From Minisyncoccota bacterium (GTDB lineage: Bacteria > Patescibacteriota > Minisyncoccia > UBA6257 > GWB1-50-10): a stretch of DNA of 64,000 nt. Shown piece after piece: positions 1 to 64,000 of the stretch. The notes under the pieces are model-generated. The model did not search any database. It was not told the DNA's origin and was given only the letters and a program-made list of their open reading frames with translations. The stretch spans positions 222,905-286,904 of the forward strand of contig JAYRXE010000037.1 of NCBI GenBank assembly GCA_041917695.1, written 5' to 3'. Each line of letters opens with the position of its first letter. Positions within the stretch are counted from its first letter, which is position 1. The position numbers and the translations under genes were made by a program.

Positions 1-1225
1 CTTGCGAACAGATGGTCGCTACCGCGGATCCGTTGATGCCGTAGCGGGGGATGAGGATGAGATCCAGGACGACGTTGATGATCGCTCCCGCCGCCGTGGT
101 ATACACGAGCTTGCGCTGCATGTTGTACGAAAAAAGCGCGTTCCCAATCACCGTGCCTGGATAGACGAACAGTACGGTTGTAAGCAGAAGTTGGAAGCAA
201 AGCGTCGCTTCAAGATATTCGCTTCCGAAGAAAAGCTGCATGAGCTGGGGGCCGAGCAAAATGCCTCCGACGGTAATCGGGAGGGCAACCAAGAGGACGC
301 TTACCGAGGCGTATTCAATGATTTTCTTCGAGCTTTCATCATCCTTTCCCGCAAATCGCGAAAGAAGGGGGAAAACGCTCGTCGCGATAAGCCCCGGAAG
401 GACGTAGAGGAGCTGCGCCGGCCGCTGCGCCGCCGCGTAGAGGCCGAGATCGCGCGCCCCGGTGAAGAAACCGAGGATGACCGTGTCGATGTTTATCATG
501 AGCGCGCCGAACACGCCCGCCATGGCAAACGGGAGCGAGCCGGCAAGTATTTGCTTCACGTCGGAAACGCGGGGCCGCGCCATAAGATCGCGAAGGTAAT
601 TCCGGATGACAAGATAGGTGAGTACCGTGCCGATCGCCGAGCCCGCAACGTAGGCCGCCGAAAGCACGAACGGCGAAGGATTCGGGATGAAGAAGATGAG
701 TGCTAGTGAGGCGATGGCGACTTCGGTAACGAATATGAAGATGCCCTCGATTTCCATTTTGTTCCGCGCCCGGGAAAAACCGAACGCGAAGAGGCGCATG
801 GTATCGAAAAAGACGAGCATGGCGGCAAGCGGAATGAGCGCCTCCACGCCTTCCACTTTCACGAAGAGGGTTTGCGCGCCGACGGTGAGGCCGAAGGTGA
901 CGACCGCCATTACTACTTTCACGATGATTGCGGTCGAAACGAGGGAAGAGCGCTTTTCGGCGTCGCGGGAAATCTCGCGGGTAAGATAGCCCGTGATGCC
1001 GACGTCGGAGAGCAGGCTCAAAAATGCCGCGAAACTCATCGCATACGAAAAGACGCCGTATCCTTCGACGCCGAGCATGCGCGCCGCAAGGATGACGAGG
1101 CCGGCGCGTATCACCCGCGTCACCAGAGTGGCTCCTGAAAGCCACACGGCATTTTTTACGATGGTCTGTTTGACGTGGCGGTTTTCAAAAAGGAAGCCCT
1201 TTATCCGCCGGAAGGCATTACTCAT
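1..1225 (-). CDS. Polysaccharide biosynthesis protein / Wzx-like oligosaccharide flippase. Partial: the C-terminus runs off the window at position 1.
   Basis: My own translation of the minus strand from the ATG at 1225-1223 gives MSNAFRRIKGFLFENRHVKQTIVKNAVWLSGATLVTRVIRAGLVILAARMLGVEGYGVFSYAMSFAAFLSLLSDVGITGYL... It is continuous and multi-pass hydrophobic with no stop down to position 1. It is missing from the ORF track, probably because it has no in-window stop. ORFs 2..706(+) and 339..1145(-) are other frames of this gene. Confidence 0.6.
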   Translation of the reverse strand, partial: MSNAFRRIKGFLFENRHVKQTIVKNAVWLSGATLVTRVIRAGLVILAARMLGVEGYGVFSYAMSFAAFLSLLSDVGITGYLTREISRDAEKRSSLVSTAIIVKVVMAVVTFGLTVGAQTLFVKVEGVEALIPLAAMLVFFDTMRLFAFGFSRARNKMEIEGIFIFVTEVAIASLALIFFIPNPSPFVLSAAYVAGSAIGTVLTYLVIRNYLRDLMARPRVSDVKQILAGSLPFAMAGVFGALMINIDTVILGFFTGARDLGLYAAAQRPAQLLYVLPGLIATSVFPLLSRFAGKDDESSKKIIEYASVSVLLVALPITVGGILLGPQLMQLFFGSEYLEATLCFQLLLTTVLFVYPGTVIGNALFSYNMQRKLVYTTAAGAIINVVLDLILIPRYGINGSAVATICSQ

Positions 1226-2537
1226 GCGAGAAGAAGAAATGCTTCACCGTCCGCATCATGATAAGCGTATCGAAAAAGAAGGAGCGGTTTTTGATGTAAA
1301 AGATATCGTACCGCAACTTTTCGTACGCTTCCTCGACTGAAGCCGACGGTTTGAAATTTATTTGCGCCCAGCCGGTGATGCCGGGAGCGATGGAGTGGCG
1401 CATGTCGTAGTAGGGAAGCGAAGAATATTTTTCGGCGAGTTCCGCGCTCTCGGGACGGGGGCCGGTGAACGAGATGTCCCCGCGAAGGATGTTTACGAGT
1501 TGCGGGATTTCATCAAGGTGAGTGTAACGGAAGACGCGCCCGAGAGGCGTCACGCGGGTATCGTTTTTTTCGGTCCATGCGGGGCCGATTTTGTCTGCAC
1601 CGTCCACCATAGTCCGGAATTTATAGAGAGTGAACTGCTTATTGCGGCGCCCCATGCGGGGTTGCGTGTAAAATATGGGGCCGCGGGACGAGATGGCAAT
1701 GAGGAATGCTACAAGGATGCCGAACGGAAGCAGGACGAAGAAGAGTACGAGACTCACCACAAAATCGAGCGCCCGCTTCACGAGTTCGTAAAACGGCTTT
1801 CGAGTCGAGATGTGATCGATGACCCATTCAGGGTCCACGATTTCGAGCGGGGTCTTCTCAAACACCTCCTCATAAAAATCGATAAGGCTTGCGATGCGGA
1901 CATCGTGGGACATGAGCGGATAGATTGATTTTGAAAAACGGGAGTCCTCGAGAATCTCGCGCGTCGCGACGGCGAGCGTGTTCTCGCGCCGCGCATCGGT
2001 TTTCATCGCAGCGAAATCTTTTTCTTCGGGATTTTCAATCCATTCCTCGATGGCATATCCGATATGAGGGTTCGAACGAAGGTATTCCTCGATGTGCGGA
2101 CGAAGCGGCGAATGGCCGAAAAAGCGGACGCGCAACGCGCCGATTGAAAACGCTTGGAGGAAGAAGAGGCGGAATGCCCCGTCAAGGACGAAAAAGATGA
2201 GACCGGTGACGATAAGGTTCGTCTTCGGCGTCAGCAGGAAAAAGTCGGGGAAGAGGTAGAGCAGAACGATTGAAACAATGCCGCTCGTTGCGAGCGCCTG
2301 GAAGAGCATGCGGAGCATTTTTTTGCGGGTGCTGAACGTCGCGGGGCGGTACAGGTCGAGCAGGTAAAATACGAAGAACCACAGCAAAAAAAGAGCCGAA
2401 AAAGGGTAGAGATGGGTCGAAAGGCGCCCGCTGAGGTCGGCAAAGCCATACCGTGCCACGAGGGCGGCGGCGAGGGCGACATAGAGGAAAATTACGTCGC
2501 CGAGCATGAGAAACAGCCGCTTTATCTTCCAGAGCAT
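1218..2537 (-). CDS. Undecaprenyl-phosphate sugar phosphotransferase (WbaP/WcaJ-like bacterial sugar transferase).
   Basis: N-terminal transmembrane segments plus a C-terminal PF02397-like core (GPRP...TGWAQI, RMGRRNKQFTLYKFRTM, DEIPQLVNILRGDISFTGPRPE). I chose the start at MLWKIKRL (ATG at 2537). The 158-aa upstream extension of ORF 1218..3011 overlaps the divergent dsbA-like gene and looks non-coding. The stop overlaps the flippase start. Confidence 0.8.
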   Translation of the reverse strand: MLWKIKRLFLMLGDVIFLYVALAAALVARYGFADLSGRLSTHLYPFSALFLLWFFVFYLLDLYRPATFSTRKKMLRMLFQALATSGIVSIVLLYLFPDFFLLTPKTNLIVTGLIFFVLDGAFRLFFLQAFSIGALRVRFFGHSPLRPHIEEYLRSNPHIGYAIEEWIENPEEKDFAAMKTDARRENTLAVATREILEDSRFSKSIYPLMSHDVRIASLIDFYEEVFEKTPLEIVDPEWVIDHISTRKPFYELVKRALDFVVSLVLFFVLLPFGILVAFLIAISSRGPIFYTQPRMGRRNKQFTLYKFRTMVDGADKIGPAWTEKNDTRVTPLGRVFRYTHLDEIPQLVNILRGDISFTGPRPESAELAEKYSSLPYYDMRHSIAPGITGWAQINFKPSASVEEAYEKLRYDIFYIKNRSFFFDTLIMMRTVKHFFFSHE

Positions 2538-2601
2538 GGGATAGATATATTCAACCCTTATCGTAGCAGGAATTTGGCTTCCGTGAAGCGCGCGGATTTT
2601 G

Positions 2602-2630
2602 TTGCGGTTGCCCGGGGCGGTAGGTATAAT
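2602..2630 (+). promoter_or_regulatory. Putative sigma70-like promoter for the DsbA-like gene (TTGCGG-N17-TATAAT).
   Basis: TATAAT at 2625-2630, about 15 nt upstream of the ATG at 2646, and a weak -35. It sits in the divergent intergenic region. Confidence 0.3.
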
Positions 2631-2645
2631 GAAAAGAAAAGTCAT

Positions 2646-3383
2646 ATGGAAAACCAACCACCTGTGAAGAAAGAATGGCTCTTGCCAGTAAGTATCGTAA
2701 TCGCCGCGCTCCTTATCGGCGGCGCGATTATTTGGTCGACGGGGAAGAAAGCGGAACTTGCCGCAAATCCCGGAGAAGCGACTGACGCAGAACTCGCCAA
2801 GCTTGCGGAGAAAGTATTGCCCGTTACCGATGCCGACCACATATGGGGCGATCGGAACGCTCCCGTGAAGATTGTCACGTTCACCGATCTTGAATGCCCG
2901 TATTGCCAGCAATTCCACGGCACGATTCGCCAGGCGCTTGCGGAATACGACGGCCGCGTTGCATTCATCTATCGCAACCTGCCGCTTACGATGATTCATC
3001 CCGGAGCGCAAGAAAAGGCTGAAAGCGCGGAATGCGTCGCCGAAATCGGCGGGAATGAGAAGTACTGGGATTTTGTGGGAAAGATTTTCGATATGTCTTC
3101 GGAACAGGCGGTTGACGTGTCAAAGCTTCCTGAGATTGCCGCGGGCGTCGGCGTCGATAAGGCGGCGTTTAGCGCGTGCGTTTCAAGCGGCAAATTCGCC
3201 GATAAAATAGATGCCGAAAGCAAAGAGGCGCAAGAAGCGGGAGGACAGGGAACGCCCTATAGCATCATCATCTCGAAAGAAGGGAAGCGGTACCCTGTTC
3301 CGGGAGCGTATCCGTATGAATCGACCGGTCCCGGCGTGCCGTCCTTTAAGAGCATGATCGAGGATGCTCTTGCGGAAAAATAA
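2646..3383 (+). CDS. DsbA-like thioredoxin-fold thiol:disulfide oxidoreductase, membrane-anchored.
   Basis: N-terminal transmembrane helix (WLLPVSIVIAALLIGGAIIW), a CPYC active-site motif, and a DsbA-like helical insert. Start taken at MENQPP rather than the upstream ORF start. Confidence 0.7.
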   Translation: MENQPPVKKEWLLPVSIVIAALLIGGAIIWSTGKKAELAANPGEATDAELAKLAEKVLPVTDADHIWGDRNAPVKIVTFTDLECPYCQQFHGTIRQALAEYDGRVAFIYRNLPLTMIHPGAQEKAESAECVAEIGGNEKYWDFVGKIFDMSSEQAVDVSKLPEIAAGVGVDKAAFSACVSSGKFADKIDAESKEAQEAGGQGTPYSIIISKEGKRYPVPGAYPYESTGPGVPSFKSMIEDALAEK

Positions 3384-3396
3384 AGTTCTCTATTTC

Positions 3397-3564
3397 ATGC
3401 GGCCATCCTTTTGGACATTTCTCGGTGTCGGTGCGTGGGTCTTTCTCTCGCCCTGGATACTGGGTTTTTCTTCCATAAACCTCGCCCTGTGGTCGAATCT
3501 TCTTGCTGGCGCGCTTATCGTCGTACTCGCGGTTCGTGCGTTCGGTTTCCCGAAAGGGGAGTAG
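3397..3564 (+). CDS. Small membrane protein with an SPW motif (SPW-repeat-like).
   Basis: MRPSFWTFLGVGAWVFLSPWILGF... has two transmembrane helices and an LSPW motif. The ATG overlaps the dsbA-like 3' end. It is translationally coupled to the next gene by TAG..ATG. Confidence 0.45.
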   Translation: MRPSFWTFLGVGAWVFLSPWILGFSSINLALWSNLLAGALIVVLAVRAFGFPKGE

Positions 3565-3567
3565 GAT

Positions 3568-3810
3568 ATGGACCCGGTCATCATCTACACGACGCCGGCG
3601 TGTTTCTATTGCAAGATTGCAAAGGAATTTTTGCGCCGCAACGGAGTCCCGTTTGAGGAACGCGATGTGGACGCAAATCCCGCGTACGTTCATGAGCTTG
3701 AGGAGAAATCCCACCAGCGGGGAGTGCCGGTGATTGAGGTTGGTGACGAGATATTCGTCGGCTTTGACCGGCCGGCAGTCGCCCGCGCGTTAGGTATCGA
3801 GAACGGATAA
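3568..3810 (+). CDS. Glutaredoxin-like protein (NrdH/YruB-like).
   Basis: 80 aa, IIYTTPACFYCKIAKEFL has a CxxC motif, a Grx fold, and GVP..P pattern. An SD-like AAAGGGGA lies upstream. Confidence 0.75.
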   Translation: MDPVIIYTTPACFYCKIAKEFLRRNGVPFEERDVDANPAYVHELEEKSHQRGVPVIEVGDEIFVGFDRPAVARALGIENG

Positions 3811-3860
3811 TTTTTTACGAAACCTTTCCCGCGGCGGGAAATTGTTAAATAATTCAATTC

Positions 3861-4793
3861 ATGCTTTATGACGTGGTCATTATTGGTGGCGGTCCGGCCG
3901 GAGTATCTGCTGGGGTGTATGCCGCGCGGAAAAAATTAAAGACGGTAGTAGTGACGGACGTTTTCGGCGGGCAATCCGTGGTTTCAAACGACATCCAAAA
4001 CTTCATCGGCACGCCGTCCATTTCCGGCTTTGAATTGGCGCAAAAACTCGAGGGGCATCTGCGCGCGCAGGAAGACGTCCGTATCGTCCTTGGCGACAAG
4101 GTTTCGAAAATCGAAAAAAAGAAAAACGAGAATGGGGCGCTTTCGTTTGCAATAACGACCGAGCGCGGAGAAACCTTCGATGCGCGCGCGGTGCTTATCA
4201 CCGCCGGTTCGAATCGGCGCCGTTTGGACGTGCCGGGAGAACGGGAACTCGACGGGAAGGGCGTTGCCTATTGCGCGACCTGTGATGCCCCGCTTTTTCG
4301 CGGCAAGCGGGTCGCTGTTGTCGGCGGAGGAAACTCCGCGCTTGAAGGCGCGCGGGATCTTATCCCGTACGCATCGGAAATATATCTTTTCGTGCGAAGC
4401 GCCTTGAAAGGCGACCCCGTGACGCAGGAAAAGGTTTTAAGCGATGCGAAGGTGCATCTCGTTTGTCCCGCTGAGATTGTTGAAATACGCGGAAGCGAAG
4501 CAGTGGAAAGCGTCCGTTACCGTTTGAGGGATTCCGGTGAGGAACGCGATCTTCCGCTCGACGGCATATTCATCGAAATCGGTTGGACGGCCAATGCAGG
4601 CATTGCGGAGGGGCTCGTCGAATTGAACGCCGGCGGAGAAATCGTCGTCGACCATAAGACCCAGCGCACTTCAGCCGAAGGCATTTGGGCCGCGGGGGAC
4701 GTGACCGACGCGCTCTATAAGCAGAACAACACGTCCATGGGGGACGCCATCAAGGCGGTTTTGAACATCAACGACCATCTGCACGCGTCGTAA
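3861..4793 (+). CDS. trxB: Thioredoxin-disulfide reductase.
   Basis: GGGPAG FAD motif, CATCDA redox-active disulfide, GGGNSA NADPH motif, 310 aa. Confidence 0.9.
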   Translation: MLYDVVIIGGGPAGVSAGVYAARKKLKTVVVTDVFGGQSVVSNDIQNFIGTPSISGFELAQKLEGHLRAQEDVRIVLGDKVSKIEKKKNENGALSFAITTERGETFDARAVLITAGSNRRRLDVPGERELDGKGVAYCATCDAPLFRGKRVAVVGGGNSALEGARDLIPYASEIYLFVRSALKGDPVTQEKVLSDAKVHLVCPAEIVEIRGSEAVESVRYRLRDSGEERDLPLDGIFIEIGWTANAGIAEGLVELNAGGEIVVDHKTQRTSAEGIWAAGDVTDALYKQNNTSMGDAIKAVLNINDHLHAS

Positions 4794-4830
4794 CGTTTTC
4801 CCGCGCCTGGAGTTTGGTATACTTAATGTA

Positions 4831-7434
4831 ATGAAGCGTTTTGCGAACACCTCATTTTTCGTTGCAGGCGCCGTCTTGCTTTTGCTCGCGCTTTTTTCAG
4901 TGGCTGCGGCGCAATCGCTCCAGCGCATCAACTTCGTTCCGCAAACCTCCGACCCGGTCACCTGCAATTCGACCTCGACGCGGGGCAGTATTTATTTCTC
5001 TTCTTCAACCGGCGAGATCAAGGTGTGTAACGGCACCTGGAGTTCGGTGGGTACGGGAAACGGCGCGAATTATTTTACCCTTTCGGGTACGTCGCTTTAT
5101 CCGACCTCGACTTCGTACAATATTGGCATCGGCACGACTACGCCCGCCTACAACCTTACCGTCGTAGGGACCGGGTACTTTTCCCAGCCCGTTTCGGTCG
5201 GCACGCCGGTCGCGGCTTCCGATGCGGCGACGAAAACCTACGTTGACACGGCGGTAGCCGCCGCGGGAGGGTACTGGACCTTAAACGGCACGTCGCTCTA
5301 TCCAACATCGACCTCGTATAAGCTCGGGGTCGGTACGAGCACGCCTGCACATCCGTTCGTGGTAGCTCCTGCTGGCACGAATGCCGCCTTGCTTGTGAAC
5401 TCAAACGGTCAAATCGTGGCAGGGGCAAATGCGCATCTCAATTCAACATCAACCGCTTTTGCAATCGTGAACGCATCTTCAACGGCGACAGCCCTTACGA
5501 TTTACCAGCAGACCCCTTCAGGCAACCAAGACATATTAACCGTTTGCCGTGGAGCCGTTACCGCGAACTGTCAGCAACGTATTTTCTACATCAATCAATA
5601 CGGGGAACTCCGCCTTGGCCAGACGAATGCGACTGGTCAGCTTACCATTGATGCAAACGGCAACTTTACGCAGATTATAAGCTTAGTGAATAGCCACGCG
5701 TCGGGCGCAACACTTTTATCTGTGGGTGGAGCACAGGGAGGTACTCTTCGCTTACAGTCGAGCGTCCCTGCAGACATTACGCAAACGCCCGCCTTTTCAG
5801 TGTCTGGATCTATCGGGCCAAAATCCGTATTAGCATTCAATGTTGGCGGTACGGGGTCATATCCCTTGTTGATGCAGCCGGTGGGCGGATATGGGTATAC
5901 CAATCCATACAAGGCAACCAGTTTTTACGGCCCCTCAAACATTAATGTCGCGGGCGGGGGAGGCACGAATCCTTCCGCGAATGCGCTTACGGTGGAGAAT
6001 GGTAATGTTGTCATTTATAACGCGAATTCATGGGGTGGCGGCGCCGGAAGCGAATTGCTCGATGAGTCGGCGGGGCCGACCACTACGAAATGGTCGCGGT
6101 CGGGGAACTTTACGTTGCCCGGCACAACCGCTGTTTTTTCCGGAGCGGGCACCGGTTACATCACGCAGACCACGGGAAATATGTTGGGAAGCGTGAAACC
6201 GAATACGCAATATCAACTGAGCTATACCATTACTGGTGCATCTGGTTCTTGCTCGACATTTATCAACGATCCTACGCAAGCAGCGACCACGACCGCTCCT
6301 GCTTCGATTCAATCGCATGACACCAGCTGGCGCCGTTTCGGCTCAACAAACTATTCGACTATTACGAATGGAACGCATTACTTCTTCTTCCGATCTGCAG
6401 AGGGTGGATTGCCCGCGAATTTCTCCTTGGGAGGCTTTTGTAGTTCTGGAGGTTTCACTATTACCGCCATTTCGCTGAAGGAAGCGCGTGGCGGCAATCT
6501 CTACTTCGGCGCTGGAGGCGGAGTTCAGATTGGAACCTCCACACTTGGGCAATCAGGCATCACTGTGTACGGCTCTTCAACTACCGCGACTGATTGGTCC
6601 ATTCACACGTTCAAATCCGACGGTACGTCGACGTTTGTGATTAGAAACGACGGGAACGTCGGCATCGCGTCCTCTTCGCCGGGGTATGCGCTTACTGTAA
6701 ATGGCACGGGATATTTTTCGCAACCGGTTACCGTTGGTACCCCCACATCCGCAAACCATGCAGCGACGAAAGCCTATGTCGATTCGGCGGGAGGGGGCGC
6801 GTGGGTGTCGACTTTGGGGATGCTCTATCCATCATCGACTTCTTGGAGCGTGGGTATTGCGACCACCACTTTTGCGACGTCGACTTATAAACTTGCCGTA
6901 GCAGGGGACGTGCTCTTAGGTGACGGGTCGGGCACGGATTTGGTCGTAGGCCCCACGGGCGCAGGCAAAATCGATGCGGGCGAAATCGACCCGGTATATA
7001 CGATTGGCGGGAAGCGATACGCCACGTATCTTCCGGCCATGACGGGTTTGAAGGAAGAGACGACCGGTACGCTCATGCTCCGCAAAAACGGCGACGCTTA
7101 TTCGAATACGATTGATTTCAAGAAAGCAAAAGAGGGAAGTGACACGTGGCTTTTCTCGCGCGTGACGAACCTTTCGCGCAACTTCGATTCGCTTGTCGCG
7201 CTGCTTACGCCGAATTTCAAGGGAAGCGTGTGGTATGAGAAGGATGAGGCGAATCTCACGCTTACCGTTTACGGCACGAACCCGGGTGAAGTGAGCTACC
7301 GCCTTACGGCACGGCGCTTTGATTGGGAATCATGGCCACAAAACAATGCGGTCGAAGGCGACCATGAAGGCTATAATCTCGATAAGCTTATCTTCTCCGA
7401 CGGCAGGGTGGATTTGGGCTCGCTTATCCGATAA
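4831..7434 (+). CDS. Giant secreted repeat protein with tail-fibre-like repeats and a conserved C-terminal domain.
   Basis: Sec signal peptide (MKRFANTSFFVAGAVLLLLALFSVAAA). Repeated motifs YFTLSGTSLYPTSTSY-IGIGTTTPAY and GYFSQPV-VGTPT..AATKTYVD resemble phage tail-fibre motifs. The C-terminal IDPVYTIGGKRYATY domain is shared with the 9820..12078 paralog. A -10-like TATACT lies at 4817-4822. Confidence 0.8.
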   Translation: MKRFANTSFFVAGAVLLLLALFSVAAAQSLQRINFVPQTSDPVTCNSTSTRGSIYFSSSTGEIKVCNGTWSSVGTGNGANYFTLSGTSLYPTSTSYNIGIGTTTPAYNLTVVGTGYFSQPVSVGTPVAASDAATKTYVDTAVAAAGGYWTLNGTSLYPTSTSYKLGVGTSTPAHPFVVAPAGTNAALLVNSNGQIVAGANAHLNSTSTAFAIVNASSTATALTIYQQTPSGNQDILTVCRGAVTANCQQRIFYINQYGELRLGQTNATGQLTIDANGNFTQIISLVNSHASGATLLSVGGAQGGTLRLQSSVPADITQTPAFSVSGSIGPKSVLAFNVGGTGSYPLLMQPVGGYGYTNPYKATSFYGPSNINVAGGGGTNPSANALTVENGNVVIYNANSWGGGAGSELLDESAGPTTTKWSRSGNFTLPGTTAVFSGAGTGYITQTTGNMLGSVKPNTQYQLSYTITGASGSCSTFINDPTQAATTTAPASIQSHDTSWRRFGSTNYSTITNGTHYFFFRSAEGGLPANFSLGGFCSSGGFTITAISLKEARGGNLYFGAGGGVQIGTSTLGQSGITVYGSSTTATDWSIHTFKSDGTSTFVIRNDGNVGIASSSPGYALTVNGTGYFSQPVTVGTPTSANHAATKAYVDSAGGGAWVSTLGMLYPSSTSWSVGIATTTFATSTYKLAVAGDVLLGDGSGTDLVVGPTGAGKIDAGEIDPVYTIGGKRYATYLPAMTGLKEETTGTLMLRKNGDAYSNTIDFKKAKEGSDTWLFSRVTNLSRNFDSLVALLTPNFKGSVWYEKDEANLTLTVYGTNPGEVSYRLTARRFDWESWPQNNAVEGDHEGYNLDKLIFSDGRVDLGSLIR

Positions 7435-7492
7435 AATAGGCTTTTGAAGATGCGCCGGAAGCGCTCTTCCGGCGCTTTTCTTTTCCGAACAT

Positions 7493-9235
7493 ATGAAACT
7501 GCTTTTCAACTATCTCACGCAATACAAAAAATTCGTTTTCCTCGTGTTGGGGCTCACTGCCGTAAACCAGATTTTTTCGATGCTGGACCCGTTTATTTTT
7601 CGGTACATCATCGACAACTATGCCACGAAATTCGCCGAGTACTCGACGGCGGAATTCCTGCGGGGCGTTATCGGCCTCGCGGCGCTTGCGGTCCTCGCCG
7701 CCCTTGTTTCGCGCATCGCGAAAAATTTCCAGGATTATTATTTGAACGTCATCACCCAGCGGTTAGGCGCGCAGATGTATGCGGACGGCGTGCGGCACAC
7801 GCTCGCATTGCCCTTTGCCGAGTTTGAAGACGCGCGGAGCGGAGAGACGCTTGGCGTGCTCCAAAAGGCGCGCGCAGATGTGGAACGCCTCATAAGCCTT
7901 TTTGTGAACAACCTTTTTATGACGCTCGTCGGCATCGTTTTCGTAACGTTTTATGCATTCTCCGTACATTGGCTCGTCGCGCCTATATATCTCCTGATGA
8001 TTCCGCTTATCGCCGGCGTGAGCCTTTTCATGAGCCGGCGCATCAAGGCCGTGCAGAAATCAGTCGTCGCCGAGACGACGGCGCTTGCCGGTTCAACCAC
8101 GGAATCCCTGCGGAATATCGAGCTCGTGCGTTCTTTGGGGCTTTCCGAGCAGGAGATCTCGCGGCTCAATTCGACGACGGAGAAGATCCTGGGGCTGGAA
8201 TTGAAGAAGGTGAAATACGTGCGCCGTTTAAGCTTCATCCAGGGAACCATCGTAAACACCATCCGCACCGGCCTCATGATCTTCATGATGTACCTCATCT
8301 TCACCCAGCAGATTACGGTGGGACAGTTTTTCACGCTCTTTATCTATTCGTTTTTCATTTTCGGTCCCATGCAGGATTTGGGGAACCTCATCAATATCTA
8401 CCGCGAAACAGAAGTTTCACTCGATAATTTTAAGCATTTACTTGAGAAAGAGACGGAAAGGACCCCGGCGGCTCCCGCCGAGGTCGGCGAGATTCAGAGC
8501 CTTTCCTTTGCCGGCGTTTCTTTCAAGCATCGGACGGCGAAGGAGTCGGCGGTGAAGGAGGTTTCCTTCGAAGCGAAGGCGGGAGAGACGGTCGCCTTTG
8601 CGGGACCCTCGGGATCGGGAAAGACGACCATCGTAAAACTCCTCGTGGGACTCTACGAACCCGCCGGGGGGCGCGTCCTTTATAACGGCATTGATTTTGC
8701 GACGCTCGACCGGCAGAGGGTGCGCGAGAAGATCGGTTTTGTCACCCAGGACACCCAGCTTTTTTCCGGGACCATCCGCGATAATTTGAAATTCGTAAAC
8801 CCTTCCGCGACCGATAGCGAGTGTCTGAAGGTGCTCCAGGAGGCGCAATGCGAGAACCTGCTCGCCCGCGGCGGAGAAGGCCTGAATACGCGCGTCGGCG
8901 AAGGCGGCATGAAGCTTTCAGGAGGCGAGCGCCAGCGCCTTTCCATCGCCCGCGCGCTTCTCCGGAAGCCCGCCGTGCTCGTATTCGACGAGGCAACGTC
9001 CGCGCTTGATTCGCTGACTGAAGAGGAAATCGGGAAGACGGTGCGGAAGATCAGCGCGTCGGGAAAGCACATTACGGTCATGATCGCGCACCGCCTTTCG
9101 ACCATCATGCATGCCGATCGCATTTACGTGCTTGAGAAGGGGGAAATTGTCGAAGCCGGCTCCCACGAGAAGCTTTTGAAGAAAAAAGGCTTGTATTACG
9201 CCATGTGGCGCGAACAGATCGGCGAGCGCGAATGA
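7493..9235 (+). CDS. ABC transporter, fused permease/ATPase exporter (MsbA-like).
   Basis: Six-transmembrane N-terminal domain, Walker A GPSGSGKTT, signature LSGGERQR, Walker B VLVFDEATSALD, H-loop IAHRL. Confidence 0.9.
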   Translation: MKLLFNYLTQYKKFVFLVLGLTAVNQIFSMLDPFIFRYIIDNYATKFAEYSTAEFLRGVIGLAALAVLAALVSRIAKNFQDYYLNVITQRLGAQMYADGVRHTLALPFAEFEDARSGETLGVLQKARADVERLISLFVNNLFMTLVGIVFVTFYAFSVHWLVAPIYLLMIPLIAGVSLFMSRRIKAVQKSVVAETTALAGSTTESLRNIELVRSLGLSEQEISRLNSTTEKILGLELKKVKYVRRLSFIQGTIVNTIRTGLMIFMMYLIFTQQITVGQFFTLFIYSFFIFGPMQDLGNLINIYRETEVSLDNFKHLLEKETERTPAAPAEVGEIQSLSFAGVSFKHRTAKESAVKEVSFEAKAGETVAFAGPSGSGKTTIVKLLVGLYEPAGGRVLYNGIDFATLDRQRVREKIGFVTQDTQLFSGTIRDNLKFVNPSATDSECLKVLQEAQCENLLARGGEGLNTRVGEGGMKLSGGERQRLSIARALLRKPAVLVFDEATSALDSLTEEEIGKTVRKISASGKHITVMIAHRLSTIMHADRIYVLEKGEIVEAGSHEKLLKKKGLYYAMWREQIGERE

Positions 9236-9239
9236 TATA

Positions 9240-9779
9240 ATGGAATCAATGGACCGCCGTGAACGTATTGTCGTCATTGCCGCGTTATGCGTCTTTCTCG
9301 CCATCATCGCGTTCGGTATTTACTACAAAATGTGGGGGGGCAAGCCCTATACGGGGCCGCTTGAGGAAAACCAATTCACGAATGAGCTTACGCCGAACGA
9401 ACTGCTGAATCTCCAGGAAAACAAATTCACGCCTGAAGTGCCGAAGAACGCGACGGAGACAACTCCGCAGGCCGAAGCTCCCGCCGCGCCGAATGTCTCG
9501 GCCAAACTCGGTTTTTACGATATCGATATGTCGAAAGACGGCTTTTCGCCCTCGTCCGTCGCGGTGAAACGGGGGAATTTGGTGAAGCTCCGCGTGACGG
9601 CCGTAGACGGCGATTACGATTTCGTGATTCCGTATCTTGAAATGTCGGTCTCGATAAAGAAAGGGGAGACGCGCCAGGTTTCGTTCCAGGCGGACGCGGA
9701 AGGCACGTTTCTCTTCGAATGTTCGACAGCGTGCCCAAGCAATAAGAAGATAAGCGGCATGCTGGTCATGATTCCCTGA
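9240..9779 (+). CDS. Membrane-anchored cupredoxin-like domain protein.
   Basis: N-terminal transmembrane helix, then a beta-rich C-terminal domain ending FLFECSTACPSNKKISGMLVMIP. This has a cupredoxin-like pattern but no canonical His ligands. Confidence 0.55.
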   Translation: MESMDRRERIVVIAALCVFLAIIAFGIYYKMWGGKPYTGPLEENQFTNELTPNELLNLQENKFTPEVPKNATETTPQAEAPAAPNVSAKLGFYDIDMSKDGFSPSSVAVKRGNLVKLRVTAVDGDYDFVIPYLEMSVSIKKGETRQVSFQADAEGTFLFECSTACPSNKKISGMLVMIP

Positions 9780-9819
9780 TTTTCCCGCTTCTTTTCTGTT
9801 ATAATTTTATAGATAGCAC

Positions 9820-12078
9820 ATGAATCGAAAGAGATTCCGGCAGATCGTCGTTTTTCCCGTATCCGCGTTCGCGCTCTTCCTTATCGGCGCGAGCCTTGTT
9901 TTTGCATTTAACGGCCCGACTAACTCTCCCGGGGTGGGGAGCGGAGCGTTCACGATAGACGGCAACGGCAACGTCGGCATCGGCAGTGCGACGTCTACCC
10001 CAACCACGGGCAGTTTTGGAGCGGTCTTCGGCGTCTCTTCAACGACGAATCCGGCATTTTATTTGAAGAATCCCGGCGGCAGGGGATTCGTGCTGTATTC
10101 GAACACCGCTTCGACGAGTTTCGCCATTTTTGACGAGACGGCGGGAGCAGACCGACTTTTCATAAATTCCTCCGGCAACGTCATCGTTCCCGGCAATATT
10201 ACCGCGACGGCTTTTGTCGGAACGCTTTCGGGAGACGTCTCCGCGGCGAACGTCACTTCGGCCGTCTTTGGGTCGCTTCAAGGCAATGGCGCATTCGCTT
10301 TTCCCGGTTCGCTCGGTATCGCAACCTCGTCAAAGACGGGTCTTCCGCAGGAACTTTCCGTGTACGGCACGGGATATATCCGCGACGGCCTGGGCGTCGG
10401 CATCGCAAGCCCCACGAGCAAAGTACACGTCTATTCGACCTCAACCGCTTTCGACGCGCTTCTTGAGACCTCCGGAGGCATGAAGACGGCCGTTGGCATT
10501 GACACGACCGGCGGTTACGCGGGAACCACCTCGAACCATCCGTTCCGCCTTTTTTCGAATAACGCCGAAAAATTGCGGGTGGCGACCTCCGGCAACGTGG
10601 GTATCGGAACGACGACCCCCGCCTACGCGCTCTCCGTTTCGGGAGAGATATACGCGACTGGTTCTTCGACTGCCGCCGCCTTTTGTCTTTCCGGTTCGTG
10701 CCAGACTTCTTGGACGGGCATGGGCCAGTGGACGAGCGTCACGGGCGGCATCTACTACATGGCGAACGTTTCCGTAGGCACTTCGACGGCAACCGCCTAT
10801 CCGCTTTTGGTTTCCACCTCGACCGATTCGCTTTTTGCGATCCGCCGTGCGGGTTCCACGTATCCGACCATCTTCAAACAGGGGACCGACGGCGTCCTCG
10901 TCGTGAATAATGCCAACCTCGATACATTAACCCTTAAGGACGGTTCGGTCGGTATCGGCGTTACGAGTCCCGGACAGAAGCTTGCAGTCGCTTCCTCAAG
11001 CGGCATCAGCGTCGACGTGACGGGCGGGCGTATCGTGAATCTCGGTGCCCCGTCTTCGGGAAGCGATGCCGCGACGAAGACCTATGTCGACAACGCCGTC
11101 GTGGGCGCGGTGAATTATTTCGCGCTTTCCGGCACGAATCTGTATCCGACCTCGACGACGTACGATCTCGGCGTGGGAACGACGACGCCGAGTTACAAGA
11201 TAGACGCGGTGGGAGATGTGAACGCGAGCGGAGCCTACCGTATCGCGGGCGCATCCGCCCTTGAAATCACGGGCGGACAGCTCCGTGTCGGAACGTCCTC
11301 GGCCATCACGTCGCTTGCACTTCACACGGGAGGCACCCAGCGGTTGGTAATCAATTCGTCGGGGCAAGTCGGCATCGCCTCATCGTCGCCGGGGTACGGT
11401 CTCGTCGTCGAAGGCACCTCTTATTTCTCCCAGCCGGTTTTCGTCGGTACGCCGACGAACCCCAGCCACGCGGCGACAAAGACCTACGTTGATTCGCTTT
11501 TTGTGGACGGAAGCTTCACGACGCTTACGGTTTCGGCGACAACGACGCTGAACGGTACGACTACGGTAAACGGAAACTGGAACTTGGCGGGTGCCGCGCT
11601 CGGAAACATAAATTTGAACAGCAATAACATCGTGGGCGTGAACAAGCTCACTGTTTCGACAATCGACCCGGTGTATGAGATCGCGGGGCGGAAATACGCC
11701 ACGTACGTCTCCGACACCATCGGCTTGAAGATGGAGGCCTATGGCAAGGGCCGCCTCGCTCCCGCGCACGGTTCCTATGAATACTCACTCGATTTCGCGA
11801 ATGCCCGCGAAGGCAGCGAATTGTGGCTTTTCTGGCAAACCGCAAAGGAAGGCGCGGATATGGAAGACATCGTGCTTACACTCACCGCAGAAGGCGGTAA
11901 AAGCCCGTTGTGGTATGAGCTTCGCCCTGCAGAAAAACGGATTGTCGTGAAGGGCGACGCGCCGGTCGCGTTTTCGTACCATATCGTGGCGCCCCGCCAT
12001 GACGCGGGCGAGTGGCCGACCGTCATAACGCCGGAGCATGACGACGGGAGTCGTCCGACCAGGCTGAAACTCCGCTAG
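9820..12078 (+). CDS. Giant secreted repeat protein, paralog of 4831..7434 (tail-fibre-like repeats).
   Basis: Signal/anchor (MNRKRFRQIVVFPVSAFALFLIGASLVFA). Same GTNLYPTSTTYDLGVGTTTPSY, SYFSQPVFVGTPT..HAATKTYVD motifs and the same C-terminal IDPVYEIAGRKYATY domain. TATAAT at 9801-9806 lies just upstream. Confidence 0.8.
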   Translation: MNRKRFRQIVVFPVSAFALFLIGASLVFAFNGPTNSPGVGSGAFTIDGNGNVGIGSATSTPTTGSFGAVFGVSSTTNPAFYLKNPGGRGFVLYSNTASTSFAIFDETAGADRLFINSSGNVIVPGNITATAFVGTLSGDVSAANVTSAVFGSLQGNGAFAFPGSLGIATSSKTGLPQELSVYGTGYIRDGLGVGIASPTSKVHVYSTSTAFDALLETSGGMKTAVGIDTTGGYAGTTSNHPFRLFSNNAEKLRVATSGNVGIGTTTPAYALSVSGEIYATGSSTAAAFCLSGSCQTSWTGMGQWTSVTGGIYYMANVSVGTSTATAYPLLVSTSTDSLFAIRRAGSTYPTIFKQGTDGVLVVNNANLDTLTLKDGSVGIGVTSPGQKLAVASSSGISVDVTGGRIVNLGAPSSGSDAATKTYVDNAVVGAVNYFALSGTNLYPTSTTYDLGVGTTTPSYKIDAVGDVNASGAYRIAGASALEITGGQLRVGTSSAITSLALHTGGTQRLVINSSGQVGIASSSPGYGLVVEGTSYFSQPVFVGTPTNPSHAATKTYVDSLFVDGSFTTLTVSATTTLNGTTTVNGNWNLAGAALGNINLNSNNIVGVNKLTVSTIDPVYEIAGRKYATYVSDTIGLKMEAYGKGRLAPAHGSYEYSLDFANAREGSELWLFWQTAKEGADMEDIVLTLTAEGGKSPLWYELRPAEKRIVVKGDAPVAFSYHIVAPRHDAGEWPTVITPEHDDGSRPTRLKLR

Positions 12079-12104
12079 TCGTTTGCTATAATTATTCTGA
12101 ACTC

Positions 12105-12710
12105 ATGACGAAACAGCAGAAGATAATCTTTTCCGTTTCCGCGGGCGTTGTCGTCCTCGCCATCATCGGGTATTTGGCGTACACGGGAAACTACAAAGAC
12201 CTGCTTGATTACAAGGGCCAGCAGGGAACCGAGACGCAGGTGCGTCTTGATAACGGAGAACTGGTGAACGCGGTCGTGGTTGCGACGGGAACCTCGGCGA
12301 TCACCGAAAGCGGCAAGGTGGTGAATATCGCGACCGGCCAGGTGGCGAACAACAGCGAAGAAGCGGGGAAGCCCGGCGCGCCCCAGCAATCAAACCCCGT
12401 CTCGAAAGAGCAGATTCCTCCGACCGTCATCAAGCTCACGGCATTCATGGGAGGTTTTACGCCGAACACCTTTGATGTCCGCGCGGGAGATCCCGTTTCG
12501 CTTTCGCTTACGGCAGGCGACGATCGCGTATACGTCTTCGCCTTTGACGACGTTTCCCTTTCCGGCGTCCGCGTCGGCGTCGGTCCCGGCATCGACCGCA
12601 CGCGCATCATCGTTTTCAACGCGCCGAGTGCGAAAGGCGAATATACGTTCTATTCCGACGTGCCCGGTCAGCGAAACGCGGGGCTTGTCGGGAAAATGAT
12701 CGTCCGCTAA
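12105..12710 (+). CDS. Membrane-anchored cupredoxin-like domain protein, second copy.
   Basis: N-terminal transmembrane helix, Gly/Pro linker, C-terminal GEYTFYSDVPGQRNAGLVGKMIV. This is a cupredoxin-like pattern with Cu ligands replaced. Same position relative to the giant protein as 9240..9779. Confidence 0.55.
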   Translation: MTKQQKIIFSVSAGVVVLAIIGYLAYTGNYKDLLDYKGQQGTETQVRLDNGELVNAVVVATGTSAITESGKVVNIATGQVANNSEEAGKPGAPQQSNPVSKEQIPPTVIKLTAFMGGFTPNTFDVRAGDPVSLSLTAGDDRVYVFAFDDVSLSGVRVGVGPGIDRTRIIVFNAPSAKGEYTFYSDVPGQRNAGLVGKMIVR

Positions 12711-12718
12711 CCCCTGCA

Positions 12719-12748
12719 AAGCCCTTCGGGGCTTTTTTGTTTTCGGTA
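12719..12748 (+). terminator. Rho-independent terminator.
   Basis: aaagcccttcggggcttttttgtttt: GC stem, TTCG loop, T-run. Confidence 0.6.
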
Positions 12749-12758
12749 TACTGTACCT

Positions 12759-14090
12759 ATGAGGAAATTGTTCCATCTTTCGAGACGCGCCGCACGGCAC
12801 GCCTTTCGTTTCCTTACCTCGCCCGGTTTTATCGTCTTTCTCGGGATTTCATTCCTCATCCTGGTATTCCTTTTCGGGGGACGGAATCTCATCCGTTCCT
12901 GGACGCGCGCTTTCTTCGCCGAGCGCGGATTCCAGAATCTTGAGCGCCTCGCTCCCTCGGTTGCGACCCGCGAGAACGGGGAGAATTTGCTCGCTTCGAG
13001 CTTCTCCGACCTTTTTTCGGGAACCGGCTGGATAGATTCCGAAAAGACGAATCTCTACCGTGACAATCGTGCGGAGGCGGTCCTGTGGGAACCGGCTTTT
13101 TCCTGGAACCTTTCGGGCGCAAAAACCGAATCTTTGACTTCAAAAGAGTGCATCGGGAATCGCTGCGCCGAAATCTCGGGAGGGAACCTTGTGTTGTACG
13201 GTGCACGCGTCGTTTTGCCCCGCGCGCTGGAATACGACAGCCGGAAGCTTGCTCTCCACGCAATGCGGGATGCGTGGCTTGTGGGCGGAGTCGTCGAAGA
13301 AAAAGGCGAGTGGAAAGGGTATCTATATTCCTTCGACGGCAGGGAATTTACGCCGCTGTGCGGCGGAGCCGTCTTTACCTCGCAGTACGAGGCTTCGCCG
13401 GGTCTCGGCGGTGACGATGCGCGCGCCCTTTTCCTCTACGGAGCGTACGAGGGGAAGGCGATTGAGGTTTGGCAGAACAGGTGCGAGGACGTTTCGCGGC
13501 TCTTTGGCATACGCCTTATGGACGAAGGGTTTGACCCGGTCATCATCCGTCCCGAGGGAACGGATTGGTTCGTATTTTCCCGCAACGGCTCAAAACGGGT
13601 TTTCATAAAAGCCTTTCCGGATTCGGCGACCGGCGCCATTGCCGGCACTATCGATCTCGGCGCGTATCTTCGCCGGGAAGGTATGAACGGCATTGCGTTT
13701 CGAGGCGTGCGCGGACAGGATGGCGCGCTTGCGGTTTCGCTTCTTGTGGAAGACGGAAAAGAAGAGAGCGGGTTTTGGATTGACCGGGGCTTTAGCGCCG
13801 CGAATCGCGGGACTATAGCGTCGCGCAATTTGAATACCTATCCGGGAAGCCTTACGCGCCGCGCAACGATTGTTTCAGCCGATTTGTATCCCGGGAGCAC
13901 GTCGCCGGAATTGTATCTCTCGAATAATGGAAGGGATTGGACGCCTGCGCGAATCGGCGAGGAAGTGGTTTTTAAGGATAAAAACGGCAAAGAGCTCTAT
14001 TGGAAGGCTGATTTTCCGAAAGGCTCGGGAGATGTGAGCCCTTACCTGAAGCGTATTCGGGTGGACTTCAAGGTGCTCCAAAACCCCTAA
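12759..14090 (+). CDS. Hypothetical membrane-anchored protein.
   Basis: 443-aa ORF with an N-terminal transmembrane segment (FIVFLGISFLILVFLFGG). Coding-like composition, no recognisable motif. TATACT -10 directly upstream of the ATG. Confidence 0.55.
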   Translation: MRKLFHLSRRAARHAFRFLTSPGFIVFLGISFLILVFLFGGRNLIRSWTRAFFAERGFQNLERLAPSVATRENGENLLASSFSDLFSGTGWIDSEKTNLYRDNRAEAVLWEPAFSWNLSGAKTESLTSKECIGNRCAEISGGNLVLYGARVVLPRALEYDSRKLALHAMRDAWLVGGVVEEKGEWKGYLYSFDGREFTPLCGGAVFTSQYEASPGLGGDDARALFLYGAYEGKAIEVWQNRCEDVSRLFGIRLMDEGFDPVIIRPEGTDWFVFSRNGSKRVFIKAFPDSATGAIAGTIDLGAYLRREGMNGIAFRGVRGQDGALAVSLLVEDGKEESGFWIDRGFSAANRGTIASRNLNTYPGSLTRRATIVSADLYPGSTSPELYLSNNGRDWTPARIGEEVVFKDKNGKELYWKADFPKGSGDVSPYLKRIRVDFKVLQNP

Positions 14091-14152
14091 AGGCAGCTGG
14101 CTTATGCACAGTTGGCGTGGGGCCGGAAGTGTGATAGACTTTTCCTACAAAC

Positions 14153-14190
14153 AAAAAACGAGCGTGTGAGGCGCCCGTTTTTTGTTTTAT
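14153..14190. terminator. Bidirectional rho-independent terminator between convergent genes.
   Basis: aaaaaacgagcgtgtgaggcgcccgttttttgtttt: A-run, imperfect GC stem, T-run. Confidence 0.5.
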
Positions 14191-14267
14191 TTTTCCGAAT
14201 TTGATTCAACCTCCAATTTTTTAAAAAGATATAGTAATAATTTTGGAAATGATTCTCCGCATTTCGT

Positions 14268-14867
14268 CTAAATGCGCCTCTCGATCGCTCCTTTCAACGT
14301 CTCGCTGTCGGCAAATTCAACCGTGCCACCGGTGGGAAGGCCGCGCCCGAGGCGGGTGATTTTCGGCACAACGCCCTGGAGGCCGAGCTTTAACGTATCG
14401 GCGAGTGTGTCTCCAAACGTGTTTTGCGGAAGGGCGATGATGATTTCCCGGATAACCCGTTTTTTCTCCGTTATAGCCGCCTTAAACGCCTTCAGACGGT
14501 TCTTTTGCACGTCGGTGAGGATTCCGTTATGCGGAGCGTCACCCACGACCAGATAGAGGCCTTTATAGGCGCGGGACTCCTCCATAGCCTCTATATCAGT
14601 CTCCTTTTCAACCACGGCGACGAGGCCCGGGTCGCGGGACTTATCCGTGCAGATGGAGCAAAATTCCTGCGTTTTCGGTTTCAGGCCGAAGCAGTAGGGG
14701 CAGGGATTCACTTCGCCGAGCGAAAGGAATGCCTCGTGGAATTCCTTGAATTCTGCAGGGCTGAGGGTCGCGATATGCAAGCCGATGCGTGCGGCAAGGC
14801 GCGGGCCGACCGAGGGAAGTTTGGAGAATTTCTGGACGAATTTTCTGATTGAGGATGGCAGCATCAA
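14268..14867 (-). CDS. recR: Recombination protein RecR.
   Basis: LPSVGPRLAARI helix-hairpin-helix, C4 zinc finger (CPYC...CSIC), Toprim-like C-terminus, 199 aa. Confidence 0.9.
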   Translation of the reverse strand: MMLPSSIRKFVQKFSKLPSVGPRLAARIGLHIATLSPAEFKEFHEAFLSLGEVNPCPYCFGLKPKTQEFCSICTDKSRDPGLVAVVEKETDIEAMEESRAYKGLYLVVGDAPHNGILTDVQKNRLKAFKAAITEKKRVIREIIIALPQNTFGDTLADTLKLGLQGVVPKITRLGRGLPTGGTVEFADSETLKGAIERRI

Positions 14868-16204
14868 TATTCGCTCGTATGGTGTTTGTCGATATTGTGG
14901 AAGCTCACGAGTTCGCCGTCGAAGCGGAGCTTCACGGTGCCCAAGGGGCCGTTGCGGTGTTTCGCGATGATGATCTCGGCGACGTTCTGTTCCTCGGGCG
15001 GAAGGTCAACGCGTTCGCGGTCTTTGCGATAAATGAAAAGCACGACGTCCGCATCCTGTTCGAGGGAGCCGGATTCGCGCAGGTCCGAAAGGCGGGGAAT
15101 CTTAATATCGCGCTTGTCGACGTCGCGGGAGAGCTGGGAGAGGGCGAGGACGGGAATATCGAGCTCGCGGGCGAGCGCCTTCAATCCGCGGGAAACTTCC
15201 GTAACCTGCTGGACCATGTTGTCGCTGTTCGTGCGCGGGGCGGCAAGCTGAAGGTAGTCGATGACGACGAGATCGAGATTTCCCTGTTCAAGCTGGAGAC
15301 GGCGCGCGGCGGAGCGCATTTGAAGCACAGTCGGTGACGGCGTGTCGTCGATGAAGACTTTCACGTTCGCCAGCTTGTCGTACGCTTCGTTGATGAGCAT
15401 GATTTCCTGCTCGGAAAGCTTTCCCGTGCGGAGGCGCCAGAGGGGAATCTTCGCCTCGCTTGCGATGAAGCGGTCGACGATCTGCTCGCGGCTCATTTCG
15501 ATGGAGAAAATGGCGACGGAACCGCCGTTCATGGCGACGTTCCGCGCGATATCGAGCGCGAGCGCCGTCTTACCGTACGACGGGCGTGCGCCGAGGATAA
15601 TAAGGTCTGAACGCTGAAGTCCCGAGAGGATGTTGTCGAGGCCTTCATAGTAGGTCGGCGTGCCGCGCAACGCGTCCCCGCGCTGGAGCCGTTCGATGCG
15701 CTCATGGGCCTTTGCAAGCTCGCTTTTGATGTGCACGAAGCGCTGGGGTCGGGAGCGTTCGGAAATTGAAAAGATGCGCTTCTCGACGGAATCGAGAAGC
15801 TCTTCAAAGTCGGCGTGCTCGAACGCCGTTTCGTTAATTTCGGACGAGGCCTGGATGATGTTCCGCCGAACGCTCTTTTCTTTGACGATATTCGCATAGT
15901 GCTCGACGTGCGCCGCGGTCGGCACTTTGTTGATGAGGTCGGCGAGATATTCCGTTCCGCCCGCCTGCTTCAGCTGCTTCTCCTTCTTCAAGTGCGCGGA
16001 GACCGTCACGATGTCGATGGGTTCGCTCTTTTCAAAGAGCGTCAAAAAAGCCTCGAAGATGAGGGCGTGCGAGGGATGGTAGAAATCTTCGGGCGTGATG
16101 ATGTCGACGATCTTCGCGATGGCGAAGTTGTCGAGCATGCACGATCCGAGGACGGAAACCTCGGCCTCCAGGCTTTGCGGAGGGATTTTTGGGTTTGAAG
16201 GCAT
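14864..16204 (-). CDS. dnaB: Replicative DNA helicase DnaB.
   Basis: Walker A GARPSYGKTA, DnaB N-terminal domain PPQSLEAEVSVLGS, RecA-like core, 446 aa. ATGA overlap with recR. Confidence 0.9.
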   Translation of the reverse strand: MPSNPKIPPQSLEAEVSVLGSCMLDNFAIAKIVDIITPEDFYHPSHALIFEAFLTLFEKSEPIDIVTVSAHLKKEKQLKQAGGTEYLADLINKVPTAAHVEHYANIVKEKSVRRNIIQASSEINETAFEHADFEELLDSVEKRIFSISERSRPQRFVHIKSELAKAHERIERLQRGDALRGTPTYYEGLDNILSGLQRSDLIILGARPSYGKTALALDIARNVAMNGGSVAIFSIEMSREQIVDRFIASEAKIPLWRLRTGKLSEQEIMLINEAYDKLANVKVFIDDTPSPTVLQMRSAARRLQLEQGNLDLVVIDYLQLAAPRTNSDNMVQQVTEVSRGLKALARELDIPVLALSQLSRDVDKRDIKIPRLSDLRESGSLEQDADVVLFIYRKDRERVDLPPEEQNVAEIIIAKHRNGPLGTVKLRFDGELVSFHNIDKHHTSEY

Positions 16205-16210
16205 ACGGGT

Positions 16211-17674
16211 TTAAGCGATGAGTTTGCGGACGTGGGCGCCGAGCGGCGTGTCCGATACCTCATATCCTAACCCATGCATTTTTTTTCTCAACGCGTCGGC
16301 CTTAATAAACTGTTTATTGTGCCTGCATAACTCCCGTTCCGACGCCATTTTGAGTATTTTGGCCGGAATTTGAGGTTTTTCGTACCCGATGCCGAGCACT
16401 CCAAGGAGTTCGAGGAGGGCTGCAAGGGCCTTTTCCGCGTCCTTTTTCGCCATAGTAAAGACTGACGGCTGGATGAACCGGATAGTTTCAAAGACGCCCG
16501 CAAGCGCCTCGCCGGCGGAAAAATCATCATCCATCGCGGAAATGAATTTCGCCCGCATCTGAGCCAGTTGGACCTTCACGCGGGAAGGGGAGAGAGTCGC
16601 CTTTTTCGGCGGATTCCCGCTTTGGGAAACAAAGTGAAGCGCGTCAAGAAATGAGTAAAGAGTTTCAAGCGTTTTTTCCGCCTGTTCCTCGGTTTCTTCA
16701 GTGAAATTCATCGGGGAGCGGTAGTGGACGTTCAAAACCGCGAGGCGGAGGGCATTTGCCCGCCGCGCGCGGCGGTGGGCGCCCTTTCCGAGAAAATCTT
16801 CGACCGTCACGAAATTCTTGAGGCTTTTCGACATCTTCTTGCCGTCCACGAGGAGGGAACCCACGTGGAGCCAGTGTTTCACGAACGGCGTTTTTCCCGA
16901 AGCCGCTTCCTGCTGGGCGATTTCCGCTTCATGGTGCGGGAATTTGATATCGACGCCTCCGCCGTGCATTTCGTATTGCGGGCCGAAAAATTTTCCGGTG
17001 ATGGCGGTATCTTCGATGTGCCAGCCGGGACGTCCCCATCCGAGGGGCGTATTCCACGCCGGTTCGCCTTGTACGATGGCGCGGGAAAAAATCCGCGCCT
17101 TTTTCTTCGCCTCCACGAATTTCCAGAGGCAGAAATCCGCTTTATTCCGCTTTTTCACGCTCTCGTCTATTCTCGTAACCGAATCTTCGGCCTCGGCCGC
17201 CGTTCGGCGGGAAAGCGCGCCGTAGCGCGGGAATTTTGAAACGTCGAAGTACCAGCCGTCTCCGGGAATCATATAGGCGAACCCTTTTTTGACGAGCGAT
17301 GCTATCTGTTCGGCGATTTCCGGAATGTGCTCCGAAGCGCGGGCGAAAACATCAACCGAGTCCGCGTTCAAGGCGGCCATCATGTCCTTGAATTCCCGCT
17401 CGAATTTCGCGGCGAGTTTTAGCGGGTCAGTTTTGCGCTCCCGCGCCCGCGCGATGATGCGGTCGTCCACGTCGGTTATGTTTTCCAGATAGACGAGCGG
17501 GAAGCCCTTGAAGCGGATATAGCGCGCGATGACGTCGAACGTGAGATACGTCCGTGCGTGGCCGATATGCGCCGAGTCGTAGACAGTCGGACCGCAGACA
17601 AAAAGCCGCGTCGGGCGGGCCTTTGAAAGTTTCAAATCCTCCTTTTTGCCGGAGAGCGTGTTGTAGGCTTTCAC
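16211..17674 (-). CDS. cysS: Cysteine--tRNA ligase.
   Basis: HIGHAR and KMSKS motifs, Zn-binding CGPT, 487 aa. Confidence 0.9.
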   Translation of the reverse strand: MKAYNTLSGKKEDLKLSKARPTRLFVCGPTVYDSAHIGHARTYLTFDVIARYIRFKGFPLVYLENITDVDDRIIARARERKTDPLKLAAKFEREFKDMMAALNADSVDVFARASEHIPEIAEQIASLVKKGFAYMIPGDGWYFDVSKFPRYGALSRRTAAEAEDSVTRIDESVKKRNKADFCLWKFVEAKKKARIFSRAIVQGEPAWNTPLGWGRPGWHIEDTAITGKFFGPQYEMHGGGVDIKFPHHEAEIAQQEAASGKTPFVKHWLHVGSLLVDGKKMSKSLKNFVTVEDFLGKGAHRRARRANALRLAVLNVHYRSPMNFTEETEEQAEKTLETLYSFLDALHFVSQSGNPPKKATLSPSRVKVQLAQMRAKFISAMDDDFSAGEALAGVFETIRFIQPSVFTMAKKDAEKALAALLELLGVLGIGYEKPQIPAKILKMASERELCRHNKQFIKADALRKKMHGLGYEVSDTPLGAHVRKLIA

Positions 17675-17678
17675 GAAT

Positions 17679-18623
17679 TTATGGGCTCCAGTTCAAAATG
17701 ATGCTCGTAATCTCGGGTGTCTCCTGGGTGAGCGTGCTTTGGAGCTTCACCTTGTAGCGGAGATACCGGTAATTCACAAAATCGTTCTTGTTTACGCAGA
17801 TGGCCTTGTTCGGCTGGGCACATCCGACGCCGCCCGAGGGGGAAGTGTCGCAGGCCGCGCCGTAGTAATCGCTTGAATTTCCCGACGGTCCTTTATAGCT
17901 CCAGGGCCCCGTGTCGCTGTTTGAAGCCGCTATCTGGAATGATACGCACGATTCGGCGCCGGGGGAAGTTCCTTGCCAGACGACGGCGTTCAAAAGGCTG
18001 CCTTCGGTTTTCTGCGTATCGAACACGGACGATTCGAGATAACCGACGGAGCTCGTGGCGCGCCAGTCGGTCACCACCTTATAGTTCGACGTTCCGCATC
18101 CCGAATAGTTTGAGCAGTTGAAACTGATCCAGCCGACGACGTCGTTCCACGCATATCCGCTGAAGTTTCCGTTCGAGTCCACTTGCACCTTGTAATTCGA
18201 CGTGCCGCATATGGACAGGTCGGAACAGTTGAAACTGATCCAGCCGATTTGGTCGTTCCATGCCCAGCCGGAGAGGATGCCTCCCGCATCCGCATTCGGG
18301 CAATTCGCCGACGAGTCCCTCCCGCCGGGGCCGTTGCAAATGCCGTAATAGGCATTCCCCGAGGAGCAGATGTTTCCGTTCGGGCTCGTGGCGCAATCGA
18401 GCGAGACGTGCCCGAACGAGCTCGATGCATAGCCCGTCACTTTCGTATTTTCCACGTTCACCGTGTTCGTGCCGTAGAAATCCCACCAGCCCGTCATATC
18501 TTCCCACGAGTAGCGCTCGCCGGCGTTCGATGAAATGTTCGTCGTCGCGTGCGCCGCATATCCTGCGCCGAGGACGGCTATGCCGGCGACAAAAAGAAAA
18601 ATAATGCGGGACGCGCCTTTCAT
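17679..18623 (-). CDS. Secreted Cys-rich protein with internal tandem repeats.
   Basis: Signal peptide (MKGASRIIFLFVAGIAVLGAGYAAHA). Two tandem copies of GW(A)WND..GWISFNCS..CGTSNYKV. Many Cys and Asn/Ser residues. Confidence 0.7.
   Translation of the reverse strand: MKGASRIIFLFVAGIAVLGAGYAAHATTNISSNAGERYSWEDMTGWWDFYGTNTVNVENTKVTGYASSSFGHVSLDCATSPNGNICSSGNAYYGICNGPGGRDSSANCPNADAGGILSGWAWNDQIGWISFNCSDLSICGTSNYKVQVDSNGNFSGYAWNDVVGWISFNCSNYSGCGTSNYKVVTDWRATSSVGYLESSVFDTQKTEGSLLNAVVWQGTSPGAESCVSFQIAASNSDTGPWSYKGPSGNSSDYYGAACDTSPSGGVGCAQPNKAICVNKNDFVNYRYLRYKVKLQSTLTQETPEITSIILNWSP
18065..18272. repeat. Intragenic tandem direct repeat, about 105-bp period.
   Basis: cagttgaaactgatccagccga...gtcgttccatgc occurs twice (around 18113 and 18225). 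It encodes the repeated GWISFNCS..CGTSNYKV unit. Confidence 0.6.
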
Positions 18624-18679
18624 GCGATTATTATATCAATAATATCCCTGCTTTCTAAGGAGTATAATGGAACCATCGG

Positions 18680-19963
18680 ATGGATATCTTCGGGAAGTTC
18701 AGGAATTTCTTTACACGTAAGCCGGTTGCGGCAATCGGCGGCGTGCTTCTACTTTTTTCACTGATTCTTGGCGGGGCCTACTTCCGGGAGCGCATCACGG
18801 GGGCTTCCGGAGAATCTTCTTTTTTTGCAACGCTTTCGGATGCCTTTTCCTCCTTTTTCGGCGCTCCCCAAGAAACGGAAATTGCGGTGATTCCTCCGCG
18901 GGAGGGCGGAGCGGAAAACGCCTCAAGCTCAGCGTGTTCCTTTGATACGCTTGGCGAGCGAAAGCCCAATGGACTGGTCTTAAACGAAATTGCCTGGATG
19001 GGAACTGCGGCAAACTACAATGCGGAGTGGATCGAACTCGAAAACCGGACGGATGCACGAATGGACATTTCCTTCTTCCAGCTCCTCGATCGGAATGAAA
19101 AGATACGCTTTTCTTTCCCGAAGGGGGCTGTCTTAGAACCGCATGATTCCGTCTTGCTTTCGCGCAAGGTCGCGAAAGATGCGGGACTGCAGGGAGTCTT
19201 TGAATACGCGGGAGCATTAAACAACAAAGGCGGCGCTCTTCGGCTCTATGACGGGGCGTGCGTGCTCCTTGATGAGGCGCTTTTCGAATCCGGATGGCCG
19301 GCGGGGGACAACGCTTCAAAGCGAACCATGGAACGCATGGCAAACGGAGCGTGGAGGACTTCGGCGATTGCAGGAGGTACGCCGGGAGCGAAAAATTCGG
19401 GGGGAACGGCGGGAAGTATAAAAACGACGCCGGCCCAAAAAACTTCTGCGTCAGTGCCTGCGGAGCCTCCGCATGCACCGAGCGAATCCGCAACGCAAAG
19501 CGTTCTTGCCTCGGAAACGGTGGTTTCTTATCCCGCACTCGTCATTAACGAGATATTCGTCGGAAGCGACGCTGGCGCGGCGGATGAATTCATCGAATTG
19601 TGGAATCCGGGAGACGAGGCGGTTTCCTTAAGCGGATGGTCCTTGAAAAAGAAAAGTTCGACCGGTTCGGCTACGTCGCTGGTTTCCGCTTCGAAGCTCG
19701 AGGGAAAATCCGTCCCGGCAAAATCGTTCTTTGTCATCGGAAACGAAGGAGGATACCGCGGCCCGGCGGATGCCGGATGGGCAAAATCAAACACGCTTGC
19801 ATATTCGAATAACGCCGTGCTCCTCCTGAATCCGCAGCTTGAAACGGTGCACGAAGTGTCATGGACGGAGATCCCGAAGGGAAAAAGTTTTTCGCGGGGC
19901 ATGGAGGGAAATTTTACTCCCGCGGAAAGCACGCCGGGACGTGAGAATGCGTCCGTGCGCTGA
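18680..19963 (+). CDS. Lamin-tail-domain (LTD) protein, two LTD repeats.
   Basis: N-terminal transmembrane segment. LVLNEIAWMGTAANYNAEWIELEN and LVINEIFVGSDAGAADEFIELWNPG..SLSGWSL match LTD signatures. TATAAT at 18665-18670. Confidence 0.75.
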   Translation: MDIFGKFRNFFTRKPVAAIGGVLLLFSLILGGAYFRERITGASGESSFFATLSDAFSSFFGAPQETEIAVIPPREGGAENASSSACSFDTLGERKPNGLVLNEIAWMGTAANYNAEWIELENRTDARMDISFFQLLDRNEKIRFSFPKGAVLEPHDSVLLSRKVAKDAGLQGVFEYAGALNNKGGALRLYDGACVLLDEALFESGWPAGDNASKRTMERMANGAWRTSAIAGGTPGAKNSGGTAGSIKTTPAQKTSASVPAEPPHAPSESATQSVLASETVVSYPALVINEIFVGSDAGAADEFIELWNPGDEAVSLSGWSLKKKSSTGSATSLVSASKLEGKSVPAKSFFVIGNEGGYRGPADAGWAKSNTLAYSNNAVLLLNPQLETVHEVSWTEIPKGKSFSRGMEGNFTPAESTPGRENASVR

Positions 19964-19980
19964 AATCAGGCGGGAAAAAT

Positions 19981-20005
19981 AAAAAAGCCCCGAAGGGCTT
20001 TTTAA
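19981..20005. terminator. Bidirectional terminator.
   Basis: aaaaaagccccgaagggcttttt. Confidence 0.65.
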
Positions 20006-20649
20006 AATATCCTTGAAAGCAGGGGGAGGAGGAAATACAGGCAGAGTGCCGCCTGCGCTCCCGCTACCGCATCGTCCATCATGACGCCGAAGGCGTTTTT
20101 TACATTTTCGAATATCTGCGCGAGCGGATATTTTACGATGTCAAAGATCCTGAAGAGCATGAATGCCGCACCGAAGTGGTACCATGCCGGATGTTCCACC
20201 CAGAAAAGGGGAATGCACGAGATGAGCATGCCGAGCACTTCGTCTATGACGATTTGGTGCTGGTCCTTCTCGCGCGTCTTGCCTTTCCAATCGGTGCGCG
20301 GACCGAGCTTGGTCTCCGCCGGGCGTACGGTAAACAGTCCGAGCATGAAAATAAGTCCGCAGAACCCTGCATACACGAGGGATTCCGCCTGGGGAACTAT
20401 TTTCGATACGGAGAGCGCAAGCCAGCAGAGCGGTATGGCAAAGAGACTGCCGTACGTGCCCGCCATGCTTCGCAAAAGTATCGGCCGTATCAGTCCCGAA
20501 CCGAACCAGGTTGCCACAATGTAGTAGCCCGCTATCTTTGCCAGTCTTTCGTGCGTAACCATACACAAGATGGCAAGGACTATGGCGATTATGCACCCTA
20601 TGCCCGCCCCCATTGCGCTGTCTACCAAAATTTCTTCCAAAGCTTCCAT
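20002..20649 (-). CDS. pgpA: Phosphatidylglycerophosphatase A family protein.
   Basis: DEVLG, WFGSGL and RIFDIVKYP motifs. Polytopic membrane protein, 215 aa. Confidence 0.75.
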   Translation of the reverse strand: MEALEEILVDSAMGAGIGCIIAIVLAILCMVTHERLAKIAGYYIVATWFGSGLIRPILLRSMAGTYGSLFAIPLCWLALSVSKIVPQAESLVYAGFCGLIFMLGLFTVRPAETKLGPRTDWKGKTREKDQHQIVIDEVLGMLISCIPLFWVEHPAWYHFGAAFMLFRIFDIVKYPLAQIFENVKNAFGVMMDDAVAGAQAALCLYFLLPLLSRIF

Positions 20650-20749
20650 ATGCGTTTTGCCTCCTTTTTTAATTTTATGAGCTCCACCGATTCTATGGGA
20701 AGACCCGTCGGGTCGTCAATTTTTGCGCGATAGGGTATCATGAGGCCAT

Positions 20750-21133
20750 ATGAATTCCTCACAGAAATGGATTGGTATTATCGCCCTGGGCGCAATCGTC
20801 TTGTCGGTGGGGCTCTATTTCCTTCTCTCGGGTCCGCGGGAACCGGGCAAGCTCGATGGATTCGCCCAGTGCATTAAAGACAGCGGTGCGGTTTTCTACG
20901 GGGCCTTTTGGTGCCCGCACTGCCAGGAGCAAAAAGAAATGTTCGGTTCATCCGCGCAATTTCTTCCCTACGTCGAATGCTCGACGCCCGACGGCCAAGG
21001 CCAGCTTCAGGTATGCACTGAGAAAGGCATCAAAGGGTATCCGACCTGGGTATTTCCCGACGGAAGCGAAGTAAGCGGTTCCATTCCTCTTGAGCAACTT
21101 GCCGCGAAGACCGGTTGCGCGTTGCCCCAATAA
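20750..21133 (+). CDS. Membrane-anchored thioredoxin-like protein (CPHC).
   Basis: N-terminal transmembrane helix, FWCPHCQEQK active site, Trx fold, 127 aa. Confidence 0.7.
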   Translation: MNSSQKWIGIIALGAIVLSVGLYFLLSGPREPGKLDGFAQCIKDSGAVFYGAFWCPHCQEQKEMFGSSAQFLPYVECSTPDGQGQLQVCTEKGIKGYPTWVFPDGSEVSGSIPLEQLAAKTGCALPQ

Positions 21134-21136
21134 CCT

Positions 21137-21688
21137 ATGACTCCGCTTACCTCCACGATTACCGTCATTCTTTCCATTCTTACCGTCGCGGCGCAGGTTG
21201 CCGTTCTGGTGTGGATTTTAGCGCTCGTTCTTTTGAAAAACCGCCGGGAATCGAAGATCATCGGTTTTTTCGCGGAGCACGGCCTTCTTTTTACGTTTCT
21301 CATCGCAACCGGGGCGACACTCGGCAGTCTTTTTTATTCCGAGATCGCCGGCTTTGAGCCGTGCAAACTGTGCTGGTTCCAGAGGCTTTTCATGTATCCG
21401 CAGATGTTCATGCTGGGCGTGGCGCTCTGGAAAAAAGACGAAAGCGTTCTCCGGTATTCCATCGTGCTTTCGCTGGTTGGCGCAGCGATAGCGCTGTACC
21501 ACTATCTGCTTCAGCTCGGCATCGCTCCCGCCGTACCCTGCGCCGCCGTGGGCCAATCGGCCGATTGTTCCCAGCGCTTTGTGATGGAGATGGGATACGT
21601 GACGATACCGATGATGTCTCTCACGGTGTTTGCCCTCATGCTCGTATGCGCCATTTCGCAAAGAAAATTCGGCAGATACGCAAAATAA
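21137..21688 (+). CDS. Disulfide bond formation protein B (DsbB/BdbC family).
   Basis: Four transmembrane helices, CKLCW and a second Cys pair (PCAAVGQSADC), 183 aa. Confidence 0.7.
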   Translation: MTPLTSTITVILSILTVAAQVAVLVWILALVLLKNRRESKIIGFFAEHGLLFTFLIATGATLGSLFYSEIAGFEPCKLCWFQRLFMYPQMFMLGVALWKKDESVLRYSIVLSLVGAAIALYHYLLQLGIAPAVPCAAVGQSADCSQRFVMEMGYVTIPMMSLTVFALMLVCAISQRKFGRYAK

Positions 21689-22062
21689 AGCTGAGCCGCC
21701 GTATCTGGATTATTTCCGCCGCTCTTGCCGCGGCGGTTCTTTTCGGAGCGGTGGCGTATTGGAATTTCGAACGCTCGCAATCCGCCGTCCCGCGCGATTA
21801 TGAGGGATTTGCGCGGTGCCTTACGGAGAAGGGGGTCGTGATGTACGGAGCGGATTGGTGCTCGCACTGCGAAAACCAACGGTTGGCTTTCGGCGATTCC
21901 TTCCGGTTTGTGAACTACGTTGAGTGCATGAAGGAACAGAAGGCGTGCAAGGCAAAAGACATCCGCGGATTCCCCACGTGGGAATTTCCCGGGGGCATGC
22001 GGGAAGTGGGGGAGCTTTCCTTTAGGGAGCTTAGTGAAAAATCAGGGTGTCATTTGAGATAG
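21646..22062 (+). CDS. Membrane-anchored thioredoxin-like protein (CSHC).
   Basis: Transmembrane helix, ADWCSHCENQ active site. The ATG at 21646 overlaps the dsbB-like 3' end by 43 nt. The upstream portion of ORF 21361.. is the dsbB frame-shifted overlap. Start uncertain. Confidence 0.6.
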   Translation: MRHFAKKIRQIRKIKLSRRIWIISAALAAAVLFGAVAYWNFERSQSAVPRDYEGFARCLTEKGVVMYGADWCSHCENQRLAFGDSFRFVNYVECMKEQKACKAKDIRGFPTWEFPGGMREVGELSFRELSEKSGCHLR

Positions 22063-22105
22063 TCTCTTTTTTGTTTCTGGTTGAATTAAGCTAAGATAAA
22101 GCCAT

Positions 22106-24541
22106 ATGGCAAAAGACAAGAAGTTCACCCTTCGCTTCGAAGAGGTGGGTATCAAGGACGTTGGGCTCGTCGGGGGGAAAAATGCGTCGCTCGGGGAAAT
22201 GATCGTGGAGCTCGGGAAGCGCGGGGTGCGCGTGCCGACCGGCTTTGTGGTCACCGCGTATGCCTATAGGTATTTCCTCGAAAAGACGGGGCTGAAGCAG
22301 TTTATCAAGACGACACTCACGGGTTTGAACACGAAGAACCTGCACGACCTCGCCCGCCGTGCGGAGGCGGTGCGGGAAAAGATCAAGCACACGGAGATGC
22401 CGAGTGAATTGAAGGAAGAGATCGTCCGGGAATACGCGGCATTCAGCAAGCGCCACTCCAAGGGGAAGACAAAGGCGGTGGATGTTGCCGTGCGTTCATC
22501 TGCGACTGCGGAAGACCTCCCCGGCGCGAGTTTTGCAGGCGAGCACGAGACCTATTTGAACATCAAAGGGGAAAAAGAACTGCTGGAAGCCGTGCGGGCC
22601 GCCATGGCGTCGCTCTTTACCGACCGGGCCATTTCCTATCGCGTCGACAAGGGGTTCGACCATTTCAAAATCGCGCTTTCGGTCGGCGTGCAGAAAATGG
22701 TGCGGAGCGATCTCGGCTGTTCCGGCGTCATGTTTACGCTCGACACCGAGTCGGGTTTCAAGGACACCGTTCTCATAAACGGCGCGTGGGGGCTGGGTGA
22801 GCTCATTGTGCAGGGAGAGGTGACGCCGGATGAATTTCTCGTATTCAAGGGAACGTGGGGCACGGCGAAGAATCCGATCATTTCCAAAAAACTGGGCGTG
22901 AAAAACCGGAAATTCGTCTATGCCTCGAATCGCGGGGGCATTCGGAACATCAAGCTCCAAAAGACGACCGAGCAGGAATTTTCATCGTTTGTCATTTCCG
23001 ACAAGGAAATCCTGATCCTCGCCAAGTGGGGCATGGAAATCGAGGCACACTATTCGAAGAAACGGAAGGTATGGACGCCGATGGATATGGAATGGGCGAA
23101 AGACGGGGCGACGGGAGAGCTTTTTATCGTGCAGGCCCGTCCCGAAACGATCCATGCCGAGCGCGATTATTCCAAGGTTCGCGAGTATGTCTTGCAGGGA
23201 AGCGGCAAGCTCATCACGAAGGGTGCCTCGGTGGGCAATAAGATTGCGGCAGGTTCCGCCCGCGTCATCATGGACGCGAAAAACATCCATTCCTTCAAGA
23301 AGGGAGAAGTGCTCGTGACGGATATGACGGACCCGGATTGGGAACCCATCATGAAGATCGCTTCCGCGATTGTGACGAACAAAGGCGGCCGCACATCGCA
23401 TGCCGCCATCGTTTCGCGAGAACTCGGCATCCCGTGCGTCGTCGGCACTGAAAATGCCACGAAACGCATCGCGACCGGCGACAAGGTGACGGTGGACGTC
23501 TCCGGAGCCGAGGGGCTCGTGTATCAGGGAATTTTGAAATTCAAAGTCATCGAGCACGATATGAAGCGCCTCAAGCGGCCGAAGACGAAGATCATGATGA
23601 ATATCGCGACGCCCGATACGGCGTTTGAGAAATCCTTCCTGCCGAACGACGGCGTAGGCCTCGCCCGCGAGGAGTTCGTCATTGCCTCCGCCATCGGCAT
23701 CCATCCCATGGCGCTCATCGAATTCAAGGAAGTCGCGAAGAAATATCCCGGGATCGCGGCGGAGATCGAACGGCGCACCCGCGGCTATGCGGTGAAGACC
23801 GATTTTTACGTTGACCGCCTCGCGTACGGCCTCGGAAAGATCGCGGCGGCCTTTTATCCGAAAAAGGTGATCGTCCGTTTTTCGGACTTCAAGACGAACG
23901 AATACCGCACGCTTTTGGGCGGGGAGATCTACGAGCCGAAAGAAGAAAACCCGATGATCGGCTGGCGCGGCGCATCGCGATACTACAATCCGCTCTTCGC
24001 ACCCGCATTCGCGCTTGAATGCAAGGCTATCAAAAAAGTCCGCGAGGACATGGGCCTTACGAACCTTGTCCCGATGGTGCCTTTCTGCCGTACCGCCGAG
24101 GAAGGCAAAAAGGTGCTTGAGGTGATGAAGAAAAATGGCCTCGACCGCAAGAAGGACAAGACGCTCAAGGTGTATGTGATGTGCGAAATCCCGTCGAATG
24201 TCGTGCGCGCCGAAGATTTCCTCGAAGTTTTCGACGGCATGTCCATCGGCTCAAACGACCTTACCCAGCTCACGCTCGGCATCGACCGGGACGGAAATGC
24301 CATGATCCGCGGCATCGCAAATGAGACGCACCTCGCGGTGAAAGATCTCATCTCCCATGTCATTAAGATGTGTCGCGCCCGAAAGAAATATATCGGCATT
24401 TGCGGCCAAGGACCTTCCGACATCCCCGCGTTCGCCGAGTTTCTCGTGCGCGAGGGAATCGAGTCCATGTCCCTGAACCCCGATACGGTGGTAACGACCA
24501 CGGAGCGCGTCTACGCCGTCGAAAAAAAGAAGCGGAAGTGA
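22106..24541 (+). CDS. ppsA: Phosphoenolpyruvate synthase (pyruvate, water dikinase).
   Basis: ATP-grasp N-terminus, mobile His domain GGRTSHAAIVSRELGIPCVVG, C-terminal PEP-utilizing TIM barrel, 811 aa. Confidence 0.9.
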   Translation: MAKDKKFTLRFEEVGIKDVGLVGGKNASLGEMIVELGKRGVRVPTGFVVTAYAYRYFLEKTGLKQFIKTTLTGLNTKNLHDLARRAEAVREKIKHTEMPSELKEEIVREYAAFSKRHSKGKTKAVDVAVRSSATAEDLPGASFAGEHETYLNIKGEKELLEAVRAAMASLFTDRAISYRVDKGFDHFKIALSVGVQKMVRSDLGCSGVMFTLDTESGFKDTVLINGAWGLGELIVQGEVTPDEFLVFKGTWGTAKNPIISKKLGVKNRKFVYASNRGGIRNIKLQKTTEQEFSSFVISDKEILILAKWGMEIEAHYSKKRKVWTPMDMEWAKDGATGELFIVQARPETIHAERDYSKVREYVLQGSGKLITKGASVGNKIAAGSARVIMDAKNIHSFKKGEVLVTDMTDPDWEPIMKIASAIVTNKGGRTSHAAIVSRELGIPCVVGTENATKRIATGDKVTVDVSGAEGLVYQGILKFKVIEHDMKRLKRPKTKIMMNIATPDTAFEKSFLPNDGVGLAREEFVIASAIGIHPMALIEFKEVAKKYPGIAAEIERRTRGYAVKTDFYVDRLAYGLGKIAAAFYPKKVIVRFSDFKTNEYRTLLGGEIYEPKEENPMIGWRGASRYYNPLFAPAFALECKAIKKVREDMGLTNLVPMVPFCRTAEEGKKVLEVMKKNGLDRKKDKTLKVYVMCEIPSNVVRAEDFLEVFDGMSIGSNDLTQLTLGIDRDGNAMIRGIANETHLAVKDLISHVIKMCRARKKYIGICGQGPSDIPAFAEFLVREGIESMSLNPDTVVTTTERVYAVEKKKRK

Positions 24542-24759
24542 AATTCGCGGTTGTTGTAAAACCGAATTCCCGAAAAAGCGAAGTGCTCCGCCTGGAGAAC
24601 GGAGATTTCCGCATTTTGGTAAAGTCTCCTGCATTGGAGGGAAAGGCAAACAGCGAAGCAATCGGTCTTATCGCGAAGCATTTTGGCGTTTCCCGAACTG
24701 CGGTGAGTATCGTAAAGGGTGGCCGGGGCAAACAGAAGCTCGTCGAGATATCGAGATGA
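24538..24759 (+). CDS. DUF167 (YggU) family protein.
   Basis: VKFAVVVKPNSRKSEVLRLENGDFRILVKSPALEGKANSEAIGLIAKHFGVSRTAVSIVKGGRGKQKLVEI. A GTG start overlaps the ppsA stop. Confidence 0.55.
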   Translation: MKFAVVVKPNSRKSEVLRLENGDFRILVKSPALEGKANSEAIGLIAKHFGVSRTAVSIVKGGRGKQKLVEISR

Positions 24760-25088
24760 CACTTTGGAGAAAAAAAACCGGTACGCCGATTGACGATGTA
24801 GTCCTTTTGAAAACTCCAGCGGAAAAGGTCCGCGGGCTTTTGGGCGCGCTCACTCCATACGCGGTCCATATGAAGACCCGCTGGGGAATCCACACGATGG
24901 GGCTCCGGTTTCCGATAGACGTGCTCGTCGCCGACAAGGCGCTCAGGGTGCGCGCAATCAAAAAAAACCTTCCGGCGGGGAAGTTTTACTTTTGGAATCC
25001 CTTTTGGGAAAACGTCTTTGAATTTCCCGCAGGCACGCTCAACGCGGCGGGGATTCAGAAAATGGACGAACTTGAGTTCAGGGAATAA
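24756..25088 (+). CDS. DUF192 family protein.
   Basis: HTMGLRFPIDVLVAD pattern, 110 aa. The 3' end overlaps convergent fmt. Confidence 0.6.
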   Translation: MTLWRKKTGTPIDDVVLLKTPAEKVRGLLGALTPYAVHMKTRWGIHTMGLRFPIDVLVADKALRVRAIKKNLPAGKFYFWNPFWENVFEFPAGTLNAAGIQKMDELEFRE

Positions 25089-25891
25089 GGCTTTTTTCCT
25101 TCCGGCTGGACAACCTTCAAAACTAACTTGTCGTCTTTCATTTCTGCCTCGAGGAGCTTTATCTCTTTTTCATGGATGCGCGTCCATGCGCCGGGTTCGG
25201 GGTTCAAAGCGCGGATTTTCGCATAGATGGGGGCGCCGCCAATTCCTTCGCACGCGTTTTTCAACTCATCTGCGGGGACGAACGCGTCTTCCCGCGAAAA
25301 TTTCTTCGTGAGCGTGGCGCCTGCTTCATTTTGGGGAACGGGAGCAACTTTTCCCGAAACGTATCCTTCGGCGATTTCTGAAAAGAGCTTCGCGCTCAAG
25401 CGCGCGAGCTTTGTTTCGAGGGAGAGGTAAGTTTCGCCGGTGCCGATTTCAGCTTTTTCTTGCGCGAGGAGGGGACCGTGGTCGACAAATTTATCAAGGA
25501 GAAAAAGTGTCGTTCCCGTTTCACGCTCTTCATTTAAAATCGCGGTCTGGATGGGGGTTGCGCCGCGGTACTTCGGCAAAAGGGAGGGGTGAATGCAGAT
25601 AATGCCCTTGGGAAATGAATCGATGATCGATTGGGGAACGATGGAGCCATAGGCCGCAAGCACCCCGAGTTTCGCATCCGGCAGATCGTCGCGGAGAAGC
25701 TTGGAAGGCTGATAAACAGGAATCCCCGCTTTTTCGGCAAGAATTTTTATTGGAGGAGGCGTGAGTTCCTTCTTCCTTCCGACGGGACGGTCGGGGTTCG
25801 TTACAACTGCCTTCGGCCGGAGGCCTTTTTCCAAAAGTTCGGAAAGGAATATTTCCGCGAAACGCGGGGTGCCGAAAAAAACGAAATCCAT
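25055..25891 (-). CDS. fmt: Methionyl-tRNA formyltransferase.
   Basis: MDFVFFGTPRFAEIFL, IHPSLLPKYRGATPIQTAI, 278 aa. ATGA overlap with def. Confidence 0.9.
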   Translation of the reverse strand: MDFVFFGTPRFAEIFLSELLEKGLRPKAVVTNPDRPVGRKKELTPPPIKILAEKAGIPVYQPSKLLRDDLPDAKLGVLAAYGSIVPQSIIDSFPKGIICIHPSLLPKYRGATPIQTAILNEERETGTTLFLLDKFVDHGPLLAQEKAEIGTGETYLSLETKLARLSAKLFSEIAEGYVSGKVAPVPQNEAGATLTKKFSREDAFVPADELKNACEGIGGAPIYAKIRALNPEPGAWTRIHEKEIKLLEAEMKDDKLVLKVVQPEGKKPYSLNSSSSIF

Positions 25892-26427
25892 CAGATCGAA
25901 GTGCCTTTCTGCGCGTCGCGTATGTCCTCGACGTATTTTGCGCGATCGGTAAAGAGAACCCCGTCCAAATGGTCGATCTCGTGCTGGCAGATGCGGGCAA
26001 GTAAGCCGCGCGCAGCGGTCTTTTGCGGCTTTCCAAGTACGTTCACGTACTCAATTGTCACTTCCGCCGGGCGTTCGACCGGACCGAAGGTGAAGGGGAT
26101 GCTCAAGCATCCTTCCTCCGAGGTCGCCGCTTCCTTTGATTTCTTCACGATGCGGGGATTTATCACGGCGTAGTGTTTCCATTTGCCGTTCCGGTCCATG
26201 GTGCGCGCGATAAAAAAGCGGTACGGCATGCCCGCCTGGTTCGCAGAAAGCCCGACACCTTCGGCTTTTACCATCAGCCGGCGCATGTCATCGAGCGCTT
26301 TGCGGAGTTCTTTCACGGTTTCCTTGTTCTTCAGCTCGGCAAGGGGAACGTCCTTCGTCTTCGTACGCAGGAATTTCTCCTCCTTTTTATCGAGTATGCA
26401 GAATATATGGCCTGATGCTTCAAACAT
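25891..26427 (-). CDS. def: Peptide deformylase.
   Basis: GVGLSANQ, EGCLSIP and HEIDHLDG motifs. Confidence 0.9.
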   Translation of the reverse strand: MFEASGHIFCILDKKEEKFLRTKTKDVPLAELKNKETVKELRKALDDMRRLMVKAEGVGLSANQAGMPYRFFIARTMDRNGKWKHYAVINPRIVKKSKEAATSEEGCLSIPFTFGPVERPAEVTIEYVNVLGKPQKTAARGLLARICQHEIDHLDGVLFTDRAKYVEDIRDAQKGTSI

Positions 26428-26429
26428 AA

Positions 26430-26717
26430 TTATATTTTCTTGTCTTCTTTCATTTGTTTCAAAACCTGCATGAAGTATGCCCCGCGGTTTTTGACCCGCT
26501 TGTTGTCCGCGATGTCTTTGGCGAGCGACATAAGCTTTTCTTCGTCATGAGCTTTCGCAAGACGAATGTAGAGCGCCTTATGGTCCCGGTCCTCAAGGAG
26601 GTCGGCGATTGCGAGGCCGGTGGACTGGAATTTCCGCGAAACGCGGTTTTTATTCGTTTCTTTCCGCGCCGCGAGTTCCGCGAGATATTGGTCTTTCGGG
26701 AGCATGATGGCAGGCAT
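26430..26717 (-). CDS. Hypothetical small basic protein.
   Basis: 95-aa ORF directly upstream of def and co-directional. K/E-rich. Confidence 0.45.
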   Translation of the reverse strand: MPAIMLPKDQYLAELAARKETNKNRVSRKFQSTGLAIADLLEDRDHKALYIRLAKAHDEEKLMSLAKDIADNKRVKNRGAYFMQVLKQMKEDKKI

Positions 26718-26757
26718 TTCCAGTCTAGGCTATTCGCGGTGCCGAGGAAAGGCTTCG

Positions 26758-26785
26758 TTGACAACTCGCATTCGTGTGCTATAGT
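26758..26785 (+). promoter_or_regulatory. Near-consensus sigma70 promoter (TTGACA-N16-TATAGT).
   Basis: TTGACA at 26758-26763, TATAGT at 26780-26785. No plus-strand CDS follows for over 300 nt. Confidence 0.45.
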
Positions 26786-26791
26786 TATCTC

Positions 26792-26996
26792 GTAACGATA
26801 GAAAGCGAACGTATTTTCAAAAGCTAGCGCCAGTTTGCACAACAAACGGCCAATAAATCCCTCCTTCAGTGAAGGTAAGGTCGAGCGGGAGATCTGCGCT
26901 CGCACCGTATGGGTTTATTGATACTAACTGCCACAAGCGGTTGGGAGGTCTCACTCTGAAAACAAAGCTTCAGCAATGTTTTCGGTGAGATTTTTC
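26792..26996 (+). ncRNA. Candidate small non-coding RNA of about 205 nt, between a consensus promoter and an intrinsic terminator. Family not identified.
   Basis: No ORF longer than 5 codons. Local hairpins (CCTTCagtGAAGG, CGAGCG-n9-CGCTCG). Ends in a terminator at 26949-26996. The region is lower in GC than its flanks. Confidence 0.3.
26949..26996 (+). terminator. Rho-independent terminator.
   Basis: tctcactctgaaaac...gttttcggtgaga forms an imperfect 13-bp stem followed by tttttcc. Confidence 0.5.
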
Positions 26997-27100
26997 CTGG
27001 CCGCTTTTTTGTTTTTGTGCTGAGCGTTTCCGACCGCTTCCCGAAGAAGGGATCGGGAACGCTCGCCGCAAGAACGGCGAGAGAAAATTAAAAAATCAAT

Positions 27101-27808
27101 ATGGAAAGGAAGTCCAAAATGAGACGGCTTGGTAAGATCAATTTCTTCACGGGATATGAAAACCTGACTCGCCTATGTTCACAATGCCTCGAGTATTACA
27201 GCGCATACGAGTTTTGCTATGAATTCAATTCTTCGCAGGACGTATGTGATGAGTGCGGTAAAAGAATTTTTTGCCACCTACTGTATAAGGATAGCCTCGA
27301 TAAGAAGTCGCATTGGGAGGTGCAGGTTATCCAGCTCCGTCGTAAAAAAGGAAGCAAGGAATTCAAAATAGAAGAAGATACGAAGAAGGCGTTCTTAAGC
27401 TTCTTTGCGGAGCTCGGAGAAAAAATATTCAATGAGGCAGATTACGTAAGCGAAACTGGCTTCAAACGATTCATAGGGGAGTCGGGACTCTGCGTCCATT
27501 CCCTTATCGAAGCGGTATGCCAGACGCTTGCTAAGAAGGATATCTTCATCCCCAGGGTTGGCGACAAGATATACATTGAGGGGGCTTTATATCTTTCGCA
27601 TGGCGCTGACGATTTCGCCGGTGGCCTCGCAACGGTAACCGGCGTACGCGGGAAGGGTGCACGCATGGTTTCAGTCAAAGAAGTCCCGGGAGAATTCGCA
27701 TGGGAGGGATATTTGGCAGAAAAGCAGGACGCCTTGAGAGAGATGTATGGAGAAAGCGCTGCATGTCCGACGCCCGACTATTCCCCTGAATCGAATGAAC
27801 CGTGGTAA
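27101..27808 (+). CDS. Hypothetical protein with an N-terminal Cys4 zinc ribbon (low-GC island).
   Basis: CSQC..(23)..CDECGKRIFCH. The remainder is unrecognised. Codon usage is AT-shifted relative to the genome. Confidence 0.6.
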   Translation: MERKSKMRRLGKINFFTGYENLTRLCSQCLEYYSAYEFCYEFNSSQDVCDECGKRIFCHLLYKDSLDKKSHWEVQVIQLRRKKGSKEFKIEEDTKKAFLSFFAELGEKIFNEADYVSETGFKRFIGESGLCVHSLIEAVCQTLAKKDIFIPRVGDKIYIEGALYLSHGADDFAGGLATVTGVRGKGARMVSVKEVPGEFAWEGYLAEKQDALREMYGESAACPTPDYSPESNEPW

Positions 27809-27888
27809 TCCTTGCGGTAGCCAAATGTATTGACAAAAAAGAAAAAAAGATGTATTATAAAAACAGTAAATTAGAAATGAGGTATGAA

Positions 27889-28533
27889 ATGAATTCACAA
27901 GAAAACCGTCGGGCTTTTGTTTGCCGCCTGGAGCGTTCCTTTTCGGAAAATGATAGGGAATCCATCATGTTTGCGTATGATCTCAGCAAATATGCGCATC
28001 GAGGCCATTTTAGGGAAGTGGGTCCGAGATATTTTGAGCACCCCCGAGAAATGTGCCTTATCGTGTTGGATGAGCTCAAAGTCGTCGACCGCGACGCCTT
28101 AATAGCTATATTCATACATGATGTCGGCGAAGATGTTGGCTTGTTTGGGAACATCAAGGAATTGCCCTATGAAAAATTTGAAGCAGTCTATAAGGGACGT
28201 GTTTCAAAAATTTTCGGCGAGGATATAGCTCAGCGAGGACTTGCTTTGATAAAGCCAGAAGTTGATAATCTTCGTTTTCTTTCGAAGGAGGAAGCAATGG
28301 AATTTTACATTGCCCGCCTACTCAAAGATAGGAAGGCTTGCTGGTTAAAAATGGTTGATGTATTGCACAACCTTCGTTCATCCGTCCAATTCTCACTGTC
28401 CAGAAAAAAATGGGCAATAAGGAAGTACTGCGGAAAATACCGCGATATTCTTGAGGAGGGAAGGAAATACGATTCTGGCGAAAAACTCTATGAACTCATC
28501 AATGTAGCTGCAAAAAGCCTACAGGAAGAATAG
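27889..28533 (+). CDS. HD-domain protein, RelA/SpoT-type hydrolase domain (small alarmone hydrolase-like).
   Basis: HRGHFREV...HPREM...IHDVGED...VDVLHNLRS matches the RSH hydrolase H..HD..ED..N pattern. GAGGT SD 6 nt before the ATG at 27889. In-frame alternatives are ATG 27850 and ATG 27877. Confidence 0.65.
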   Translation: MNSQENRRAFVCRLERSFSENDRESIMFAYDLSKYAHRGHFREVGPRYFEHPREMCLIVLDELKVVDRDALIAIFIHDVGEDVGLFGNIKELPYEKFEAVYKGRVSKIFGEDIAQRGLALIKPEVDNLRFLSKEEAMEFYIARLLKDRKACWLKMVDVLHNLRSSVQFSLSRKKWAIRKYCGKYRDILEEGRKYDSGEKLYELINVAAKSLQEE

Positions 28534-28548
28534 GGAATATGTATTATG

Positions 28549-28575
28549 AACCCCGCGCATGCGGGGTTTTTCTTT
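28549..28575 (+). terminator. Rho-independent terminator.
   Basis: aaccccgcgcatgcggggtttttc: perfect 7-bp GC stem plus T-run. Confidence 0.7.
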
Positions 28576-28597
28576 TGTAGTATCATGAATATATCCA

Positions 28598-29602
28598 ATG
28601 AAATTGGCCTTTTTTGAGCTTGAAGGGTGGGAAGCGGGAGCCCTCCAAAAGGAGTTTCCCGGCCACGAGCTTTTCTTCTCGCCGCTCCCGCTCCATGAAT
28701 ATTTTGGCGAGGACGTATCATTCGACGCGATTTCCGTTTTTGTGAATTCGAAGCTCGACAAAGCGACGCTTCTGCGGTTTCCGAAGTTGAAATTCATTTC
28801 GGCGCGGTGCACGGGCTATGACCACATCGACCTCGAGGCATGCAAGGAGCGCGGCATTGCCGTCTCCTACGTGCCGGGCTACGGCGACAATACCGTCGCA
28901 GAATTCGCTTTCGGCCTCATCTTGAATCTCACGCGGAAGATATACGACGCCATAGACGCGGTGAAGGAGAAGGATTCGTTCGACTTCAAAGGATTCCGCG
29001 GGACGGACCTGAAAGGCAAGACGCTCGGCGTCATCGGCACGGGACGCATCGGGAAGGAGGCCGTCCGTATCGCGAAAGGCTTTGGGATGAACGTGCTTGC
29101 CTTCGATATCCATCCGGACATGAAATTCGCCGCCGAGGCGGGGATCTCGTATGCGCCATTCGAGGAGCTGTTGAAACAATCGGATATTATCTCGCTCCAC
29201 GCCCCGCTTACGGCTGAAACGCGGCATATCATCAACATGCAAAATGCGGACCTCATCAAGCGGGGCGCGTACCTCGTAAACACCGCCCGCGGACCGCTCG
29301 TCGAAACCGACGCGCTCGTCTACGCGCTCCAGCGCGGCATTTTGAAGGGTGCGGCCCTTGACGTGCTTGAGGAAGAAGGCGACATGCGCGACGAAATGGC
29401 TTTTTTGAAGAAAGAGAAGGTCGCCGAAGGGGAATTGAAGACGGTGATGGAAAACCATATCCTGATGCGCATGCCGAACGTGCTCGTTACCCCGCATAAC
29501 GCTTTTAATTCCCAGGAAGCGCTTGAGCGGATACTCGCGACCACCATCCGGAACGTGAAGGGCTTTCTCGGCGGAAATTTGGAAAATACGGTACACTGTT
29601 AG
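28598..29602 (+). CDS. D-isomer-specific 2-hydroxyacid dehydrogenase (D-lactate dehydrogenase-like).
   Basis: GVIGTGRIGKEAVRIAKGFGM NAD motif, catalytic R/E/H arrangement (NTARGPLV, TPHNAF), 334 aa. Confidence 0.85.
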   Translation: MKLAFFELEGWEAGALQKEFPGHELFFSPLPLHEYFGEDVSFDAISVFVNSKLDKATLLRFPKLKFISARCTGYDHIDLEACKERGIAVSYVPGYGDNTVAEFAFGLILNLTRKIYDAIDAVKEKDSFDFKGFRGTDLKGKTLGVIGTGRIGKEAVRIAKGFGMNVLAFDIHPDMKFAAEAGISYAPFEELLKQSDIISLHAPLTAETRHIINMQNADLIKRGAYLVNTARGPLVETDALVYALQRGILKGAALDVLEEEGDMRDEMAFLKKEKVAEGELKTVMENHILMRMPNVLVTPHNAFNSQEALERILATTIRNVKGFLGGNLENTVHC

Positions 29603-29607
29603 CATCT

Positions 29608-30804
29608 ATGACGATAAAGGAATTGGAATTGCGGGAAATATTCGATTCGCGGGGTCGCTCGACCATCGAAGCCGCGCTTCACACGGGGAAGGGGATTTTC
29701 ACGGGAGCCGTACCGGCGGGGAAAAGCACCGGCTCGCGGGAGGCGGAGGTTTTTCCCTATCCGGCCGCCAAGAAAAGCGTGGCGCTCATCCGGAAGGCGC
29801 TTGCTGAAAAGGAATTCTCCTCCGTACGGGAGTTCGACGAAGCTTTGCGCGCCCTGGACGGGACGGAACGCAAGACGAAACTTGGGGGGAATGCCATGCT
29901 TGCCGTCTCCATCGCTTTTGCCCGCGCCCGCGCCGCTGAAAAAGGGATTTCGCTGTGGCTCCTCTTGCGCCGGGAATTTTTCCCCACCGCGAACGATGCG
30001 CGCCGTCCGTCGCTTTTTTCAAACCTCATAAACGGAGGCGCACACGCATCAAACGGCCTCGATATCCAGGAATACATGCTGGTCGTCCGCCCCGGCAAGA
30101 ATTATGCGGACGACGTGCGGCTTTTGATATCGCTCTACGAAGAGCTTGGGAAACTTTTGAAGAAGCGAGCGAAAGGGGCGTTGCCAATCGGGGATGAGGG
30201 GGGTTACGATGTCTCTTTCAAGGACAATTTCGAACCCATTGAAATCCTGGGGAAGCTCATCACCGCGAAAAAAATCGGAAAGAAATGCTCCATTGCGCTC
30301 GACGCGGCCGCTACCGAATTTTCATCCGGCAAAGGAAAGTACAAGCTCGGCGGGAAGGCATATGCGTCTTCCGCGCTCCTTGAAGAGTATGCTTCGTGGT
30401 TCAAGCGGTCGAAGCACCTGTGTTCCATCGAGGATCCCTTTGCGGAGAACGAGGACGAAGCGTTCGCCTTGCTCCAAAAGCGCTTGAAAGAAAAGTGGGT
30501 CGTTGCCGACGACCTGACCACCACGGACCCATCGCGCATCCGCATGCTCGGCGAACGGAAGGCCATCGGGGGCGTTATCGTGAAGCCTAACCAGATTGGC
30601 ACGGTCTCTGAAAGCTGTGATGCGATCACCGAAGCGCGCGCGAAGGGCGTCCGCGTTATCGTTTCGCACCGTTCCGGCGAGACCGAGGATGCGTTCATCA
30701 TTTCGCTTGCCCGCGCATCCGCCGCTGATGGCGTGAAGATCGGCGCGCCGGCCCGCGAGCGCGTTTCAAAGTTCAACGAACTCATCCGTCTCTACGGGGA
30801 ATAG
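29608..30804 (+). CDS. eno: Enolase (phosphopyruvate hydratase).
   Basis: EIFDSRGRSTIEA and SHRSGETED motifs, KIGAPARERVSKFNELIRL C-terminus, 398 aa. Confidence 0.9.
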   Translation: MTIKELELREIFDSRGRSTIEAALHTGKGIFTGAVPAGKSTGSREAEVFPYPAAKKSVALIRKALAEKEFSSVREFDEALRALDGTERKTKLGGNAMLAVSIAFARARAAEKGISLWLLLRREFFPTANDARRPSLFSNLINGGAHASNGLDIQEYMLVVRPGKNYADDVRLLISLYEELGKLLKKRAKGALPIGDEGGYDVSFKDNFEPIEILGKLITAKKIGKKCSIALDAAATEFSSGKGKYKLGGKAYASSALLEEYASWFKRSKHLCSIEDPFAENEDEAFALLQKRLKEKWVVADDLTTTDPSRIRMLGERKAIGGVIVKPNQIGTVSESCDAITEARAKGVRVIVSHRSGETEDAFIISLARASAADGVKIGAPARERVSKFNELIRLYGE

Positions 30805-30815
30805 AAGACAGAACG

Positions 30816-31541
30816 TTGAAAGAAGAACATACAAAGAAAACAGGAGCGCTCATCGTGCTCCATGCCGAAAAAGATTTTGTCGCGGTCGGGAAGCCCGCGG
30901 GCGTTTTGACGCACCGCACGCCGCATTCGGAAGGAGCGACGCTTGCCGACCTCGTGGCGGAAAAATACCCCGAAATCCGGAAGGTGGGGGATGAGCCTTC
31001 GCTTCGTCCCGGCGTCGTGCATCGCCTCGACAAGGACACCTCGGGTGTCATTCTCTTCGCGCGCAATCAGCCTGCATTCGAGTATTTGAAGAAATGCTTC
31101 CAGGAAGGACGGGTGCGGAAAACCTATCTCGCGCTCGTATGGGGAAAGACGAAGGAACGGGGGATCGTTGATGCGCCGATCGGCTTGAGGTCCGGAAGCG
31201 TGCGCCGGAGCGTGCTTGCGAAGAATATGAAGATGGTAAAGCCCGCGCATACCGAATACGAGACTATGCGGCATTTCACGTACGAAGGAGAAGATTTCTC
31301 GCTTCTCTACGTCTATCCGAAAACGGGACGGACGCACCAGATCCGCGTGCATATGGCGCATATCGGCCACGGCCTCGTGGGGGACCCGCTGTATATGAAG
31401 CGGAAAAATCCATTCGGCCTCGCGCGGCAGTTTCTCCATGCCGAAAAGGTGGAATTTCAGAGTCCTACGGGGAAGCGCGTATCCATCCAGGCCGATTTAC
31501 CCCCTGATTTGAAGGCGGTTTTAAGCCTATTGACAAATTAG
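30816..31541 (+). CDS. RluA-family pseudouridine synthase.
   Basis: HRLDKDTSGVILFA with catalytic Asp, GRTHQIRVH. Confidence 0.85.
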   Translation: MKEEHTKKTGALIVLHAEKDFVAVGKPAGVLTHRTPHSEGATLADLVAEKYPEIRKVGDEPSLRPGVVHRLDKDTSGVILFARNQPAFEYLKKCFQEGRVRKTYLALVWGKTKERGIVDAPIGLRSGSVRRSVLAKNMKMVKPAHTEYETMRHFTYEGEDFSLLYVYPKTGRTHQIRVHMAHIGHGLVGDPLYMKRKNPFGLARQFLHAEKVEFQSPTGKRVSIQADLPPDLKAVLSLLTN

Positions 31542-31557
31542 AGGTTTATGTTATAAT
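31530..31557 (+). promoter_or_regulatory. Perfect-consensus sigma70 promoter (TTGACA-N16-TATAAT).
   Basis: TTGACA at 31530-31535, TATAAT at 31552-31557. Confidence 0.55.
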
Positions 31558-31564
31558 TAAAACA

Positions 31565-31780
31565 GTAACTTGAGAGATCGGTTATTCGCAACGGCCTGGG
31601 TCGTTGTAGGGAGAAAATTGGGTGCAACTCCGCCCATCACGCGCAGAGAGATAAATATAAACCGATAAAAAAATCCTGAAGGAGGAAAAAATGCGGCAAT
31701 TTCTTTAAATGAATGAACCTCAGATGGCAGCAAATTGAAACCTATCAAAAAACCGCCCACAACGGGCGGCTTTTGTTTTT
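31565..31780 (+). ncRNA. Candidate small RNA or sORF transcript of about 215 nt, between a consensus promoter and a bidirectional terminator.
   Basis: No long ORF. Contains a strong SD (AGGAGG-N7-ATG) ahead of a 5-codon ORF (MRQFL*) and a second 9-codon ORF (MNEPQMAAN*). No plus-strand gene downstream. Confidence 0.3.
31747..31780. terminator. Bidirectional rho-independent terminator.
   Basis: aaaaaaccgcccacaacgggcggcttttgttttt. It serves the candidate RNA on the plus strand and the 31791..32267 gene on the minus strand. Confidence 0.7.
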
Positions 31781-31790
31781 CCGGAAAAAT

Positions 31791-32267
31791 TTAGGCGGCT
31801 ATCTTCGGTTCGCTTGCAGGAGGCTTTTCTTCCGTTTGTTTCTCTGTTTTTTGCTGACGTAATTTCGTCGCCGAGTTCAGATTCATGATGAGTCGTTTCT
31901 CGTCTTCATCAAGAGCGTCAAATTCCGCTTTTGAAAGCTTCACCATGCCGTTTCCAAAGCGCTGTTTCAAGACCGCGACGGTCGCTTTGAGGTCCATCTG
32001 GTTTACCTGGTCGGTTTCGTCCGGAAGCTCGTTAATGAGATCCATGTCGAAGAACCATTCGCCCGGGACGCTTTCGTAGGGGAATCGCGATACCTTTGCA
32101 TCCGTCATCTGCTCAGAGGGGGTCTTTGATTTTTCCTCCGCTTCCTTCAGCCGGGTCTCGTCGCTTTCGAGTATCGCTTCATCGCCCATCTCCGAACTGC
32201 CGATGACGGGACGATTGTCCGCCCGCCCGGCATATTCGTTGTTGTTTTGAAATCCTGGTTTTTCCAT
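31791..32267 (-). CDS. Hypothetical acidic protein.
   Basis: 158-aa ORF. D/E-rich C-terminal half. Confidence 0.5.
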   Translation of the reverse strand: MEKPGFQNNNEYAGRADNRPVIGSSEMGDEAILESDETRLKEAEEKSKTPSEQMTDAKVSRFPYESVPGEWFFDMDLINELPDETDQVNQMDLKATVAVLKQRFGNGMVKLSKAEFDALDEDEKRLIMNLNSATKLRQQKTEKQTEEKPPASEPKIAA

Positions 32268-32327
32268 TGTGTTTAGTTCTGCCTGCGACCTTTTTCTTCA
32301 GTGTAATTTCTTTGTTCTGAATGGCAA

Positions 32328-32576
32328 CTAAAACAGGTTGCCGGCGAAATTCTTCGCCAAATGGCGCTGGATCTTCTCGCGCGCGGCGTTTATCGCCCGT
32401 TTTACCGCTTCTTCCTGGGCGGGCAGGGCGAGGTCGGGGTTTAAGGCGAGCTCAAGCACTTCAAACGCCCCGTTCATCTTCACCCGCACGCCCGATTCCT
32501 CGTGCTCCAGCGTTTCGCTCTTTATCTTTTTCTGCAATTCCTGAAGTTCCTTCAATTGTTTTAATTTATCGAACAT
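32328..32576 (-). CDS. ybaB: YbaB/EbfC-family nucleoid-associated protein.
   Basis: 82 aa. MFDKLKQLKELQ..KMNGAFEVLELALNPDL..AINAAREKIQ fits the YbaB pattern. Confidence 0.7.
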   Translation of the reverse strand: MFDKLKQLKELQELQKKIKSETLEHEESGVRVKMNGAFEVLELALNPDLALPAQEEAVKRAINAAREKIQRHLAKNFAGNLF

Positions 32577-32603
32577 GCGCCCATTGTACCGTGCGGGAGC
32601 GGG

Positions 32604-32628
32604 AAGGCAAATAAAAACCCCGTTATAT
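32604..32628. terminator. Terminator hairpin.
   Basis: aaaaccccgttatatgcggggttttg. Confidence 0.5.
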
Positions 32629-33039
32629 GCGGGGTTTTGTTGCGTGTATTTCGCAGGTGAAAAGATAATTGGTTCCGCGCCCGTCCACGCGCGAGATTTT
32701 CAGGTCAACGCCGCGTTTTTCGGCGTCTTCGCATATCTTTTGGATGCGTTTGTCTGAGGCGTGCGCCCCGTCGTCGCTCACGATGATGCAGGCCTTTCCT
32801 TTCCGCGGGAAGACTTTTATCGCTATCGCGCCTCCGCGCGGAGCTGAAGCGAGGGAAGCGGTAAGCGAATCTTTCAAGGAATGATAGAGCGAACCGTTCA
32901 CGCTTTTTACCATGACGGTTTTTGATGCATCCAAAAGCGAATGCTGCGTGATGGTCACTTCTTTTTCGGCTGCGAGCGCCTCCGATTCTTTTATGAGAGC
33001 GTTCACGGTGTGTGCGAGCGATGTTGCCTTGGTGGGCAT
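32623..33039 (-). CDS. Stand-alone histidine-kinase-like ATPase (HATPase_c) domain protein. Possibly a remnant.
   Basis: GGAIAIKVFPRKGKACIIVSDDGAHASD..GTNYLFTCEIH resembles HK G1/G2 boxes. No DHp or His box. 138 aa. Confidence 0.4.
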   Translation of the reverse strand: MPTKATSLAHTVNALIKESEALAAEKEVTITQHSLLDASKTVMVKSVNGSLYHSLKDSLTASLASAPRGGAIAIKVFPRKGKACIIVSDDGAHASDKRIQKICEDAEKRGVDLKISRVDGRGTNYLFTCEIHATKPRI

Positions 33040-33136
33040 AGGCCTTCCTCCGTTAAATTATTTAGATTCTGCCTTATCTATAAGCGCGATGGGGCGTTTC
33101 GTCAATATTTTTTATGAAAAACATTATAATGAATAC

Positions 33137-33604
33137 ATGGTTCTCTATATCGGCGCCGACCATCGGGGCTATGAATTGAAAGAAGGGCTGAAGCGGTTCC
33201 TTTCCGAGAAGGGATACCAAGTCGAGGATTGCGGAAATCTCCGGCGCGAGGAAGGGGACGCATATCCCGTTTTCGCGCGCGCCGTCGCCCAAAAAGTCAT
33301 TTCGAATTACGTAAATTCCCGCGGCATCCTTATTTGCGGTTCGGGAGCCGGCATGGAAATCGCGGCGAATAAATTCAAAAGCATCCGCGCGTCCGTGGTC
33401 ATGAATCCGAACCATGCGTTCGACGTGCGGAACGACGACGACACGAATGTGCTGGTCCTTGCCGCCGATTACACCCCCCTTGAGACCGCAAAGAAAATTC
33501 TCGTTACCTGGCTTGAGACGCCTTTTTCCCATGAGCCGAAGCATGCGGAGCGTATCCAGCATATCGACCGCATCGAGGAAGAAACCATGAAAGATGTGGG
33601 CTGA
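33137..33604 (+). CDS. rpiB: Ribose-5-phosphate isomerase B.
   Basis: MVLYIGADHRGYELKE, ICGSGAGMEIAANK. TATAAT at 33124-33129 only 7 nt before the ATG, suggesting a leaderless-like transcript. The upstream part of ORF 32912.. is antisense to the HATPase gene. Confidence 0.85.
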   Translation: MVLYIGADHRGYELKEGLKRFLSEKGYQVEDCGNLRREEGDAYPVFARAVAQKVISNYVNSRGILICGSGAGMEIAANKFKSIRASVVMNPNHAFDVRNDDDTNVLVLAADYTPLETAKKILVTWLETPFSHEPKHAERIQHIDRIEEETMKDVG

Positions 33605-34295
33605 TTTCCTCCCTTTTCTCCGCCGCGCCCGATCACCGCGCATTTTGCCGGTCATTCCCGCTTTCAATTCGCCCGATTTTTCGATTATCGAATCCCGATT
33701 CGCAACGCTCAAAAATCTGCATATCACGCACGCGCACGTGGACGTTTCGGACGGAAAATTTTCGCCCGCCTCGCTTTTCCCGTCGCCCAGCGACGCATCC
33801 CGCTTCGAGCGTTTCGCCAAGGATTTTTTTATTGAAGCGCATCTGATGGTGGAAGACCCCCGGTCCTTTGCCGAAAGCTGGATTGCCGCCGGTGCGCGGC
33901 GCGTCGTCATGCACGTGGAGAAGATGCCGCTCAAGGAGTTCGCCGAATTCTTTTTTGCGTTTAAACGGAGGCATCCCCGCGCCGAACTTGGCGCCGCCCT
34001 CCTGCCGGAAACCGATCCCGAATACGCCATTCCCTATATCGCCATTTGCGGATATGCGCTCGTCCTTGCCGTCCCTCCCGGTTTTTCGGGGCAGACGTTC
34101 CGGGAGCATTCGCTTGAGACGATCGAAGAGATACGCCGCGCGGTCCCGTCGGCGGTCATCGAGGTGGACGGCGGATTGAACGCGGAAACCGCGGTGCGTG
34201 TGAAGCGGGCAGGCGCATCCGTGCTTGTTTCGGGTTCGTATCTTTTCGATGCGGATAATTTTGCGGGCCGGTATCGCGCGCTCGTGGAAGCCTGA
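33594..34295 (+). CDS. rpe: Ribulose-phosphate 3-epimerase.
   Basis: SPDFSI, HVDVSDGKF, MVEDP, IEVDGGLN motifs. The start is uncertain: ATG 33594 overlaps rpiB by 11 nt. Confidence 0.8.
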   Translation: MWADFLPFLRRARSPRILPVIPAFNSPDFSIIESRFATLKNLHITHAHVDVSDGKFSPASLFPSPSDASRFERFAKDFFIEAHLMVEDPRSFAESWIAAGARRVVMHVEKMPLKEFAEFFFAFKRRHPRAELGAALLPETDPEYAIPYIAICGYALVLAVPPGFSGQTFREHSLETIEEIRRAVPSAVIEVDGGLNAETAVRVKRAGASVLVSGSYLFDADNFAGRYRALVEA

Positions 34296-34323
34296 CGGCG
34301 CAAAACCTGTTAAGATATAAAAA

Positions 34324-35184
34324 ATGGAAGCGCTTACCGAGAAAAAATTGCGGAGCCTTGAAGCGTCCGCCGAAAAGATCCGCGAGCATGTGATTGAGAT
34401 GCTGTTGCGCGCCGGTTCCGGGCATGCCGCCGGTTCGCTCGGAACGGCTGATATTTTTTCGGCGCTCTATTTCCACATTCTCCGCCACAACCCGAAACGG
34501 CCACAATGGGATGCCCGCGACCGCTTCGTGCTTTCCGCCGGGCATATTTGCCCGGCGCAATATGCCGCCCTCGCCCTCGCAGGGTATTTCCCAATCGAGA
34601 AACTGAAGAGCTTGCGGGCGGTCGGTTCGCCGCTCCAGGGGCATCCGCACCGCGGAAGCCTGCCGGGCGTGGAGACGACATCGGGGCCCTTGGGTTCCGG
34701 CCTTGCGCAGGCGGTCGGCATGGCGCTCGCGGCGCGTCTCAACGGCGCGCCGTGGCGCGTCTATTGCCTTACCTCCGACGGCGAGCACAACGAGGGGAAT
34801 CATTGGGAAGCCGTTATGGCCGCCGCCAAATACCGGCTGTCGAACCTCACCGTCATCGTCGATCGGAATTTCATCCAGATAGACGGGACGACCGAACGGG
34901 TGATGCCGCTCGAATCGTTGAAGGAAAAATACGAGGCCTTCAAATGGCACGCCGTCGAGACCGACGGGAACGACGTCCGGAGCCTCATCGGTGCCGTCCG
35001 CGAGGCGGAAGTGATGCACGAACGGCCGACGGCAATCATCGCAAAAACCATTCCAGGGAAGGGCGTCAGCTTCATGGAGCGGAACTATCTTTGGCACGGA
35101 AAAGCGCCCTCGCGCGAAGAAGCCGCAAAAGCGCTCCGCGAATTGCGCACCCTGCGCGGAAAAATATCATCCGACCTCGACTAA
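34324..35184 (+). CDS. Transketolase, N-terminal subunit (split tkt).
   Basis: SGHAAGSLG TPP-binding, GHP..G, LTSDGEHNEGNHWEA, 286 aa. Confidence 0.9.
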   Translation: MEALTEKKLRSLEASAEKIREHVIEMLLRAGSGHAAGSLGTADIFSALYFHILRHNPKRPQWDARDRFVLSAGHICPAQYAALALAGYFPIEKLKSLRAVGSPLQGHPHRGSLPGVETTSGPLGSGLAQAVGMALAARLNGAPWRVYCLTSDGEHNEGNHWEAVMAAAKYRLSNLTVIVDRNFIQIDGTTERVMPLESLKEKYEAFKWHAVETDGNDVRSLIGAVREAEVMHERPTAIIAKTIPGKGVSFMERNYLWHGKAPSREEAAKALRELRTLRGKISSDLD

Positions 35185-35185
35185 C

Positions 35186-36172
35186 ATGTTAAATCCGGAA
35201 CTTCACTTGAATCCCGAATGGCGTTCCTCGAAGGAGCGCCCGATACGCGACGGTTTCGGCGACGGTTTCCTTGAGGTCGCGCGGGCGAATGAACGCGTCG
35301 TCGGCCTTACCGCCGACCTCACGGAATCGACGCGAATGGAAGCGTTCGCGCGCGAATTCCCCGAACGATTTTTCGAGCTCGGCGTCGCGGAACAAAATCT
35401 CGTAACGATCGCTTCCGGCCTTGCGGTTTCGGGGAAAATTCCCTATGCCGCCTCCTATGCGGCATTTTCACCGGGGCGTACCTGGGAGCAAATTCGTACG
35501 GTGATTGCCTATAACAATGCGAACGTGAAGCTTGTGGGGAGCCATGCGGGATTGTCCGTCGGGCCGGACGGAGCGACGCATCAGGCGCTTGAAGACATTG
35601 CGCTTATGCGCGTCATCCCGAACATGAGCGTTTTTTCCCCGTGCGACGCGGAAGAGGCGCGCAAGGCGGCCCGTGCGGTCGCGCATCTCGACGGCCCCGC
35701 ATATCTGCGCCTTGCCCGCGAAAAAAGCCCGTGCATCACGACCGAAAAAACGCCGTTCACGCCGGGTACCATCGAAGCGTTTTGGATTTCCGAACGGCCG
35801 CATGCGGCAATTTGCGCAACTGGCATTGCTCTCTCTGCCGCGCTCGCGGCGGCGGCGGATTTGGAGGCGGACGGGGTCCGCACGGTGGTGCTCAATATTT
35901 CATCCATAAAGCCCTTTGACGGGAAAGCGGTTCTCTCGGCGGCGAAAAAGGCGGGATGCGTCGTTACCGTCGAGGATCACCAGATTGCCGGCGGGATGGG
36001 AAGCGTTATTGCCGAATGGCTCGCGCAGAAATTTCCCGTTCCCGTCGAATTCGTGGGGATGCGGGATTCGTTCGGCGAATCCGGCTCGCCGAAGGAATTA
36101 TATGAAAAATACGGCATCACCTCCGCCGCGATTTGCGATGCCGTCATGAAAGCGATACAACGAAAGGGATAA
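35186..36172 (+). CDS. Transketolase, C-terminal subunit (split tkt).
   Basis: Pyrimidine-binding and C-terminal domains (GVAEQN, GPDGATHQALEDIA), 328 aa. Confidence 0.9.
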   Translation: MLNPELHLNPEWRSSKERPIRDGFGDGFLEVARANERVVGLTADLTESTRMEAFAREFPERFFELGVAEQNLVTIASGLAVSGKIPYAASYAAFSPGRTWEQIRTVIAYNNANVKLVGSHAGLSVGPDGATHQALEDIALMRVIPNMSVFSPCDAEEARKAARAVAHLDGPAYLRLAREKSPCITTEKTPFTPGTIEAFWISERPHAAICATGIALSAALAAAADLEADGVRTVVLNISSIKPFDGKAVLSAAKKAGCVVTVEDHQIAGGMGSVIAEWLAQKFPVPVEFVGMRDSFGESGSPKELYEKYGITSAAICDAVMKAIQRKG

Positions 36173-36173
36173 T

Positions 36174-37112
36174 ATGCCTGAAAATTTCAATGAAATTCCC
36201 AGTTTGAATACTGAGGAGGACGATGCCAAAAAATTAGATACTTTCTTAGAGGAGCAGGAGCGTAAAGCGCGTGAGCGCATTCCCGGCGAAATAGATAAAA
36301 CGCCGCTTGAGGAAGAATTCATACGTTCTGTCGAGACGTCATTGCAAAAAGAGATAGAGGCTTGCAATGCGGATTCTCGCTTTACGTACACTGCGGAGAA
36401 GGTGCATTTTTTGCCCGATGAAATTTTTGATTCCTTGAGCGGTGACTATTCGGGTGGCACGATCCAAGGGCGGTGGGATGTAGCAAATGGTGAAAGGATT
36501 TTAATGAGATATCCCCGCGAGAAGAATTACGATTCGAGTTTTTATAAAAATATCATCCATGAAATGGTCCATGCGGCCGGGTACGCAAGTTTCGCAATAG
36601 GCAAAAATGAGCTGGGGGAGCCCGAAAATTTCTACGGAGAAAAGGTGGGCTTTTCGTTTTACAGCGCAAATAAGGCAAGTCCTTTTTTTATAGGATTAAA
36701 TGAAATTATGGTGGAGAAAATAGCGCATGATGTTTTTTTCCATCTTCCCGATTTAGAAGCATATATGGTTGGCAAGAAATATGCCTTAGATGAATGGATT
36801 TCGGCTATTGGGATCATCGAGAGAGTTTTGGAAGGTTTGAGCGCGCGCATGAACCTGGAGAAGGACGTGTTGTGGAGGGAGATGGAACGAGCCTATTTTG
36901 AGGGAAAGATTAAGATGGAGTATCTTCGGGCGATTGAGGATTTATTCGGCAAAAACTCCTTGAGGGTCCTCGATCGTATTCAGCCGTACGAGGGCAAAGA
37001 AGGGGGCATCAATAAGAAAATCCACGATTATTTTGCAGCCGATGACGCTACGGTACGGGATGCATTGCGTGAAGAGATATTGAGTGCTCCGGAAAATGAA
37101 AAAAATCCCTGA
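36174..37112 (+). CDS. Hypothetical protein with an HExxH (HEMVH) metallopeptidase-like motif.
   Basis: 312 aa, acidic N-terminus, IIHEMVHAAGY. Lower GC than the flanks. No further family assignment. Confidence 0.55.
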   Translation: MPENFNEIPSLNTEEDDAKKLDTFLEEQERKARERIPGEIDKTPLEEEFIRSVETSLQKEIEACNADSRFTYTAEKVHFLPDEIFDSLSGDYSGGTIQGRWDVANGERILMRYPREKNYDSSFYKNIIHEMVHAAGYASFAIGKNELGEPENFYGEKVGFSFYSANKASPFFIGLNEIMVEKIAHDVFFHLPDLEAYMVGKKYALDEWISAIGIIERVLEGLSARMNLEKDVLWREMERAYFEGKIKMEYLRAIEDLFGKNSLRVLDRIQPYEGKEGGINKKIHDYFAADDATVRDALREEILSAPENEKNP

Positions 37113-37113
37113 T

Positions 37114-37794
37114 ATGAAAACAGATACCGGAACGCTTTTTATCGTGGCGACCCCAATTGGGAATTTGGAGGATGTGACCGTTCGCGCGGCGCGGACGTTG
37201 AGGGAGGTCGCATATATCCTCGCCGAAGATACGCGAGTGACTCAGAAGCTCCTGAATCATTTGGGGGCGAAGCAGAAGCTTTTTCGTTGCGACGAATATG
37301 CGGGCGAAGTCCTTTTTGCGCGGACGCTTGAAGACCTTTCGGCGGGGAAGTCCGTCGCGTTCGTGAGCGACGCAGGCACACCCGGCATCGCCGACCCGGC
37401 CGCGAAGCTTGTGAGGTACGTGAGCGAACGCGCTCCGGAAATCGCCATTACGCCCGTGCCAGGGCCTTCTGCGGTCACCGCGCTTCTCTCCGTTGCCGGT
37501 ATCCATGCAAACCAGTTTCTCTTTCTCGGCTACCCTCCCCATAAGAAAGGACGCGAAACCTTTTTCCGCGAGGCGAAAGAGAATCCCGTTCGTCCCGTCG
37601 TGATGTTCGAATCGCCGCATCGCATCCTTAAAACGTTTGAACAGATCGAAAAAAATTTCGGGGCTGAGGCGGAGCTGGTCGTCGGCCGCGAGCTCACCAA
37701 GTTGCACGAAGAGATCTTCCGCGGAACGGTGCGGGCGGCGGGGAGTCATTTTTCCGCCAACCCGAAGGGAGAATTTGCGGTAGCAATCCTCTAA
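37114..37794 (+). CDS. rsmI: 16S rRNA (cytidine1402-2'-O)-methyltransferase.
   Basis: LFIVATPIGNLEDVTVRAARTL..AEDTR tetrapyrrole-methylase fold. ATG immediately after the upstream TGA. Confidence 0.85.
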   Translation: MKTDTGTLFIVATPIGNLEDVTVRAARTLREVAYILAEDTRVTQKLLNHLGAKQKLFRCDEYAGEVLFARTLEDLSAGKSVAFVSDAGTPGIADPAAKLVRYVSERAPEIAITPVPGPSAVTALLSVAGIHANQFLFLGYPPHKKGRETFFREAKENPVRPVVMFESPHRILKTFEQIEKNFGAEAELVVGRELTKLHEEIFRGTVRAAGSHFSANPKGEFAVAIL

Positions 37795-37798
37795 ACCT

Positions 37799-38302
37799 AT
37801 GGAGATTGCCGTCCGCAAGCCGAAAAAATCGGAAGCGAAAAAAATTGTCGCGGTTTTAAACTCGGATGTGCCGATTTATCGGAAGGCGTATTCAGACCGA
37901 TATATCAAATTCCATGGGGGAATCGGCACCTTCGCGGAAGGTGAGATTGATTATGCAAACGGCATAGTCGCGCTGGTCCGCGGAAATATCGCCGGGTATG
38001 CCGATTGGCGGCTCAAGCGCAACGGAATAGCCTGGATTTCCATGCTGATTGTCGCCCCGCGTTATTATCGGCGGGGAGTGGCGACGAAGCTTTTCGAGAC
38101 GATCGAAAAAAAAGCCGTGCGGAACGGAGCGAAAGGGATCGCGGGGGAAACCCAGCGCAGGGCGGTCTGGGTAAATCGCTTCAACCGCAAAATGGGTCTT
38201 AAAAAAGTGGATTGGCGCGGTCTCAATACGCGCCTGTTTAAAGGCACGCTCAAGCAGCCGCCGGTGAAATATACGTATGTGTGGGGAAAACCGCTCGCAT
38301 GA
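37799..38302 (+). CDS. GNAT-family N-acetyltransferase.
   Basis: RRGVATKLFETIEKKA acetyl-CoA motif, 167 aa. Confidence 0.7.
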   Translation: MEIAVRKPKKSEAKKIVAVLNSDVPIYRKAYSDRYIKFHGGIGTFAEGEIDYANGIVALVRGNIAGYADWRLKRNGIAWISMLIVAPRYYRRGVATKLFETIEKKAVRNGAKGIAGETQRRAVWVNRFNRKMGLKKVDWRGLNTRLFKGTLKQPPVKYTYVWGKPLA

Positions 38303-38904
38303 CAACGTATCCCGTATCCAAGCGCATCTTCGATATTGCGGTATCTTTTTCCATCCTCGCAGTTTCTTTGCCGTTGTGGCCCGTTATCGCGCTCGCTATC
38401 CTCTTTGAGGACGGCTTTCCGGTATTCATCCGCCTCGAGCGCGTGAGCGAAGGGCGCGTGATGCGCGTCATCAAATTCCGTTCAATGGTGCGCGGGGCGC
38501 ATGCCATGAAGGAGTCCCTCGCGCCGCAGAACGAGCGGCATGACGGCCCCCTTTTTAAGATGAAAAACGATCCGCGGCTTTTAAAAACAGGCAAATTTTT
38601 CCGCAAAGTGCGCGTGGATGAATTACCCCAGCTTTTAAACGTCATCGCCGGCTCGCTCGCGCTCGTCGGCCCGCGCCCGCACGAGCCCCGGGAGGTGGCG
38701 GCTTATCCAGAGAAGTACGCGAAGGTGCCGCTGGCGCGCGCCGGAGCCACGGGGTTGTCCCAAGTGATGGGCGCATCGGCGCTTTCGTTCGAGCGCGAGC
38801 TTGAATATGACGAATGGTACTTGAAGCACCGGTCGCTTTGGCTCGACATGAAAATTTTATGGCGCACCGTCGCGGTTTTTCTTTTTGACCCTACCGGCGT
38901 TTGA
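38299..38904 (+). CDS. Bacterial sugar transferase (short WcaJ/PglC-like phosphoglycosyltransferase).
   Basis: IFDIAVS..LERVSEGRVMRVIKFRSM..DELPQLLNVIAGSLALVGPRP. ATGA overlap with the GNAT gene. Confidence 0.8.
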   Translation: MTTYPVSKRIFDIAVSFSILAVSLPLWPVIALAILFEDGFPVFIRLERVSEGRVMRVIKFRSMVRGAHAMKESLAPQNERHDGPLFKMKNDPRLLKTGKFFRKVRVDELPQLLNVIAGSLALVGPRPHEPREVAAYPEKYAKVPLARAGATGLSQVMGASALSFERELEYDEWYLKHRSLWLDMKILWRTVAVFLFDPTGV

Positions 38905-38930
38905 GCGTACTATGGGTCTATCTTTGGCCC

Positions 38931-40025
38931 ATGCGCGTTGCGATACTCCATGATTATTTGAACCAATACGGCGGTGCCGAGCGGGTGCTCGAAGTTTTTT
39001 TGGAACTTTTTCCGGCTGCCGACCTATACACTCTGATGTACGACGGCGAGCGCATCGGCTACCGTTTCCAGGGGAATTTGAAAAAGACGAGCGTGCTTGA
39101 TTTTAATTTCGCCCGGCGGAAACACCGCATGTTCATCCCGCTCATGCCGCTTGCGGCAAAAACGGTCCGTTCCGAAGGCGTGTACGACCTCGTCATTTCC
39201 TCGACTGCCGGATATGCGAAAGGCTTTCCGGTGGAGGGGAAATACCACATCTCGTACTGCCACAGTCCGCTCCGGTATGCCTGGGAACTCGACTATCTGA
39301 AAGACCTCCCGTTTTCTCCGGCGTCATTCGTGAAAGGCTCGTTTCGCCGGCCCGCCGCCGAGGTTTTCCAACGATGGGATAAGCGCGCGGCGAACCAGGT
39401 GAATGTCTTTGTCGCGAACTCGTCGTACATCCGCGAAAAAGTCCGCGCGTATTACGGCCGTGATGCGCACGTCATCCATCCGCCGGTCGAAACCGGCACA
39501 TTCAGGCGCCTCCCGACCGACGAGACCGGCAATTACTACCTCATGGCGGGCCGGCTGTTGTACTACAAGCGTTTTGACATCGGTATCCGGGCGTTCAATG
39601 AATTGAAGCTGCCGTTAAAAATCATGGGGACCGGCCCTGAGGAGAAGAAATTACGCGCGATTGCGAATCCGCGGTATGTGGAATTCGTACCGCCGGTTTC
39701 GGACGCGGAACTCCGGAAGCTCTATGCGGGCGCGAAAGCGTTCATCTTTCCCCAAATCGAGGATTTCGGCATCGTTGCGGCGGAAGCGCAGGCATGCGGA
39801 ACCCCGGTGATTGCATACTCCCGCGGGGGATCATGCGAAATCGTCCGCGCGGGCGAAACCGGCATATTTTTCAAGGAACAGACCAAAGACGCGCTCGTCG
39901 GCGCGGTGCGCGAATGCGAGTCAAAGCGGTTTGACCGCAAGAAAATAGCGCGGGACGGCGAACGTTTTTCGAAGGAGGCGTTTAAAGAGGCCTTCATGTC
40001 GCTCGTGAAGAATTCCGGCTTTTAG
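38931..40025 (+). CDS. Glycosyltransferase family 4.
   Basis: MRVAILHDYLNQYGGAERV and EDFGIVAAEAQACGTPVIA (E-x7-E region). ATG 38931 preferred over the TTG at 38901. Confidence 0.8.
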   Translation: MRVAILHDYLNQYGGAERVLEVFLELFPAADLYTLMYDGERIGYRFQGNLKKTSVLDFNFARRKHRMFIPLMPLAAKTVRSEGVYDLVISSTAGYAKGFPVEGKYHISYCHSPLRYAWELDYLKDLPFSPASFVKGSFRRPAAEVFQRWDKRAANQVNVFVANSSYIREKVRAYYGRDAHVIHPPVETGTFRRLPTDETGNYYLMAGRLLYYKRFDIGIRAFNELKLPLKIMGTGPEEKKLRAIANPRYVEFVPPVSDAELRKLYAGAKAFIFPQIEDFGIVAAEAQACGTPVIAYSRGGSCEIVRAGETGIFFKEQTKDALVGAVRECESKRFDRKKIARDGERFSKEAFKEAFMSLVKNSGF

Positions 40026-40040
40026 TCCCTTGAGGAACGC

Positions 40041-41183
40041 ATGAAAATACTTCTCGATGTTCGAACGTTGCATGCCACGCACCTTACGGGCGTTCCGACT
40101 TACACGAAATACATTGTCGAGCACCTTCTTAAAAATCCCGAGGCGCACGAGTACGTGCTTTTTTCAAATACATTCAGATCTTCCGAATCGCTTATCCGGC
40201 GATTTTCGCTTCCGGAGGACCGCGTCCGCGAAGTGAATTGGCACATTCCCAACCGCCCGCTTAATTTTTTTTCCGCATGGCTTAATGCTCCGAAGATTCG
40301 AATCCCCGGCGTCGAACTGGCTTTCAGTCCGCACATCCACCCCATAAGCGTTCCGCGCGGTACGCCGCATGTGGTGACGATACACGATCTCGCTTTTTCG
40401 CGCTTTCCCGGCTATTTCTCCCTAAAGGAACGGCTGTGGCACGCTCTGCCCCGTCCCCGCACCCTTGCGAAACGGGCAGACCATATCATTGCCGTCTCGG
40501 AAACGACGAAGCGGGATTTGGTTGAACATTGGAAATTGCCGGAGGAGAAGGTGACGGTCGTGTACCCGGGAGCGCATGACTGCATCCCCGAAGACCGACT
40601 GGGCGACGTGTCGCGAGTCAAAGATTTTACGAATCCATTCGTACTTTTTACGGGAACGCTCGAGCCGCGGAAAAACATCGAGGGCCTCGTTGCCGCATTC
40701 GAAATTTTGAAAAATGATTCCGCGATGAAAGATATGAAGCTCGTCATTGTGGGCAAGCCCGGATGGCTTTACAAGCCCATCCTTCACCGCATCGCCCGCT
40801 CGAAAAATCGCAGGGATATCGTGGTGTGGGGGTATGCGTCTGACTCCGAATTGCAGGAGTTGTACCGGCGCGCCTCGCTTTTCGCGTATCCGTCTTTTTT
40901 CGAAGGCTTTGTCTTTCCGCCGCTCCACGCCCAGCTCTTGGGGTGTCCGGTTGTTGTTTCCGAAGGCGGTGTTTTCCGCGAGACGCTTGCGGGAAGCGCG
41001 CGCATGGTAGACCAGCGTAATGCGGAATCCATCGCGGAGGGCATGCGGGAGGTGCTTCGAAACGCCGAGTTTCGCGCACGACTCGTTGCGCGGGGGAAGG
41101 AAAACGTCGCGCGTTTCACGTGGAGCGCCGCCGCCGAGCGCACGCTCCAGGTGTTTCAAAATACCGCGCATCGGCTAAAATAA
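40041..41183 (+). CDS. Glycosyltransferase family 4.
   Basis: GT-B fold; FTGTLEPRKN, EGFVFPPLHAQLLGCPVVVSE. Confidence 0.8.
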   Translation: MKILLDVRTLHATHLTGVPTYTKYIVEHLLKNPEAHEYVLFSNTFRSSESLIRRFSLPEDRVREVNWHIPNRPLNFFSAWLNAPKIRIPGVELAFSPHIHPISVPRGTPHVVTIHDLAFSRFPGYFSLKERLWHALPRPRTLAKRADHIIAVSETTKRDLVEHWKLPEEKVTVVYPGAHDCIPEDRLGDVSRVKDFTNPFVLFTGTLEPRKNIEGLVAAFEILKNDSAMKDMKLVIVGKPGWLYKPILHRIARSKNRRDIVVWGYASDSELQELYRRASLFAYPSFFEGFVFPPLHAQLLGCPVVVSEGGVFRETLAGSARMVDQRNAESIAEGMREVLRNAEFRARLVARGKENVARFTWSAAAERTLQVFQNTAHRLK

Positions 41184-41192
41184 GAGGCAGTA

Positions 41193-43277
41193 ATGCCTGA
41201 AAAAGTTCCCCGTAAGAATACCGGCGGCATTCTTGCCGACATTCGAAAACCGCACGGAACGCATGATGCACGTTTCGATGCCATCAATCTCACCCGGGTT
41301 CCCAAAAAGGGTCCGCGGGAATTTTCGTTTTTTGCCGCATTCGGCAAGCGCGCCGCCGTCGTTCTCGGTATCCTTGTCGTCCTTGCCGGGGCTTTCTTCG
41401 CGGCCTCGTTCGGCGAGACCAAACAGGCGGCTTCAGAGACCGCGGAAACGGTGGCGCAGAATTTCATCCATTCCGCAAACGCCCTCCGCGATTTCCGGCC
41501 GGACGATGCGCTGGTCGCGCTCCGGAAGAACGAAGACGAAATTTCGGGATTTAAGAGTTTTTTGGGTGATACGCATGGAAACGTTTTCATTTCCATCGTG
41601 GGATCCGTCGCTCCCGTTTTGCGCCAGGGCTTGGGACTTTTCACGGCCGTCGACGACTTAAACGGAAAGTTCATCACGCTTGCGGAAAGCCTGAAGGACC
41701 TCGAGGAAAACGGCCCGCGATATTTTCAGACGGACGGTTCGGCGTTCATCGCTTCGCTTGAGCGTCTTCGCGACCGCACCCGCGAGGTGGGCGGGGACGT
41801 GCAATCCGCGCGGAACGACATGGCGCGCATCATGAACGTTTTCCCGTCGGTCGGCGGTTTCGGTTCGATTCTCGGCGATGATTACCTGAAGTACAGCGCC
41901 GATCTGGTGGCGACCGAAAAATTCCTCGATGCGCTTATCGCGACCTTGAAAGAGCCGGGCGAAAAACATTTTATCGTTCTGTTTCAAAACGCAGCGGAGG
42001 CGCGTCCGGGAGGCGGGTTCGCCGGGAGCTATGCCGACGTGACGATTGAGAACGGCCAGCTCAAAAACATCGACGTGCGGGATATTTACGATCCCGACGG
42101 ACAGCTTGCGGTAAACGTCGTCCCGCCCCAGGAATTGAAAACCATGACGCGTAAATGGGGGGCGCGGGACGCGAATTGGTTCTTCGATTTTCCGACGACG
42201 GCGGAAGCGACGCTTTATTTCCTTGAGCATTCCAAGATTTATTCGGAGAAGCAGGTGACCTTCGAGGGCGTGATTGCGATGAATACGTACGCCTTTGAAA
42301 GTATCCTCGATGTGACCGGGCCGATGGAATTGCCTGAGTACAAAACGACGATTACGAGCGCGAATTTCCACGACGTGATTCAGCGCGAGGTTGAGGCCGG
42401 AAACGACAAGATTGCCGGCGAGCCGAAGCGCATTTTGAAGGTACTTGCCCCGAAGCTTTTGGAAAAAATGAAAACCCTTGAAGGCGGCGATATGCGGCTT
42501 CTCGCGCAGGCGGTTTTCACCCATTTGGAATCGAAAGACATCATGCTGTATGCAAAGCACCGTGATATGGCAAATTTCTTCGCCGAGCGGAATCTCGACG
42601 GGGGTTTGTACGGCATTCCGAACAATTTCTTCGGCAGTTATCTGGCAGTCGTAAACGCGAATGTCGCCGGCGGGAAAACGGATTTGTTCATGGAGCAGAA
42701 CATTGAGGCGCGCATCGACCTCGATACGAATGCCGGCATTTTCACCGATTTGACCGTCGAGCGCGCCCATATGGGAAACGCGCAGAAGGATCCCTGGTGG
42801 AAGGCGCCAAATAAGAACTTCATCCAGATTTTCACGAACCCCGGCGTATCGCTCGTGTCACTCAAGGGAAACGACGTGAAAACAATATCGTCCAAATTCG
42901 ATTACAGCGCGGCTGGCTATGAGCGCTATCCCGCGCTCGACAAGATAGAGCTCACGCGCGTCTTCCTTTCGCCGTACCAAACGTGGGCGATGGAATCGCT
43001 CGGCAAGACCGCTTTCGGCACGTGGTTCAACGTGAATGCGGGCGAACGGAAGAAGCTCGAAGTCCGCTACCAGCTTCCCGCGGCGAACCAAAACGTATGG
43101 GATGGAGAAGTCTTTACCTTCGTCTTCGAGCGCCAAAGCGGGGTGCGGAGCAATCTGAAGGCCACGATATCCGCGCCCCTCGGGTACAACTTCAAAGAGT
43201 CCGGCGGACCCCTCTATATTTTCGAGGACAAGGGGACTGCGGGACGCATCGTCATTCCCCTTACCCTCGAGAAATAA
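41193..43277 (+). CDS. DUF4012-like membrane protein (polysaccharide-locus associated).
   Basis: N-terminal transmembrane segment. FIVLFQNAAEARPGGGFAGSY resembles the DUF4012 core from memory. 694 aa. Confidence 0.6.
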   Translation: MPEKVPRKNTGGILADIRKPHGTHDARFDAINLTRVPKKGPREFSFFAAFGKRAAVVLGILVVLAGAFFAASFGETKQAASETAETVAQNFIHSANALRDFRPDDALVALRKNEDEISGFKSFLGDTHGNVFISIVGSVAPVLRQGLGLFTAVDDLNGKFITLAESLKDLEENGPRYFQTDGSAFIASLERLRDRTREVGGDVQSARNDMARIMNVFPSVGGFGSILGDDYLKYSADLVATEKFLDALIATLKEPGEKHFIVLFQNAAEARPGGGFAGSYADVTIENGQLKNIDVRDIYDPDGQLAVNVVPPQELKTMTRKWGARDANWFFDFPTTAEATLYFLEHSKIYSEKQVTFEGVIAMNTYAFESILDVTGPMELPEYKTTITSANFHDVIQREVEAGNDKIAGEPKRILKVLAPKLLEKMKTLEGGDMRLLAQAVFTHLESKDIMLYAKHRDMANFFAERNLDGGLYGIPNNFFGSYLAVVNANVAGGKTDLFMEQNIEARIDLDTNAGIFTDLTVERAHMGNAQKDPWWKAPNKNFIQIFTNPGVSLVSLKGNDVKTISSKFDYSAAGYERYPALDKIELTRVFLSPYQTWAMESLGKTAFGTWFNVNAGERKKLEVRYQLPAANQNVWDGEVFTFVFERQSGVRSNLKATISAPLGYNFKESGGPLYIFEDKGTAGRIVIPLTLEK

Positions 43278-43355
43278 TTCCGATTGACAGCGCTGCTTGC
43301 GCCAGGCAGGATAGGGTCAGCATTTCAATAACTTATTACAGAAAGGAAGGCATCC

Positions 43356-44453
43356 GTGCCTAAAAAAGGAAAACCGGACATCATCCAGGTCGAGTACATC
43401 TGGGTCCGCGGACCGAAAAAGGACCGTAAGACGCAGACGTTGTGTTCAAAAACAAAAGTCATAGAGAATCCGTATCCGAAAGGAACGACTTTCTTAGATC
43501 CCCGAAAACTTCCGCCGTGGGGGTTTGACGGATCGAGTACTGAACAGGCAAAAACGGAAAAAAGCGATTGCCTGCTTACACCGGTATACGTTGTTCCCGA
43601 TCCCATCCAGGGCGGGGGAAATCTCTTAGCTTTGTGCGAAGTGATGGATGCAGACGGGAAACCCCATCCGACGAATACCCGCGCCATGTTGCGGAGCATC
43701 GCCCCAAAATACAAACGCTACGATGCATGGTTCGGCATGGAGCAGGAATACACGCTTTATGACGAACACGGAAACTGGCCGTATGGTTGGCCGGATAAAG
43801 GATATCCCTTCGAACAGGGGGGGAACTATTGCGGCGTCGGCTCCGATGAAGTGTATGGTACCGCTCTTGTGAAGGAACATACGCGCATGTGTATCGCCTC
43901 CGGCATCAAAATTTCCGGAACGAATGCGGAAGTGATGCCTTCGCAATGGGAATTCCAGGTCGGGCCGTTAGGACCCCTCGAAATAGGGGATCAACTGCTC
44001 ATCGCCCGCTGGCTTCTTTTTATCTTGGGTGAGAAATACCGCATCAGCGTAAAACTTGACCCAAAGCCCCTTGAAAAAGGCAATTGGAACGGTGCGGGCA
44101 TGCACACCAACTTCAGCACCGCTCTTATGCGCGGAAAGGGAGGTATTAAGGCCGTTCTGAAAGCATGCGAGGCGCTGAAGGAATCCCATAAAGAACACAT
44201 TGCCGTATATGGCGAATACAACGATAAGCGGCTGACCGGCAATCACGAAACGGGAAGCTACAAGAAATTCACCTTTGGCAAAAGCGACCGGAGCGCTTCG
44301 GTGAGGATTCCCGTTTCGGGAACATACCTCGAAGACCGCCGGCCGGGCGCGAATGCAGACCCCTACAAGATTGCCTACGCGCTTCTTCAGAGCGTGTGTG
44401 GCAAAGGATTCGAAGCCCCGGAACACTGGATAGAGTTGAAAGTGAAGGAATGA
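43356..44453 (+). CDS. glnII: Glutamine synthetase, type II (GlnII-like).
   Basis: NYCGVGSDEVYG, GTNAEVMPSQWEFQVGP, NWNGAGMHTNFST match GSII signatures. GTG start with AAAGGAAGG SD. Confidence 0.8.
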   Translation: MPKKGKPDIIQVEYIWVRGPKKDRKTQTLCSKTKVIENPYPKGTTFLDPRKLPPWGFDGSSTEQAKTEKSDCLLTPVYVVPDPIQGGGNLLALCEVMDADGKPHPTNTRAMLRSIAPKYKRYDAWFGMEQEYTLYDEHGNWPYGWPDKGYPFEQGGNYCGVGSDEVYGTALVKEHTRMCIASGIKISGTNAEVMPSQWEFQVGPLGPLEIGDQLLIARWLLFILGEKYRISVKLDPKPLEKGNWNGAGMHTNFSTALMRGKGGIKAVLKACEALKESHKEHIAVYGEYNDKRLTGNHETGSYKKFTFGKSDRSASVRIPVSGTYLEDRRPGANADPYKIAYALLQSVCGKGFEAPEHWIELKVKE

Positions 44454-44462
44454 TGAAAAGAC

Positions 44463-44505
44463 AAATCCCCCGATTTGCCGACTGGCGGAGGGGGATTTTT
44501 ATTTA
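44463..44505 (+). terminator. Rho-independent terminator.
   Basis: aaatcccccgatttgccgactggcggagggggatttttattt. Confidence 0.6.
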
Positions 44506-44532
44506 AAAAAAGCCCCGTAAAGAATCATACGG
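44504..44532 (-). terminator. Putative terminator of the minus-strand tRNA cluster.
   Basis: Minus strand ccgtatgattctttacgg followed by ggcttttttt. Confidence 0.35.
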
Positions 44533-44562
44533 AGCTTACTAAAGGAGGAGAAAACAAATATG

Positions 44563-44653
44563 TGGACAGGGGAGGACTTGAACCTCCGACCCTTCTTTTT
44601 CAAGGAAGTGCTCTACCAGAAGATTCACCATCTTCTTTCTGAGTTACCTGTCC
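44563..44653 (-). tRNA. tRNA-Phe (GAA) with a 21-nt hairpin insertion in the D-loop (91 nt, no encoded CCA).
   Basis: Minus strand: GGACAGG-TA-ACTC-AG[AAAGAAGATGGTGAATCTTCT]GGTA-GAGC-A-CTTCC-TTGAAAA-AGAAG-GGTC-GGAGG-TTCAAGT-CCTCC-CCTGTCC-A. Acceptor and T-arm fully paired. The anticodon loop is canonical (U33, GAA, A37). Confidence 0.55.
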
Positions 44654-44660
44654 GAATGCG

Positions 44661-44756
44661 TGAGCGGAAAAGGATTCGAACCTCTGGCCTCCAGATTCCG
44701 GAAACCCCCCACGGGATTGTTTAGTCTGGCGCTCTGCCGGTCTGAGCTATCCGCCC
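44661..44756 (-). tRNA. tRNA gene (96 nt) with an insertion of about 22 nt in the anticodon loop. Anticodon undetermined (CGG/Pro is one possibility).
   Basis: Minus strand: GGGCGGA-TA-GCTC-AGACCGGCA-GAGC-G-CCAGA-[CTAAACAATCCCGTGGGGGGTTTCCGGAA]-TCTGG-AGGCC-AGAGG-TTCGAAT-CCTTT-TCCGCTC-A. All stems pair. The 29-nt loop region contains a hairpin AATCCC/GGGGTT. Confidence 0.45.
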
Positions 44757-44782
44757 CATAAATCATATTTATTCGCGTATCG

Positions 44783-44896
44783 CACCGGAGAAAGGAGTCG
44801 AACCTCCGACCTTCTTGCGGGTCAAGCAAGACGCTCTCACCACGGGGTTTTATCTCTCCAGCATGCGTAAAGAGACCCTTGCTGAGCTACTCCGGT
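44783..44896 (-). tRNA. tRNA-Val (GAC)-like gene (114 nt) with a D-loop insertion of about 37 nt.
   Basis: Minus strand: ACCGGAG-TA-GCTC-AG[CAAGGGTCTCTTTACGCATGCTGGAGAGATAAAACCCC]GTGGTGA-GAGC-G-TCTTGC-TTGACCC-GCAAGA-AGGTC-GGAGG-TTCGACT-CCTTT-CTCCGGT-G. The insert can form GGGTCTCT/AGAGA..ACCC pairing. Confidence 0.45.
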
Positions 44897-44915
44897 ATTG
44901 TTAAGCAACGGCTTT

Positions 44916-44943
44916 TTTATACCTTTATTAAAAATAAAGTCAA
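44916..44943 (-). promoter_or_regulatory. Sigma70-like promoter for the tRNA cluster (minus strand TTGACT-N16-TATAAA).
   Basis: -35 = revcomp of 44938-44943, -10 = revcomp of 44916-44921. The predicted TSS is about 10 nt upstream of the tRNA 5' end at 44896. Confidence 0.5.
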
Positions 44944-44953
44944 GTCGGCTATA

Positions 44954-45397
44954 ATGAAGAATATGGAAAAGAAAATCATCATTCCTCTCGCAATCGTGGC
45001 CGTTCTCGTTGCCGGCGGATATGTCTATCAGCATCGATACCAGCTTTTCACGTTTGAAAATGGCAGCATCCAGATTGCTGAAAAGCCTGTTGAGCTTGCA
45101 ATACTGGGAACGTGGCGGAGCGCCGATGATCCGAAATTCACCCGAGAATTCACTGAAGACGGAAAAGTGATTGACCGGTATGAAGGAGACGCGTCTGCCG
45201 ACGTTGAGGGACGATGGTATGTTACGTCGACCGCCGAGATACCGTTTTCGATTCCCGTCGTGGAAGGGGCGACGGATATAAAGCTCCAATTCCCCGATGG
45301 AAACTATTTCTTCCGCGTAGCGGATGTTTCACGCACATCGCTCACACTCATCTATCTTGAACGCGGGAATTCGCTTCGATTTGAGCGCGCCCGCTAA
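44954..45397 (+). CDS. Hypothetical membrane-anchored protein.
   Basis: MKNMEKKIIIPLAIVAVLVAGGYVY transmembrane segment, then a soluble domain. The upstream part of ORF 44879.. overlaps the tRNA and was excluded. TATAAT 44949-44954. Confidence 0.5.
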   Translation: MKNMEKKIIIPLAIVAVLVAGGYVYQHRYQLFTFENGSIQIAEKPVELAILGTWRSADDPKFTREFTEDGKVIDRYEGDASADVEGRWYVTSTAEIPFSIPVVEGATDIKLQFPDGNYFFRVADVSRTSLTLIYLERGNSLRFERAR

Positions 45398-46008
45398 TTT
45401 CCCTCCACCGATCTTTTGGCTTTGCGGACGGAATAAATGACGGCGATGACGACGCCCGTAGCAAAGAGCGCGAGGAGGATGTTCGATGCGGCGCCTATTT
45501 TCGGCGCGTATTCCTCCCAGTATTTTCCGAGGATACTCCCGAGGATGGCATATCCGCCGCTCCAGATGAGTGCGGAAATGATGACGGCGGTAAGGTAGGT
45601 TCGCGGGCGCACGTGAAGCGCTCCCGCCGCAACTGACGTGTAGCCGCGTACGTAGGGGATGAGCCGACCCGCGAGAATTCCCCAAAAACCCTTTTTGGAA
45701 ACGCGCTCGCCAATTCGCTCGATGCGCTCCCGTGATAGCGGCAGCCATTTCGGCTTATGCCGGAAGATCTGTTCCTCAAAGAAATAGAAAACCCCGTAGA
45801 GGAGGGCTGTGCCGATGAAGTCAGCGCTAACGACGACGAGAAAAAGCACGGGCAGGCTGAAGGTGCCGATGGAGACCAGGTATCCCGAAAAAAGAAGGAC
45901 GAGTTCGTTCGGGACAGGGTTCGGGAAGCCGATTTCTTGGAGAAAAACGAGGCCGAAAACCGCAAGATATCCGTATTTTCCGATAAAAAGGGCGAGTTCA
46001 GGAGGCAT
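45394..46008 (-). CDS. DedA/SNARE-associated (VTT domain) family membrane protein.
   Basis: FLQEIGFPNPVPNELVLLFSGYL and LAGRLIPYVRGYTSVAAGALHV motifs, 204 aa. Confidence 0.8.
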   Translation of the reverse strand: MPPELALFIGKYGYLAVFGLVFLQEIGFPNPVPNELVLLFSGYLVSIGTFSLPVLFLVVVSADFIGTALLYGVFYFFEEQIFRHKPKWLPLSRERIERIGERVSKKGFWGILAGRLIPYVRGYTSVAAGALHVRPRTYLTAVIISALIWSGGYAILGSILGKYWEEYAPKIGAASNILLALFATGVVIAVIYSVRKAKRSVEGN

Positions 46009-46114
46009 GCATCAATTGTACTCGCTCCGCGCACCCTGCGGAAGCGATTTGCCTCTCGGGGCATGGAAGGGTATAAGAAAAAGCAGAAAATTAAATAACG
46101 AAAAGGAGGTTTGG

Positions 46115-46567
46115 ATGAAATTTGTGAAGATTGCGATGCCTCAGGAATCGGCACGGGGCTACTTCCTCTATCCGAGTATGCCGGAAGACAAAATGGAGCA
46201 TGATGGCTTCTTCTTGATTGGACAGGGGAATAACTGGGCATGGTTTGCGGTCGAAGCAAACGGAGATGGATTCACGCCCCTTATTGCGCAGGCGTGCGGA
46301 TTCCGTTGTCCGCAAAGCGAAGATGAATTTCGCATCGTCAAAACCTTTAAGATCGATCAAGCGCTTGCACTGGGCATCAGCCATATGCTCATCCTGCTTC
46401 AGGAATTCGTGCTTACGATGGTTGAGATAGACGATGATTCGTGCGAGGCCGATTCACTCACCTTGAGGGAATATTTTTCAGGCCTCAGGGTTTGCGTAAA
46501 GGAATTCTTGGATTTCATCGAGGATGAATCCGCACATCCTAATTTCACTTTTCTTAACCATGCATGA
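46115..46567 (+). CDS. Hypothetical protein.
   Basis: 150 aa. Perfect SD AAGGAGGT 5 nt upstream of the ATG at 46115. The upstream 102 aa of ORF 45809.. are antisense to DedA. Confidence 0.55.
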   Translation: MKFVKIAMPQESARGYFLYPSMPEDKMEHDGFFLIGQGNNWAWFAVEANGDGFTPLIAQACGFRCPQSEDEFRIVKTFKIDQALALGISHMLILLQEFVLTMVEIDDDSCEADSLTLREYFSGLRVCVKEFLDFIEDESAHPNFTFLNHA

Positions 46568-46689
46568 TCGCATGCGATTTCCCTCCCTCGCTTTTTCATT
46601 GGAACGAAAAGCACCCAGGGAAGCTTCATAAGCTCCGGCGCCAGTCGGGGCTTTTTCTATGGGTAGAGCCGTGTTATTTTTGTAGTGCT

Positions 46690-48501
46690 TTGCATATACG
46701 AAACTTTTGCATTATCGCCCATATCGATCACGGCAAGTCGACCCTCGCGGACCGGCTTCTTGAAGTTACGGGCACCGTCGAGAAGCGGAAGATGCAGGCG
46801 CAATTTCTCGATTCGCTCGACCTCGAGCGCGAGCGGGGCATCACCATCAAGATGGCGCCCGTGCGCATGAAATACGCGCTTGGCGGGAAGGAATACGTTT
46901 TGAATCTCATCGATACGCCAGGCCACAGCGATTTTTCGTACGAGGTCTCCCGCGCGCTTGAAGCGGTCGAGGGGGCGATCTTGCTCGTCGATGCGACGCA
47001 GGGCATCCAAGCCCAAACGCTTGCGAATTTCCATTCGGCGAAGAACGCCGGCCTCCATGTCATCGGGGCGGTGAACAAAGTCGACCTGGTGAAGGAGGCC
47101 GATCTGGGCGAATTGATCCATGAAATCGCGCTTTTGATCGGCGCGGAGCCGGAAGCGATCCACAAGATTTCCGGCAAAACCGGGGAGGGGGTGGACACGC
47201 TCTTGAAAAGCGTGGTCGGGGAAATTCCCGCGCCCACTGCTCGAACGGGAGGCGCAAAAGGCGTGAAGGGCCGGGCGCTCATCTTTGATTCATTTTATGA
47301 CAGCCACAAAGGCGTGGTGGCTTCGATTCGCGTCTTTGAGGGGAAAATCGGAAGTGAGGACGCGGTGTATCTCGTCGCCACAAACGTTTCCGCGAAGATG
47401 AAGGAACTCGGTACGTTCGCCCCGAAACTTACGCCGGGGACGTCGCTTTCCGAAGGGGAGATCGGTTACATCGCGACCGGCCTTAAGGATCCGGGCAAGG
47501 TGAAGATCGGCGACACCATCCTCGCTCCCGACGCGACATTTTCTTCAGCGCATGCGCGGAGCGCCGCCCTTCCCGGCTATCGCGAGCCGAATCCTGTGAT
47601 TTTCGTTTCATTCTATCCGGAGGAAAGCGACGATTACGAAACGCTCGTCAAAAGCCTCGAGAAATTGAAATTGAACGACTCGGCGCTTTCGATCGACCCT
47701 GATCAAAACGAGGTATTGGGCCGCGGGTTCAAGGTGGGCTTCCTCGGTAAGCTGCATTTCGAAATCGTCGCGGAGCGCTTGCGGCGGGAGTTCGACGTGG
47801 AGGTGATGAACACCTTTCCGTCCGTGCTTTATAAGGTAAAGCTGAAAACCGGCGACTGGACGGAGATCGTGAAGCCCGAAGACCTTCCGACCGATTATCT
47901 GGAAATCCAGGAGCCGGTGATTTCCATGGAGATCATCACGCCGACGAAATATCTGCCCGCCTTGATCGGCATCCAGCAGAAATTCCGCATGGCGGTCTTG
48001 AACAACGAAACGCTCGGCGACCGCATCCGTATTTCCGCCGAAATGCCGCTTGTGGAGCTCGTCTCCGACTTCGACGACAATTTAAAATCGGCTACCGAAG
48101 GGTATGCTTCCTTCAGTTACGAGGTGAAAGGATATGAGCGGGCCGATGTCGTCCGCGTGGATTTGCTCGTCTCCGGCGAACTGGTCCCCGGCCTTTCGCG
48201 CTTTTTCCCGCGTGAGACGCTCGAACGCGAAGCGCGCAAGATGGTGGAGAAGCTCAAGGATCTTCTGCCGCGCCAGCAATTTTCCCAGCCCGTGCAGGCA
48301 TCCGCCGGAGGGCGCATCGTCGCGCGTGCCGACATACCCGCCCTGCGGAAGGAACTTGGCAATTTCGGCAAGAACGGGGGAGACCGCACCCGCAAGATGA
48401 AACTGTGGAAGAAGCAGAAGAGGGGAAAGGAACGATTGAAGGAACGGAGCGAGGCGACTATCTCCCCATCCGTATTCAAAGAATTGCTGAAGAAGGAATA
48501 A
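46690..48501 (+). CDS. lepA: Elongation factor 4 (LepA).
   Basis: IRNFCIIAHIDHGKSTLADRLL G1, DTPGH, NKVDL, and a LepA-specific C-terminal domain. I prefer the TTG at 46690, which gives MHIRNFC.. The alternative ATG at 46564 adds 42 W/C-rich residues that look non-coding. Confidence 0.8.
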   Translation: MHIRNFCIIAHIDHGKSTLADRLLEVTGTVEKRKMQAQFLDSLDLERERGITIKMAPVRMKYALGGKEYVLNLIDTPGHSDFSYEVSRALEAVEGAILLVDATQGIQAQTLANFHSAKNAGLHVIGAVNKVDLVKEADLGELIHEIALLIGAEPEAIHKISGKTGEGVDTLLKSVVGEIPAPTARTGGAKGVKGRALIFDSFYDSHKGVVASIRVFEGKIGSEDAVYLVATNVSAKMKELGTFAPKLTPGTSLSEGEIGYIATGLKDPGKVKIGDTILAPDATFSSAHARSAALPGYREPNPVIFVSFYPEESDDYETLVKSLEKLKLNDSALSIDPDQNEVLGRGFKVGFLGKLHFEIVAERLRREFDVEVMNTFPSVLYKVKLKTGDWTEIVKPEDLPTDYLEIQEPVISMEIITPTKYLPALIGIQQKFRMAVLNNETLGDRIRISAEMPLVELVSDFDDNLKSATEGYASFSYEVKGYERADVVRVDLLVSGELVPGLSRFFPRETLEREARKMVEKLKDLLPRQQFSQPVQASAGGRIVARADIPALRKELGNFGKNGGDRTRKMKLWKKQKRGKERLKERSEATISPSVFKELLKKE

Positions 48502-48502
48502 A

Positions 48503-48525
48503 AAATCCCGCATTATGCGGGATTT
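48503..48525. terminator. Bidirectional terminator.
   Basis: aaatcccgcattatgcgggattt. Confidence 0.65.
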
Positions 48526-48833
48526 GAAATATTGTTGTTTTCGCCTTTTGAGCGAGCAAGGCTTTTTCCGGCAACGAAGGAAAGTATCCCCATTACTAAA
48601 ACGATAACAAATAATGGAACGATCAAACGAGAGAAGTGAGAAAAGTTCTTTGCAATCGCGGAGGCTATCATATAGCTCCAAAAAGCGCAGCCTGTAACTC
48701 CCGTAAAAAACAGTGATACCGAGAGTTTTCTGAACCTGCCATTTAATATGGCGACAATTGCCAGAAATATGACGGAAATACCTATTCCAATCAGCCCAGT
48801 TTTTACTGATGACTCAAGTAATGATGCGTACAT
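48513..48833 (-). CDS. Hypothetical small membrane protein.
   Basis: 106 aa, three predicted transmembrane helices, low-GC region. Confidence 0.5.
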   Translation of the reverse strand: MYASLLESSVKTGLIGIGISVIFLAIVAILNGRFRKLSVSLFFTGVTGCAFWSYMIASAIAKNFSHFSRLIVPLFVIVLVMGILSFVAGKSLARSKGENNNISNPA

Positions 48834-49033
48834 CTTTAACTCCTTTTGGTTAATTTTCTAAGTATAATTATACATCAAAATAGTAAAAAAGTCAATAGCT
48901 TGGCTTTTCGGAGGCCCCGGCGTGGGTGCTATGTGGATAAATGCCGTTTTTTCATTGACAATCCGGGGGGTTTCGTACACAATTGAATACGTTTCGTTAC
49001 AGTCGAACGAACAACGCAAAAACAGAATTTTCT

Positions 49034-50233
49034 ATGGCAGAAAAAGAGAAATTCAAGCGCGATAAACCGCACGTAAACGTGGGGACCATCGGCCATGTCG
49101 ACCATGGCAAGACCACCCTTACGGCGGCTATCACGCACGTCCTCTTCATGAAAGGACTCGTGAAGAAGGAAGAAAAGGTCGACCAGATCGATAACGCTCC
49201 GGAAGAAAAAGCCCGTGGCATCACGATCGCGCTTCACCACTCGGAATACGAGTCGGAAAAGCGCCACTATGCCCACATCGACGCTCCGGGCCACGCCGAC
49301 TACATCAAGAACATGATCACCGGCGCCGCCCAGATGGACGGTGCGGTACTCGTGGTTTCCGCGACGGACGGCCCCATGCCGCAGACGCGCGAGCACATCC
49401 TGCTTGCCCGCCAGGTCGGCGTGCCTTCCATCGTCGTATTCTTGAACAAGTGCGACATGGTTGACGATCCGGAAATGATCGACTTGGTCGAATCCGAAGT
49501 CCGCGAACTCTTGAAGAAGTACAACTTCCCGGGAGACGAGACTCCGGTCATCCGCGGTTCCGGCCTCAAAGCGCTTGAGGCGAAGTCGGCGGACGATGAG
49601 GCTGCGAAGCCCATCCTCCAGCTTATCGAGGCGCTCGATAACTACATCCCCGAGCCCCAGCGCGCGGTGGATAAGCCGTTCTTGATGCCCGTCGAAGACA
49701 TCTTCTCGATTGAAGGCCGCGGCACCGTCGTGACCGGCAAGGTTGAGCGCGGTGTCATCAAGGTGAACGAGGAAATCGAGATCATCGGCATCCGCCCGAC
49801 CTCGAAGACCGTCGTCACCGGCATCGAAATGTTCCAGAAGCTCTTGGACGAAGGCCAGGCTGGCGACAACGTCGGCATCCTTCTCCGCGGCTTGAAGAAA
49901 GAGGACGTGGAGCGCGGACAGGTACTCGCGAAGCCCGGCTCGGTCACCCCGCACACCGAATTCGAAGCCGAAATCTACGTGCTTTCGAAGGAGGAAGGCG
50001 GACGCCATACGCCGTTCTTCAAAGGCTATAAGCCCCAGTTCTACATCCGCACGACCGACGTGACCGGCGAAGTCATCCTTCCGGCCGGAACCGAAATGGT
50101 CATGCCGGGCGATACCATCACGATTTCCGTGAAGCTCATCGCTCCGGTCGCGCTCGAGGAAAAGCAGCGTTTCGCCATCCGCGAAGGCGGCAAGACCGTC
50201 GGCGCCGGTGCGGTAACGAAGATCATCAAGTAA
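49034..50233 (+). CDS. tuf: Elongation factor Tu.
   Basis: [42 protein letters not shown]. Start at the internal ATG 49034 of ORF 48983... Confidence 0.95.
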
Positions 50234-50258
50234 ACCAACACCAAGCACCTTAGCCATC

Positions 50259-50585
50259 ATGGCAAAAAAAACAGAACTTAAAGAAAGATTGCGTTTGCGG
50301 ATCAAGGCGTATGACGCGCGCCTCATCGATTCGTCGGTGAAGCAGATCGTCGAAGCCGTGAAATTCCAGGGAGCGGACGTGCATGGTCCCATCCCGCTCC
50401 CCACGGAGTTCAAGCGCTACGCCGTTAATCGTTCGACATTCGTACATAAAAAAAGCGGGGAACATTTCGAACTCCGCGTCCATAAACGTCTTATCGACAT
50501 CCTGAATCCCTCCCAAAAGATCATCGAATCGCTCTCCGACCTGAACCTTCCGGCCGGCGTCGACATCGAGATCAAAATGGGCTAG
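50259..50585 (+). CDS. rpsJ: 30S ribosomal protein S10.
   Basis: [36 protein letters not shown]. Confidence 0.95.
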
Positions 50586-50624
50586 GGAACGCCGAAACCG
50601 CCGATGCCTCAGTCCCGAAAAGGA

Positions 50625-50653
50625 TTGACGCGCGCCAGAAAAAGGGATAAGAT
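50625..50653 (+). promoter_or_regulatory. Putative promoter inside the rpsJ-rplC spacer (TTGACG-N17-TAAGAT).
   Basis: TTGACG at 50625-50630, TAAGAT at 50648-50653. Confidence 0.35.
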
Positions 50654-50704
50654 CGCATGGAAGCCAGTTAGGCAGTTTTTATCCTTTTATTAAAGGTACA
50701 ACTG

Positions 50705-50738
50705 AAAAACAGCAGGGCTTCCGCCCTGCTGTTTTTCT
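50705..50738 (+). terminator. Rho-independent terminator or attenuator inside the S10 operon spacer.
   Basis: aaaaacagcagggcttccgccctgctgtttttct: 9-bp GC stem, TTCC loop, T5. Confidence 0.6.
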
Positions 50739-50787
50739 ATGGGGCACCTCTTGGAAATCTCCCGATTCCAACGTGCACATACATGCT

Positions 50788-51213
50788 ATGACTATCAAAG
50801 CCAAAAAAGTGAAAATGACCCAGATTTGGGACGAAACGCACGTCATTCCGGTGACGGTTCTTTCCTGCGATATCGCGGACGGAGCCTCCATCGAGCTCGA
50901 GAAAGGGGAAAAAGTGAGCGTGACGGGCATTTCGAAGGGCCGCGGTTTCCAGGGCGTCGTGAAACGCCACGGGTTCCACGGCGGTCCGAAGACCCACGGC
51001 CAGAAAGACCGTCTCCGCGCTCCCGGTTCGAACGGTCCCACGGCGCCCCAGCGCGTCATCAAGGGCCGCAAAATGGCGGGACATATGGGCGTCGAAAAGG
51101 TTACCGTGAAGAACCTCAAGGTCGCCTTGGTGAACGCCGAAGAGAAGATTGTCATGGTCGAAGGGGCCGTTCCCGGCAATCGCGGGGGGCAGGTCATGAT
51201 CGTGAAGAAATAA
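50788..51213 (+). CDS. rplC: 50S ribosomal protein L3.
   Basis: MTIKAKKVKMTQIWDETHVIPVTV. The GTG at 50773 is an alternative start. Confidence 0.9.
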   Translation: MTIKAKKVKMTQIWDETHVIPVTVLSCDIADGASIELEKGEKVSVTGISKGRGFQGVVKRHGFHGGPKTHGQKDRLRAPGSNGPTAPQRVIKGRKMAGHMGVEKVTVKNLKVALVNAEEKIVMVEGAVPGNRGGQVMIVKK

Positions 51214-51217
51214 ACAT

Positions 51218-51853
51218 ATGAACGCAGATATCCTCGACATACACGGCAAGAAGACCGGAACCATCGAACTCCCGAAGGAGCTTTTTGGTGTCCGCTGGAG
51301 CCCCGATGCGGTGCACCAGGTCGTCGAGGCTCATCGCGCGAATATGCGTCAGCCGATTGCACATGCCAAAACCCGCGGCGAAGTCGCCGGCGGCGGCAAG
51401 AAACCGTGGCGCCAAAAGGGGACGGGCCGCGCCCGTCACGGCTCGCGCCGGTCTCCCATTTGGGTCGGCGGCGGCGTCACCCACGGTCCGCGCAACGACA
51501 AGGATTATTCCAAAAAGGTGAATCGCAAGATGAAGCGTTTCGCCCTCGCTTCGCTTCTCTCCCGCAAATTCAAGGAAGGGGAAGTCTTCGTTTTTGAAAA
51601 TTTCTCGCTGGAAGCGCCGAAGACGAAAGCGGTCGCGGCAATGATAAAGTCCGCCGCACTTCCGAAGTCGGTTCTTTTCGTGCGCGATGCGTCGAACGCC
51701 GGTTTTGCCCGCGCGTCCCGGAACATCCCGAAAGTGGAATCGCTTTCCGAAAAGACCCTGAACGCGTATGCCTGCATGGCGCACAAAGGTGTTGTTTTTG
51801 AAAAAGCTGCGCTCATGAATCTCGCAAAAATCTACACGGGTACCGACAAATAA
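51218..51853 (+). CDS. rplD: 50S ribosomal protein L4.
   Basis: KPWRQKGTGRARHGS. Confidence 0.95.
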   Translation: MNADILDIHGKKTGTIELPKELFGVRWSPDAVHQVVEAHRANMRQPIAHAKTRGEVAGGGKKPWRQKGTGRARHGSRRSPIWVGGGVTHGPRNDKDYSKKVNRKMKRFALASLLSRKFKEGEVFVFENFSLEAPKTKAVAAMIKSAALPKSVLFVRDASNAGFARASRNIPKVESLSEKTLNAYACMAHKGVVFEKAALMNLAKIYTGTDK

Positions 51854-51859
51854 CGACCT

Positions 51860-52174
51860 ATGAAAAAGACCACGAAAATCGAAAAGGTTGGCGGACAAAC
51901 AGCGGCGAGAAGCGTCATTATCCGCCCGTACGTCAGCGAAAAATCCCAGCGCGGCCTCCAGTCGGGCCAGTATTCGTTTCTCGTGGATTCCCGCGCGAAC
52001 AAAATTCTCGTGAAGCGGGAAGTCGAGGTGAAGCACGGCGTGCACGTGATTGCCGTCACGATGGCGCCGGTCCGCGTAAAGCCCTCGCGCTTCCGTGGCA
52101 AGGTAACCGCGTTTAAGAACGCAAAAAAGGCGACTGTGCGCTTGAAGGACGGGGAACGCATCGACACCGCCTAA
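51860..52174 (+). CDS. rplW: 50S ribosomal protein L23.
   Basis: IIRPYVSEKS..YSFLVDSRANK. Confidence 0.9.
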   Translation: MKKTTKIEKVGGQTAARSVIIRPYVSEKSQRGLQSGQYSFLVDSRANKILVKREVEVKHGVHVIAVTMAPVRVKPSRFRGKVTAFKNAKKATVRLKDGERIDTA

Positions 52175-52178
52175 TCAT

Positions 52179-53012
52179 ATGAAATCCTACAATCCCACAA
52201 CGCCGTCGAGGCGGCATTATACCGCGGTTGAGTATCGGAAGCTCGTATCGAAGGGCGGTCCGAAAAAGCAGCTTACGAAGCGGCTGAAGTCGCACGGCGG
52301 CAGGAACAACCAGGGACGCATTACCATGCGCCACCAGGGCGGAGGCAATAAGAAGGTGTATCGCATCGTTGATTTCAAGCAGATGAAGCTTGATGTTCCG
52401 GGCGTCATCCGCTCCGTCGAATACGATCCCTACCGCTCCGGTTTCATCGCGCTTGTTTCCTACAAGGACGGCGAATACCGCTACATCCTTGCGTCGAGCG
52501 ACATGAAACCCGGCATGGTGGTGGTAACTTCGGTGAATGCGTCATTCGATCCCGGCAACCGCACGAATATCGGCCGCATTCCCGTCGGTTCTTTTGTCTA
52601 CAATATCGAGCTCCAGCCCGGCAAAGGCGGCCAGATGGCGCGTTCAGCGGGGAGTTATGCGCAAATTCTCGCGCATGATTCGGGATACACCCAGCTCAAG
52701 ATGTCATCCGGCGAAATCCGCCGCATCCTTTCCTTGTGCTTCGCCTCTATCGGCAAGGTTTCGAACCACGAATATTCCCTTACGAATATCGGCAAGGCGG
52801 GCCGGAGCCGCGCACTCGGCATCCGTCCGACGGTCCGCGGTACGGCCATGAATCCCCGCGACCATCCGTACGGCGGCGGTGAAGGAAGCCAGCCTCGCGG
52901 TACCCGGAAACCGAAGACCAAGTGGGGCAAGGTGACCGGCGGCAGAAAGACCCGCGATCCGAAGAAATGGTCGTCGAAGCTCATCATGAAGCGGCGGGCG
53001 AAGAAGCGATAA
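52179..53012 (+). CDS. rplB: 50S ribosomal protein L2.
   Basis: GGGNKKVYRIVDFK, HPYGGGEG. Confidence 0.95.
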   Translation: MKSYNPTTPSRRHYTAVEYRKLVSKGGPKKQLTKRLKSHGGRNNQGRITMRHQGGGNKKVYRIVDFKQMKLDVPGVIRSVEYDPYRSGFIALVSYKDGEYRYILASSDMKPGMVVVTSVNASFDPGNRTNIGRIPVGSFVYNIELQPGKGGQMARSAGSYAQILAHDSGYTQLKMSSGEIRRILSLCFASIGKVSNHEYSLTNIGKAGRSRALGIRPTVRGTAMNPRDHPYGGGEGSQPRGTRKPKTKWGKVTGGRKTRDPKKWSSKLIMKRRAKKR

Positions 53013-53061
53013 TTGACCCGCGCCTGCATTACCGATACAGTAACAAAACGTTTTATATATC

Positions 53062-53367
53062 ATGTCGAGATCAGCAAAAAAAGGACCGTACATCGACCCG
53101 AAACTCTTGAAGAAGATTTCGAAGGTTCTTCCTGACGGCAAAAATCCCATCAAGACGTGGGCGCGCGCTTCGGAAATTTCACCCGAAATGGTCGGGCACG
53201 TGTTCCAGGTGCACAACGGCAAGCAATTCATCGAAGTCCGCATCACGGAAGACATGATCGGCCACCGTCTCGGCGAATTCTCGCCGACGCGCAAATTCGT
53301 GAAGCACGGCGGAAAGATCCAAAAAGGCCTCGAAGCCCAGGCAAAGGCTCCCGCGCCGAAAAAATAA
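53062..53367 (+). CDS. rpsS: 30S ribosomal protein S19.
   Basis: [29 protein letters not shown]. Confidence 0.95.
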
Positions 53368-53373
53368 CGAATC

Positions 53374-53871
53374 ATGAAACAGGCAACCGCACATCTGAAG
53401 TATCTCCGCGTCGCGCCCCGCAAGGTGCGTTTCGTGGCTGACCTTATCCGCAAAGCCCCGGTTACGGAAGCCGAGGCCCAGCTTATGCTGTTGCCCCAGC
53501 GCTCTTCCGAGCATTTGCTGAAGCTTTTGCGTTCGGCCGTTGCGAACGCCCGCGTGCTGAAGCTCGACCCCGCGAAGCTTTTTGTCTCTTCGATCACCGT
53601 TGACGAGGGTCCGCGCCTGAAGCGCCTCTCGCCCCGCGCCCGCGGATCGGCATACATCATCCAGAAGAAAATGAGCCATGTCTCGCTCACCCTCGCCGAA
53701 GGCGAGAAGCGGGGCCGTGATTTCATTTTCCCGGCGAAGGAAAAGAAGGTGAAGCGCGAACCGGGCGTAAAGCGCGCAAAAGCGTCGCCGAAGAAAGAGG
53801 AGAAGAAGGAGCCCAAGAAGGGCGGCGAAAAAGGCGCGTCGCGCAAGCTTTTCCAGAGAAAATCAGTTTAA
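53374..53871 (+). CDS. rplV: 50S ribosomal protein L22 with a Lys/Glu-rich C-terminal extension.
   Basis: L22 core (LRVAPRKVRFVADLIR) plus a basic tail of about 45 aa. Confidence 0.9.
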   Translation: MKQATAHLKYLRVAPRKVRFVADLIRKAPVTEAEAQLMLLPQRSSEHLLKLLRSAVANARVLKLDPAKLFVSSITVDEGPRLKRLSPRARGSAYIIQKKMSHVSLTLAEGEKRGRDFIFPAKEKKVKREPGVKRAKASPKKEEKKEPKKGGEKGASRKLFQRKSV

Positions 53872-53880
53872 TTTAGAACT

Positions 53881-54567
53881 ATGGCACAAAAAATAAAACC
53901 GACCGTCCTCCGTTTGGGGATCACCAAAGACTGGCAGAACCGCTGGTTCTACAAGCGTCCTTTGGCATACTTCCTCGAGGAAGACGAGTTGCTCCGCAAA
54001 GTTGCCATGAAGAAGGTCCTCGCCGCAGGCATTGACGCGCTTGAGATCGAGCGTCTCGGAAACGACGTCAAAGTGTGGATTCGCGCCCAGCGTCCCGGCC
54101 TTATCATCGGCCGCGGCGGCAAAGGCATCGAAGAGTTAAAGGACGCGCTTATGAAAGCCGTGAAGGCGCTTCGCAAGAAAAACCAGCGCCCCTTGCAGTT
54201 CAACATCAACATCAACATCGAGGAGCTCCGCCGGACGGACGTTTCCGCGTCGGTTGTCGCCCAGCAGGTGGCGGGCGATATCGAGAAGCGCATTCCGTTC
54301 CGCTCGTCGCTCCGCCGCAATCTGGAATTTTTGAAACAGAACCGCGAGGTGAAGGGGGCGAAGATCAAGGTTTCCGGTCGGCTGAACGGCGCGGAAATTT
54401 CACGCAGTGACTGGCAGATCTTCGGCTCAATGCCGCTCCAGACCCTCCGCGCGAACATCGATTACGGCGAGGCGACTTCGTATAACACCTACGGGACGAT
54501 CGGCGTGAAGGTATGGATTTACAAGGGCGAGATTTTCAGGAACCGCACCGGACGCGAGAGCCGTTAA
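53881..54567 (+). CDS. rpsC: 30S ribosomal protein S3.
   Basis: KH domain, GRGGKGIEELK. Confidence 0.95.
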   Translation: MAQKIKPTVLRLGITKDWQNRWFYKRPLAYFLEEDELLRKVAMKKVLAAGIDALEIERLGNDVKVWIRAQRPGLIIGRGGKGIEELKDALMKAVKALRKKNQRPLQFNININIEELRRTDVSASVVAQQVAGDIEKRIPFRSSLRRNLEFLKQNREVKGAKIKVSGRLNGAEISRSDWQIFGSMPLQTLRANIDYGEATSYNTYGTIGVKVWIYKGEIFRNRTGRESR

Positions 54568-54574
54568 ACACACT

Positions 54575-54991
54575 ATGTTGCAGCCTAAGAAAACCAAACA
54601 TCGCAAGATGCAAAAAGGGCGGTCGAGAAAGCGCATGACGGAAACGCGGGGTCTTACGATTTCCTACGGGAAATTCGCCTTGCAGGCGCAGGAAGGCGCG
54701 TGGATCACCGGCAACCAAATCGAGGCGGTCCGCAAATGCATTACGAACTCGTTGAAGCGCGAAGGCCGCACCTGGATCCGCATTTTCCCCGACAAGCCCA
54801 TCACCAAGCTTCCTCCCGAAGTCACCCTGGGCGGCGGTAAGGGCAACCTCGACCATTATGTGGCCGTCGTGAAGCCCGGACGCATCCTTTTCGAGGTCGA
54901 CGGAGTGAGCGAGGCGCGCGCCAAGGCCGCCTTGAAGAGCGGAAGCTATAAGCTCCCCATTAAGACCAAGGTCGTCGTCAAAGCACACTAA
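54575..54991 (+). CDS. rplP: 50S ribosomal protein L16.
   Basis: MLQPKKTKHRKMQKGR. Confidence 0.95.
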   Translation: MLQPKKTKHRKMQKGRSRKRMTETRGLTISYGKFALQAQEGAWITGNQIEAVRKCITNSLKREGRTWIRIFPDKPITKLPPEVTLGGGKGNLDHYVAVVKPGRILFEVDGVSEARAKAALKSGSYKLPIKTKVVVKAH

Positions 54992-54999
54992 CCGTACCT

Positions 55000-55203
55000 A
55001 TGAAACGCAAAGCATTACAGGATATGCGGACCAAGCCCCTTGCCGAACTCGAGCGGGAGCTTCAAGACGCCGAAGTGAAAATCCGTTCCTTGAAAGCGGA
55101 TATCATGACTGGTAAGGTGAAGAGCTTGAAAGAATTCCGTACGGTGAAAAAGTCGATCGCCCAGCTGCATATTCTCATCGGCGAGAAAAACGCAAACGCA
55201 TAA
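55000..55203 (+). CDS. rpmC: 50S ribosomal protein L29.
   Basis: 67 aa in the correct operon position, coiled-coil-like. Confidence 0.85.
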   Translation: MKRKALQDMRTKPLAELERELQDAEVKIRSLKADIMTGKVKSLKEFRTVKKSIAQLHILIGEKNANA

Positions 55204-55205
55204 CT

Positions 55206-55469
55206 ATGGCAAACGAAACCAAAAAAGTGAATAAGCGCACCCTCGAGGGGACGGTGGTCTCCGCGAAGATGCAGAAGACCCGCATCGTCGAAGTGACGAG
55301 GCTTACGAAGCATGCGCGCTATCACAAATACTACAAGGTGACGAAGCGTTTCGCCGCCCATGACCCGGAGAACGCATATGCCGTCGGCGACAAGGTGCGT
55401 ATCGAGGATTCCCGCCCGGTTTCAAAAACGAAGCGCTGGACCATCATCGCGAAAATAGAGGCCAAGTAA
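55206..55469 (+). CDS. rpsQ: 30S ribosomal protein S17.
   Basis: [20 protein letters not shown]. Confidence 0.9.
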
Positions 55470-55470
55470 C

Positions 55471-55836
55471 ATGATACAGGAACGTTCCATATTGAAGGTT
55501 GCCGATAACTCGGGTGCGAAATTCATCCGCTGTTTCCGCATTCTCGGCGGTACCCGCCGCCGGTACGCGCGCATCGGCGACATCATTGTTGCTTCCGTGC
55601 AGTCGTCCGAACCCCGCAAGGCGGTGAAGAAGAAGGACGTCGTCCGCGCGCTCGTCGTGCGGTCAAAGGCGCCGACCCGCCGCCGCGACGGTTCCTATGT
55701 CCGTTTTGACGACAATGCGGCGGTCATCATCGAAAAAGGCGAACCGAAGGGAACCCGCATCTTCGGGCCCATTCCCCGGGAAATCAAGGAAAAGGGCTAC
55801 GACACGATCGCGTCCCTTGCCCAGGAACTCGTATAA
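55471..55836 (+). CDS. rplN: 50S ribosomal protein L14.
   Basis: [17 protein letters not shown]. Confidence 0.95.
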
Positions 55837-55845
55837 TCCACACCT

Positions 55846-56154
55846 ATGAATCGCATCAAAAAAGGAGATACCGTGAAAATCACGACCGGCAAAGACCGCG
55901 GTAAGACTGGCAAGGTTTTGCGCGTCGATGTCGCCTCAAATCGCGCCGCCGTCGAAGGTTTGAATGTTTTCAAAAAGCACTCCCGTCCGCGCAAGCAGGG
56001 CGAGAAGGGGGAAGTCGTTTCCGTCGCCCGCCCGGTTGCGCTTTCGAATCTGCTGCCCGTATGCCCCTCGTGCGGCACCGGCCGCCGGGTTGGCGTAAAA
56101 GGGACGGGCGATGCGCGCTCGCGCGTCTGCAAGAAATGCGGGACTGAATTCTAA
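55846..56154 (+). CDS. rplX: 50S ribosomal protein L24 with a C-terminal Cys4 zinc ribbon.
   Basis: KOW motif IKKGDTVKITTGKDRGKTGKV, plus CPSCG..(14)..CKKCG. Confidence 0.9.
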   Translation: MNRIKKGDTVKITTGKDRGKTGKVLRVDVASNRAAVEGLNVFKKHSRPRKQGEKGEVVSVARPVALSNLLPVCPSCGTGRRVGVKGTGDARSRVCKKCGTEF

Positions 56155-56159
56155 CTACC

Positions 56160-56660
56160 ATGGAAAAAAAGGCTAAAAAATTGAATTATCGCGACGCCCT
56201 TGAGAAGATCGTCATTTCGGTCGGCGTAGGCAAGATGCGCAACGTCGCGCACTTCGACGACAAGATCCTTCCCGAAATCGTGAAGGAGCTTTCCCAGATT
56301 TCTGGCCAGAAAGCCGCCGTCCGGAAGGCGAAGAAGGCTATTTCGAATTTCAAAACCAGGGCGGGGGATATCGTGGGCCTGCAGATCACCTTGCGCGGCG
56401 CGCGGATGGAAGACTTCTTCGAACGCATGAACACGCTTGTGTTCCCGCGCGTGAAGGACTTCCGGGGCGTCGATCCCAAGAACGTGGACGGCCACGGGCA
56501 TCTGAACGTCGGCTTCAAGGAGCAGTACGTGTTTCCGGAAATCATCGTCGAACAGTCGAATGTATCGTTCGGCGTGCAGGTTACCTGCGTGACGAAACTC
56601 GGTTCCCGCGATGAAGCGATTGATTTTTATCGCGAGGCCGGCGTACCATTGAAAAAGTAA
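56160..56660 (+). CDS. rplE: 50S ribosomal protein L5.
   Basis: Operon position and an L5 fold signature. Confidence 0.9.
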
Positions 56661-56662
56661 TT

Positions 56663-56848
56663 ATGGCAAAGAAATCGGTCATCGCGCGGGCCAAAAAAGC
56701 GCCAAAATTCTCAAGCCGGATTGTCCGCCGGTGTTTCCGGTGCGGCCGCAAGCGCGGGTATATGCGCGATTTCAACATGTGCCGCATCTGTTTCCGCGAA
56801 CTCGCGTCGAAAGGGCATATCCCCGGCATTCGGAAATCAAGCTGGTAA
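56663..56848 (+). CDS. rpsZ: 30S ribosomal protein S14, type Z (zinc-binding).
   Basis: 61 aa, [23 protein letters not shown]. Confidence 0.9.
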
Positions 56849-56854
56849 AAACCT

Positions 56855-57226
56855 ATGTACATCGATCTCATTATAAAATTGAAGAACGCGGCGCGCGCCG
56901 ACAAGAAGACGCTCCGCACGCGGTATACGAACATGGACCACGCGGTTTCCGAGGTGCTTTTGCGCTACGGATTTTTGAAGAAAATCGAAGTGAAGGGCCG
57001 CGCGCCGAAGCGTACGCTTGAGCTCGCCCTTTCCGCGGAGCGCCCCATCGAGGACGTACGCTTCCTGTCGACGCCGTCGCTTCGCCGGTATGGCGGATAT
57101 AAGGATTTCCGCACGGTAAAGGGCGGGAACGGCATTCTTATCGTCTCGACGCCGAAAGGCATCAAATCCGGCATCGAGGCCAAACGCGAAAAGATCGGCG
57201 GCCAGCTCCTGGCTGAAATTTGGTAA
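56855..57226 (+). CDS. rpsH: 30S ribosomal protein S8.
   Basis: Operon position, 123 aa. Confidence 0.9.
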   Translation: MYIDLIIKLKNAARADKKTLRTRYTNMDHAVSEVLLRYGFLKKIEVKGRAPKRTLELALSAERPIEDVRFLSTPSLRRYGGYKDFRTVKGGNGILIVSTPKGIKSGIEAKREKIGGQLLAEIW

Positions 57227-57236
57227 CCATTACACT

Positions 57237-57779
57237 ATGAGCAAGATTGGAAAAAAAATAATCACGATTCCCGACGGCATCTCCTTTTCGGAGGAAGGCC
57301 GCGAGCTGGTATTTAAGAACGCTTCCGGCGAAACGCGCGTTCCCATGTTGCACGGCGTGAAGCATGCGATTGACGGCAAGACGCTTACGTTCCAGCTCGA
57401 CGAGCATTCGAAGATCGGGCGGAGCAACTGGGGGACGATCGCGGCTTTGTGTTTGAACGCCATCGAAGGGCTTTCGAAAGGATTTTCCAAGAAGCTCATC
57501 CTTGAGGGCGTGGGCTACCGCGTCGCAAAAGACGGCGAAGGCCTTGCGTTGAACCTCGGTTTTTCGCATCCGGTTACCTATCCCGCGACCTCCGGCATTA
57601 CGTTCGAGGTAGAAAAAAATTCCATCCTTACCGTGAAGGGGACGAACAAGGCGCAGGTGGGGCAGGTAGCCGCCGAAATCCGCGCTATGAAGAAGCCCGA
57701 GCCGTACAAGGGAAAGGGATTCCGGTACGAGGGCGAAACCATCCGCCGCAAGGCCGGCAAGAAGGGCGGCACGGCATAA
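57237..57779 (+). CDS. rplF: 50S ribosomal protein L6.
   Basis: MSKIGKKIITIPDG. Confidence 0.9.
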   Translation: MSKIGKKIITIPDGISFSEEGRELVFKNASGETRVPMLHGVKHAIDGKTLTFQLDEHSKIGRSNWGTIAALCLNAIEGLSKGFSKKLILEGVGYRVAKDGEGLALNLGFSHPVTYPATSGITFEVEKNSILTVKGTNKAQVGQVAAEIRAMKKPEPYKGKGFRYEGETIRRKAGKKGGTA

Positions 57780-57795
57780 TCGTTAAAAGAATTCC

Positions 57796-58152
57796 ATGAA
57801 AAAGAGCAAAAAAATAGTAAAAGTTAAGGCGCGCCGCTCCCATCGGGTGCGCACCGCGCTTGGCAAAGGCACGTCCGAAAAGCCGCGGCTTTCCGTTTTC
57901 CGGAGCAACACCCACATCTATGCCCAGCTCATCGACGATGAGACGGGAAAGACGGTTGTTTCCGCCTCGTCCCACGATGTGAAAACCAAAGCGAAAAAGG
58001 CGGATGTTGCCAAAGAAGTCGGCAAACTTGCGGCTGAAAAGGCGAAGAAGGCGGGCATTTCGAGCGCCGTTTTCGATCGGGGCACGTACAAATACCATGG
58101 ACGGGTGAAATCGCTTGCCGAGGGCGCCCGCGAAGGAGGGTTGAAGTTTTAA
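57796..58152 (+). CDS. rplR: 50S ribosomal protein L18.
   Basis: [19 protein letters not shown]. Confidence 0.9.
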
Positions 58153-58177
58153 ACGAATTCACTGAGAATAAAACACT

Positions 58178-58675
58178 ATGCGCGAAGAACGGAGGCCGAG
58201 AGCCCAAAAGAAGTCTGAATACCTGGAACGCGTCCTTGAAGTGCGCCGCGTGACTCGCGTGGTCGCCGGAGGCAAGCGTTTCAGTTTCCGCGCGACGATT
58301 GTCGTCGGGAACGGCCGGGGGAAGGTCGGTGTCGGCATCGGCAAGGGCCTTGATGTGGCCTCCGCCGTGAACAAGGCGAAGCGCCAGGCCGAAAAGGATT
58401 TTATTGAGGTCCGCTTGAAGGACCGCCGCACGATTGCCCACGACGTCGAGGCGAAGTATTCCGCCGCCCGCGTCCGCTTGAAGCCCGCCCGGGAGGGCAA
58501 CGGCCTCATCGCCGGCGGTTCGCTCCGCGCCGTTTTGGAGCTCGCGGGCGTGAAGGATATTTCCGCCAAAATTCTCGGCCGGACGACGAATAAGCTGACG
58601 AATGCGATGGCGACGGTCGAAGCATTGAAAAAACTTCGCGCGACGAAGGAGGAAAAGGCGCCGATCGCGGCATAA
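58178..58675 (+). CDS. rpsE: 30S ribosomal protein S5.
   Basis: RVTRVVAGGKRFSFRATIVVGNGRGKVG. Confidence 0.95.
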   Translation: MREERRPRAQKKSEYLERVLEVRRVTRVVAGGKRFSFRATIVVGNGRGKVGVGIGKGLDVASAVNKAKRQAEKDFIEVRLKDRRTIAHDVEAKYSAARVRLKPAREGNGLIAGGSLRAVLELAGVKDISAKILGRTTNKLTNAMATVEALKKLRATKEEKAPIAA

Positions 58676-58688
58676 ATAACGAGAATCT

Positions 58689-59111
58689 ATGCAGACACAC
58701 ACTTTTAAACCGAATACGGAAAGCCGATTGAAGAAGCGCGTTGGCCGCGGCGGCAAGCGCGGTACGACGTCGGGGAAGGGCCAAAAGGGCCAGAGCGCCC
58801 GCGCGGGCCGCAAAAAGCGCCCGGCGGAACGCGACATCCTTTCGAAATTCCCGAAGTTGCGCGGTATCGGCAATGCGGCGAACCGCCGTGAAGAGACGTT
58901 TGAAATTTATTTGAACGATATCGCGGGCTATGCCGAAAACGGCGTGCTTTCGAGAAAGACGTTGGTGAAGAAAGGGCTTATCCGCCGGACGAACGCGCCG
59001 GTGAAGATCGTCCTTCGCGGGGAGGTGAAATCCGCCTATACCATCGAGGGCATTCCCGCATCCGCTGCGGCAAAGAAGAAAATCGAAGAAAAGGGAGGGA
59101 CCGTTTCCTAA
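58689..59111 (+). CDS. rplO: 50S ribosomal protein L15. It directly follows rpsE with no rpmD (L30) between them.
   Basis: RVGRGGKRGTTSGKGQKGQ. Confidence 0.9.
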   Translation: MQTHTFKPNTESRLKKRVGRGGKRGTTSGKGQKGQSARAGRKKRPAERDILSKFPKLRGIGNAANRREETFEIYLNDIAGYAENGVLSRKTLVKKGLIRRTNAPVKIVLRGEVKSAYTIEGIPASAAAKKKIEEKGGTVS

Positions 59112-59115
59112 CCCC

Positions 59116-60387
59116 ATGGGTAAATTTCTGAATATCTTCAAAGTTTCCGACCTTCGCAAGAAGGTGTTTATCATTCTCGGGATACTCGGCATCACGCGGC
59201 TTTTGGCCGCCATTCCCGTGCCCGGCATTGATACGAGCCGCCTGCAGGAACTTTTTTCCTCGAACCAGCTCTTCGGCTTTTTGAACCTTTTCTCGGGCGG
59301 CGGCCTCAGCAATTTCTCGCTTGTCATGCTTGGCGTGGGCCCGTATATCACTGCCTCCATCATCATGCAGCTTTTGACCATTATCTTTCCGGCCCTTAAG
59401 AAGGCATATTACGAAGAAGGCCCGGCCGGGCGCGCGAAGTTCAACCGCATCTCCCGCTATCTCACGGTGCCTCTCGCGGTCGTCCAGGCGTACAGCTTCA
59501 TCAATCTGCTCGTTTCGCAGGGCATCCTCCGTCCGTTGGCCCCCTTCGAGCTTGTCACTGATATCGTCATTATCACCGCCGGCAGCGTCCTTCTGATGTG
59601 GCTTGGCGAGCTCATCACGGAGTATAAGATCGGCAATGGTGTTTCGCTCATCATCTTTGCGGGTATCGTCGCAAAATTGCCCCAGTTTATCACCCAGTCC
59701 ATTGCGAGCTACACGCCCGCGATGCTCCCGATTTATGCGGCCTTTATCATCCTTGCCGTCGTCGTTATCGCCGGCGTCGTTTTCATCAGCGAAGGGGAGC
59801 GCAAAATTCCGGTGACGTATGCGAAGCAGGTGCGCGGTAACAAGCTCTACGGCGGCGCCTCGTCCTATTTGCCCCTCAAGGTGAACCAGGCTGGTGTGAT
59901 TCCCATCATCTTTGCCGTGTCCGTGGTGCTTTTTCCGCAATTCATCGCGCAGGGCGTCGCGCTTTTCTCGCCCGAGCTTTCCATTACGCTTACGGGATAC
60001 GTGAACAGCTTTTTCAACAATATCCTGCTCTATAGCGCCGTGTATTTTCTCTTGGTCGTCATGTTCACGTACCTCTACACGTCGATTACCTTCGATCCTG
60101 CGGAAATCGCGAAGAACCTCCAGCGGGCGGGGGGATTCATCCCCGGCATCCGTCCCGGTTCCGCAACGTCCGACTACATCCATTCGGCGGTCGGGCGCAC
60201 CACGCTCTTCGGCGCGCTGTTCCTCGGCGTGATTGCCATCTTGCCGCATCTTACGCAGGTCTTTACCGGCGTGAAGGCGCTTGCCTTGGGCGGCACCGGA
60301 CTCCTTATCGTCGTATCTGTCGCATTGGAAACGATGAAGCAATTGGAAAGCCAGCTTACGATGCGGGAGTACGAAGGAATATTCTAA
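59116..60387 (+). CDS. secY: Preprotein translocase subunit SecY.
   Basis: Ten transmembrane segments, GILGITRLLAAIPVPGID. Confidence 0.95.
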   Translation: MGKFLNIFKVSDLRKKVFIILGILGITRLLAAIPVPGIDTSRLQELFSSNQLFGFLNLFSGGGLSNFSLVMLGVGPYITASIIMQLLTIIFPALKKAYYEEGPAGRAKFNRISRYLTVPLAVVQAYSFINLLVSQGILRPLAPFELVTDIVIITAGSVLLMWLGELITEYKIGNGVSLIIFAGIVAKLPQFITQSIASYTPAMLPIYAAFIILAVVVIAGVVFISEGERKIPVTYAKQVRGNKLYGGASSYLPLKVNQAGVIPIIFAVSVVLFPQFIAQGVALFSPELSITLTGYVNSFFNNILLYSAVYFLLVVMFTYLYTSITFDPAEIAKNLQRAGGFIPGIRPGSATSDYIHSAVGRTTLFGALFLGVIAILPHLTQVFTGVKALALGGTGLLIVVSVALETMKQLESQLTMREYEGIF

Positions 60388-60406
60388 ACGCTAAGCAGAG
60401 CGACTT

Positions 60407-60430
60407 AAAAAACCGCATTCGCGGTTTTTT
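60407..60430 (+). terminator. Rho-independent terminator after secY.
   Basis: aaaaaaccgcattcgcggtttttt. Confidence 0.7.
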
Positions 60431-60460
60431 ATTTTGGCGGAATCGGGGTAGAATCAAGCC

Positions 60461-61138
60461 ATGAAGAAAGCGGTCATCATTTACGGTTCTCCGGGCTCCG
60501 GAAAAAGCACGCAGGCCGAGCTTGTGGCGCGTATGGGGCACCATACGCATTTTGACACCGGCCGGGCTATCCGGAACCTTCTTGAGAGTCCTGAGGCGAA
60601 AAAGGACCCGATTTTGAAGCGGGAGCGTGCTTTAAACAACAGCGGACGGCTTTGCACGCCGTCGTGGGTATTAAAAACCGTGAAGCATGCCGCCTCAGCC
60701 ATCGCTTCGTCCGGCAACGGCGTCGTTTTTAGCGGTTCCCCGCGGACGATGTACGAGGCATTCGGCGATACGCGTACGCAGGGGCTTTTCGAATTTCTCT
60801 CGAAATTGTTCGGCAAGAAGAATATCATCGTTATCCAGCTTGACGTCCACGAGCACGTTTCGAAGAAACGGAATGCCGCGCGATTCACCTGCAGTTTGTG
60901 CGCATTGCCGCGTCTGGCTCATGCGCAGAACCGCCTGTGCTCTTTTTGCGATGCGCCGTTCAAGCGCCGGGATGACGATGCGCCCGAAGTGACGCATGCC
61001 CGTTTCGAGGAATATTACACGCGCACTCTTCCCATTGTTTCTGCGGCGAAGCGGGCGGGATATACGATAAAAAAAATTAACGGCGAAAAGCTTCCGTTCG
61101 CCGTATTCAAGTCCGTTCGGAAGGCCGCCGGCATTTAG
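60461..61138 (+). CDS. adk: Adenylate kinase (zinc-lid type), divergent sequence.
   Basis: P-loop GSPGSGKST, GSPRT, lid Cys4 (CSLC..CSFC), operon position after secY. Confidence 0.7.
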   Translation: MKKAVIIYGSPGSGKSTQAELVARMGHHTHFDTGRAIRNLLESPEAKKDPILKRERALNNSGRLCTPSWVLKTVKHAASAIASSGNGVVFSGSPRTMYEAFGDTRTQGLFEFLSKLFGKKNIIVIQLDVHEHVSKKRNAARFTCSLCALPRLAHAQNRLCSFCDAPFKRRDDDAPEVTHARFEEYYTRTLPIVSAAKRAGYTIKKINGEKLPFAVFKSVRKAAGI

Positions 61139-61897
61139 ATGATCACCTATAAGTCAAAGGAAGACCTTGAGCTTCTCCGCGTCTCCGGCGCGATTCTTTC
61201 GAGTGTTTTGAAAACTTTGCGGAGTGAAGCGCGCGAAGGCGTGCGGCTTTCGTATCTCGACAAGACGGCAGGAGCGCTTTTGAAATCAAAAGGGGCGAAA
61301 TCGGCATTTTTGGGGTATCGCCCTGAGGGAGCCGCGAAAGCCTTTCCCGCGCATATCTGCACATCGATAAACGACGAAGTGGTGCACGGCCTCCCGCGCG
61401 ATTATGCCTTGAAAACGGGGGACGTCTTGAAGATCGACCTCGGCGTGGATTACGAGGGGATGATTACTGATTCCGCGACTACCGTCGCAATCGGTCCGGT
61501 TTCGAAGAAAATAGAGAATTTGATTACTGCTACCGAAGCCGCACTCTACGATGCGATAGCCGTGGCAAAACCGGGGAAGCATCTCGGCGATATCGGCTAC
61601 GCGGTCGAAAAGCGGGTAATGCGCGGGAAATTCAAAATTATTGACGGGCTTACCGGCCATGGCACGGGCTTCAAGCTTCACGAGGACCCGACGGTATGGA
61701 ACTTCGGCCGGAAAGGGGAGGGCTTGGCGCTTCGCGAGGGGCTGGTGCTCGCCATCGAGCCGATGGCCTCCATCGGCACGGAAAAGACCATCGAGACCGC
61801 CGACGGCATCTTTAAGACGGTGGACGGTTCCACGGCTGCCCACTTCGAGCACACGATATTCATTACGAAGACCGGGTGCGAGATACTCACGAAATAG
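61139..61897 (+). CDS. map: Methionine aminopeptidase type I.
   Basis: Metal ligands in D..D..H..E..E arrangement (DLGVDYEGMITDS, HGTGFKLHE, LAIEPM, EHTIFI). Confidence 0.9.
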   Translation: MITYKSKEDLELLRVSGAILSSVLKTLRSEAREGVRLSYLDKTAGALLKSKGAKSAFLGYRPEGAAKAFPAHICTSINDEVVHGLPRDYALKTGDVLKIDLGVDYEGMITDSATTVAIGPVSKKIENLITATEAALYDAIAVAKPGKHLGDIGYAVEKRVMRGKFKIIDGLTGHGTGFKLHEDPTVWNFGRKGEGLALREGLVLAIEPMASIGTEKTIETADGIFKTVDGSTAAHFEHTIFITKTGCEILTK

Positions 61898-61970
61898 GAA
61901 ATATTGACAAATACGCTTTTTTAGGTTACTATTTTTTCAGCGTTTGAATTAAAAACCAAAGGAGGAAGGT

Positions 61971-62417
61971 TTGCTCTTCAAAGAAATTTCGCCTGACGAA
62001 GCAGTCCAGGCGTTTGAGCGGTATATGTCTGCATCTGAAACGAGGTGTATACAGAAAATTTTTGGAAAGCATTTTGCCCTCTTCGTCCATGAACGGGACT
62101 TGAGGCTCAGCTTTTCAGCGGCATTTTACCTTTACGACGATATCGTATGCGTAACGTGCCTTACCGGCGAAATGCCGAGTTATAAAGCCCTTAACGAGAT
62201 GCAGATTGGATACTTCGTTTTCGATTCTGAAAGCGGAGAATTGAGCTTGCGTATGGGGTGGTGTTTCGAAGAAAAGATGCTGGTTCTGAATATTCCGACC
62301 TCCTTATATGATTTACATTGGCTTACGGGCCATTTGGGAGGGGGAGTGGAGGTTTTTTCGCTTCTTCCACGCTCCATGCGAAGAGGAGATATGGAATACC
62401 AGGAGAACAGATGTTAA
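61971..62417 (+). CDS. Hypothetical protein (low GC).
   Basis: 148-aa ORF. GGAGGAAGG SD precedes a TTG start. AT-shifted codon usage. Confidence 0.45.
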   Translation: MLFKEISPDEAVQAFERYMSASETRCIQKIFGKHFALFVHERDLRLSFSAAFYLYDDIVCVTCLTGEMPSYKALNEMQIGYFVFDSESGELSLRMGWCFEEKMLVLNIPTSLYDLHWLTGHLGGGVEVFSLLPRSMRRGDMEYQENRC

Positions 62418-62538
62418 GGCCGGATTTTATCCGGTCTTTTATTTTGCGTGCGCGAAGCACTTGCGCAATATATTATTTTGTGCTATAATAATACCAGTAA
62501 GTTAAATAAACCATAAGGGAGAAAAATGGTGGGCAAAA

Positions 62539-62838
62539 ATGACGCCATTTGAAATCAATTTTTATTCATTGCTTTCAAGGAGGGCGACCCTCCTGGGAAA
62601 ACTGGTGAGATATGCTGATTTTTCAGCCGGCAAAATCACCAAAAACGAGAATGATATTTTGGTACGGCAATACGTCTATCTTTACGATTACTTGCGGGTA
62701 GGCAATGCGCAATTCTACTTTTACCTCCGGCAATTTCACCATATTCCTGAAGAGCTCCATGTGGGTTTGAGAAACGGCCATGAAATCGTGACTCTTCATC
62801 CGGCCTTGGCGGAGGTCCGTGCATCTTTTGATAACTGA
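62539..62838 (+). CDS. Hypothetical protein (low GC).
   Basis: 99-aa ORF rich in Y/F/L. Followed by a terminator. Confidence 0.4.
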   Translation: MTPFEINFYSLLSRRATLLGKLVRYADFSAGKITKNENDILVRQYVYLYDYLRVGNAQFYFYLRQFHHIPEELHVGLRNGHEIVTLHPALAEVRASFDN

Positions 62839-62841
62839 TTT

Positions 62842-62872
62842 AAAAAGCCCCGAATGGGGCTTTTATTTTTTC
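62842..62872. terminator. Bidirectional terminator.
   Basis: aaaaagccccgaatggggcttttatttttt. Confidence 0.7.
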
Positions 62873-64000
62873 TCCTTCTTATGCGGATTATGGTTTGGGC
62901 AGGATTTGTTCGAGCACCGCTCGGGTATCGTTTTCGTGCCTTCCATCATGAGCGCTCCGCATTCGGAACAGGTTTTTCCGGTCGGTTTCGATTTCATGAT
63001 GAACTTGCAGGCGGGATAATTCGAACAGCTGTAGAAAAAGCCGAAACGTCCTTTCCGCTCGACGATTTCGCCTGTCTTACATTCGGGGCAGGCAACCCCG
63101 GTTTTCCGCTTCGCCTCCTCTTCGGGGCTTTCCTTGATGTATTTGCACTTCGGGTAACGGTCGCAGGAGATGAACTTGCCGAACCGTCCCTCGCGTTCGA
63201 TGAGTTTCCCTTTTTCGCACTTCGGGCACATTTCGCCGGTCTCCTTCGGCGGCTCCATTTCGGAACCGTCGAATTTCCGCGCTCCCTGGCAGTCGGGAAA
63301 CCGCTTACAACTCAGGAATTTGCCGGTCCGCCCGAGTTTTACGATCATATCGGCTCCGCACACCGGGCATTTGAACTCCGCCGGCGCATCGCCGAGGTTC
63401 GTCGCTTTGTCGAGTTTTTCCTTTGATTTCACGTCCTTTTGAAACGGCTTGTAGAAATCCGAAAGGCTCTTCAGATAATCGCGCTTGCCGTCCGCTATCT
63501 CGTCGAGCTCGTCCTCCATTTCGGCGGTAAAGGTGTCGGAGATATAGGAAGGGAAATGTTCCTCGAGGAAATTGTTCACGACTTCGCCGGTGTCGGTGGG
63601 TACCAAGGCGCGCTGGATCTTTTCCACGTATCCGCGGTCGACGAGCGTCTTGATGATGGACGCGTAGGTCGAGGGGCGGCCGATGCCGCGCTTTTCAAGC
63701 TCTTTGATCAATCCCGCTTCCGAATACCGGCCCGGCGGCTGGGTTTCCTTCGCTTCTTCACTGATGTCGGCGAGGGTAATCGAATCTCCCGGTTTTACAT
63801 CCGGCAGGATGACCGCCTCGTTCTTGGCGAAAGAATCCGCGGTGAGCCATCCTTCAAAAACGAGAATATTGCCGTTTGCGGAAAAGTCCGGGATTGTTTC
63901 GCCGGAAATGTTCGCGCTCACCTTCGTGCGGAGGATTTTTGCGTCGGACATCTGGCTTGCGACGGTCCGCTCCCAAATCAATTTATAGAGCCGTTTTTGC
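62863..64000 (-). CDS. topA: DNA topoisomerase I, C-terminal part. Partial: the N-terminus lies beyond the window end.
   Basis: GRPSTYASII and multiple C4 zinc-ribbon repeats (CPVCGADM..CKRFPDC, CPKCEKGKL..CDRYPKC, CPECKTGEI..CSNYPAC). The reading frame is open up to position 64000. Confidence 0.85.
   Translation of the reverse strand, partial: QKRLYKLIWERTVASQMSDAKILRTKVSANISGETIPDFSANGNILVFEGWLTADSFAKNEAVILPDVKPGDSITLADISEEAKETQPPGRYSEAGLIKELEKRGIGRPSTYASIIKTLVDRGYVEKIQRALVPTDTGEVVNNFLEEHFPSYISDTFTAEMEDELDEIADGKRDYLKSLSDFYKPFQKDVKSKEKLDKATNLGDAPAEFKCPVCGADMIVKLGRTGKFLSCKRFPDCQGARKFDGSEMEPPKETGEMCPKCEKGKLIEREGRFGKFISCDRYPKCKYIKESPEEEAKRKTGVACPECKTGEIVERKGRFGFFYSCSNYPACKFIMKSKPTGKTCSECGALMMEGTKTIPERCSNKSCPNHNPHKKEKK

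Follow-up and report, generated by a model that had tools for sequence, protein, structure and literature searches.

The locus, from an ultrasmall bacterium of the candidate phyla radiation, contains a four-gene cassette, S1-G-S2-H443, in which S1 and S2 are small membrane-anchored cupredoxins, G is a giant fiber protein (G2 in this DNA), and H443 is an anchored protein of 443 residues. Comparison of predicted genes showed this cassette to be the conserved unit, recurring whether it is sought from G, from H443, or from the S genes. The explanation that we favor, giving it about an even chance, is that the locus would encode a Sec-exported surface fiber resembling phage tail fibers, whose membrane-tethered partners would assemble or anchor it. 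Fiber and cassette would probably constitute an uncharacterized cell-surface attachment structure, which, so far as the searches show, appears confined to Patescibacteria. The sequence features described in the original prediction were borne out, but not the architecture that it proposed, two copies of a giant-small module on either side of an ABC exporter, in whose place stands the cassette.

Gene order and transcription signals

In the window (the whole stretch of 64,000 nucleotides analyzed), six genes lie on the + strand in the order G1 – ABC exporter – S1 – G2 – S2 – H443, and all six ORF calls match those of a public assembly. Genes, domains, and signals are the following:

4818-4823, +: -10-like hexamer TATACT, 7 nt 5' of the G1 ATG, implying a leaderless or very short-leader transcript
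4831-7434, +: G1, ORF of 867 aa, predicted secreted fiber protein
6928-7431, +: G1, C-terminal domain of the family, about aa 700-867 (family HMM, E 6.6e-56), with IDPVY at aa 719-723 (nt 6985-6999)
7452-7475, +: intrinsic-terminator-like hairpin directly 3' of G1, 10-bp stem with 8 G-C pairs and a T tract
7493-9235, +: ABC exporter, ORF of 580 aa, half-transporter of the MsbA/HlyB type
9236-9241, +: exact TATAAT, 7 nt 5' of the second S1 ATG (9249)
9240-9779, +: S1, ORF of 179 aa, transmembrane (TM) anchor plus CuA-like cupredoxin
9800-9805, +: exact TATAAT, 14 nt 5' of the G2 ATG
9820-12078, +: G2, ORF of 752 aa, predicted secreted fiber of the cassette
11587-12075, +: G2, C-terminal domain of the family, aa 590-752; carries the conserved motif ...NKLTVSTIDPVYEIAGRKYATYV..., with IDPVY at nt 11662-11676, ahead of a beta-sandwich of about 110 aa
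12087-12092, +: TG-extended TATAAT, 12 nt 5' of the S2 ATG
12105-12710, +: S2, ORF of 201 aa, TM anchor plus plastocyanin/auracyanin-like cupredoxin
12718-12735, +: terminator-like hairpin 3' of S2, 7-bp stem, then a T tract
12759-14090, +: H443, ORF of 443 aa, type-II membrane-anchored, present as had been predicted

The locus is flanked by the housekeeping genes trxB, recR, dnaB, and cysS, and a window-wide search that included the family HMM found no more paralogues of its proteins. A small protein had been expected within 40 nt after each giant. This is true of G2, with S2 starting 26 nt downstream, whereas G1 is followed by a terminator and then by the ABC gene; S1 lies upstream of G2, at a distance of 40 nt.

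The -10-like boxes are found 6-14 nt ahead of the ATGs, being TATACT for G1 and exact TATAAT for S1, G2, and S2, and the only complete sigma-70-type site that the region was found to have includes the box of S2. Each giant thus has its own box at the ATG, as first described, although the pattern is a habit of the entire window, in which 9 of the 21 TATAAT hexamers precede a long ORF by 6-15 nt. The true start of S1 is probably the second ATG, at 9249, because orthologues align from that codon. Moreover, S2 and H443 are split by a terminator-like hairpin and a separate -10 box precedes each gene, which leaves co-transcription uncertain.

The exporter (Pfam ABC_membrane and ABC_tran) is a generic MsbA/HlyB-like half-transporter scoring below every NCBIfam equivalog cut-off. 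Its type is the one predicted, but it does not recur in relatives as part of the module: among 58 related loci only two ABC matches were obtained, neither adjacent to a fiber gene, and no exporter precedes S1 in the relatives with a readable upstream flank (L003, L036, L052, and L062). From gene neighborhoods, then, it appears to be an unrelated neighbor and not a conserved cassette member. The layout proposed earlier implied type-I-like secretion of the giants by this exporter, and both its position between G1 and S1, ending 4 nt ahead of the S1 ORF, and its family-level likeness to HlyB and bacteriocin exporters could be read in that sense. Nonetheless, the giants carry N-terminal Sec-type signals instead of C-terminal type-I signals, Pfam detects no C39 peptidase domain in the exporter, and a strong terminator parts its gene from G1, which, together with its absence from the cassette in relatives, makes such a role very improbable.

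Fiber proteins and their family

G1 and G2 are paralogues, as had been proposed, with 39% identity over the C-terminal 267 aa (E 3e-40) and a second repeat block in common (E 8e-18). G1 has three copies of the motif LYPTST and two of YFSQPV, and G2 has one of each; AATK.YVD is found twice and IDPVY once in either protein. Both have a high content of Thr, Gly, and Ser and begin with a hydrophobic signal-like segment; G1 contains six cysteines and matches no Pfam or NCBIfam family. The N terminus of G1 resembles a signal peptide that would be cleaved after AAA at about residue 27 according to the -3/-1 rule, and that of G2 resembles one with putative cleavage between VFA and FNGPT. The resulting mature N terminus of G2, F-x-G-P-S/T, is seen repeatedly across the fiber family.

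The idea of secreted, fiber-like giants also gains from comparison with phages. The short motifs that make up the shafts of G1 and G2 are those of phage tail fibers (..NVGIGTTTP.Y.L.V.G.. and ..AATK.YVD..), G2 matches PHROG tail-fiber families (E 1.7e-8 and 2.6e-7), and tblastn gives weak matches to phage tail-fiber and virion structural genes (E 6e-7 to 8e-4) that cover aa 23-565, being limited to the shaft. Also, the modeled C-terminal domain of G2 resembles domains at the distal end of phage receptor-binding proteins. A Peptidase_S74 chaperone domain, suggested earlier as a check, was looked for with Pfam and not found.

These sequence and fold similarities, along with a small gene after the fiber gene as in phage fiber/chaperone pairs, might indicate that the giants are tail-fiber genes of a prophage or tailocin and the region a phage remnant. 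This is hardly credible considering the signal-peptide-like N termini of the fibers, the housekeeping flanks, and a chromosomal location conserved across divergent genomes, with no further phage gene recognized in the region. Moreover, the C-terminal domain has no match among IMG/VR viral contigs or in the phage collection, where the tblastn matches are restricted to the shaft.

A profile of this domain retrieved no fewer than 1,216 clusters, 952 of them at E <= 1e-30, corresponding to an unannotated family in which the domain is C-terminal in every case and protein length goes from 166 to 2,705 aa. In the family module, a near-invariant motif, I.GVNKLTV.TIDP[LV]Y.I.G.KYATY, precedes the beta-sandwich of about 110 aa and lies some 136 aa from the C terminus in 147 of 151 representatives. 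A hydrophobic N terminus is present in 88 of 121 complete members, 38 of which have the motif A-F/Y-x-G/A/N/P-P. Where named, the source genomes are nearly all Patescibacteria, and so are the metagenome-assembled genomes of the 58 loci, apart from two labeled gammaproteobacterial and a few labeled merely 'bacterium'. In Patescibacteria the family is multi-copy and tandem paralogues are common.

A family so widespread and multi-copy could instead form a non-adhesive coat, S-layer-like or glycocalyx-like, with S1, S2, and H443 as envelope structural proteins and no host attachment; the Thr/Ser/Gly-rich composition would suit glycosylation, and the conserved module at the C terminus might bind the wall or form a lattice. 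We consider this decidedly unlikely, because lengths and shafts that vary so extremely, and the common tandem paralogues, would be expected of diversifying adhesins or receptor-binding proteins more than of lattice proteins, the modeled fold resembles distal receptor-binding domains, and Pfam finds no SLH or other wall-binding domain.

The conserved cassette and its membrane-anchored partners

When the search starts from G, an S and/or H gene adjoins the fiber gene in 12 of the 58 loci. Two further, independent starting points were used: from H443 homologues (29-47% identity), G and S2 are adjacent in all four contexts, and from S-family matches a fiber gene is adjacent in three of four new contexts. 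The pairing of fiber and cupredoxin in relatives, which had been set as a check, is therefore conserved from the three starting points. On the other hand, 45 of the 58 fiber loci have no S or H neighbor, so fibers of the family do not generally need S or H. In two loci (L048 and L052) the order is S1-G-S2-H-S1'-G'; G2 is colinear with the first fiber, and the C-terminal domain of G1 is nearest (47-50% identity) to the second, G'. Judged from these alignments, G1 is a solo G'-type paralogue with its own terminator, predicted to be a separate transcription unit outside the cassette.

The subtype of S tracks position wherever checked, S1 lying just upstream of the fiber gene and S2 downstream. 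Upstream copies (e.g., L003, L036, L048, L052, L062, L063, L065, and L067) have S1-type features, and those directly downstream (e.g., L001, L009, L013, L030, L048, L052, and L060-L064) have the HMM score or the ligand pattern of the S2 type. The gap between S1 and the fiber gene in relatives is often just 1-7 nt, and S2 often directly adjoins H (L048 and L015, 3-4 nt apart). Shared ancestry can partly account for conserved gene order in small, syntenic Patescibacteria genomes, and recR-dnaB-cysS and DsbA/Grx/TrxB are likewise conserved neighbors in relatives. The thiol-redox genes of the latter group (DsbA-like, glutaredoxin, and TrxB) recur upstream.

The partners of G2 are single-pass membrane proteins with beta-rich domains facing outward. 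The cupredoxin fold proposed for the small proteins is supported by Pfam Cupredoxin_1 (S1, 32.6 bits; S2, 28.2 bits; gathering cut-off, 27) and by a family profile that matches solved cupredoxins in the PDB with E 4.8e-16, including auracyanins, plastocyanins, the N-terminal cupredoxin of nitrite reductase, and CuA domains. In S1, a TM anchor and a Pro/Glu-rich linker precede a CuA-like domain (about aa 93-179) with additional matches to COX2 (Pfam, 23.6 bits) and to the NosZ C-terminal region and CoxB (NCBIfam); it has no histidine but retains a CxxxC pair, and the His ligands are missing in every S1 orthologue compared. In S2, anchor and linker lead to a plastocyanin/auracyanin-like domain (about aa 104-201; NCBIfam match, plastocyanin). 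S1 and S2 are distinct, anciently diverged paralogous subtypes.

The loss of copper ligands noted at the outset holds for this clade, where in S2 they changed from H to Y, C to S, and H to Q, with the axial E to L, and where L062 and L063 are ligand-less as well. It does not hold elsewhere, since S2 orthologues in most other genomes retain His/Cys/His, with Glu conserved as the axial residue, and are probably still copper-binding. Between the window and L062/L063, identity is 75-77% for S2, 64-70% for G, and 47% for H443. Ligands gone and conservation still above that of G and H443 suggest a copper-independent role of S2 in this clade.

H443 has a TM segment at about aa 23-41, an ectodomain modeled as a beta-propeller (about aa 112-350), and a C-terminal beta-sandwich with the Asp-box-like motif LSNNGRDW. 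It has no Pfam match, and the 54 positions invariant among its homologues include no His and no cofactor motif.

Such proteins could also be an extracytoplasmic redox or copper-handling module that shares a conserved envelope neighborhood with fiber genes and does not interact with the fiber; in it, an anchored blue-copper electron carrier would serve either a beta-propeller enzyme or a step in copper trafficking. Established biochemistry offers well-known pairings of a propeller with a cupredoxin, as in methylamine dehydrogenase with amicyanin or in NosZ. The type-1 ligands of most S2 orthologues, the anchor-linker-cupredoxin layout of membrane-anchored blue copper proteins, with which the PDB matches agree, the close S2-H spacing, and the upstream thiol-redox genes fit this alternative. 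However, the ligand-less S2 is the best conserved of the three proteins compared, no S1 orthologue has His ligands, H443 has no invariant His, cofactor motif, or Pfam match, and the strict correlation of S subtype with position and the short S1-fiber gaps suggest coupling to the fiber and not to H. This alternative seems unlikely to us.

Proposed assembly of the surface fiber

For the surface fiber system that we favor, the fiber would be exported unfolded via Sec, with the signal peptide cut between A and F-x-G-P, and would fold and oligomerize outside the cytoplasm, without ATP. S1, S2, and H443, tethered in the membrane, would be an assembly and docking platform holding the fiber on the cell. 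The conserved family motif may be an oligomerization or processing core, and the more variable terminal beta-sandwich a distal ligand-binding tip contacting a host cell or particle. The role in host or episymbiont contact that was suggested at the outset is conjectural. S2 would act with no need of copper in this clade, and copper binding would probably be kept in others. Such a platform is comparable to the Ig-fold chaperones of pili and to phage tail-fiber systems, where a small assembly-chaperone gene follows the fiber gene. Against it, His/Cys/His in most S2 orthologues suggests a function in redox chemistry or with copper, for which an assembly chaperone would have no use.

The supposition that the components are uncharacterized agrees with public records, where G1, G2, and H443 are all labeled 'hypothetical protein', and with the literature, in which no description of such a system in Patescibacteria was found and blue-copper searches led to general cupredoxin papers only.

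Finally, 11 loci that are more distant have, in the same slot right after the fiber gene, an ORF for another protein, conserved, secreted, and about 195 aa long; a small partner encoded downstream is thus found repeatedly.

Gene order around the fibre gene

The four-gene unit S1-G-S2-H, where the gene of a giant fibre-like protein (G) stands between those of two small cupredoxin-fold proteins (S1 and S2) and is followed by that of a larger anchored protein (H), is conserved. In the window the unit reads S1-G2-S2-H443, and the identical order is observed in the relatives' loci L003, L048, L052, L062 and L063, with partial cassettes in 9 further loci. Public assemblies, including a 680-kb contig, carry the identical locus with matching gene calls.

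Features of the fibre locus in the window
4831-7434, + strand: G1, giant fibre-like protein, 867 aa
7452-7475, 3' of G1: strong intrinsic-terminator-like hairpin with a 10-bp stem
7493-9235, + strand: ABC exporter (MsbA/HlyB-type half-transporter), 580 aa
9240-9779, + strand: S1, small cupredoxin-fold protein, 179 aa
9820-12078, + strand: G2, giant fibre-like protein, 752 aa
12105-12710, + strand: S2, small cupredoxin-fold protein, 201 aa
12759-14090, + strand: H443, anchored protein, 443 aa

The original prediction was of a duplicated module, each giant being followed by a small anchored protein, with the ABC exporter between the two copies. However, the 3' side of G1 carries the hairpin and then the ABC gene; no small protein is found there, and no cupredoxin partner adjoins G1 in the window. 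G2 is flanked by S1, 40 nt upstream, and by S2, 26 nt downstream, and no extra copies of the fibre, cupredoxin or H443 families are present within the 64-kb window. A recent tandem duplication is ruled out, S1 and S2 being only 22% identical and the giants belonging to different subtypes. The exporter does not keep its assigned place either, since it is missing upstream of S1 in L003, L036, L052 and L062, and across the 58 fibre loci only two ABC matches are observed, both non-adjacent.

The exporter was discarded as a system component on the grounds of synteny and of the terminator after G1. Type I (ABC-dependent) secretion of the giants was also rejected, the ABC linkage being unconserved and the signal sequences N-terminal.

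When the fibre domain is taken as the starting point, S- and/or H443-type genes adjoin the fibre gene in 12 of 58 loci, including most of those closest to G2, and 45 of the 58 have neither neighbour. From the H443 homologues (29-47% identity), the fibre gene followed by S2 and H is found in all four contexts examined, and from the S-family matches a fibre gene adjoins in three of four new contexts. The cassette belongs to one sub-lineage and the fibre family is phylum-wide. Upstream of the fibre gene, the checked copies show the features of the S1 type, often at a gap of 1-7 nt, and those directly downstream are of the S2 type. In L048 and L052 the order is extended to S1-G-S2-H-S1'-G', with a second fibre (G') preceded by an S1-type copy (S1'), and L003 has S1-G-S2-H. 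In L062 and L063 the full unit lies next to recR-dnaB-cysS, as in the window. Some of this synteny may be the mere conserved gene order of small genomes, because recR-dnaB-cysS and the DsbA/Grx/TrxB genes are conserved neighbours as well.

On the upstream side of the S1-fibre unit, both the window (2412-4793) and relatives (L065 7768-8982; L003 3425-4414) repeatedly have thiol-redox genes (DsbA-like, glutaredoxin, thioredoxin reductase). Between trxB and S1 the window has G1 and the ABC gene, and L003 has a single 235-aa ORF.

Regarding transcription signals, exact TATAAT hexamers stand 7 nt before the second ATG of S1 (9249), which is probably its true start, 14 nt before the ATG of G2 and 12 nt before that of S2; in G1, TATACT lies 7 nt 5' of the ATG. 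The -10 boxes first noticed at the starts of the giants are therefore present, but they are a habit of the whole window and not specific to the module. Of the 21 exact TATAAT hexamers on both strands, 9 lie 6-15 nt before the ATG of an ORF of at least 100 aa (examples at 2625, 9236, 9800, 12087, 18663, 18635, 33125, 44950 and 55832), which suggests that leaderless or near-leaderless mRNAs are common in this genome. Terminator-like hairpins are found 3' of G1 and 3' of S2.

The fibre family and its C-terminal domain

G1 and G2 are paralogous, their C-terminal 267 aa being 39% identical (E 3e-40) and their second repeat block matching at E 8e-18, and the motifs first noticed in them (LYPTST, YFSQPV.VGTP, AATK.YVD and IDPVY) are all found. 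Neither giant matched a Pfam or NCBIfam family, nor did the C-terminal domain match any of their models; PDB sequence relatives were found neither for G1 nor for this domain, and in public records G1, G2 and H443 are all 'hypothetical'.

Both proteins belong to a secreted-type phage-fibre-like family whose domain is seen almost only in Patescibacteria. A word-indexed search gave 5 relatives, and their profile, run on 1.84 billion representative proteins, recovered at least 1,216 clusters (50% identity) at E <= 1e-3, and 952 at E <= 1e-30. Among all matches listed the domain forms the very C-terminal end of the protein, whose length ranges from 166 to 2,705 aa. The 58 fibre loci, which come from a one-genome-per-species scan, are nearly throughout from Patescibacteria MAGs (Paceibacter, Kaiser-, Adler-, Nomura-, Uhr-, Brenner-, Spechtbacteria and others), two having gammaproteobacterial labels and a few merely 'bacterium'. 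The motif I.GVNKLTV.TIDP[LV]Y.I.G.KYATY....G is present in 147 of 151 representatives, at a median of 136 aa from the C-terminus, with Lys(-7) and Gly(+19) each conserved at 99%, Ile(+5) at 98% and Tyr(+10) at 95%, and an invariant Asp-Pro at the junction between shaft and module. Both giants end in such a module of about 136 aa, made of KLTV.TIDP[LV]Y.I.G.KYATY and a beta-sandwich (family HMM, E 6.6e-56 for G1 and 1.9e-50 for G2).

In the AlphaFold model, the G2 domain is a beta-sandwich with one short helix (pLDDT 70, core 85-95), the family motif being poorly modelled in the monomer. The matches of this model to viral models in Foldseek are modest but consistent, with a best E of 4e-5 and TM 0.35-0.44; they are minor tail, tail-fibre and depolymerase C-terminal domains. 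Among close orthologues, residues 520-640 of G2 (last shaft repeat and motif) are the best conserved, at 80-93%, the terminal sandwich being at 50-57%.

The shaft of G2 is similar to those of phage tail fibres, although the similarity is weak and composition biased. It matches the PHROG tail-fibre families 9942 (E 1.7e-8) and 18345 (E 2.6e-7), and by tblastn residues 23-565 match 17 phage records with 24-33% identity (E 6e-7 to 8e-4), the matched genes being mostly annotated as tail fibre, virion structural protein or 'chaperone of endosialidase'; the last 190 residues gave no phage match in this search. The likeness extends to tail fibres and receptor-binding proteins that have a chaperone gene (T4 gp37/gp38, lambda Stf/Tfa), whose shaft motifs match G2, and to tailspikes and fibres whose distal domains resemble the C-terminal beta-sandwich. 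In contrast to phage fibres, the patescibacterial proteins have Sec-type signals and are encoded on the chromosome among housekeeping genes, where no further phage gene was recognised, so that neither a phage or prophage structural cluster nor a virion is indicated. Also, the C-terminal domain is not found in the viral contigs of IMG/VR, where 7 pattern matches gave no confirmed case.

Peptidase_S74 (PF13884) had been named as a family to check for the giants, but they have no S74 match, and their sole Pfam match at E <= 1, to Bactofilin (E 0.55), is spurious. The S74 fibres and tailspikes likewise carry one conserved C-terminal module on highly variable shafts, here with an invariant motif at the junction; however, the confidently modelled part of the present domain is a beta-sandwich, and no helical domain is predicted.

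At their N-termini, both giants have a hydrophobic segment preceded by a short basic stretch; after the hydrophobic segment, A-F-x-G-P-S/T...G.G.G recurs in many family members (in G2, ...LVFA|FNGPT). By the -3/-1 rule, the giants would be exported by Sec and cleaved by signal peptidase I. The C-terminal domain of G1 is closest (47-50%) to that of G' in L048 and L052, and G2 is colinear with the first fibre of these loci; therefore the giants are old paralogues of separate subtypes.

Two variants of the architecture were observed. In L060, different fibre-like proteins of 574 and 497 aa (3417-5141 and 11409-12902) directly precede each fibre gene, and they have NVGVGTTSP repeats in common with the fibres but a Cys-rich C-terminal domain (...WISNGPPGYT..ANDC...FACCK); thus, the shaft can be joined to alternative terminal domains. 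In L001 (4667-10465), a family member of 1,932 aa has a type-IV-pilin-like N-terminus (KGFSLAELVIYLGILG), the same as in P0014, in place of the Sec signal peptide, which suggests a pilus-tip or minor-pilin form of the fibre.

Cupredoxin-fold and propeller partners

S1 and S2 are membrane proteins of cupredoxin fold whose genes keep to fixed sides of the fibre gene. The cupredoxin-like fold anticipated for the small proteins was borne out by Pfam Cupredoxin_1 (PF13473; 32.6 bits for S1 and 28.2 for S2, cut-off 27) and by solved cupredoxins, which are matched by a 19-sequence profile of the S family: the N-terminal cupredoxin of Hyphomicrobium nitrite reductase (E 4.8e-16), Bacillus anthracis 'Cupredoxin 1' (E 4.7e-12), CuA domains (about E 1e-10), auracyanins and plastocyanins. 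Further matches are COX2, the CuA/C-terminal region of NosZ and nitrosocyanin for S1, and plastocyanin for S2. In the alignment the two are old, distinct cupredoxin subtypes, and they form position-specific orthologous groups.

The S1 type resembles the CuA domains of cytochrome oxidase subunit II and NosZ and keeps the C-x3-C, some orthologues having Met at +11. However, S1 is histidine-free, DGDYD occupies the first His-ligand position, and none of the S1-type sequences examined has either His ligand of CuA. It is therefore misleading that S1 is publicly named 'cytochrome/quinol oxidase subunit 2', and S1 should not be annotated as cytochrome oxidase subunit II; S2 is publicly named 'cupredoxin-like'.

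For S2, the proposed loss of the copper ligands applies to the window, and also to L062 and L063, but not to most orthologues. In most genomes the S2 type has a blue-copper pattern (..TH.F.F.. / ..F.C..PGH..RGE.G.M) with His, Cys, His and an axial Glu, being complete in 9 of 10 orthologues of the first alignment and also in L060, L061, L064 and L066.

S2-type orthologues with His/Cys/His
L048 6382-6951
L001 10531-11082
L060 9314-9928
L066 7169-7720

In the window's S2, by contrast, the ligand columns are occupied by Y, S and Q and the axial one by L, so the metal site is gone. The identity of this S2 to those of L062 and L063 is 75-77%, in comparison with 64-70% for G2 and 47% for H443. That the ligand-less protein is the better conserved one speaks for a function in this clade that is under constraint and does not depend on copper. 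The clade offers a natural experiment, where a blue-copper-type protein has lost its metal site and the constraint is still strong. With respect to membrane-anchored blue copper proteins (auracyanin, halocyanin, sulfocyanin, plastocyanin-like), the S2 type has a similar layout of N-terminal anchor, linker and cupredoxin domain. It differs from them in its genes being linked to a fibre gene and not to a respiratory or photosynthetic chain, and in the axial Glu of the orthologues instead of Met.

The position of this conserved Glu (C..PGH..RGE.G) in the membrane-anchored orthologues of S2 is taken in the nitrite-reductase cupredoxin (2dv6) by the axial Met, and the Glu would make an unusual type-1 copper site.

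H443 is a membrane-anchored propeller. Its model (pLDDT 71, above 85 for residues 130-250) shows N-terminal helices, the first being the membrane anchor, then a beta-propeller and a C-terminal beta-sandwich. No Pfam or NCBIfam family is matched and only insignificant matches to PDB sequences are found; the 8 homologues have 54 invariant positions in common, none of them His. One Asp-box-like motif recalls known beta-propellers (integrin alpha, bacterial propeller lectins, BNR/Asp-box), but H443 lacks a Pfam family and a repeat signature, and its matches are generic to any propeller.

A split nitrous-oxide reductase, with H443 as the propeller and S1 as the CuA part, was considered and rejected because H443 has no invariant His and S1 no CuA His ligands.

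A candidate platform for fibre assembly

Eleven of the more distant fibre loci have, 3-72 nt after the fibre gene, an ORF for a secreted protein of about 195 aa that is highly conserved (...LSKGSGTFVIDHPLDPKNKLLYHSFVESPDVKNIYDG...VSWQVTGIRHD...).

The ~195-aa partner in distant fibre loci
L019 3122-3751
L020 10546-11139
L021 7453-8046
L025 1057-1653
L029 1199-1792
L037 6867-7565
L038 15049-15630
L049 3403-3987
L051 1000-1602
L053 496-1071
L058 1917-2540

This partner has no Pfam family. Its layout parallels that of the fibre C-terminal domain, and in hhalign a possible homology of the two scores E 0.0016-0.003 at a probability of 10-16%, the controls being at E 0.2-0.4.

Taken together, the fibre would be exported via Sec, then fold and oligomerise outside the cell, with S1, S2 and H443 as a putative membrane-tethered platform for its assembly and docking, and the terminal sandwich may be the distal binding tip. 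What points to a platform is the tight coupling between S1 and the fibre, the strong constraint on the metal-free S2, and the ~195-aa secreted protein that fills the downstream slot in distant lineages. Surface-tethered Greek-key beta-sandwiches that make metal-free protein-protein contacts are known in ephrin ectodomains, early-nodulin-like phytocyanins and PapD/FimC; they would serve as a precedent, by analogy and with no homology claimed, for a non-redox role of S1 and S2. In phages, moreover, the fibre gene is followed by an assembly-chaperone gene, and here likewise a gene of about 200 aa lies directly 3' of the fibre gene; the resemblance would be one of gene order, since the present partners, unlike Tfa and gp38, are membrane-anchored cupredoxins and a beta-propeller, and not their homologues. 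Nonetheless, a serious rival is that S2, alone or together with H443, acts in redox or copper handling, because the copper ligands are kept in most other genomes, the ligand-less clade being the evidence on the opposite side.

Apart from type IV pili, little is reported to be known of the means by which ultrasmall Patescibacteria recognise their hosts and stay attached to them (PMC12206443). A broader proposal joins the platform to this problem, the cassette being a dedicated host-contact organelle of Paceibacteria-type Patescibacteria that combines fibre folding by tethered cupredoxins, a TIDP.Y switch and copper coupling; as a whole, we regard it as improbable. Within it, a fibre similar to phage receptor-binding proteins would be folded outside the cell and held at the membrane by the tethered cupredoxin-fold proteins, which, recruited from copper proteins, would correspond in function to the assembly chaperones of phage tail fibres. 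Also, the invariant TIDP.Y junction could act as a switch for self-processing or oligomerisation, and in clades with a copper-binding S2 fibre assembly or adhesion could be coupled to the extracellular redox or copper status.

Our literature search found no description of such a system in Patescibacteria or Parcubacteria, and for blue copper it returned general cupredoxin papers only. Surface fibres or adhesins with accessory proteins and a phage-like receptor-binding architecture are familiar; what is new is the C-terminal domain family and the cupredoxin/propeller cassette. The former is a large unannotated family that marks phage-fibre-like surface proteins across the phylum, and the latter provides, in one lineage, candidate genes in which a fibre is linked with a propeller and a pair of cupredoxin-fold membrane proteins.

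Other small genes were observed at these loci. After the second fibre of L048 (11322-13201) and L052 (11260-13274) there is a third gene pair, formed by a small N-terminally hydrophobic and probably membrane-anchored protein (176 and 162 aa, respectively) and a secreted protein of 450 or 507 aa that starts ...A(S/N)CSP..GG.HIV; in the set scanned, both L052 proteins and the small L048 protein had no Pfam match. Within or beside the cassette, further small genes are found in L052 (3844-4188, probably also 1783-2154), L006 (7291-7656) and L061 (4577-4930). The L061 copy matches PF05635 (23S_rRNA_IVP, a four-helix bundle), and the L052 and L006 copies were assigned by eye only, their N-termini being similar. 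The same family includes Avd, an accessory protein of DGRs, and no reverse transcriptase was noticed near these genes. Finally, the lone Rfam match in the window is a tRNA of 96 nt (44661-44756, - strand), a length that would fit a long variable arm, and downstream of the cysS cluster, at 18680-19963, lies a 427-aa protein with a lamin-tail domain (PF00932, LTD), which occupies the same place in L062.

Follow-up and report, generated by a model that had tools for sequence, protein, structure and literature searches.

The window analysed here, a stretch of 64,000 nucleotides from a Minisyncoccota bacterium, contains a compositionally foreign islet of two genes, the second of which (gene 2) is, by homology, a stand-alone hydrolase of the RelA/SpoT type. 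With modest confidence, we interpret the islet as encoding this hydrolase together with a non-catalytic partner protein (gene 1) that would regulate or target it. The observations behind this interpretation are the homology of gene 2, its complete set of catalytic residues, and the cases in which such hydrolases are fused or adjacent to the C-terminal domain of gene 1 (referred to as domain X). The islet (27101-28533) carries both genes on the + strand, with a strong terminator behind them, and its features are listed below, numbered from the first nucleotide of the window.

27010-27078, + strand: long imperfect hairpin in the gene 1 leader (inverted repeat core 27022-27064)
27119-27808, + strand: gene 1, partner protein of 229 aa (open reading frame and identical database protein P0001, 229 aa)
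27176-27256, + strand: Cys4 zinc-ribbon-like motif C20-x2-C23 ... C43-x2-C46, within residues 1-142 of gene 1
27545-27805, + strand: domain X, acidic and weakly SH3/Tudor-like (residues 143-229 of gene 1, ~88 residues)
27830-27858, + strand: promoter-like site TTGACA-17-TATTAT in the 80-nt intergenic gap, matching the consensus at 11 of 12 positions
27889-28533, + strand: gene 2, predicted hydrolase-only RelA/SpoT homologue of the SAH type, 214 aa (open reading frame and homology)
28039-28041, 28117-28122 and 28129-28134, + strand: gene 2 catalytic codons H51, H77-D78 and E81-D82, respectively
28357-28359 and 28369-28371, + strand: gene 2 catalytic codons D157 and N161, respectively
28548-28579, + strand: intrinsic terminator closing the islet (hairpin 28548-28569, then a T-run)

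The open reading frame of gene 2 opens with a GTG at 27802, and its likely start is the ATG at 27889, which lies behind a GAGG site and yields a product of the same length (214 aa) as the identical database protein P0003. The original prediction had assigned this product to the stand-alone small alarmone hydrolases (SAHs) from its RelA/SpoT hydrolase signature, and homology searches bear this out. Specifically, residues R42, H51, H77-D78, E81-D82, D157 and N161 do not vary among 30 homologues, and those of the catalytic set (H51 to N161) line up with Rel structures, so that no catalytic His or Asp is missing from the alignment. HD_4 is the sole domain detected in gene 2, as searches of Pfam and NCBIfam revealed no synthetase, TGS, ZFD or ACT/RRM domain; its score (E 3.8e-4, 20.6 bits) lies under the cut-off of 27.2, whereas most homologues of gene 2 clear it. 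Further matches were obtained with the NCBIfam model TIGR00691 spoT_relA (E 1.1e-7), with the PHROGs family phrog_990, a metal-dependent phosphohydrolase (E 3.7e-17), and with the hydrolase domains of long RelA/SpoT homologues (RSHs) in the PDB, which the single sequence matches at E 6e-8. A profile of the gene 2 family matches the same long-RSH domains at about 1e-18 to 1e-19 (profile positions 13-190), MESH1 at E 1e-12, and the solved bacterial SAHs 7qoc and 7qoe at about 1e-6 to 4e-7. Gene 2 is thus, as judged from its sequence, a RelA/SpoT homologue that consists of the hydrolase only and has all catalytic residues in place. Its distance to the solved SAHs suggests that it lies outside the characterised SAH subfamilies among the 11 published. 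The family consists of ~215-aa proteins that are basic in the case of gene 2 (pI 8.2); few of its members carry source names, and those that do are from Patescibacteria.

The partner protein combines two distinct regions. The open reading frame of gene 1 opens at an ATG at 27101, which would give an alternative product of 235 aa, and the start at 27119, which is used by other annotations and has the ribosome-binding site GGAAAGGAAG, gives 229 aa. Its only full-length homologue is P0002, which is 72% identical and occupies the same synteny. The N-terminal Cys4 motif reported in the original prediction is present, and its four cysteines (C20, C23, C43 and C46) are the same in both known sequences; two conserved CxxC pairs with ribbon spacing are predicted to form a zinc ribbon. 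Residues 1-142 cluster with P0002 only and are lineage-specific, and an AlphaFold model of full-length gene 1 built from the two sequences is unusable (pLDDT 31). Full-length gene 1 has no sequence match in Pfam, NCBIfam, PHROGs, PADLOC or the PDB. The earlier statement that the partner belongs to no recognisable family therefore holds for residues 1-142 but not for the C-terminal ~88 residues, which belong to a large unnamed family. Among 1.84 billion cluster representatives (clusters at 50% identity), 333 match gene 1 at E ≤ 1e-3, and all of them do so on the X segment. It is this C-terminal domain, weakly SH3/Tudor-like, and not the zinc ribbon, that is conserved and informative in gene 1.

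Domain X has the consensus PKVGDxIYVxTxLYLSHGxDDFxGGLAxV...ExPGxxYNW...Q..LK..FG..AHPDPDxRPEFN and occurs across bacteria, DPANN archaea and phages. It is acidic, with a median pI of 5.3 and a net charge of -4 in the family, and a pI of 4.6 and a net charge of -6 in gene 1. It has no sequence match in Pfam, NCBIfam, PHROGs, PADLOC or the PDB. Its predicted model is of high confidence (pLDDT 94, pTM 0.82) and weakly resembles Tudor/KOW/SH3 barrels, to which it adds a long helix and the conserved PDPDxRPEFN tail. A search for a cryptic fold in the partner, as had been proposed, was run with Foldseek on the X part of gene 1, and it returned nothing below E 0.1 from either the PDB or BFVD. Further X loci were located with a 9-sequence subset of the alignment and with degenerate DNA patterns, and X also occurs as a stand-alone gene in contexts unrelated to the hydrolase. 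In Terriglobia it lies in the housekeeping synteny recO-X-glyQ-glyS. In the viral loci L115 and L116, an RNA ligase (PF09414) is encoded directly upstream of X and Thg1 two genes downstream; an RNA ligase 57% identical to this one lies two genes upstream of X in L127, and L121 encodes a different RNA ligase near X, along with two SpoU methylases and a P-loop kinase-like ORF. PTH2 is found two genes downstream of X in L107-L112, and calcineurin-type phosphoesterases lie near X in L165 and L167, the latter of which also encodes a KhpA/B KH protein. These neighbours (RNA ligase, Thg1, PTH2 and GlyRS) hint at tRNA-end chemistry.

Several independent observations connect X to the hydrolases. In four representative proteins X is fused to a RelA/SpoT-type HD domain, in either order: P0043 (HD-X), P0080 (HD-X), P0084 (X-linker-HD) and P0112 (X-HD). 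The HD domain of P0043 matches the profile of the gene 2 hydrolase family at E 2e-92. Across 56 extensions found on X proteins, HD ranks second in frequency among the fusion partners, and no other partner could be assigned to a known family. In the metagenome locus L031 the order is TrmB (on the - strand), a stand-alone X and an HD gene, with a gap of 29 nt, and the gene 1-gene 2 pair itself is kept in a related genome fragment (L001). Hydrolases associated with X are scattered across the HD tree and occur in different backgrounds, namely TrmB and, 3.3 kb away, a Ro60/TROVE gene for the HD-X fusion locus L024; LysR, HU and response regulators for L117; and an integrase and DUF87 for L119. Because X and such hydrolases are joined, by fusion or by adjacency, in several lineages independently, genes 1 and 2 very likely cooperate as a functional unit, as opposed to being a chance neighbourhood. 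The proposal that the pair forms a module is in this respect upheld, and the outcome that would have spoken against it, homologues that are never linked, did not arise in view of the four fusions, the adjacency in L031 and the conserved pair in L001. The linkage is nonetheless rare. Neighbourhood analysis in metagenomes, which had been suggested as a check, recovered the co-occurrence in L031, yet X adjoins a hydrolase in only 1 of 80 metagenome hydrolase loci, and most members of each family are unlinked. A further idea, that genomes and viral contigs with a stand-alone X gene encode a gene 2-type hydrolase close by, was rejected, as the flanking DNA of 14 genome loci and of the viral loci (~6 kb per side, contig permitting) contained none. 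Furthermore, identity to the L001 counterpart is only 47% for gene 2 but reaches 72.5% for gene 1 and lies at 62-73% for the genes on either side; such a large difference in divergence is unexpected if the pair is tightly co-adapted.

The place taken by X upstream of gene 2 is occupied at related hydrolase loci by other small acidic proteins, usually beside a divergent TrmB regulator, and the window contains no TrmB regulator. Upstream of HD, family Y is encoded in L005-L007, family Z in L036 and L102, and family W in L004 and L034. Fusions also occur, of Y with X in P0051 and of Z with HD in P0013. All of the partners are acidic (pI 4.6-5.3), and sequence searches of Pfam, NCBIfam, PHROGs, PADLOC and the PDB with Y, Z and W returned no match. 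Our literature search found no description of an SAH with small acidic partners and a divergent TrmB regulator, or of an SAH in connection with Patescibacteria, Tudor or SH3 domains, or RNA ligases.

Nowhere in the window is the AT shift stronger than in the 1.4 kb of the islet, in agreement with what was originally noted for the 27.1-28.5 kb segment. Its GC content is 44.6%, as compared to a window mean of 54.6% (sd 2.8 over 1433-nt windows), and only 0.16% of 1433-nt windows have a GC content this low. GC3 is 0.535 in gene 1 and 0.442 in gene 2, and it is 0.73 and 0.70 in the two downstream genes. This deviation agrees with the horizontal acquisition that had been proposed, but the islet lacks mobility genes, a tRNA target and flanking direct repeats (only short repeats at chance level were found), and the AT shift recurs with the same offset in L001. 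Any acquisition would therefore be older than the split of the two genomes and not recent. An Rfam search of the upstream non-coding region and of the whole window detected one tRNA and nothing else. The strong terminator predicted after gene 2 was found: G-C pairs account for 6 of the 9 bp in its stem, and TTCTTTTGTA follows. The gene 1 leader does contain the inverted repeat that had been placed at 27010-27060, although its boundaries required adjustment to a core at 27022-27064 within a hairpin at 27010-27078. The hairpin has a folding energy of -42.9 kcal/mol (z -4.7), and it is not a terminator, as no T-run follows it on either strand. It was also considered as a repeated element and rejected as such, since no second copy of its arm is present in the window. 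Its proposed role as a regulatory leader element gained nothing from conservation, as it is not kept in L001, the sole related locus, which begins inside this region and leaves the 5' part outside the comparison. The near-consensus promoter-like site in the gap between the genes implies that genes 1 and 2 may be expressed separately; this site is likewise not conserved in L001.

Other explanations for the pair differ considerably in plausibility. If genes 1 and 2 were merely co-inherited, and X were a promiscuous small domain whose fusions are incidental, one would expect most X and most hydrolase genes to be unlinked, as they are, and the promoter-like site between the two genes and their very different divergence rates would be readily accommodated. 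However, X is present in just 333 of the 1.84 billion representatives and still occurs in four fusion architectures, covering both orders, and in two independent adjacencies. By our estimate the number of such links expected by chance over ~100 hydrolase loci is far below one, and families Y and Z show a parallel pattern, which leaves simple co-inheritance very unlikely. A toxin-antitoxin pair, in which gene 1 would be toxic via its N-terminal region and the hydrolase would be the antitoxin, recalls the two-gene layout of FaRel-ATfaRel and could draw on the 142 N-terminal residues that lack a usable fold model, but we regard it as highly improbable. Searches of Pfam, NCBIfam, the PDB, PHROGs and PADLOC identified no synthetase, nuclease or other toxin domain, the conserved X looks non-enzymatic and is common as a lone gene, the two genes are 80-86 nt apart with no overlap, and the N-terminal region of gene 1 is missing from all other X-HD pairings.

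A protective role, in immunity or counter-defence, would have the hydrolase detoxify the alarmone-type molecules made by toxic synthetases of phages, hosts or competitors, whether toxSASs or secreted (p)ppApp synthetases, with gene 1 as a sensor or adaptor. SAHs can act as antitoxins of type IV, and every toxSAS tested was neutralised by SAHs from phages (PMC7229694). The AT-shifted islet, the mobile or conflict genes at L006/L007 (Fic, an NTP_transf_2/HepT pair and an integrase) and L119 (an integrase), the fast evolution of the hydrolase relative to gene 1 and the flanks in L001, and the variable partner modules, which would suit an arms race, are all consistent with this role. We nevertheless consider it rather unlikely, as an adjacent synthetase gene is present in 0 of the ~90 loci inspected, the window contains no mobility gene or flanking repeat, and PADLOC-DB 2.0 yielded no match at E ≤ 0.01 with gene 1, gene 2, X, Y or W. 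The toxSAS and anti-phage setting in which the original prediction had viewed the pair loses its footing for the same reasons, together with the lack of a toxin domain and the occurrence of X in housekeeping synteny (recO-X-glyQS). It is also possible, though in our judgement improbable, that the true substrate is an RNA 3' end, such as a 3'-pyrophosphate or phosphate on the CCA end of tRNA, and that the pair is a tRNA 3'-end repair module in which X is an accessory domain of RNA healing and sealing. ToxSAS enzymes attach a 3'-pyrophosphate to the CCA end of tRNA, this group is taken off again by the SAHs MESH1 and ATfaRel, and the same study suggested that RSH hydrolases may be RNA 3'-phosphatases (bioRxiv 10.1101/2021.04.30.441581). 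Moreover, X lies beside RNA ligases, Thg1, PTH2, phosphoesterases and a KH protein in independent viral contigs, beside glyQ-glyS in Terriglobia, and in the HD-X locus near the Ro60/TROVE gene. On a broader and similarly speculative version of this idea, X would be a new, widespread accessory domain of RNA and nucleotide 3'-end enzymes (HD hydrolases, RNA ligases, Thg1 and phosphoesterases), and the Patescibacteria hydrolases with X, Y, Z or W would be repair or regulatory enzymes that de(pyro)phosphorylate tRNA 3' ends, and whose partner sets the target or the timing. However, the acidic character of X is odd for a direct RNA binder, no RNA ligase was found near any hydrolase locus or in the window, and the neighbourhood evidence is anecdotal, comprising ~11 viral context groups with no background statistics; auxiliary genes of phages cluster for many reasons.

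The explanation we favour remains a RelA/SpoT-type hydrolase with a regulatory or targeting partner. Gene 2 would be a metal-dependent 3'-pyrophosphohydrolase that most likely acts on substrates of the (p)ppGpp or (p)ppApp type by stripping off their 3'-diphosphate, and gene 1 would be its non-catalytic partner. The acidic X domain may dock on the basic hydrolase, or may tie the hydrolase to another protein, and would thereby regulate or target it; the N-terminal Cys4 ribbon region of gene 1 would be a lineage-specific addition. X, Y, Z and W would constitute at least four interchangeable families of small acidic partners that are positioned just upstream of the hydrolase or fused to it. At most related loci the unit stands beside the divergent TrmB-family regulator, and here it stands without TrmB on an AT-shifted islet common to one related genome. 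SAHs are usually viewed as unregulated single-domain proteins, and interchangeable partners, if they prove real, would mean that their regulation or targeting resembles that of the long RelA/SpoT proteins. This raises the tractable question of what X, Y, Z and W sense or bind. If X were given a name and tied both to RelA/SpoT hydrolases and to enzymes of RNA ends, thousands of "hypothetical proteins" would gain an annotation. Nucleotide signalling in Patescibacteria is poorly known, and the finding bears on their alarmone or tRNA-end metabolism. Should the RNA-end alternative hold, a modular RNA-end surveillance system would exist in ultra-small bacteria and phages.

The unit shares features with several known systems. 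RNA repair cassettes are exemplified by T4 Pnk-Rnl and Pnkp/Hen1, and the islet resembles them in that X lies beside RNA ligases, Thg1 and phosphoesterases in viral contigs and in that SAHs can act on tRNA 3' ends; it differs in that a ligase or kinase is absent from the window and the hydrolase loci, and the tie runs via the neighbours of X only. As in the toxSAS systems with an SAH antitoxin, such as FaRel-ATfaRel (PMC7229694), an SAH is part of a two-gene unit that is possibly on mobile DNA, whereas the partner here is no alarmone synthetase and has no toxin feature, the genes do not overlap, and there is no match to a defence system. The C-terminal Tudor domain of UvrD/PcrA, the N-terminal domain of CarD, and the KOW domains of uL24 and Spt5/NusG score weakly against X, which has no sequence similarity to these bacterial Tudor/KOW barrels and is set apart by its extra long helix, PDPDxRPEFN tail and strongly acidic character. 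Like the SAHs (Mesh1/MESH1, PbcSpo such as ATfaRel, PaSpo and RelH), gene 2 is a single HD domain of ~200 aa with a full catalytic set. However, it belongs to a separate sequence family that is closer to the long-RSH domains (1e-18 to 1e-19) than to MESH1 (1e-12), and this family is accompanied by small acidic partners and a divergent TrmB regulator. In the long RSH enzymes (Rel, SpoT and RelA), the hydrolase is controlled by appended C-terminal domains that include a zinc-finger domain. Gene 1 has no detected sequence or fold similarity to TGS, ZFD or RRM/ACT and is here a separate polypeptide, but the general arrangement is alike, with a RelA/SpoT hydrolase joined by non-catalytic modules and X covalently fused to the hydrolase in some relatives.

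The AT-shifted islet at 27101-28533 is filled by two ORFs, both on the plus strand, that encode a partner protein with a ribbon-like Cys4 motif near its N-terminus (gene 1) and an HD-family hydrolase (gene 2). Its GC content is 44.6%, as compared to a window mean of 54.6%; it lies ~3.6 sd under the mean and is the lowest-GC 1.4-kb stretch of the window, with 0.16% of 1433-nt windows being equally low. Third-position GC is 0.535 in gene 1 and 0.442 in gene 2, and 0.73 and 0.70 in the next two genes, which encode a 2-hydroxyacid dehydrogenase and enolase, respectively. These belong to the housekeeping genes around the islet, together with those for a PEP-utilising enzyme, fmt, def and a pseudouridine synthase. 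A 400-nt gap without an ORF precedes gene 1.

Features of the islet and of the gap 5' of gene 1
26758-26785, plus strand: promoter-like site in the gap, near-consensus (TTGACA-16-TG-TATAGT)
26792-27008, plus strand: strongly folding ~215-nt stretch (dG -75.5 kcal/mol, z -4.45), ending in a long hairpin and T-run
27010-27078: leader inverted repeat, a 69-nt hairpin (dG -42.9 kcal/mol, z -4.7)
27119, plus strand: likely start of gene 1, behind GGAAAGGAAG; 229 aa, as in the identical database entry P0001
80-nt gap between genes 1 and 2: near-consensus promoter-like site
27889, plus strand: likely ATG start of gene 2, behind GAGG; 214 aa, as in the identical database entry P0003
28548-28579: terminator closing the two-gene unit, a 9-bp G+C-rich hairpin followed by a T-run

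This layout bears out the original prediction of an AT-shifted two-gene segment with a closing terminator. Its proposal of horizontal acquisition agrees with the compositional deviation, whereas no mobility genes, tRNA or meaningful flanking repeats are present at the islet. The islet counterpart in L001, a related 3.5-kb JGI contig with the order gene 1 - HD - dehydrogenase - enolase, as in the window, is likewise AT-shifted (37-38% GC versus 43-45% in the flanks), so acquisition, if any, occurred before the two lineages split; alternatively, the shift could stem from low expression or relaxed codon use. Imperfect 15-nt direct repeats at 27847-27861 and 28536-28550 (AAGATGTATTATAAA / AATATGTATTATGAA) sit almost exactly at the two ends of the hydrolase ORF and, taken with the high divergence of the hydrolase from L001, may be due to chance or may be the trace of a cassette-like replacement of the hydrolase gene. 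The predicted long inverted repeat in the gene 1 leader exists as the 69-nt hairpin, which occurs once in the window and is absent from the overlapping part of L001, to which that comparison is limited; as a terminator it was ruled out in both orientations by sequence reading. The 26792-27008 stretch has no match in Rfam and is a candidate structured small RNA. A 95-aa ORF (26430-26717, minus strand) adjoins the islet on its upstream side and closely follows def on that strand; Pfam, NCBIfam and PHROGs assign it no family, and it is kept in place in the other assemblies whose gene 1 and gene 2 products are identical to those of the window.

Elsewhere, the sole other stretch of the window whose 1433-nt windows have 47% GC or less is 61450-63330, where orphan ORFs of 148 aa (61971-62417, plus strand) and 99 aa (62539-62838, plus strand) lie, as read from translations, between methionine aminopeptidase-like and zinc-finger-rich, topoisomerase-like (minus strand) genes. 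A 97-nt tRNA-like gene (44660-44756, minus strand) scores 55 bits against the Rfam tRNA model and receives no ARAGORN assignment; its anticodon is reported as 'aaac' at position 35, and it may have an intron or an unusual anticodon loop.

Gene 2 alone matches Pfam HD_4 weakly (E 3.8e-4, under the cut-off), and is matched by the RelA/SpoT family model TIGR00691 (E 1.1e-7) and by Rel hydrolase domains of known structure (E 6e-8). A profile of its family (30 homologues) matches the hydrolase domains of long RelA/SpoT homologues over the whole domain (~E 1e-18 to 1e-19), as well as MESH1 (E 1e-12). The metal and substrate residues of Rel and Mesh1 are complete and invariant in these 30 homologues (H51 in FEHP, H77-D78, E81-D82, D157 and N161 in DxLHN, R42 and R47). 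Because of these family matches and invariant catalytic residues, gene 2 is assigned, on sequence grounds, as a hydrolase-only RelA/SpoT homologue and by its architecture a small alarmone hydrolase (SAH), as originally predicted. The homologues retrieved (n=33) are nearly all 203-247 aa in length and most contain HD_4; records from Nomurabacteria or Patescibacteria give some of them the name RelA/SpoT family protein. The few with source names are Patescibacteria, which points to a Patescibacteria (CPR) genome as the origin of the window.

Gene 1 had been described as having no recognisable family, which holds for its N-terminal 142 residues but not for its C-terminal domain X (residues 143-229). 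The N-terminal part carries a conserved C20-x2-C23...C43-x2-C46 motif and has no relative beyond P0002, a 72% identical protein encoded on L001 that is the one full-length relative of gene 1 among 5.8 billion sequences. An exhaustive gene 1 profile search yielded 333 cluster representatives (E<=1e-3), all of which match residues ~143-229 only. Within X, Y152 and Q203 are invariant, and P145, G148, G162, D164, D165, G168, G169, E188, W195, L199, P219, D220 and N226 are conserved at >=90%. Pfam, NCBIfam, PHROGs and PADLOC all lack the domain, and sequence comparison retrieves no relative of it from the PDB; its confident AlphaFold model (65-sequence alignment, pLDDT 94, pTM 0.82) has four to five strands followed by a long helix. 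X is acidic, with a median pI of 5.3; the copy in gene 1 has a pI of 4.6 and a net charge of -6. Its members are mostly stand-alone "hypothetical proteins" of 90-135 aa, from sources that include Woesearchaeota, Nanoarchaeota, Terriglobia/Angelobacter, Eremiobacterota/Elarobacter, Kaiserbacteria and viral contigs.

The original prediction would have fallen if homologues of the two genes were never linked; X was found fused to or adjoining RelA/SpoT-type HD domains. Among the best 150 of the 333 matches, which were inspected, HD is the second commonest extension of X proteins and the sole one assignable to a known family, and four of 149 representative X proteins contain a RelA/SpoT-type HD domain.

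X proteins with a RelA/SpoT-type HD domain
P0043, 310 aa: HD-X; the HD matches the gene 2 hydrolase family profile (E 2e-92)
P0080, 257 aa: HD-X
P0084, 403 aa: X-linker-HD
P0112, 275 aa: X-HD

One metagenomic locus, L031, has the two as separate genes: X (98 aa, stand-alone) precedes a hydrolase gene by 29 nt and has a divergent TrmB gene on its other side. The X-associated hydrolases (window and L001; L024, an HD-X fusion locus; L031; three distant fusions) are scattered on a quick neighbour-joining tree, and the backgrounds of the couplings differ (divergent TrmB at L024, LysR/HU/response regulators at L117, integrase and DUF87 at L119). With X in 333 of 1.84 billion cluster representatives and a sample of ~100 hydrolase loci, we estimate that chance alone would give far less than one X-hydrolase adjacency. 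Most hydrolase loci are without X, which is present in 1 of 80 in a count made with crude ORF prediction and custom HMMs, and no gene 2-type hydrolase occurs near X at 14 genome loci or at the viral X loci (~6 kb per side where the contig allowed).

In the closest hydrolase clade, Patescibacteria-like contigs share a conserved layout of TrmB (divergent) - small ORF - HD, in which the TrmB-family regulator is ~251 aa (L004, L005, L006/L007, L008, L024, L031, L034, L036 and L102). The window contains no TrmB.

Occupants of the small-ORF slot beside TrmB
X: L031
Y: L005-L007; 81-83 aa, motif VVCDTFDYDDYPVYV
Z: L036 and L102; 107-114 aa
W: L004 and L034; 75-80 aa, Cys-rich
Empty: L008

Y, Z and W have no Pfam family. 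An X-Y fusion (P0051; BLASTP to Y 2e-20) and an HD-Z fusion (P0013; 6e-32) tie the families together. All four are acidic (pI 4.6-5.3) and the hydrolase is basic (pI 8.2); the variable slot points to small, interchangeable acidic modules that would make contact with the hydrolase.

On balance, and with moderate confidence, we propose that gene 2 is a pyrophosphohydrolase of the RelA/SpoT type and gene 1 its non-catalytic partner. The X domain of gene 1 would dock on the hydrolase, or bridge it to a target, and the hydrolase would thereby be regulated or directed. What is shown is the homology, the complete set of catalytic residues and the fused or adjacent arrangements; physical contact between the two proteins, what gene 1 does and which substrate the hydrolase cleaves are what we infer. 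Tight coupling is countered by the promoter-like site between the genes, which is not conserved in L001, and by unequal divergence between the window and L001, with the hydrolase 47% identical, gene 1 72.5% and the flanking genes 62-73%. Set beside the recurrent fusions, the notion that genes 1 and 2 are unrelated neighbours is nonetheless very unlikely.

Other contexts of X offer a lead to RNA ends. In Terriglobia genomes (L013, L014, L016, L019, L020) the gene is syntenic as recO-X-glyQ-glyS. In viral contigs it directly follows an HNH-RNA ligase, two genes before Thg1 (L115/L116), lies two genes after a ligase 57% identical to that one (L127), or has two SpoU methylases on one side and another, different RNA ligase on the other (L121); PTH2 is two genes past X in L107-L112, and calcineurin-type phosphoesterases are near it in L165 and L167, the latter also with a KH protein. 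At L024, a Ro60/TROVE and vWA protein (10263-11879, minus strand) is encoded 3.3 kb from the fusion gene; Ro60/TROVE protein is an RNA quality-control factor. As Kurata et al. showed, the 3'-pyrophosphate that toxSAS enzymes add to the CCA end of tRNA can be stripped by SAHs; the authors also proposed that RSH hydrolases may be RNA 3'-phosphatases (bioRxiv 10.1101/2021.04.30.441581). Together, these neighbours, the Ro60/TROVE gene and the SAH results provide an anecdotal lead that X belongs to RNA-end biology. A tRNA or RNA 3' end as the hydrolase substrate is favoured by the viral RNA ligase, Thg1 and PTH2 neighbours, but we consider it rather doubtful, as the neighbourhood evidence is anecdotal and X is acidic, which also counts against direct RNA binding by the domain. 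A protective function of the hydrolase against alarmone- or tRNA-pyrophosphorylating toxins is improbable, and a gene 1 toxin would be most surprising; the anti-phage context originally mentioned found no backing in PADLOC, which matched no defence system.

As compared to known systems, toxSAS modules are defined by a synthetase partner, whereas the islet pair has none and, for this reason, falls outside the toxSAS context first mentioned. Neither a recurrent unnamed partner domain with an SAH nor the X/Y/Z/W slot beside TrmB was found described in the searchable literature. The gene 2 enzyme itself, judging from its homology, adds to the known SAH class, for which 11 subfamilies have been published (PMC7229694).

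What the first reader, a model, noticed from the sequence alone, without database searches (positions are those of the whole stretch)
44504..44943. Three tandem tRNA genes, each needing a hairpin-forming insertion to fit a cloverleaf
- Three co-transcribed minus-strand tRNA genes: Phe-GAA, one of unknown identity, and a Val-GAC-like gene.
- All three have perfectly paired acceptor stems and canonical T-arms.
- None can be folded canonically without an extra stem-loop: 21 nt in the D-loop of tRNA-Phe, about 22 nt in the anticodon loop of the second, and about 37 nt in the D-loop of the third.
- Each insert is internally self-complementary.
- A promoter sits immediately upstream and a terminator downstream, and no CCA is encoded. 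This argues for functional genes, not decayed pseudogenes.
- Bacterial tRNA introns are normally group I elements of 200 nt or more in the anticodon loop. Short hairpin inserts at D-loop positions are not a described bacterial feature.
- Possibilities are non-canonical introns that need an unknown processing activity, lineage-specific expanded tRNAs, or tRNA-like regulatory or mobile elements.
Basis: seen in the sequence. Interest (0 to 1): 0.75.

Follow-up and report, generated by a model that had tools for sequence, protein, structure and literature searches.

The report
Three hairpin-interrupted tRNA genes
A small bacterium of the Patescibacteria (CPR) group carries a three-gene tRNA operon in which every gene is interrupted by a short hairpin at a place where no bacterial tRNA intron is known; this could be a new kind of tRNA insert or splicing, but here it is seen in one genome only and in a non-conserved gene islet.

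Summary
On the minus strand at 44563-44896 lie three adjacent tRNA-like genes. All three have 7-bp acceptor stems, canonical T-arms and intact tertiary-contact bases. Each carries an extra hairpin:
- A (Val-GAC-like): about 36 nt in the D-loop.
- B (identity ambiguous, Arg-CCG-like or Pro-CGG-like): 20-22 nt in the anticodon loop.
- C (Phe-GAA): 19 nt between D-loop positions 17 and 18.

Chance gives 0.01 such genes per window. Deleting the hairpins in silico gives tRNAs that score like canonical ones.

The inserts are not group I or II introns and do not form bulge-helix-bulge motifs. They are not repeated elsewhere in the window.

New context:
- The same genome has canonical tRNA-Ile and tRNA-Ala.
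- The cluster sits in a 3.3-kb lineage-specific islet between DUF4012 and lepA, which are adjacent in 12 of 15 relatives.
- A and B stay non-canonical in the anticodon arm even after "splicing".
- No orthologue was found anywhere, so conservation could not be tested.

I favour (0.4) expressed accessory tRNA-like RNAs that keep their hairpins. Excision by an unknown pathway (0.3) and decay (0.15) remain open. Small-RNA sequencing would decide.

The parts
44916..44943 (-). Promoter-like site upstream of gene A: TTGACT (44943-44938), 16-nt spacer, TATAAA (44921-44916). Gene A starts 19 nt downstream of the -10 hexamer.
   Evidence: Read from the sequence. Not listed by the consensus scan because the -10 hexamer lacks the final T.
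44783..44896 (-). tRNA-like gene A (114 nt).
- Acceptor ACCGGAG/CTCCGGT, discriminator G.
- D-stem GCTC/GAGC.
- Anticodon arm TCTTGC-UUGACCC-GCAAGA (6 bp plus a 7-nt loop, GAC anticodon at 44823-44821, C at position 37).
- T-arm GGAGG-TTCGACT-CCTTT.
   Evidence: ARAGORN calls Val-GAC only after a 36-37-nt deletion. No Rfam tRNA match as it stands.
44844..44880 (-). Insert of gene A in the D-loop, 5' of G18-G19. The hairpin is GGG/CCC plus an 8-bp stem UCUCUUUA/UGGAGAGA, with a 6-nt bulge. A 36-nt deletion (gene positions 17-52) restores an 11-nt D-loop.
   Evidence: -8.2 kcal/mol, z -1.4. Unique in the window.
44661..44756 (-). tRNA-like gene B (96 nt).
- Acceptor GGGCGGA/TCCGCTC (one G-U pair), discriminator A.
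- Normal D-arm and T-arm.
- Anticodon stem CCAGA/TCTGG closing a 29-nt loop.
   Evidence: Rfam RF00005 at 55.1 bits with a 27-nt insertion. ARAGORN gives 'tRNA-???'.
44696..44724 (-). The 29-nt anticodon loop of B, containing the 21-nt hairpin AAACAAUCCCGUGGGGGGUUU (44722-44702).
- Removing 21 nt leaves CUCCGGAA.
- Removing 20 nt gives a 6-bp stem plus UUCCGGA (Arg-CCG-like).
- Removing 22 nt gives CUCGGAA (Pro-CGG with A37).
44563..44653 (-). tRNA-like gene C (91 nt), Phe-GAA.
- Acceptor GGACAGG/CCTGTCC, discriminator A.
- Anticodon loop UUGAAAA (anticodon at 44601-44599).
- T-arm GGAGG-TTCAAGT-CCTCC.
- A10-C25 and C31-A39 mismatches, and a 4-nt variable loop.
   Evidence: ARAGORN calls Phe-GAA only after a 17-22-nt deletion.
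44618..44636 (-). Insert of gene C: a perfect 7-bp hairpin AGAAGAU-GGUGA-AUCUUCU between D-loop positions 17 and 18. Removing it leaves the canonical 8-nt D-loop AGAAGGUA.
   Evidence: -6.3 kcal/mol, z -3.7, 2 of 200 shuffles.
44500..44537 (-). Intrinsic terminator after gene C: a 10-pair stem followed by a T-run.
43278..46563 (.). Lineage-specific islet that holds the tRNA cluster. It contains a glutamine synthetase with a patchy distribution, the three tRNA-like genes, an orphan 147-aa protein, a DedA/VTT protein and an orphan 150-aa protein. It is inserted between DUF4012 and lepA.
   Evidence: DUF4012 and lepA are adjacent (4-182 nt apart) in 12 of 15 related loci. GC is 0.512 against 0.55-0.57 in the flanks.

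Best explanation
This is an accessory, lineage-specific operon of three tRNA-derived genes. I propose it works as follows.
1. The operon is transcribed from a near-consensus sigma-70-type promoter as one precursor and ends at an intrinsic terminator.
2. The precursor is cut into tRNA-sized pieces by the usual end-processing enzymes (RNase P, RNase Z, CCA addition).
3. Each product keeps the L-shaped tRNA core. The acceptor and T minihelix, the D-stem, G18-G19, U8-A14 and G15-C48 are all intact.
4. Each product also carries one extra hairpin. The hairpin projects from a loop where it does not disturb that core: the variable alpha region of the D-loop in A and C, and the anticodon loop in B.
5. 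I think it most likely that the hairpins stay in the mature RNAs, so these are structurally expanded tRNA or tRNA-like RNAs rather than intron-containing genes.
6. On this view C (Phe-GAA) and perhaps A could still be charged and could decode. B cannot decode and would act as a tRNA mimic, for example a decoy, a handle or a substrate for a tRNA-binding enzyme.

Shown here: the gene anatomy, its non-chance nature, the absence of known intron signatures, and the islet context.

Inferred: transcription, processing, retention of the hairpins, and any function.
For: - The three genes are real and not chance.
- Stems and tertiary-contact bases are intact, and the exon parts score like canonical tRNAs.
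- All three inserts lie in loops. Two lie at the same solvent-exposed D-loop site, 5' of G18. This is what structural tolerance predicts, rather than random insertion.
- No excision machinery or signal is visible.
  - No group I or II intron or ribozyme match.
  - No bulge-helix-bulge motif above chance whose removal gives a tRNA.
  - Stems of 6-8 bp are too short for RNase III, by established knowledge.
  - No RtcB or EndA in about 76 kb of this genome.
- A and B remain non-canonical in the anticodon arm after any single excision. So removing the hairpins would not restore ordinary tRNAs.
- The cluster lies in a non-conserved islet, and the genome has ordinary tRNAs elsewhere. This fits an accessory role.
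- The terminator is confirmed and the promoter is near-consensus.
Against: - There are no RNA data and no orthologues, so retention is inferred from the lack of evidence for excision.
- A tRNA with a 19-36-nt hairpin at the elbow may clash with RNase P, the ribosome or synthetases. No natural precedent was found.
- Precise removal of C's hairpin restores a textbook 8-nt D-loop, which looks like an intron inserted into a working gene.
- B has the best-preserved exons of the three, yet would be useless for decoding if its insert stays.
- Only 12% or less of the genome could be inspected, so whether canonical Phe, Val and Arg/Pro genes exist is unknown.
Confidence: 0.4

Rival explanations
1. The hairpins are true intervening sequences of a new kind. 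A protein endonuclease recognises the hairpin or loop context, cuts on both sides, and an RNA ligase (RtcB-type or other) rejoins the halves. This would yield mature Val-GAC, Arg-CCG (or Pro-CGG) and Phe-GAA tRNAs.
For: - It is the one explanation that makes all three genes useful, including B, whose 29-nt anticodon loop cannot decode.
- Removing C's 19-nt hairpin leaves a perfect AGAAGGUA D-loop. The in-silico spliced forms score 110-125% of the ARAGORN threshold, like canonical tRNAs.
- The sizes (19-36 nt) and sites (D-loop, anticodon loop) resemble the short non-canonical introns of archaea (my own knowledge).
- Patescibacteria are unusually rich in introns (PMC13011429).
- The promoter and terminator suggest expression.
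Against: - There is no bulge-helix-bulge motif, no ribozyme, and no shared sequence at the junctions.
- No bacterial protein-dependent tRNA splicing is known (PMC13011429).
- No single excision gives B a conventional loop, and A's anticodon arm is aberrant without any insert there.
- No splicing enzyme is encoded in the roughly 76 kb inspected.
- Two of the three inserts share one structurally permissive site, which excision does not require.
Confidence: 0.3
2. The genes are redundant, recently acquired or duplicated tRNA genes that are decaying. The hairpins are mutational insertions, and the products are not used.
For: - They lie in a non-conserved, lower-GC islet among orphan genes.
- The same genome has normal tRNAs.
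- There are several small defects: A10-C25 and C31-A39 in C; C37 and a 6-bp stem in A; no clean mature form for B.
- No orthologues exist anywhere searched.
Against: - All three keep perfect 7-bp acceptor stems, T-arms, D-stems and every tertiary-contact base. The only large lesions are three hairpin-forming inserts, all in loops.
- Random insertion would hit stems about two times in three.
- A strong terminator, a near-consensus promoter and tight spacing are retained.
- The inserts are not duplications of neighbouring sequence.
- Streamlined genomes rarely keep dead genes.
Confidence: 0.15
3. The hairpins are cut out without religation, as happens with rRNA intervening sequences. The result would be split tRNAs held together by base pairing.
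For: - Bacterial rRNA intervening sequences are hairpin extensions removed without ligation (established knowledge).
- A cut in the D-loop would leave halves held by 11 bp (acceptor stem plus D-stem).
Against: - The stems are only 6-8 bp, well below RNase III substrates.
- A nicked anticodon loop would inactivate B.
- There is no precedent in tRNA.
Confidence: 0.05

Closest known systems
Archaeal short non-canonical tRNA introns (bulge-helix-bulge type, e.g. in Thermoproteales)
   Same: - Short (about 11-40 nt) structured inserts in tRNA genes.
- They occur at D-loop as well as anticodon-loop positions.
- Several tRNA genes in one genome are affected.
- The genes are missed by standard tRNA finders.
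   Different: - The host here is a bacterium.
- No hBHBh' motif spans the junctions.
- No EndA was seen in the DNA inspected.
- Archaeal introns also sit in stems, whereas these sit only in loops.
Group I introns in bacterial tRNA genes, including the Patescibacteria 35/36 introns (PMC13011429)
   Same: - The same phylum.
- tRNA genes interrupted in the anticodon loop and missed by annotation tools.
   Different: - Group I introns are self-splicing ribozymes of about 200 nt or more.
- The inserts here are 19-36 nt, with no Rfam intron match.
- Two of them lie in the D-loop.
'Enigmatic introns' in Lak megaphage tRNAs (PMC6784885)
   Same: - Inserts in tRNA genes of the bacterial world that are not group I introns.
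- Unknown removal mechanism.
- Sequence identical across samples.
   Different: - The Lak example checked is 93 nt at position 37/38 of the anticodon loop, and one Lak insert may itself encode a tRNA.
- The host there is a phage.
- No D-loop hairpins are reported.
tRNAs with built-in extra arms (class II long variable arm, tRNA-Sec, allo-tRNA, tRNA-Pyl; PMC7609411)
   Same: - An additional or extended helix is kept in the mature tRNA.
- 6-bp anticodon stems exist (Sec, Pyl, mitochondrial Ser-UCN), as possibly in A and B.
   Different: - The known extra arms lie in the variable region or extend existing stems.
- None is a hairpin emerging from the D-loop or from the anticodon loop.
Bacterial rRNA intervening sequences
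   Same: Hairpin-like extensions inserted into a stable-RNA gene at surface-exposed loops.
   Different: - They are much longer, with long double-stranded stems cut by RNase III.
- They are found in rRNA only.
- The pieces are not religated.

Membership tests
Canonical bacterial tRNA (Rfam RF00005) | 7-bp acceptor stem, 5-bp T-stem, 7-nt T-loop UUCRANY, plus U8, A14, G18-G19, A21 and G53-C61 | tested here: met
   All three genes have them. Shuffles of the window give 0.01 such hits.
Canonical bacterial tRNA (Rfam RF00005) | Covariance-model score at or above the gathering threshold for the sequence as it stands | tested here: not met
   B scores 55.1 bits against a threshold of 29, but with a 27-nt insertion. 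A and C get no tRNA match even at E<=10. ARAGORN finds neither A nor C.
Canonical bacterial tRNA (Rfam RF00005) | D-loop of 7-11 nt, and a 5-bp anticodon stem with a 7-nt loop | tested here: not met
   - D-loops are 47 nt (A) and 27 nt (C).
- The anticodon loop is 29 nt in B.
- A has 6 bp plus 7 nt, or a 9-nt loop.
- Only C's anticodon arm is canonical.
Group I intron | Conserved P3-P8 ribozyme core of about 200 nt or more | tested here: not met
   The inserts are 19-36 nt. There is no Intron_gpI match at the gathering threshold or at E<=10.
Group II intron | Six-domain ribozyme of several hundred nt | tested here: not met
   Same calls (3, 6). The length excludes it.
Bulge-helix-bulge (archaeal/eukaryal) tRNA intron | Two 3-nt bulges on opposite strands, separated by a 4-bp helix and carrying the two splice sites | tested here: not met
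   - The strict scan gives chance-level counts: 8, 4 and 2 hits against 4.7, 2.0 and 1.3 in shuffles.
- No hit in B or C yields a tRNA on excision.
- The one hit in A removes the 3' D-stem strand.
Bulge-helix-bulge (archaeal/eukaryal) tRNA intron | Splicing endonuclease (EndA) and an RtcB-type ligase encoded in the genome | not testable with these tools
   Only the 64-kb window plus about 12 kb of flanks of a contig of at least 680 kb could be read. Neither enzyme is present there.
rRNA-type intervening sequence | Long double-stranded stem (about 20 bp) as an RNase III substrate | tested here: not met
   The stems are 7 bp (C), 6 bp (B) and 8+3 bp (A).
Lak-phage-type tRNA insert | Roughly 90-nt insert at 37/38 of the anticodon loop, sometimes tRNA-like itself | tested here: not met
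   The inserts are 19-36 nt and two lie in the D-loop. B's position is ambiguous.
Repeated mobile element (MITE/REP-like) | Further copies of the insert sequence elsewhere | tested here: not met
   - Each insert is unique in the window at up to 3 mismatches.
- The inserts show no significant similarity to each other or to the rest of the genes.
- The rest of the genome was not searched.
tRNA pseudogene | Disrupted stems or lost invariant bases | tested here: inconclusive
   The stems and invariant bases are intact. But A and B have aberrant anticodon arms, and C has two mismatches.

The most novel reading that the evidence does not exclude
A previously unknown class of short (about 19-36 nt) hairpin introns in bacterial tRNA genes, located in the D-loop (position 17/18) and in the anticodon loop. 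They would be removed by a protein-based cut-and-ligate pathway that is neither group I/II self-splicing nor bulge-helix-bulge splicing. That would be the first protein-dependent tRNA splicing in Bacteria.
Probability: 0.3. Interest if true: 0.85.

Novelty: new variant of a known kind. Interest (0 to 1): 0.6.

Why it matters
- Bacterial tRNA genes are thought to be interrupted only by self-splicing group I introns and, rarely, group II introns.
- If these hairpins are excised, bacteria have an unrecognised tRNA splicing route. Annotation pipelines would then be missing a class of tRNA genes.
- If they are retained, they show that the tRNA elbow can carry a whole extra arm. That bears on tRNA engineering and on how RNase P, synthetases and the ribosome read the D-loop.
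- Either way, standard tools missed two of the three genes. This affects completeness estimates for the tRNA sets of CPR genomes.
- The caveat is that this is one population, one locus and an accessory islet, with no RNA evidence.

Tried and rejected
1. **Archaeal origin with bulge-helix-bulge introns.** Rejected.
   - The window is bacterial: EF-Tu, lepA and the S10 operon are present, and the best neighbour hit is a Ca. Paceibacterota genome.
   - There is no bulge-helix-bulge motif.
2. **Looking for orthologues.** All routes failed.
   - 80 genome loci found through the glutamine synthetase held only canonical tRNAs.
   - 80 metagenome loci found through lepA gave no BLAST hit to any of the three genes.
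   - The neighbouring 147-aa protein has only 3 distant homologues, and none is syntenic.
   - A search with the spurious ORF that overlaps the tRNAs returned only itself.
   - The closest glutamine synthetase homologues (59-61% identity) have no tRNA nearby.
   - Exact exon patterns in viral contigs found nothing.
   - A phage BLAST found only generic T-arm similarity.
3. **Strain variants.** Cluster members and 11 contigs from different samples are 100% identical over the tRNA region. No microevolution is visible.
4. **A fourth T-arm-like repeat at 44392-44424, inside the 3' end of the glutamine synthetase gene, as a possible attachment-site scar**. Rejected. It encodes the conserved C-terminus CG-GF-xP of the enzyme.
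5. **Inserts as duplications of nearby tRNA sequence, or a shared element.** Not significant.
6. **RNA-processing function for the islet's orphan proteins.** There are no Pfam or PHROG hits. The AlphaFold model of the 150-aa protein is unusable (pLDDT 41).
8. **A generic pattern for Phe tRNAs with expanded D-loops in viral contigs.** It gave only chance hits or nested-tRNA cases.
9. **An apparent insertion in lepA of L088 and L089.** It was only the next GTPase gene merged into the match.

Full report
**What is there**

The minus strand of 44500-44943 reads, in order:
- a near-consensus promoter, TTGACT-16 nt-TATAAA (44943-44916);
- three closely spaced tRNA-like genes, separated by spacers of 26 and 7 nt;
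- an intrinsic terminator at 44537-44510.

The promoter was read by eye. The consensus scan did not list it because the -10 hexamer ends in A.

I scanned both strands for a 7-bp acceptor stem, U8, a 5-bp T-stem and a TTCRA T-loop. The scan finds exactly three elements in 64 kb, all here. Shuffled windows give 0.01.
- A = 44783-44896, 114 nt.
- B = 44661-44756, 96 nt.
- C = 44563-44653, 91 nt.

ARAGORN and Rfam see only B, and only by placing 27 extra nucleotides in its anticodon loop (55.1 bits). A and C get no tRNA match even at E<=10.

**Anatomy**

All three genes have U8, A14, G15 paired with C48, G18-G19, A21, G53-C61 and a T54-A58-type T-loop. None encodes CCA.

*Gene C*
- C is a textbook Phe-GAA gene: loop UUGAAAA, U20 and A73.
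- It has a perfect 7-bp hairpin, AGAAGAU-GGUGA-AUCUUCU, between D-loop positions 17 and 18 (44636-44618). Its energy is -6.3 kcal/mol with z -3.7.
- Removing the hairpin leaves AGAAGGUA.

*Gene A*
- A has a 34-35-nt bulged hairpin at nearly the same D-loop site, 5' of G18-G19.
- A 36-37-nt deletion makes ARAGORN call Val-GAC.
- Its anticodon arm is odd without any insert there: 6 bp plus UUGACCC, with C at position 37. Its discriminator is G.

*Gene B*
- B has a normal body, but a 29-nt anticodon loop holding the 21-nt hairpin AAACAAUCCCGUGGGGGGUUU.
- Removing 21 nt leaves CUCCGGAA, an 8-nt loop.
- Removing 20 nt gives a 6-bp stem plus UUCCGGA (Arg-CCG-like). This is the same 6-bp architecture as A.
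- Removing 22 nt gives CUCGGAA, which is Pro-CGG with A37. By established knowledge G37 is expected in tRNA-Pro, so this is atypical.
- Its identity stays open.

The in-silico "spliced" forms pass ARAGORN up to 110-125% of its threshold. Canonical tRNAs do the same: tRNA-Ile and tRNA-Ala of this genome reach 115%, and 29 others reach 110-120%.

**What the inserts are not**

- There is no group I or II intron or other ribozyme family.
- A formal scan for bulge-helix-bulge motifs gives chance-level counts. No motif in B or C yields a tRNA on excision.
- The inserts are unique in the window.
- They are not significantly similar to each other or to the rest of the genes.
- Their stems (6-8 bp) are too short for RNase III, by established knowledge.

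**Organism and context**

- The window is bacterial. It encodes EF-Tu, lepA and the S10 operon.
- The neighbouring protein's nearest homologue is from a Ca. Paceibacterota genome, and the glutamine synthetase and lepA relatives are mostly Patescibacteria.
- The locus is 100% identical in at least 9 assemblies from different samples, so it is not an assembly artefact. It also shows no variation.
- About 6 kb beyond the right end of the window, the same genome has ordinary tRNA-Ile (73.7 bits) and tRNA-Ala (64.9 bits). Inserts are therefore not a genome-wide habit.
- In 12 of 15 related loci the DUF4012 gene and lepA are adjacent, 4-182 nt apart. In three others, unrelated genes are inserted at that spot.
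- In the window the two genes are separated by a 3.3-kb islet (43278-46563, GC 0.512 against 0.55-0.57). It holds a glutamine synthetase with a patchy distribution, the three tRNA-like genes, two orphan proteins and a DedA protein.
- The cluster is therefore accessory and not part of conserved synteny.

**Search for relatives**

None was found, by any route:
- neighbour-gene synteny;
- the spurious ORF that overlaps the genes;
- exact exon patterns in viral contigs;
- BLAST against phage genomes.

In about 2.2 Mb of fetched loci, mostly Patescibacteria, no tRNA with a D-loop hairpin turned up. Conservation and covariation of the hairpins could not be tested.

**Literature**

[quoted passage not shown] It describes only group I inserts, plus one group II intron in a D-loop elsewhere (PMC13011429).
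- A review of non-canonical tRNAs lists no D-loop hairpins (PMC7609411).
- The nearest published analogue is the "enigmatic introns" of Lak megaphage tRNAs. The example checked is 93 nt at 37/38, and one of these introns may itself encode a tRNA (PMC6784885).

**Interpretation**

Neutral decay fits poorly. Three adjacent genes each carry one large hairpin-forming insertion. All three insertions are in loops and two are at the same permissive D-loop site. Every stem and every invariant base is intact.

The choice is between hairpins that are retained and hairpins that are excised.

For retention:
- there is no visible splicing signal or enzyme;
- the inserts are restricted to structurally tolerant sites;
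- A and B would still be abnormal after excision;
- the location is accessory.

For excision:
- B cannot decode otherwise;
- precise removal of C's hairpin gives a perfect D-loop.

I put retention at 0.4, excision by an unknown pathway at 0.3, decay at 0.15 and cutting without ligation at 0.05. The remainder is unassigned. Expression, processing and function are all inferred, and RNA sequencing of the source samples would settle the matter.

**Verdict**

It is not covered by any described intron or tRNA class. It rests, however, on a single population and an accessory locus. Interest 0.6. Novelty: a new variant of a known kind (interrupted or expanded tRNA genes), which would become categorically new if splicing is shown.

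Noticed in passing
window 43278-46563: A 3.3-kb lineage-specific islet sits between DUF4012 and lepA, which are adjacent in 12 of 15 relatives. It holds a glutamine synthetase, the tRNA cluster, two orphan proteins and a DedA protein. Three relatives (L091, L093, L096) carry other, unrelated insertions at the same junction, so this is a variable hot spot.
   Followed up: yes
L181:10266-10338 (same genome, about 6 kb right of the window): The canonical tRNA-Ile(GAT) of this genome has C instead of the near-universal U at T-loop position 55 (GGTCCGATTCC). tRNA-Ile and tRNA-Ala are divergently placed around a roughly 500-nt stretch, not inside an rRNA operon.
   Followed up: no
L185:4972-5121 and L204:2025-2174 (IMG/VR phage contigs): A complete tRNA-Phe(GAA)-like gene sits inside the anticodon loop of an outer tRNA-like gene, so one tRNA is nested in another. 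This is reminiscent of the Lak phage case in PMC6784885.
   Followed up: no
L215:7513-7629 and L215:4323-4418 (IMG/VR phage contig): Two odd phage tRNA-like genes. One is 117 nt and is read by ARAGORN's intron mode as tRNA-Trp with a 42-nt insert. The other is 96 nt with a 7-bp D-stem and a long irregular anticodon arm.
   Followed up: no
L101:13465-13595, L118:15499-15615, L140:14735-14867 (Patescibacteria metagenome loci): Three tRNA-Thr(CGT) genes are each preceded, 45-60 nt upstream, by a duplicated copy of their own 5' end. These are probably scars of integration or excision at the tRNA gene.
   Followed up: no
window 43356-44453: The short (365-aa) glutamine synthetase has best hits of only 54-62% identity. 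They are scattered over Patescibacteria, myxobacteria, Actinomarina, Thermoplasmatota and others, a patchy distribution that looks like horizontal transfer. In four Patescibacteria loci (L002, L006, L010, L011) it lies directly next to tRNA genes.
   Followed up: partly
window 44697-44714 versus 43515-43532: The insert region of gene B (CCGUGGGGGGUUUCCGGA) resembles an 18-nt stretch of the glutamine synthetase coding strand (15 of 18 bases). A and B also share AAYCCCGUGG. Both are probably chance.
   Followed up: partly
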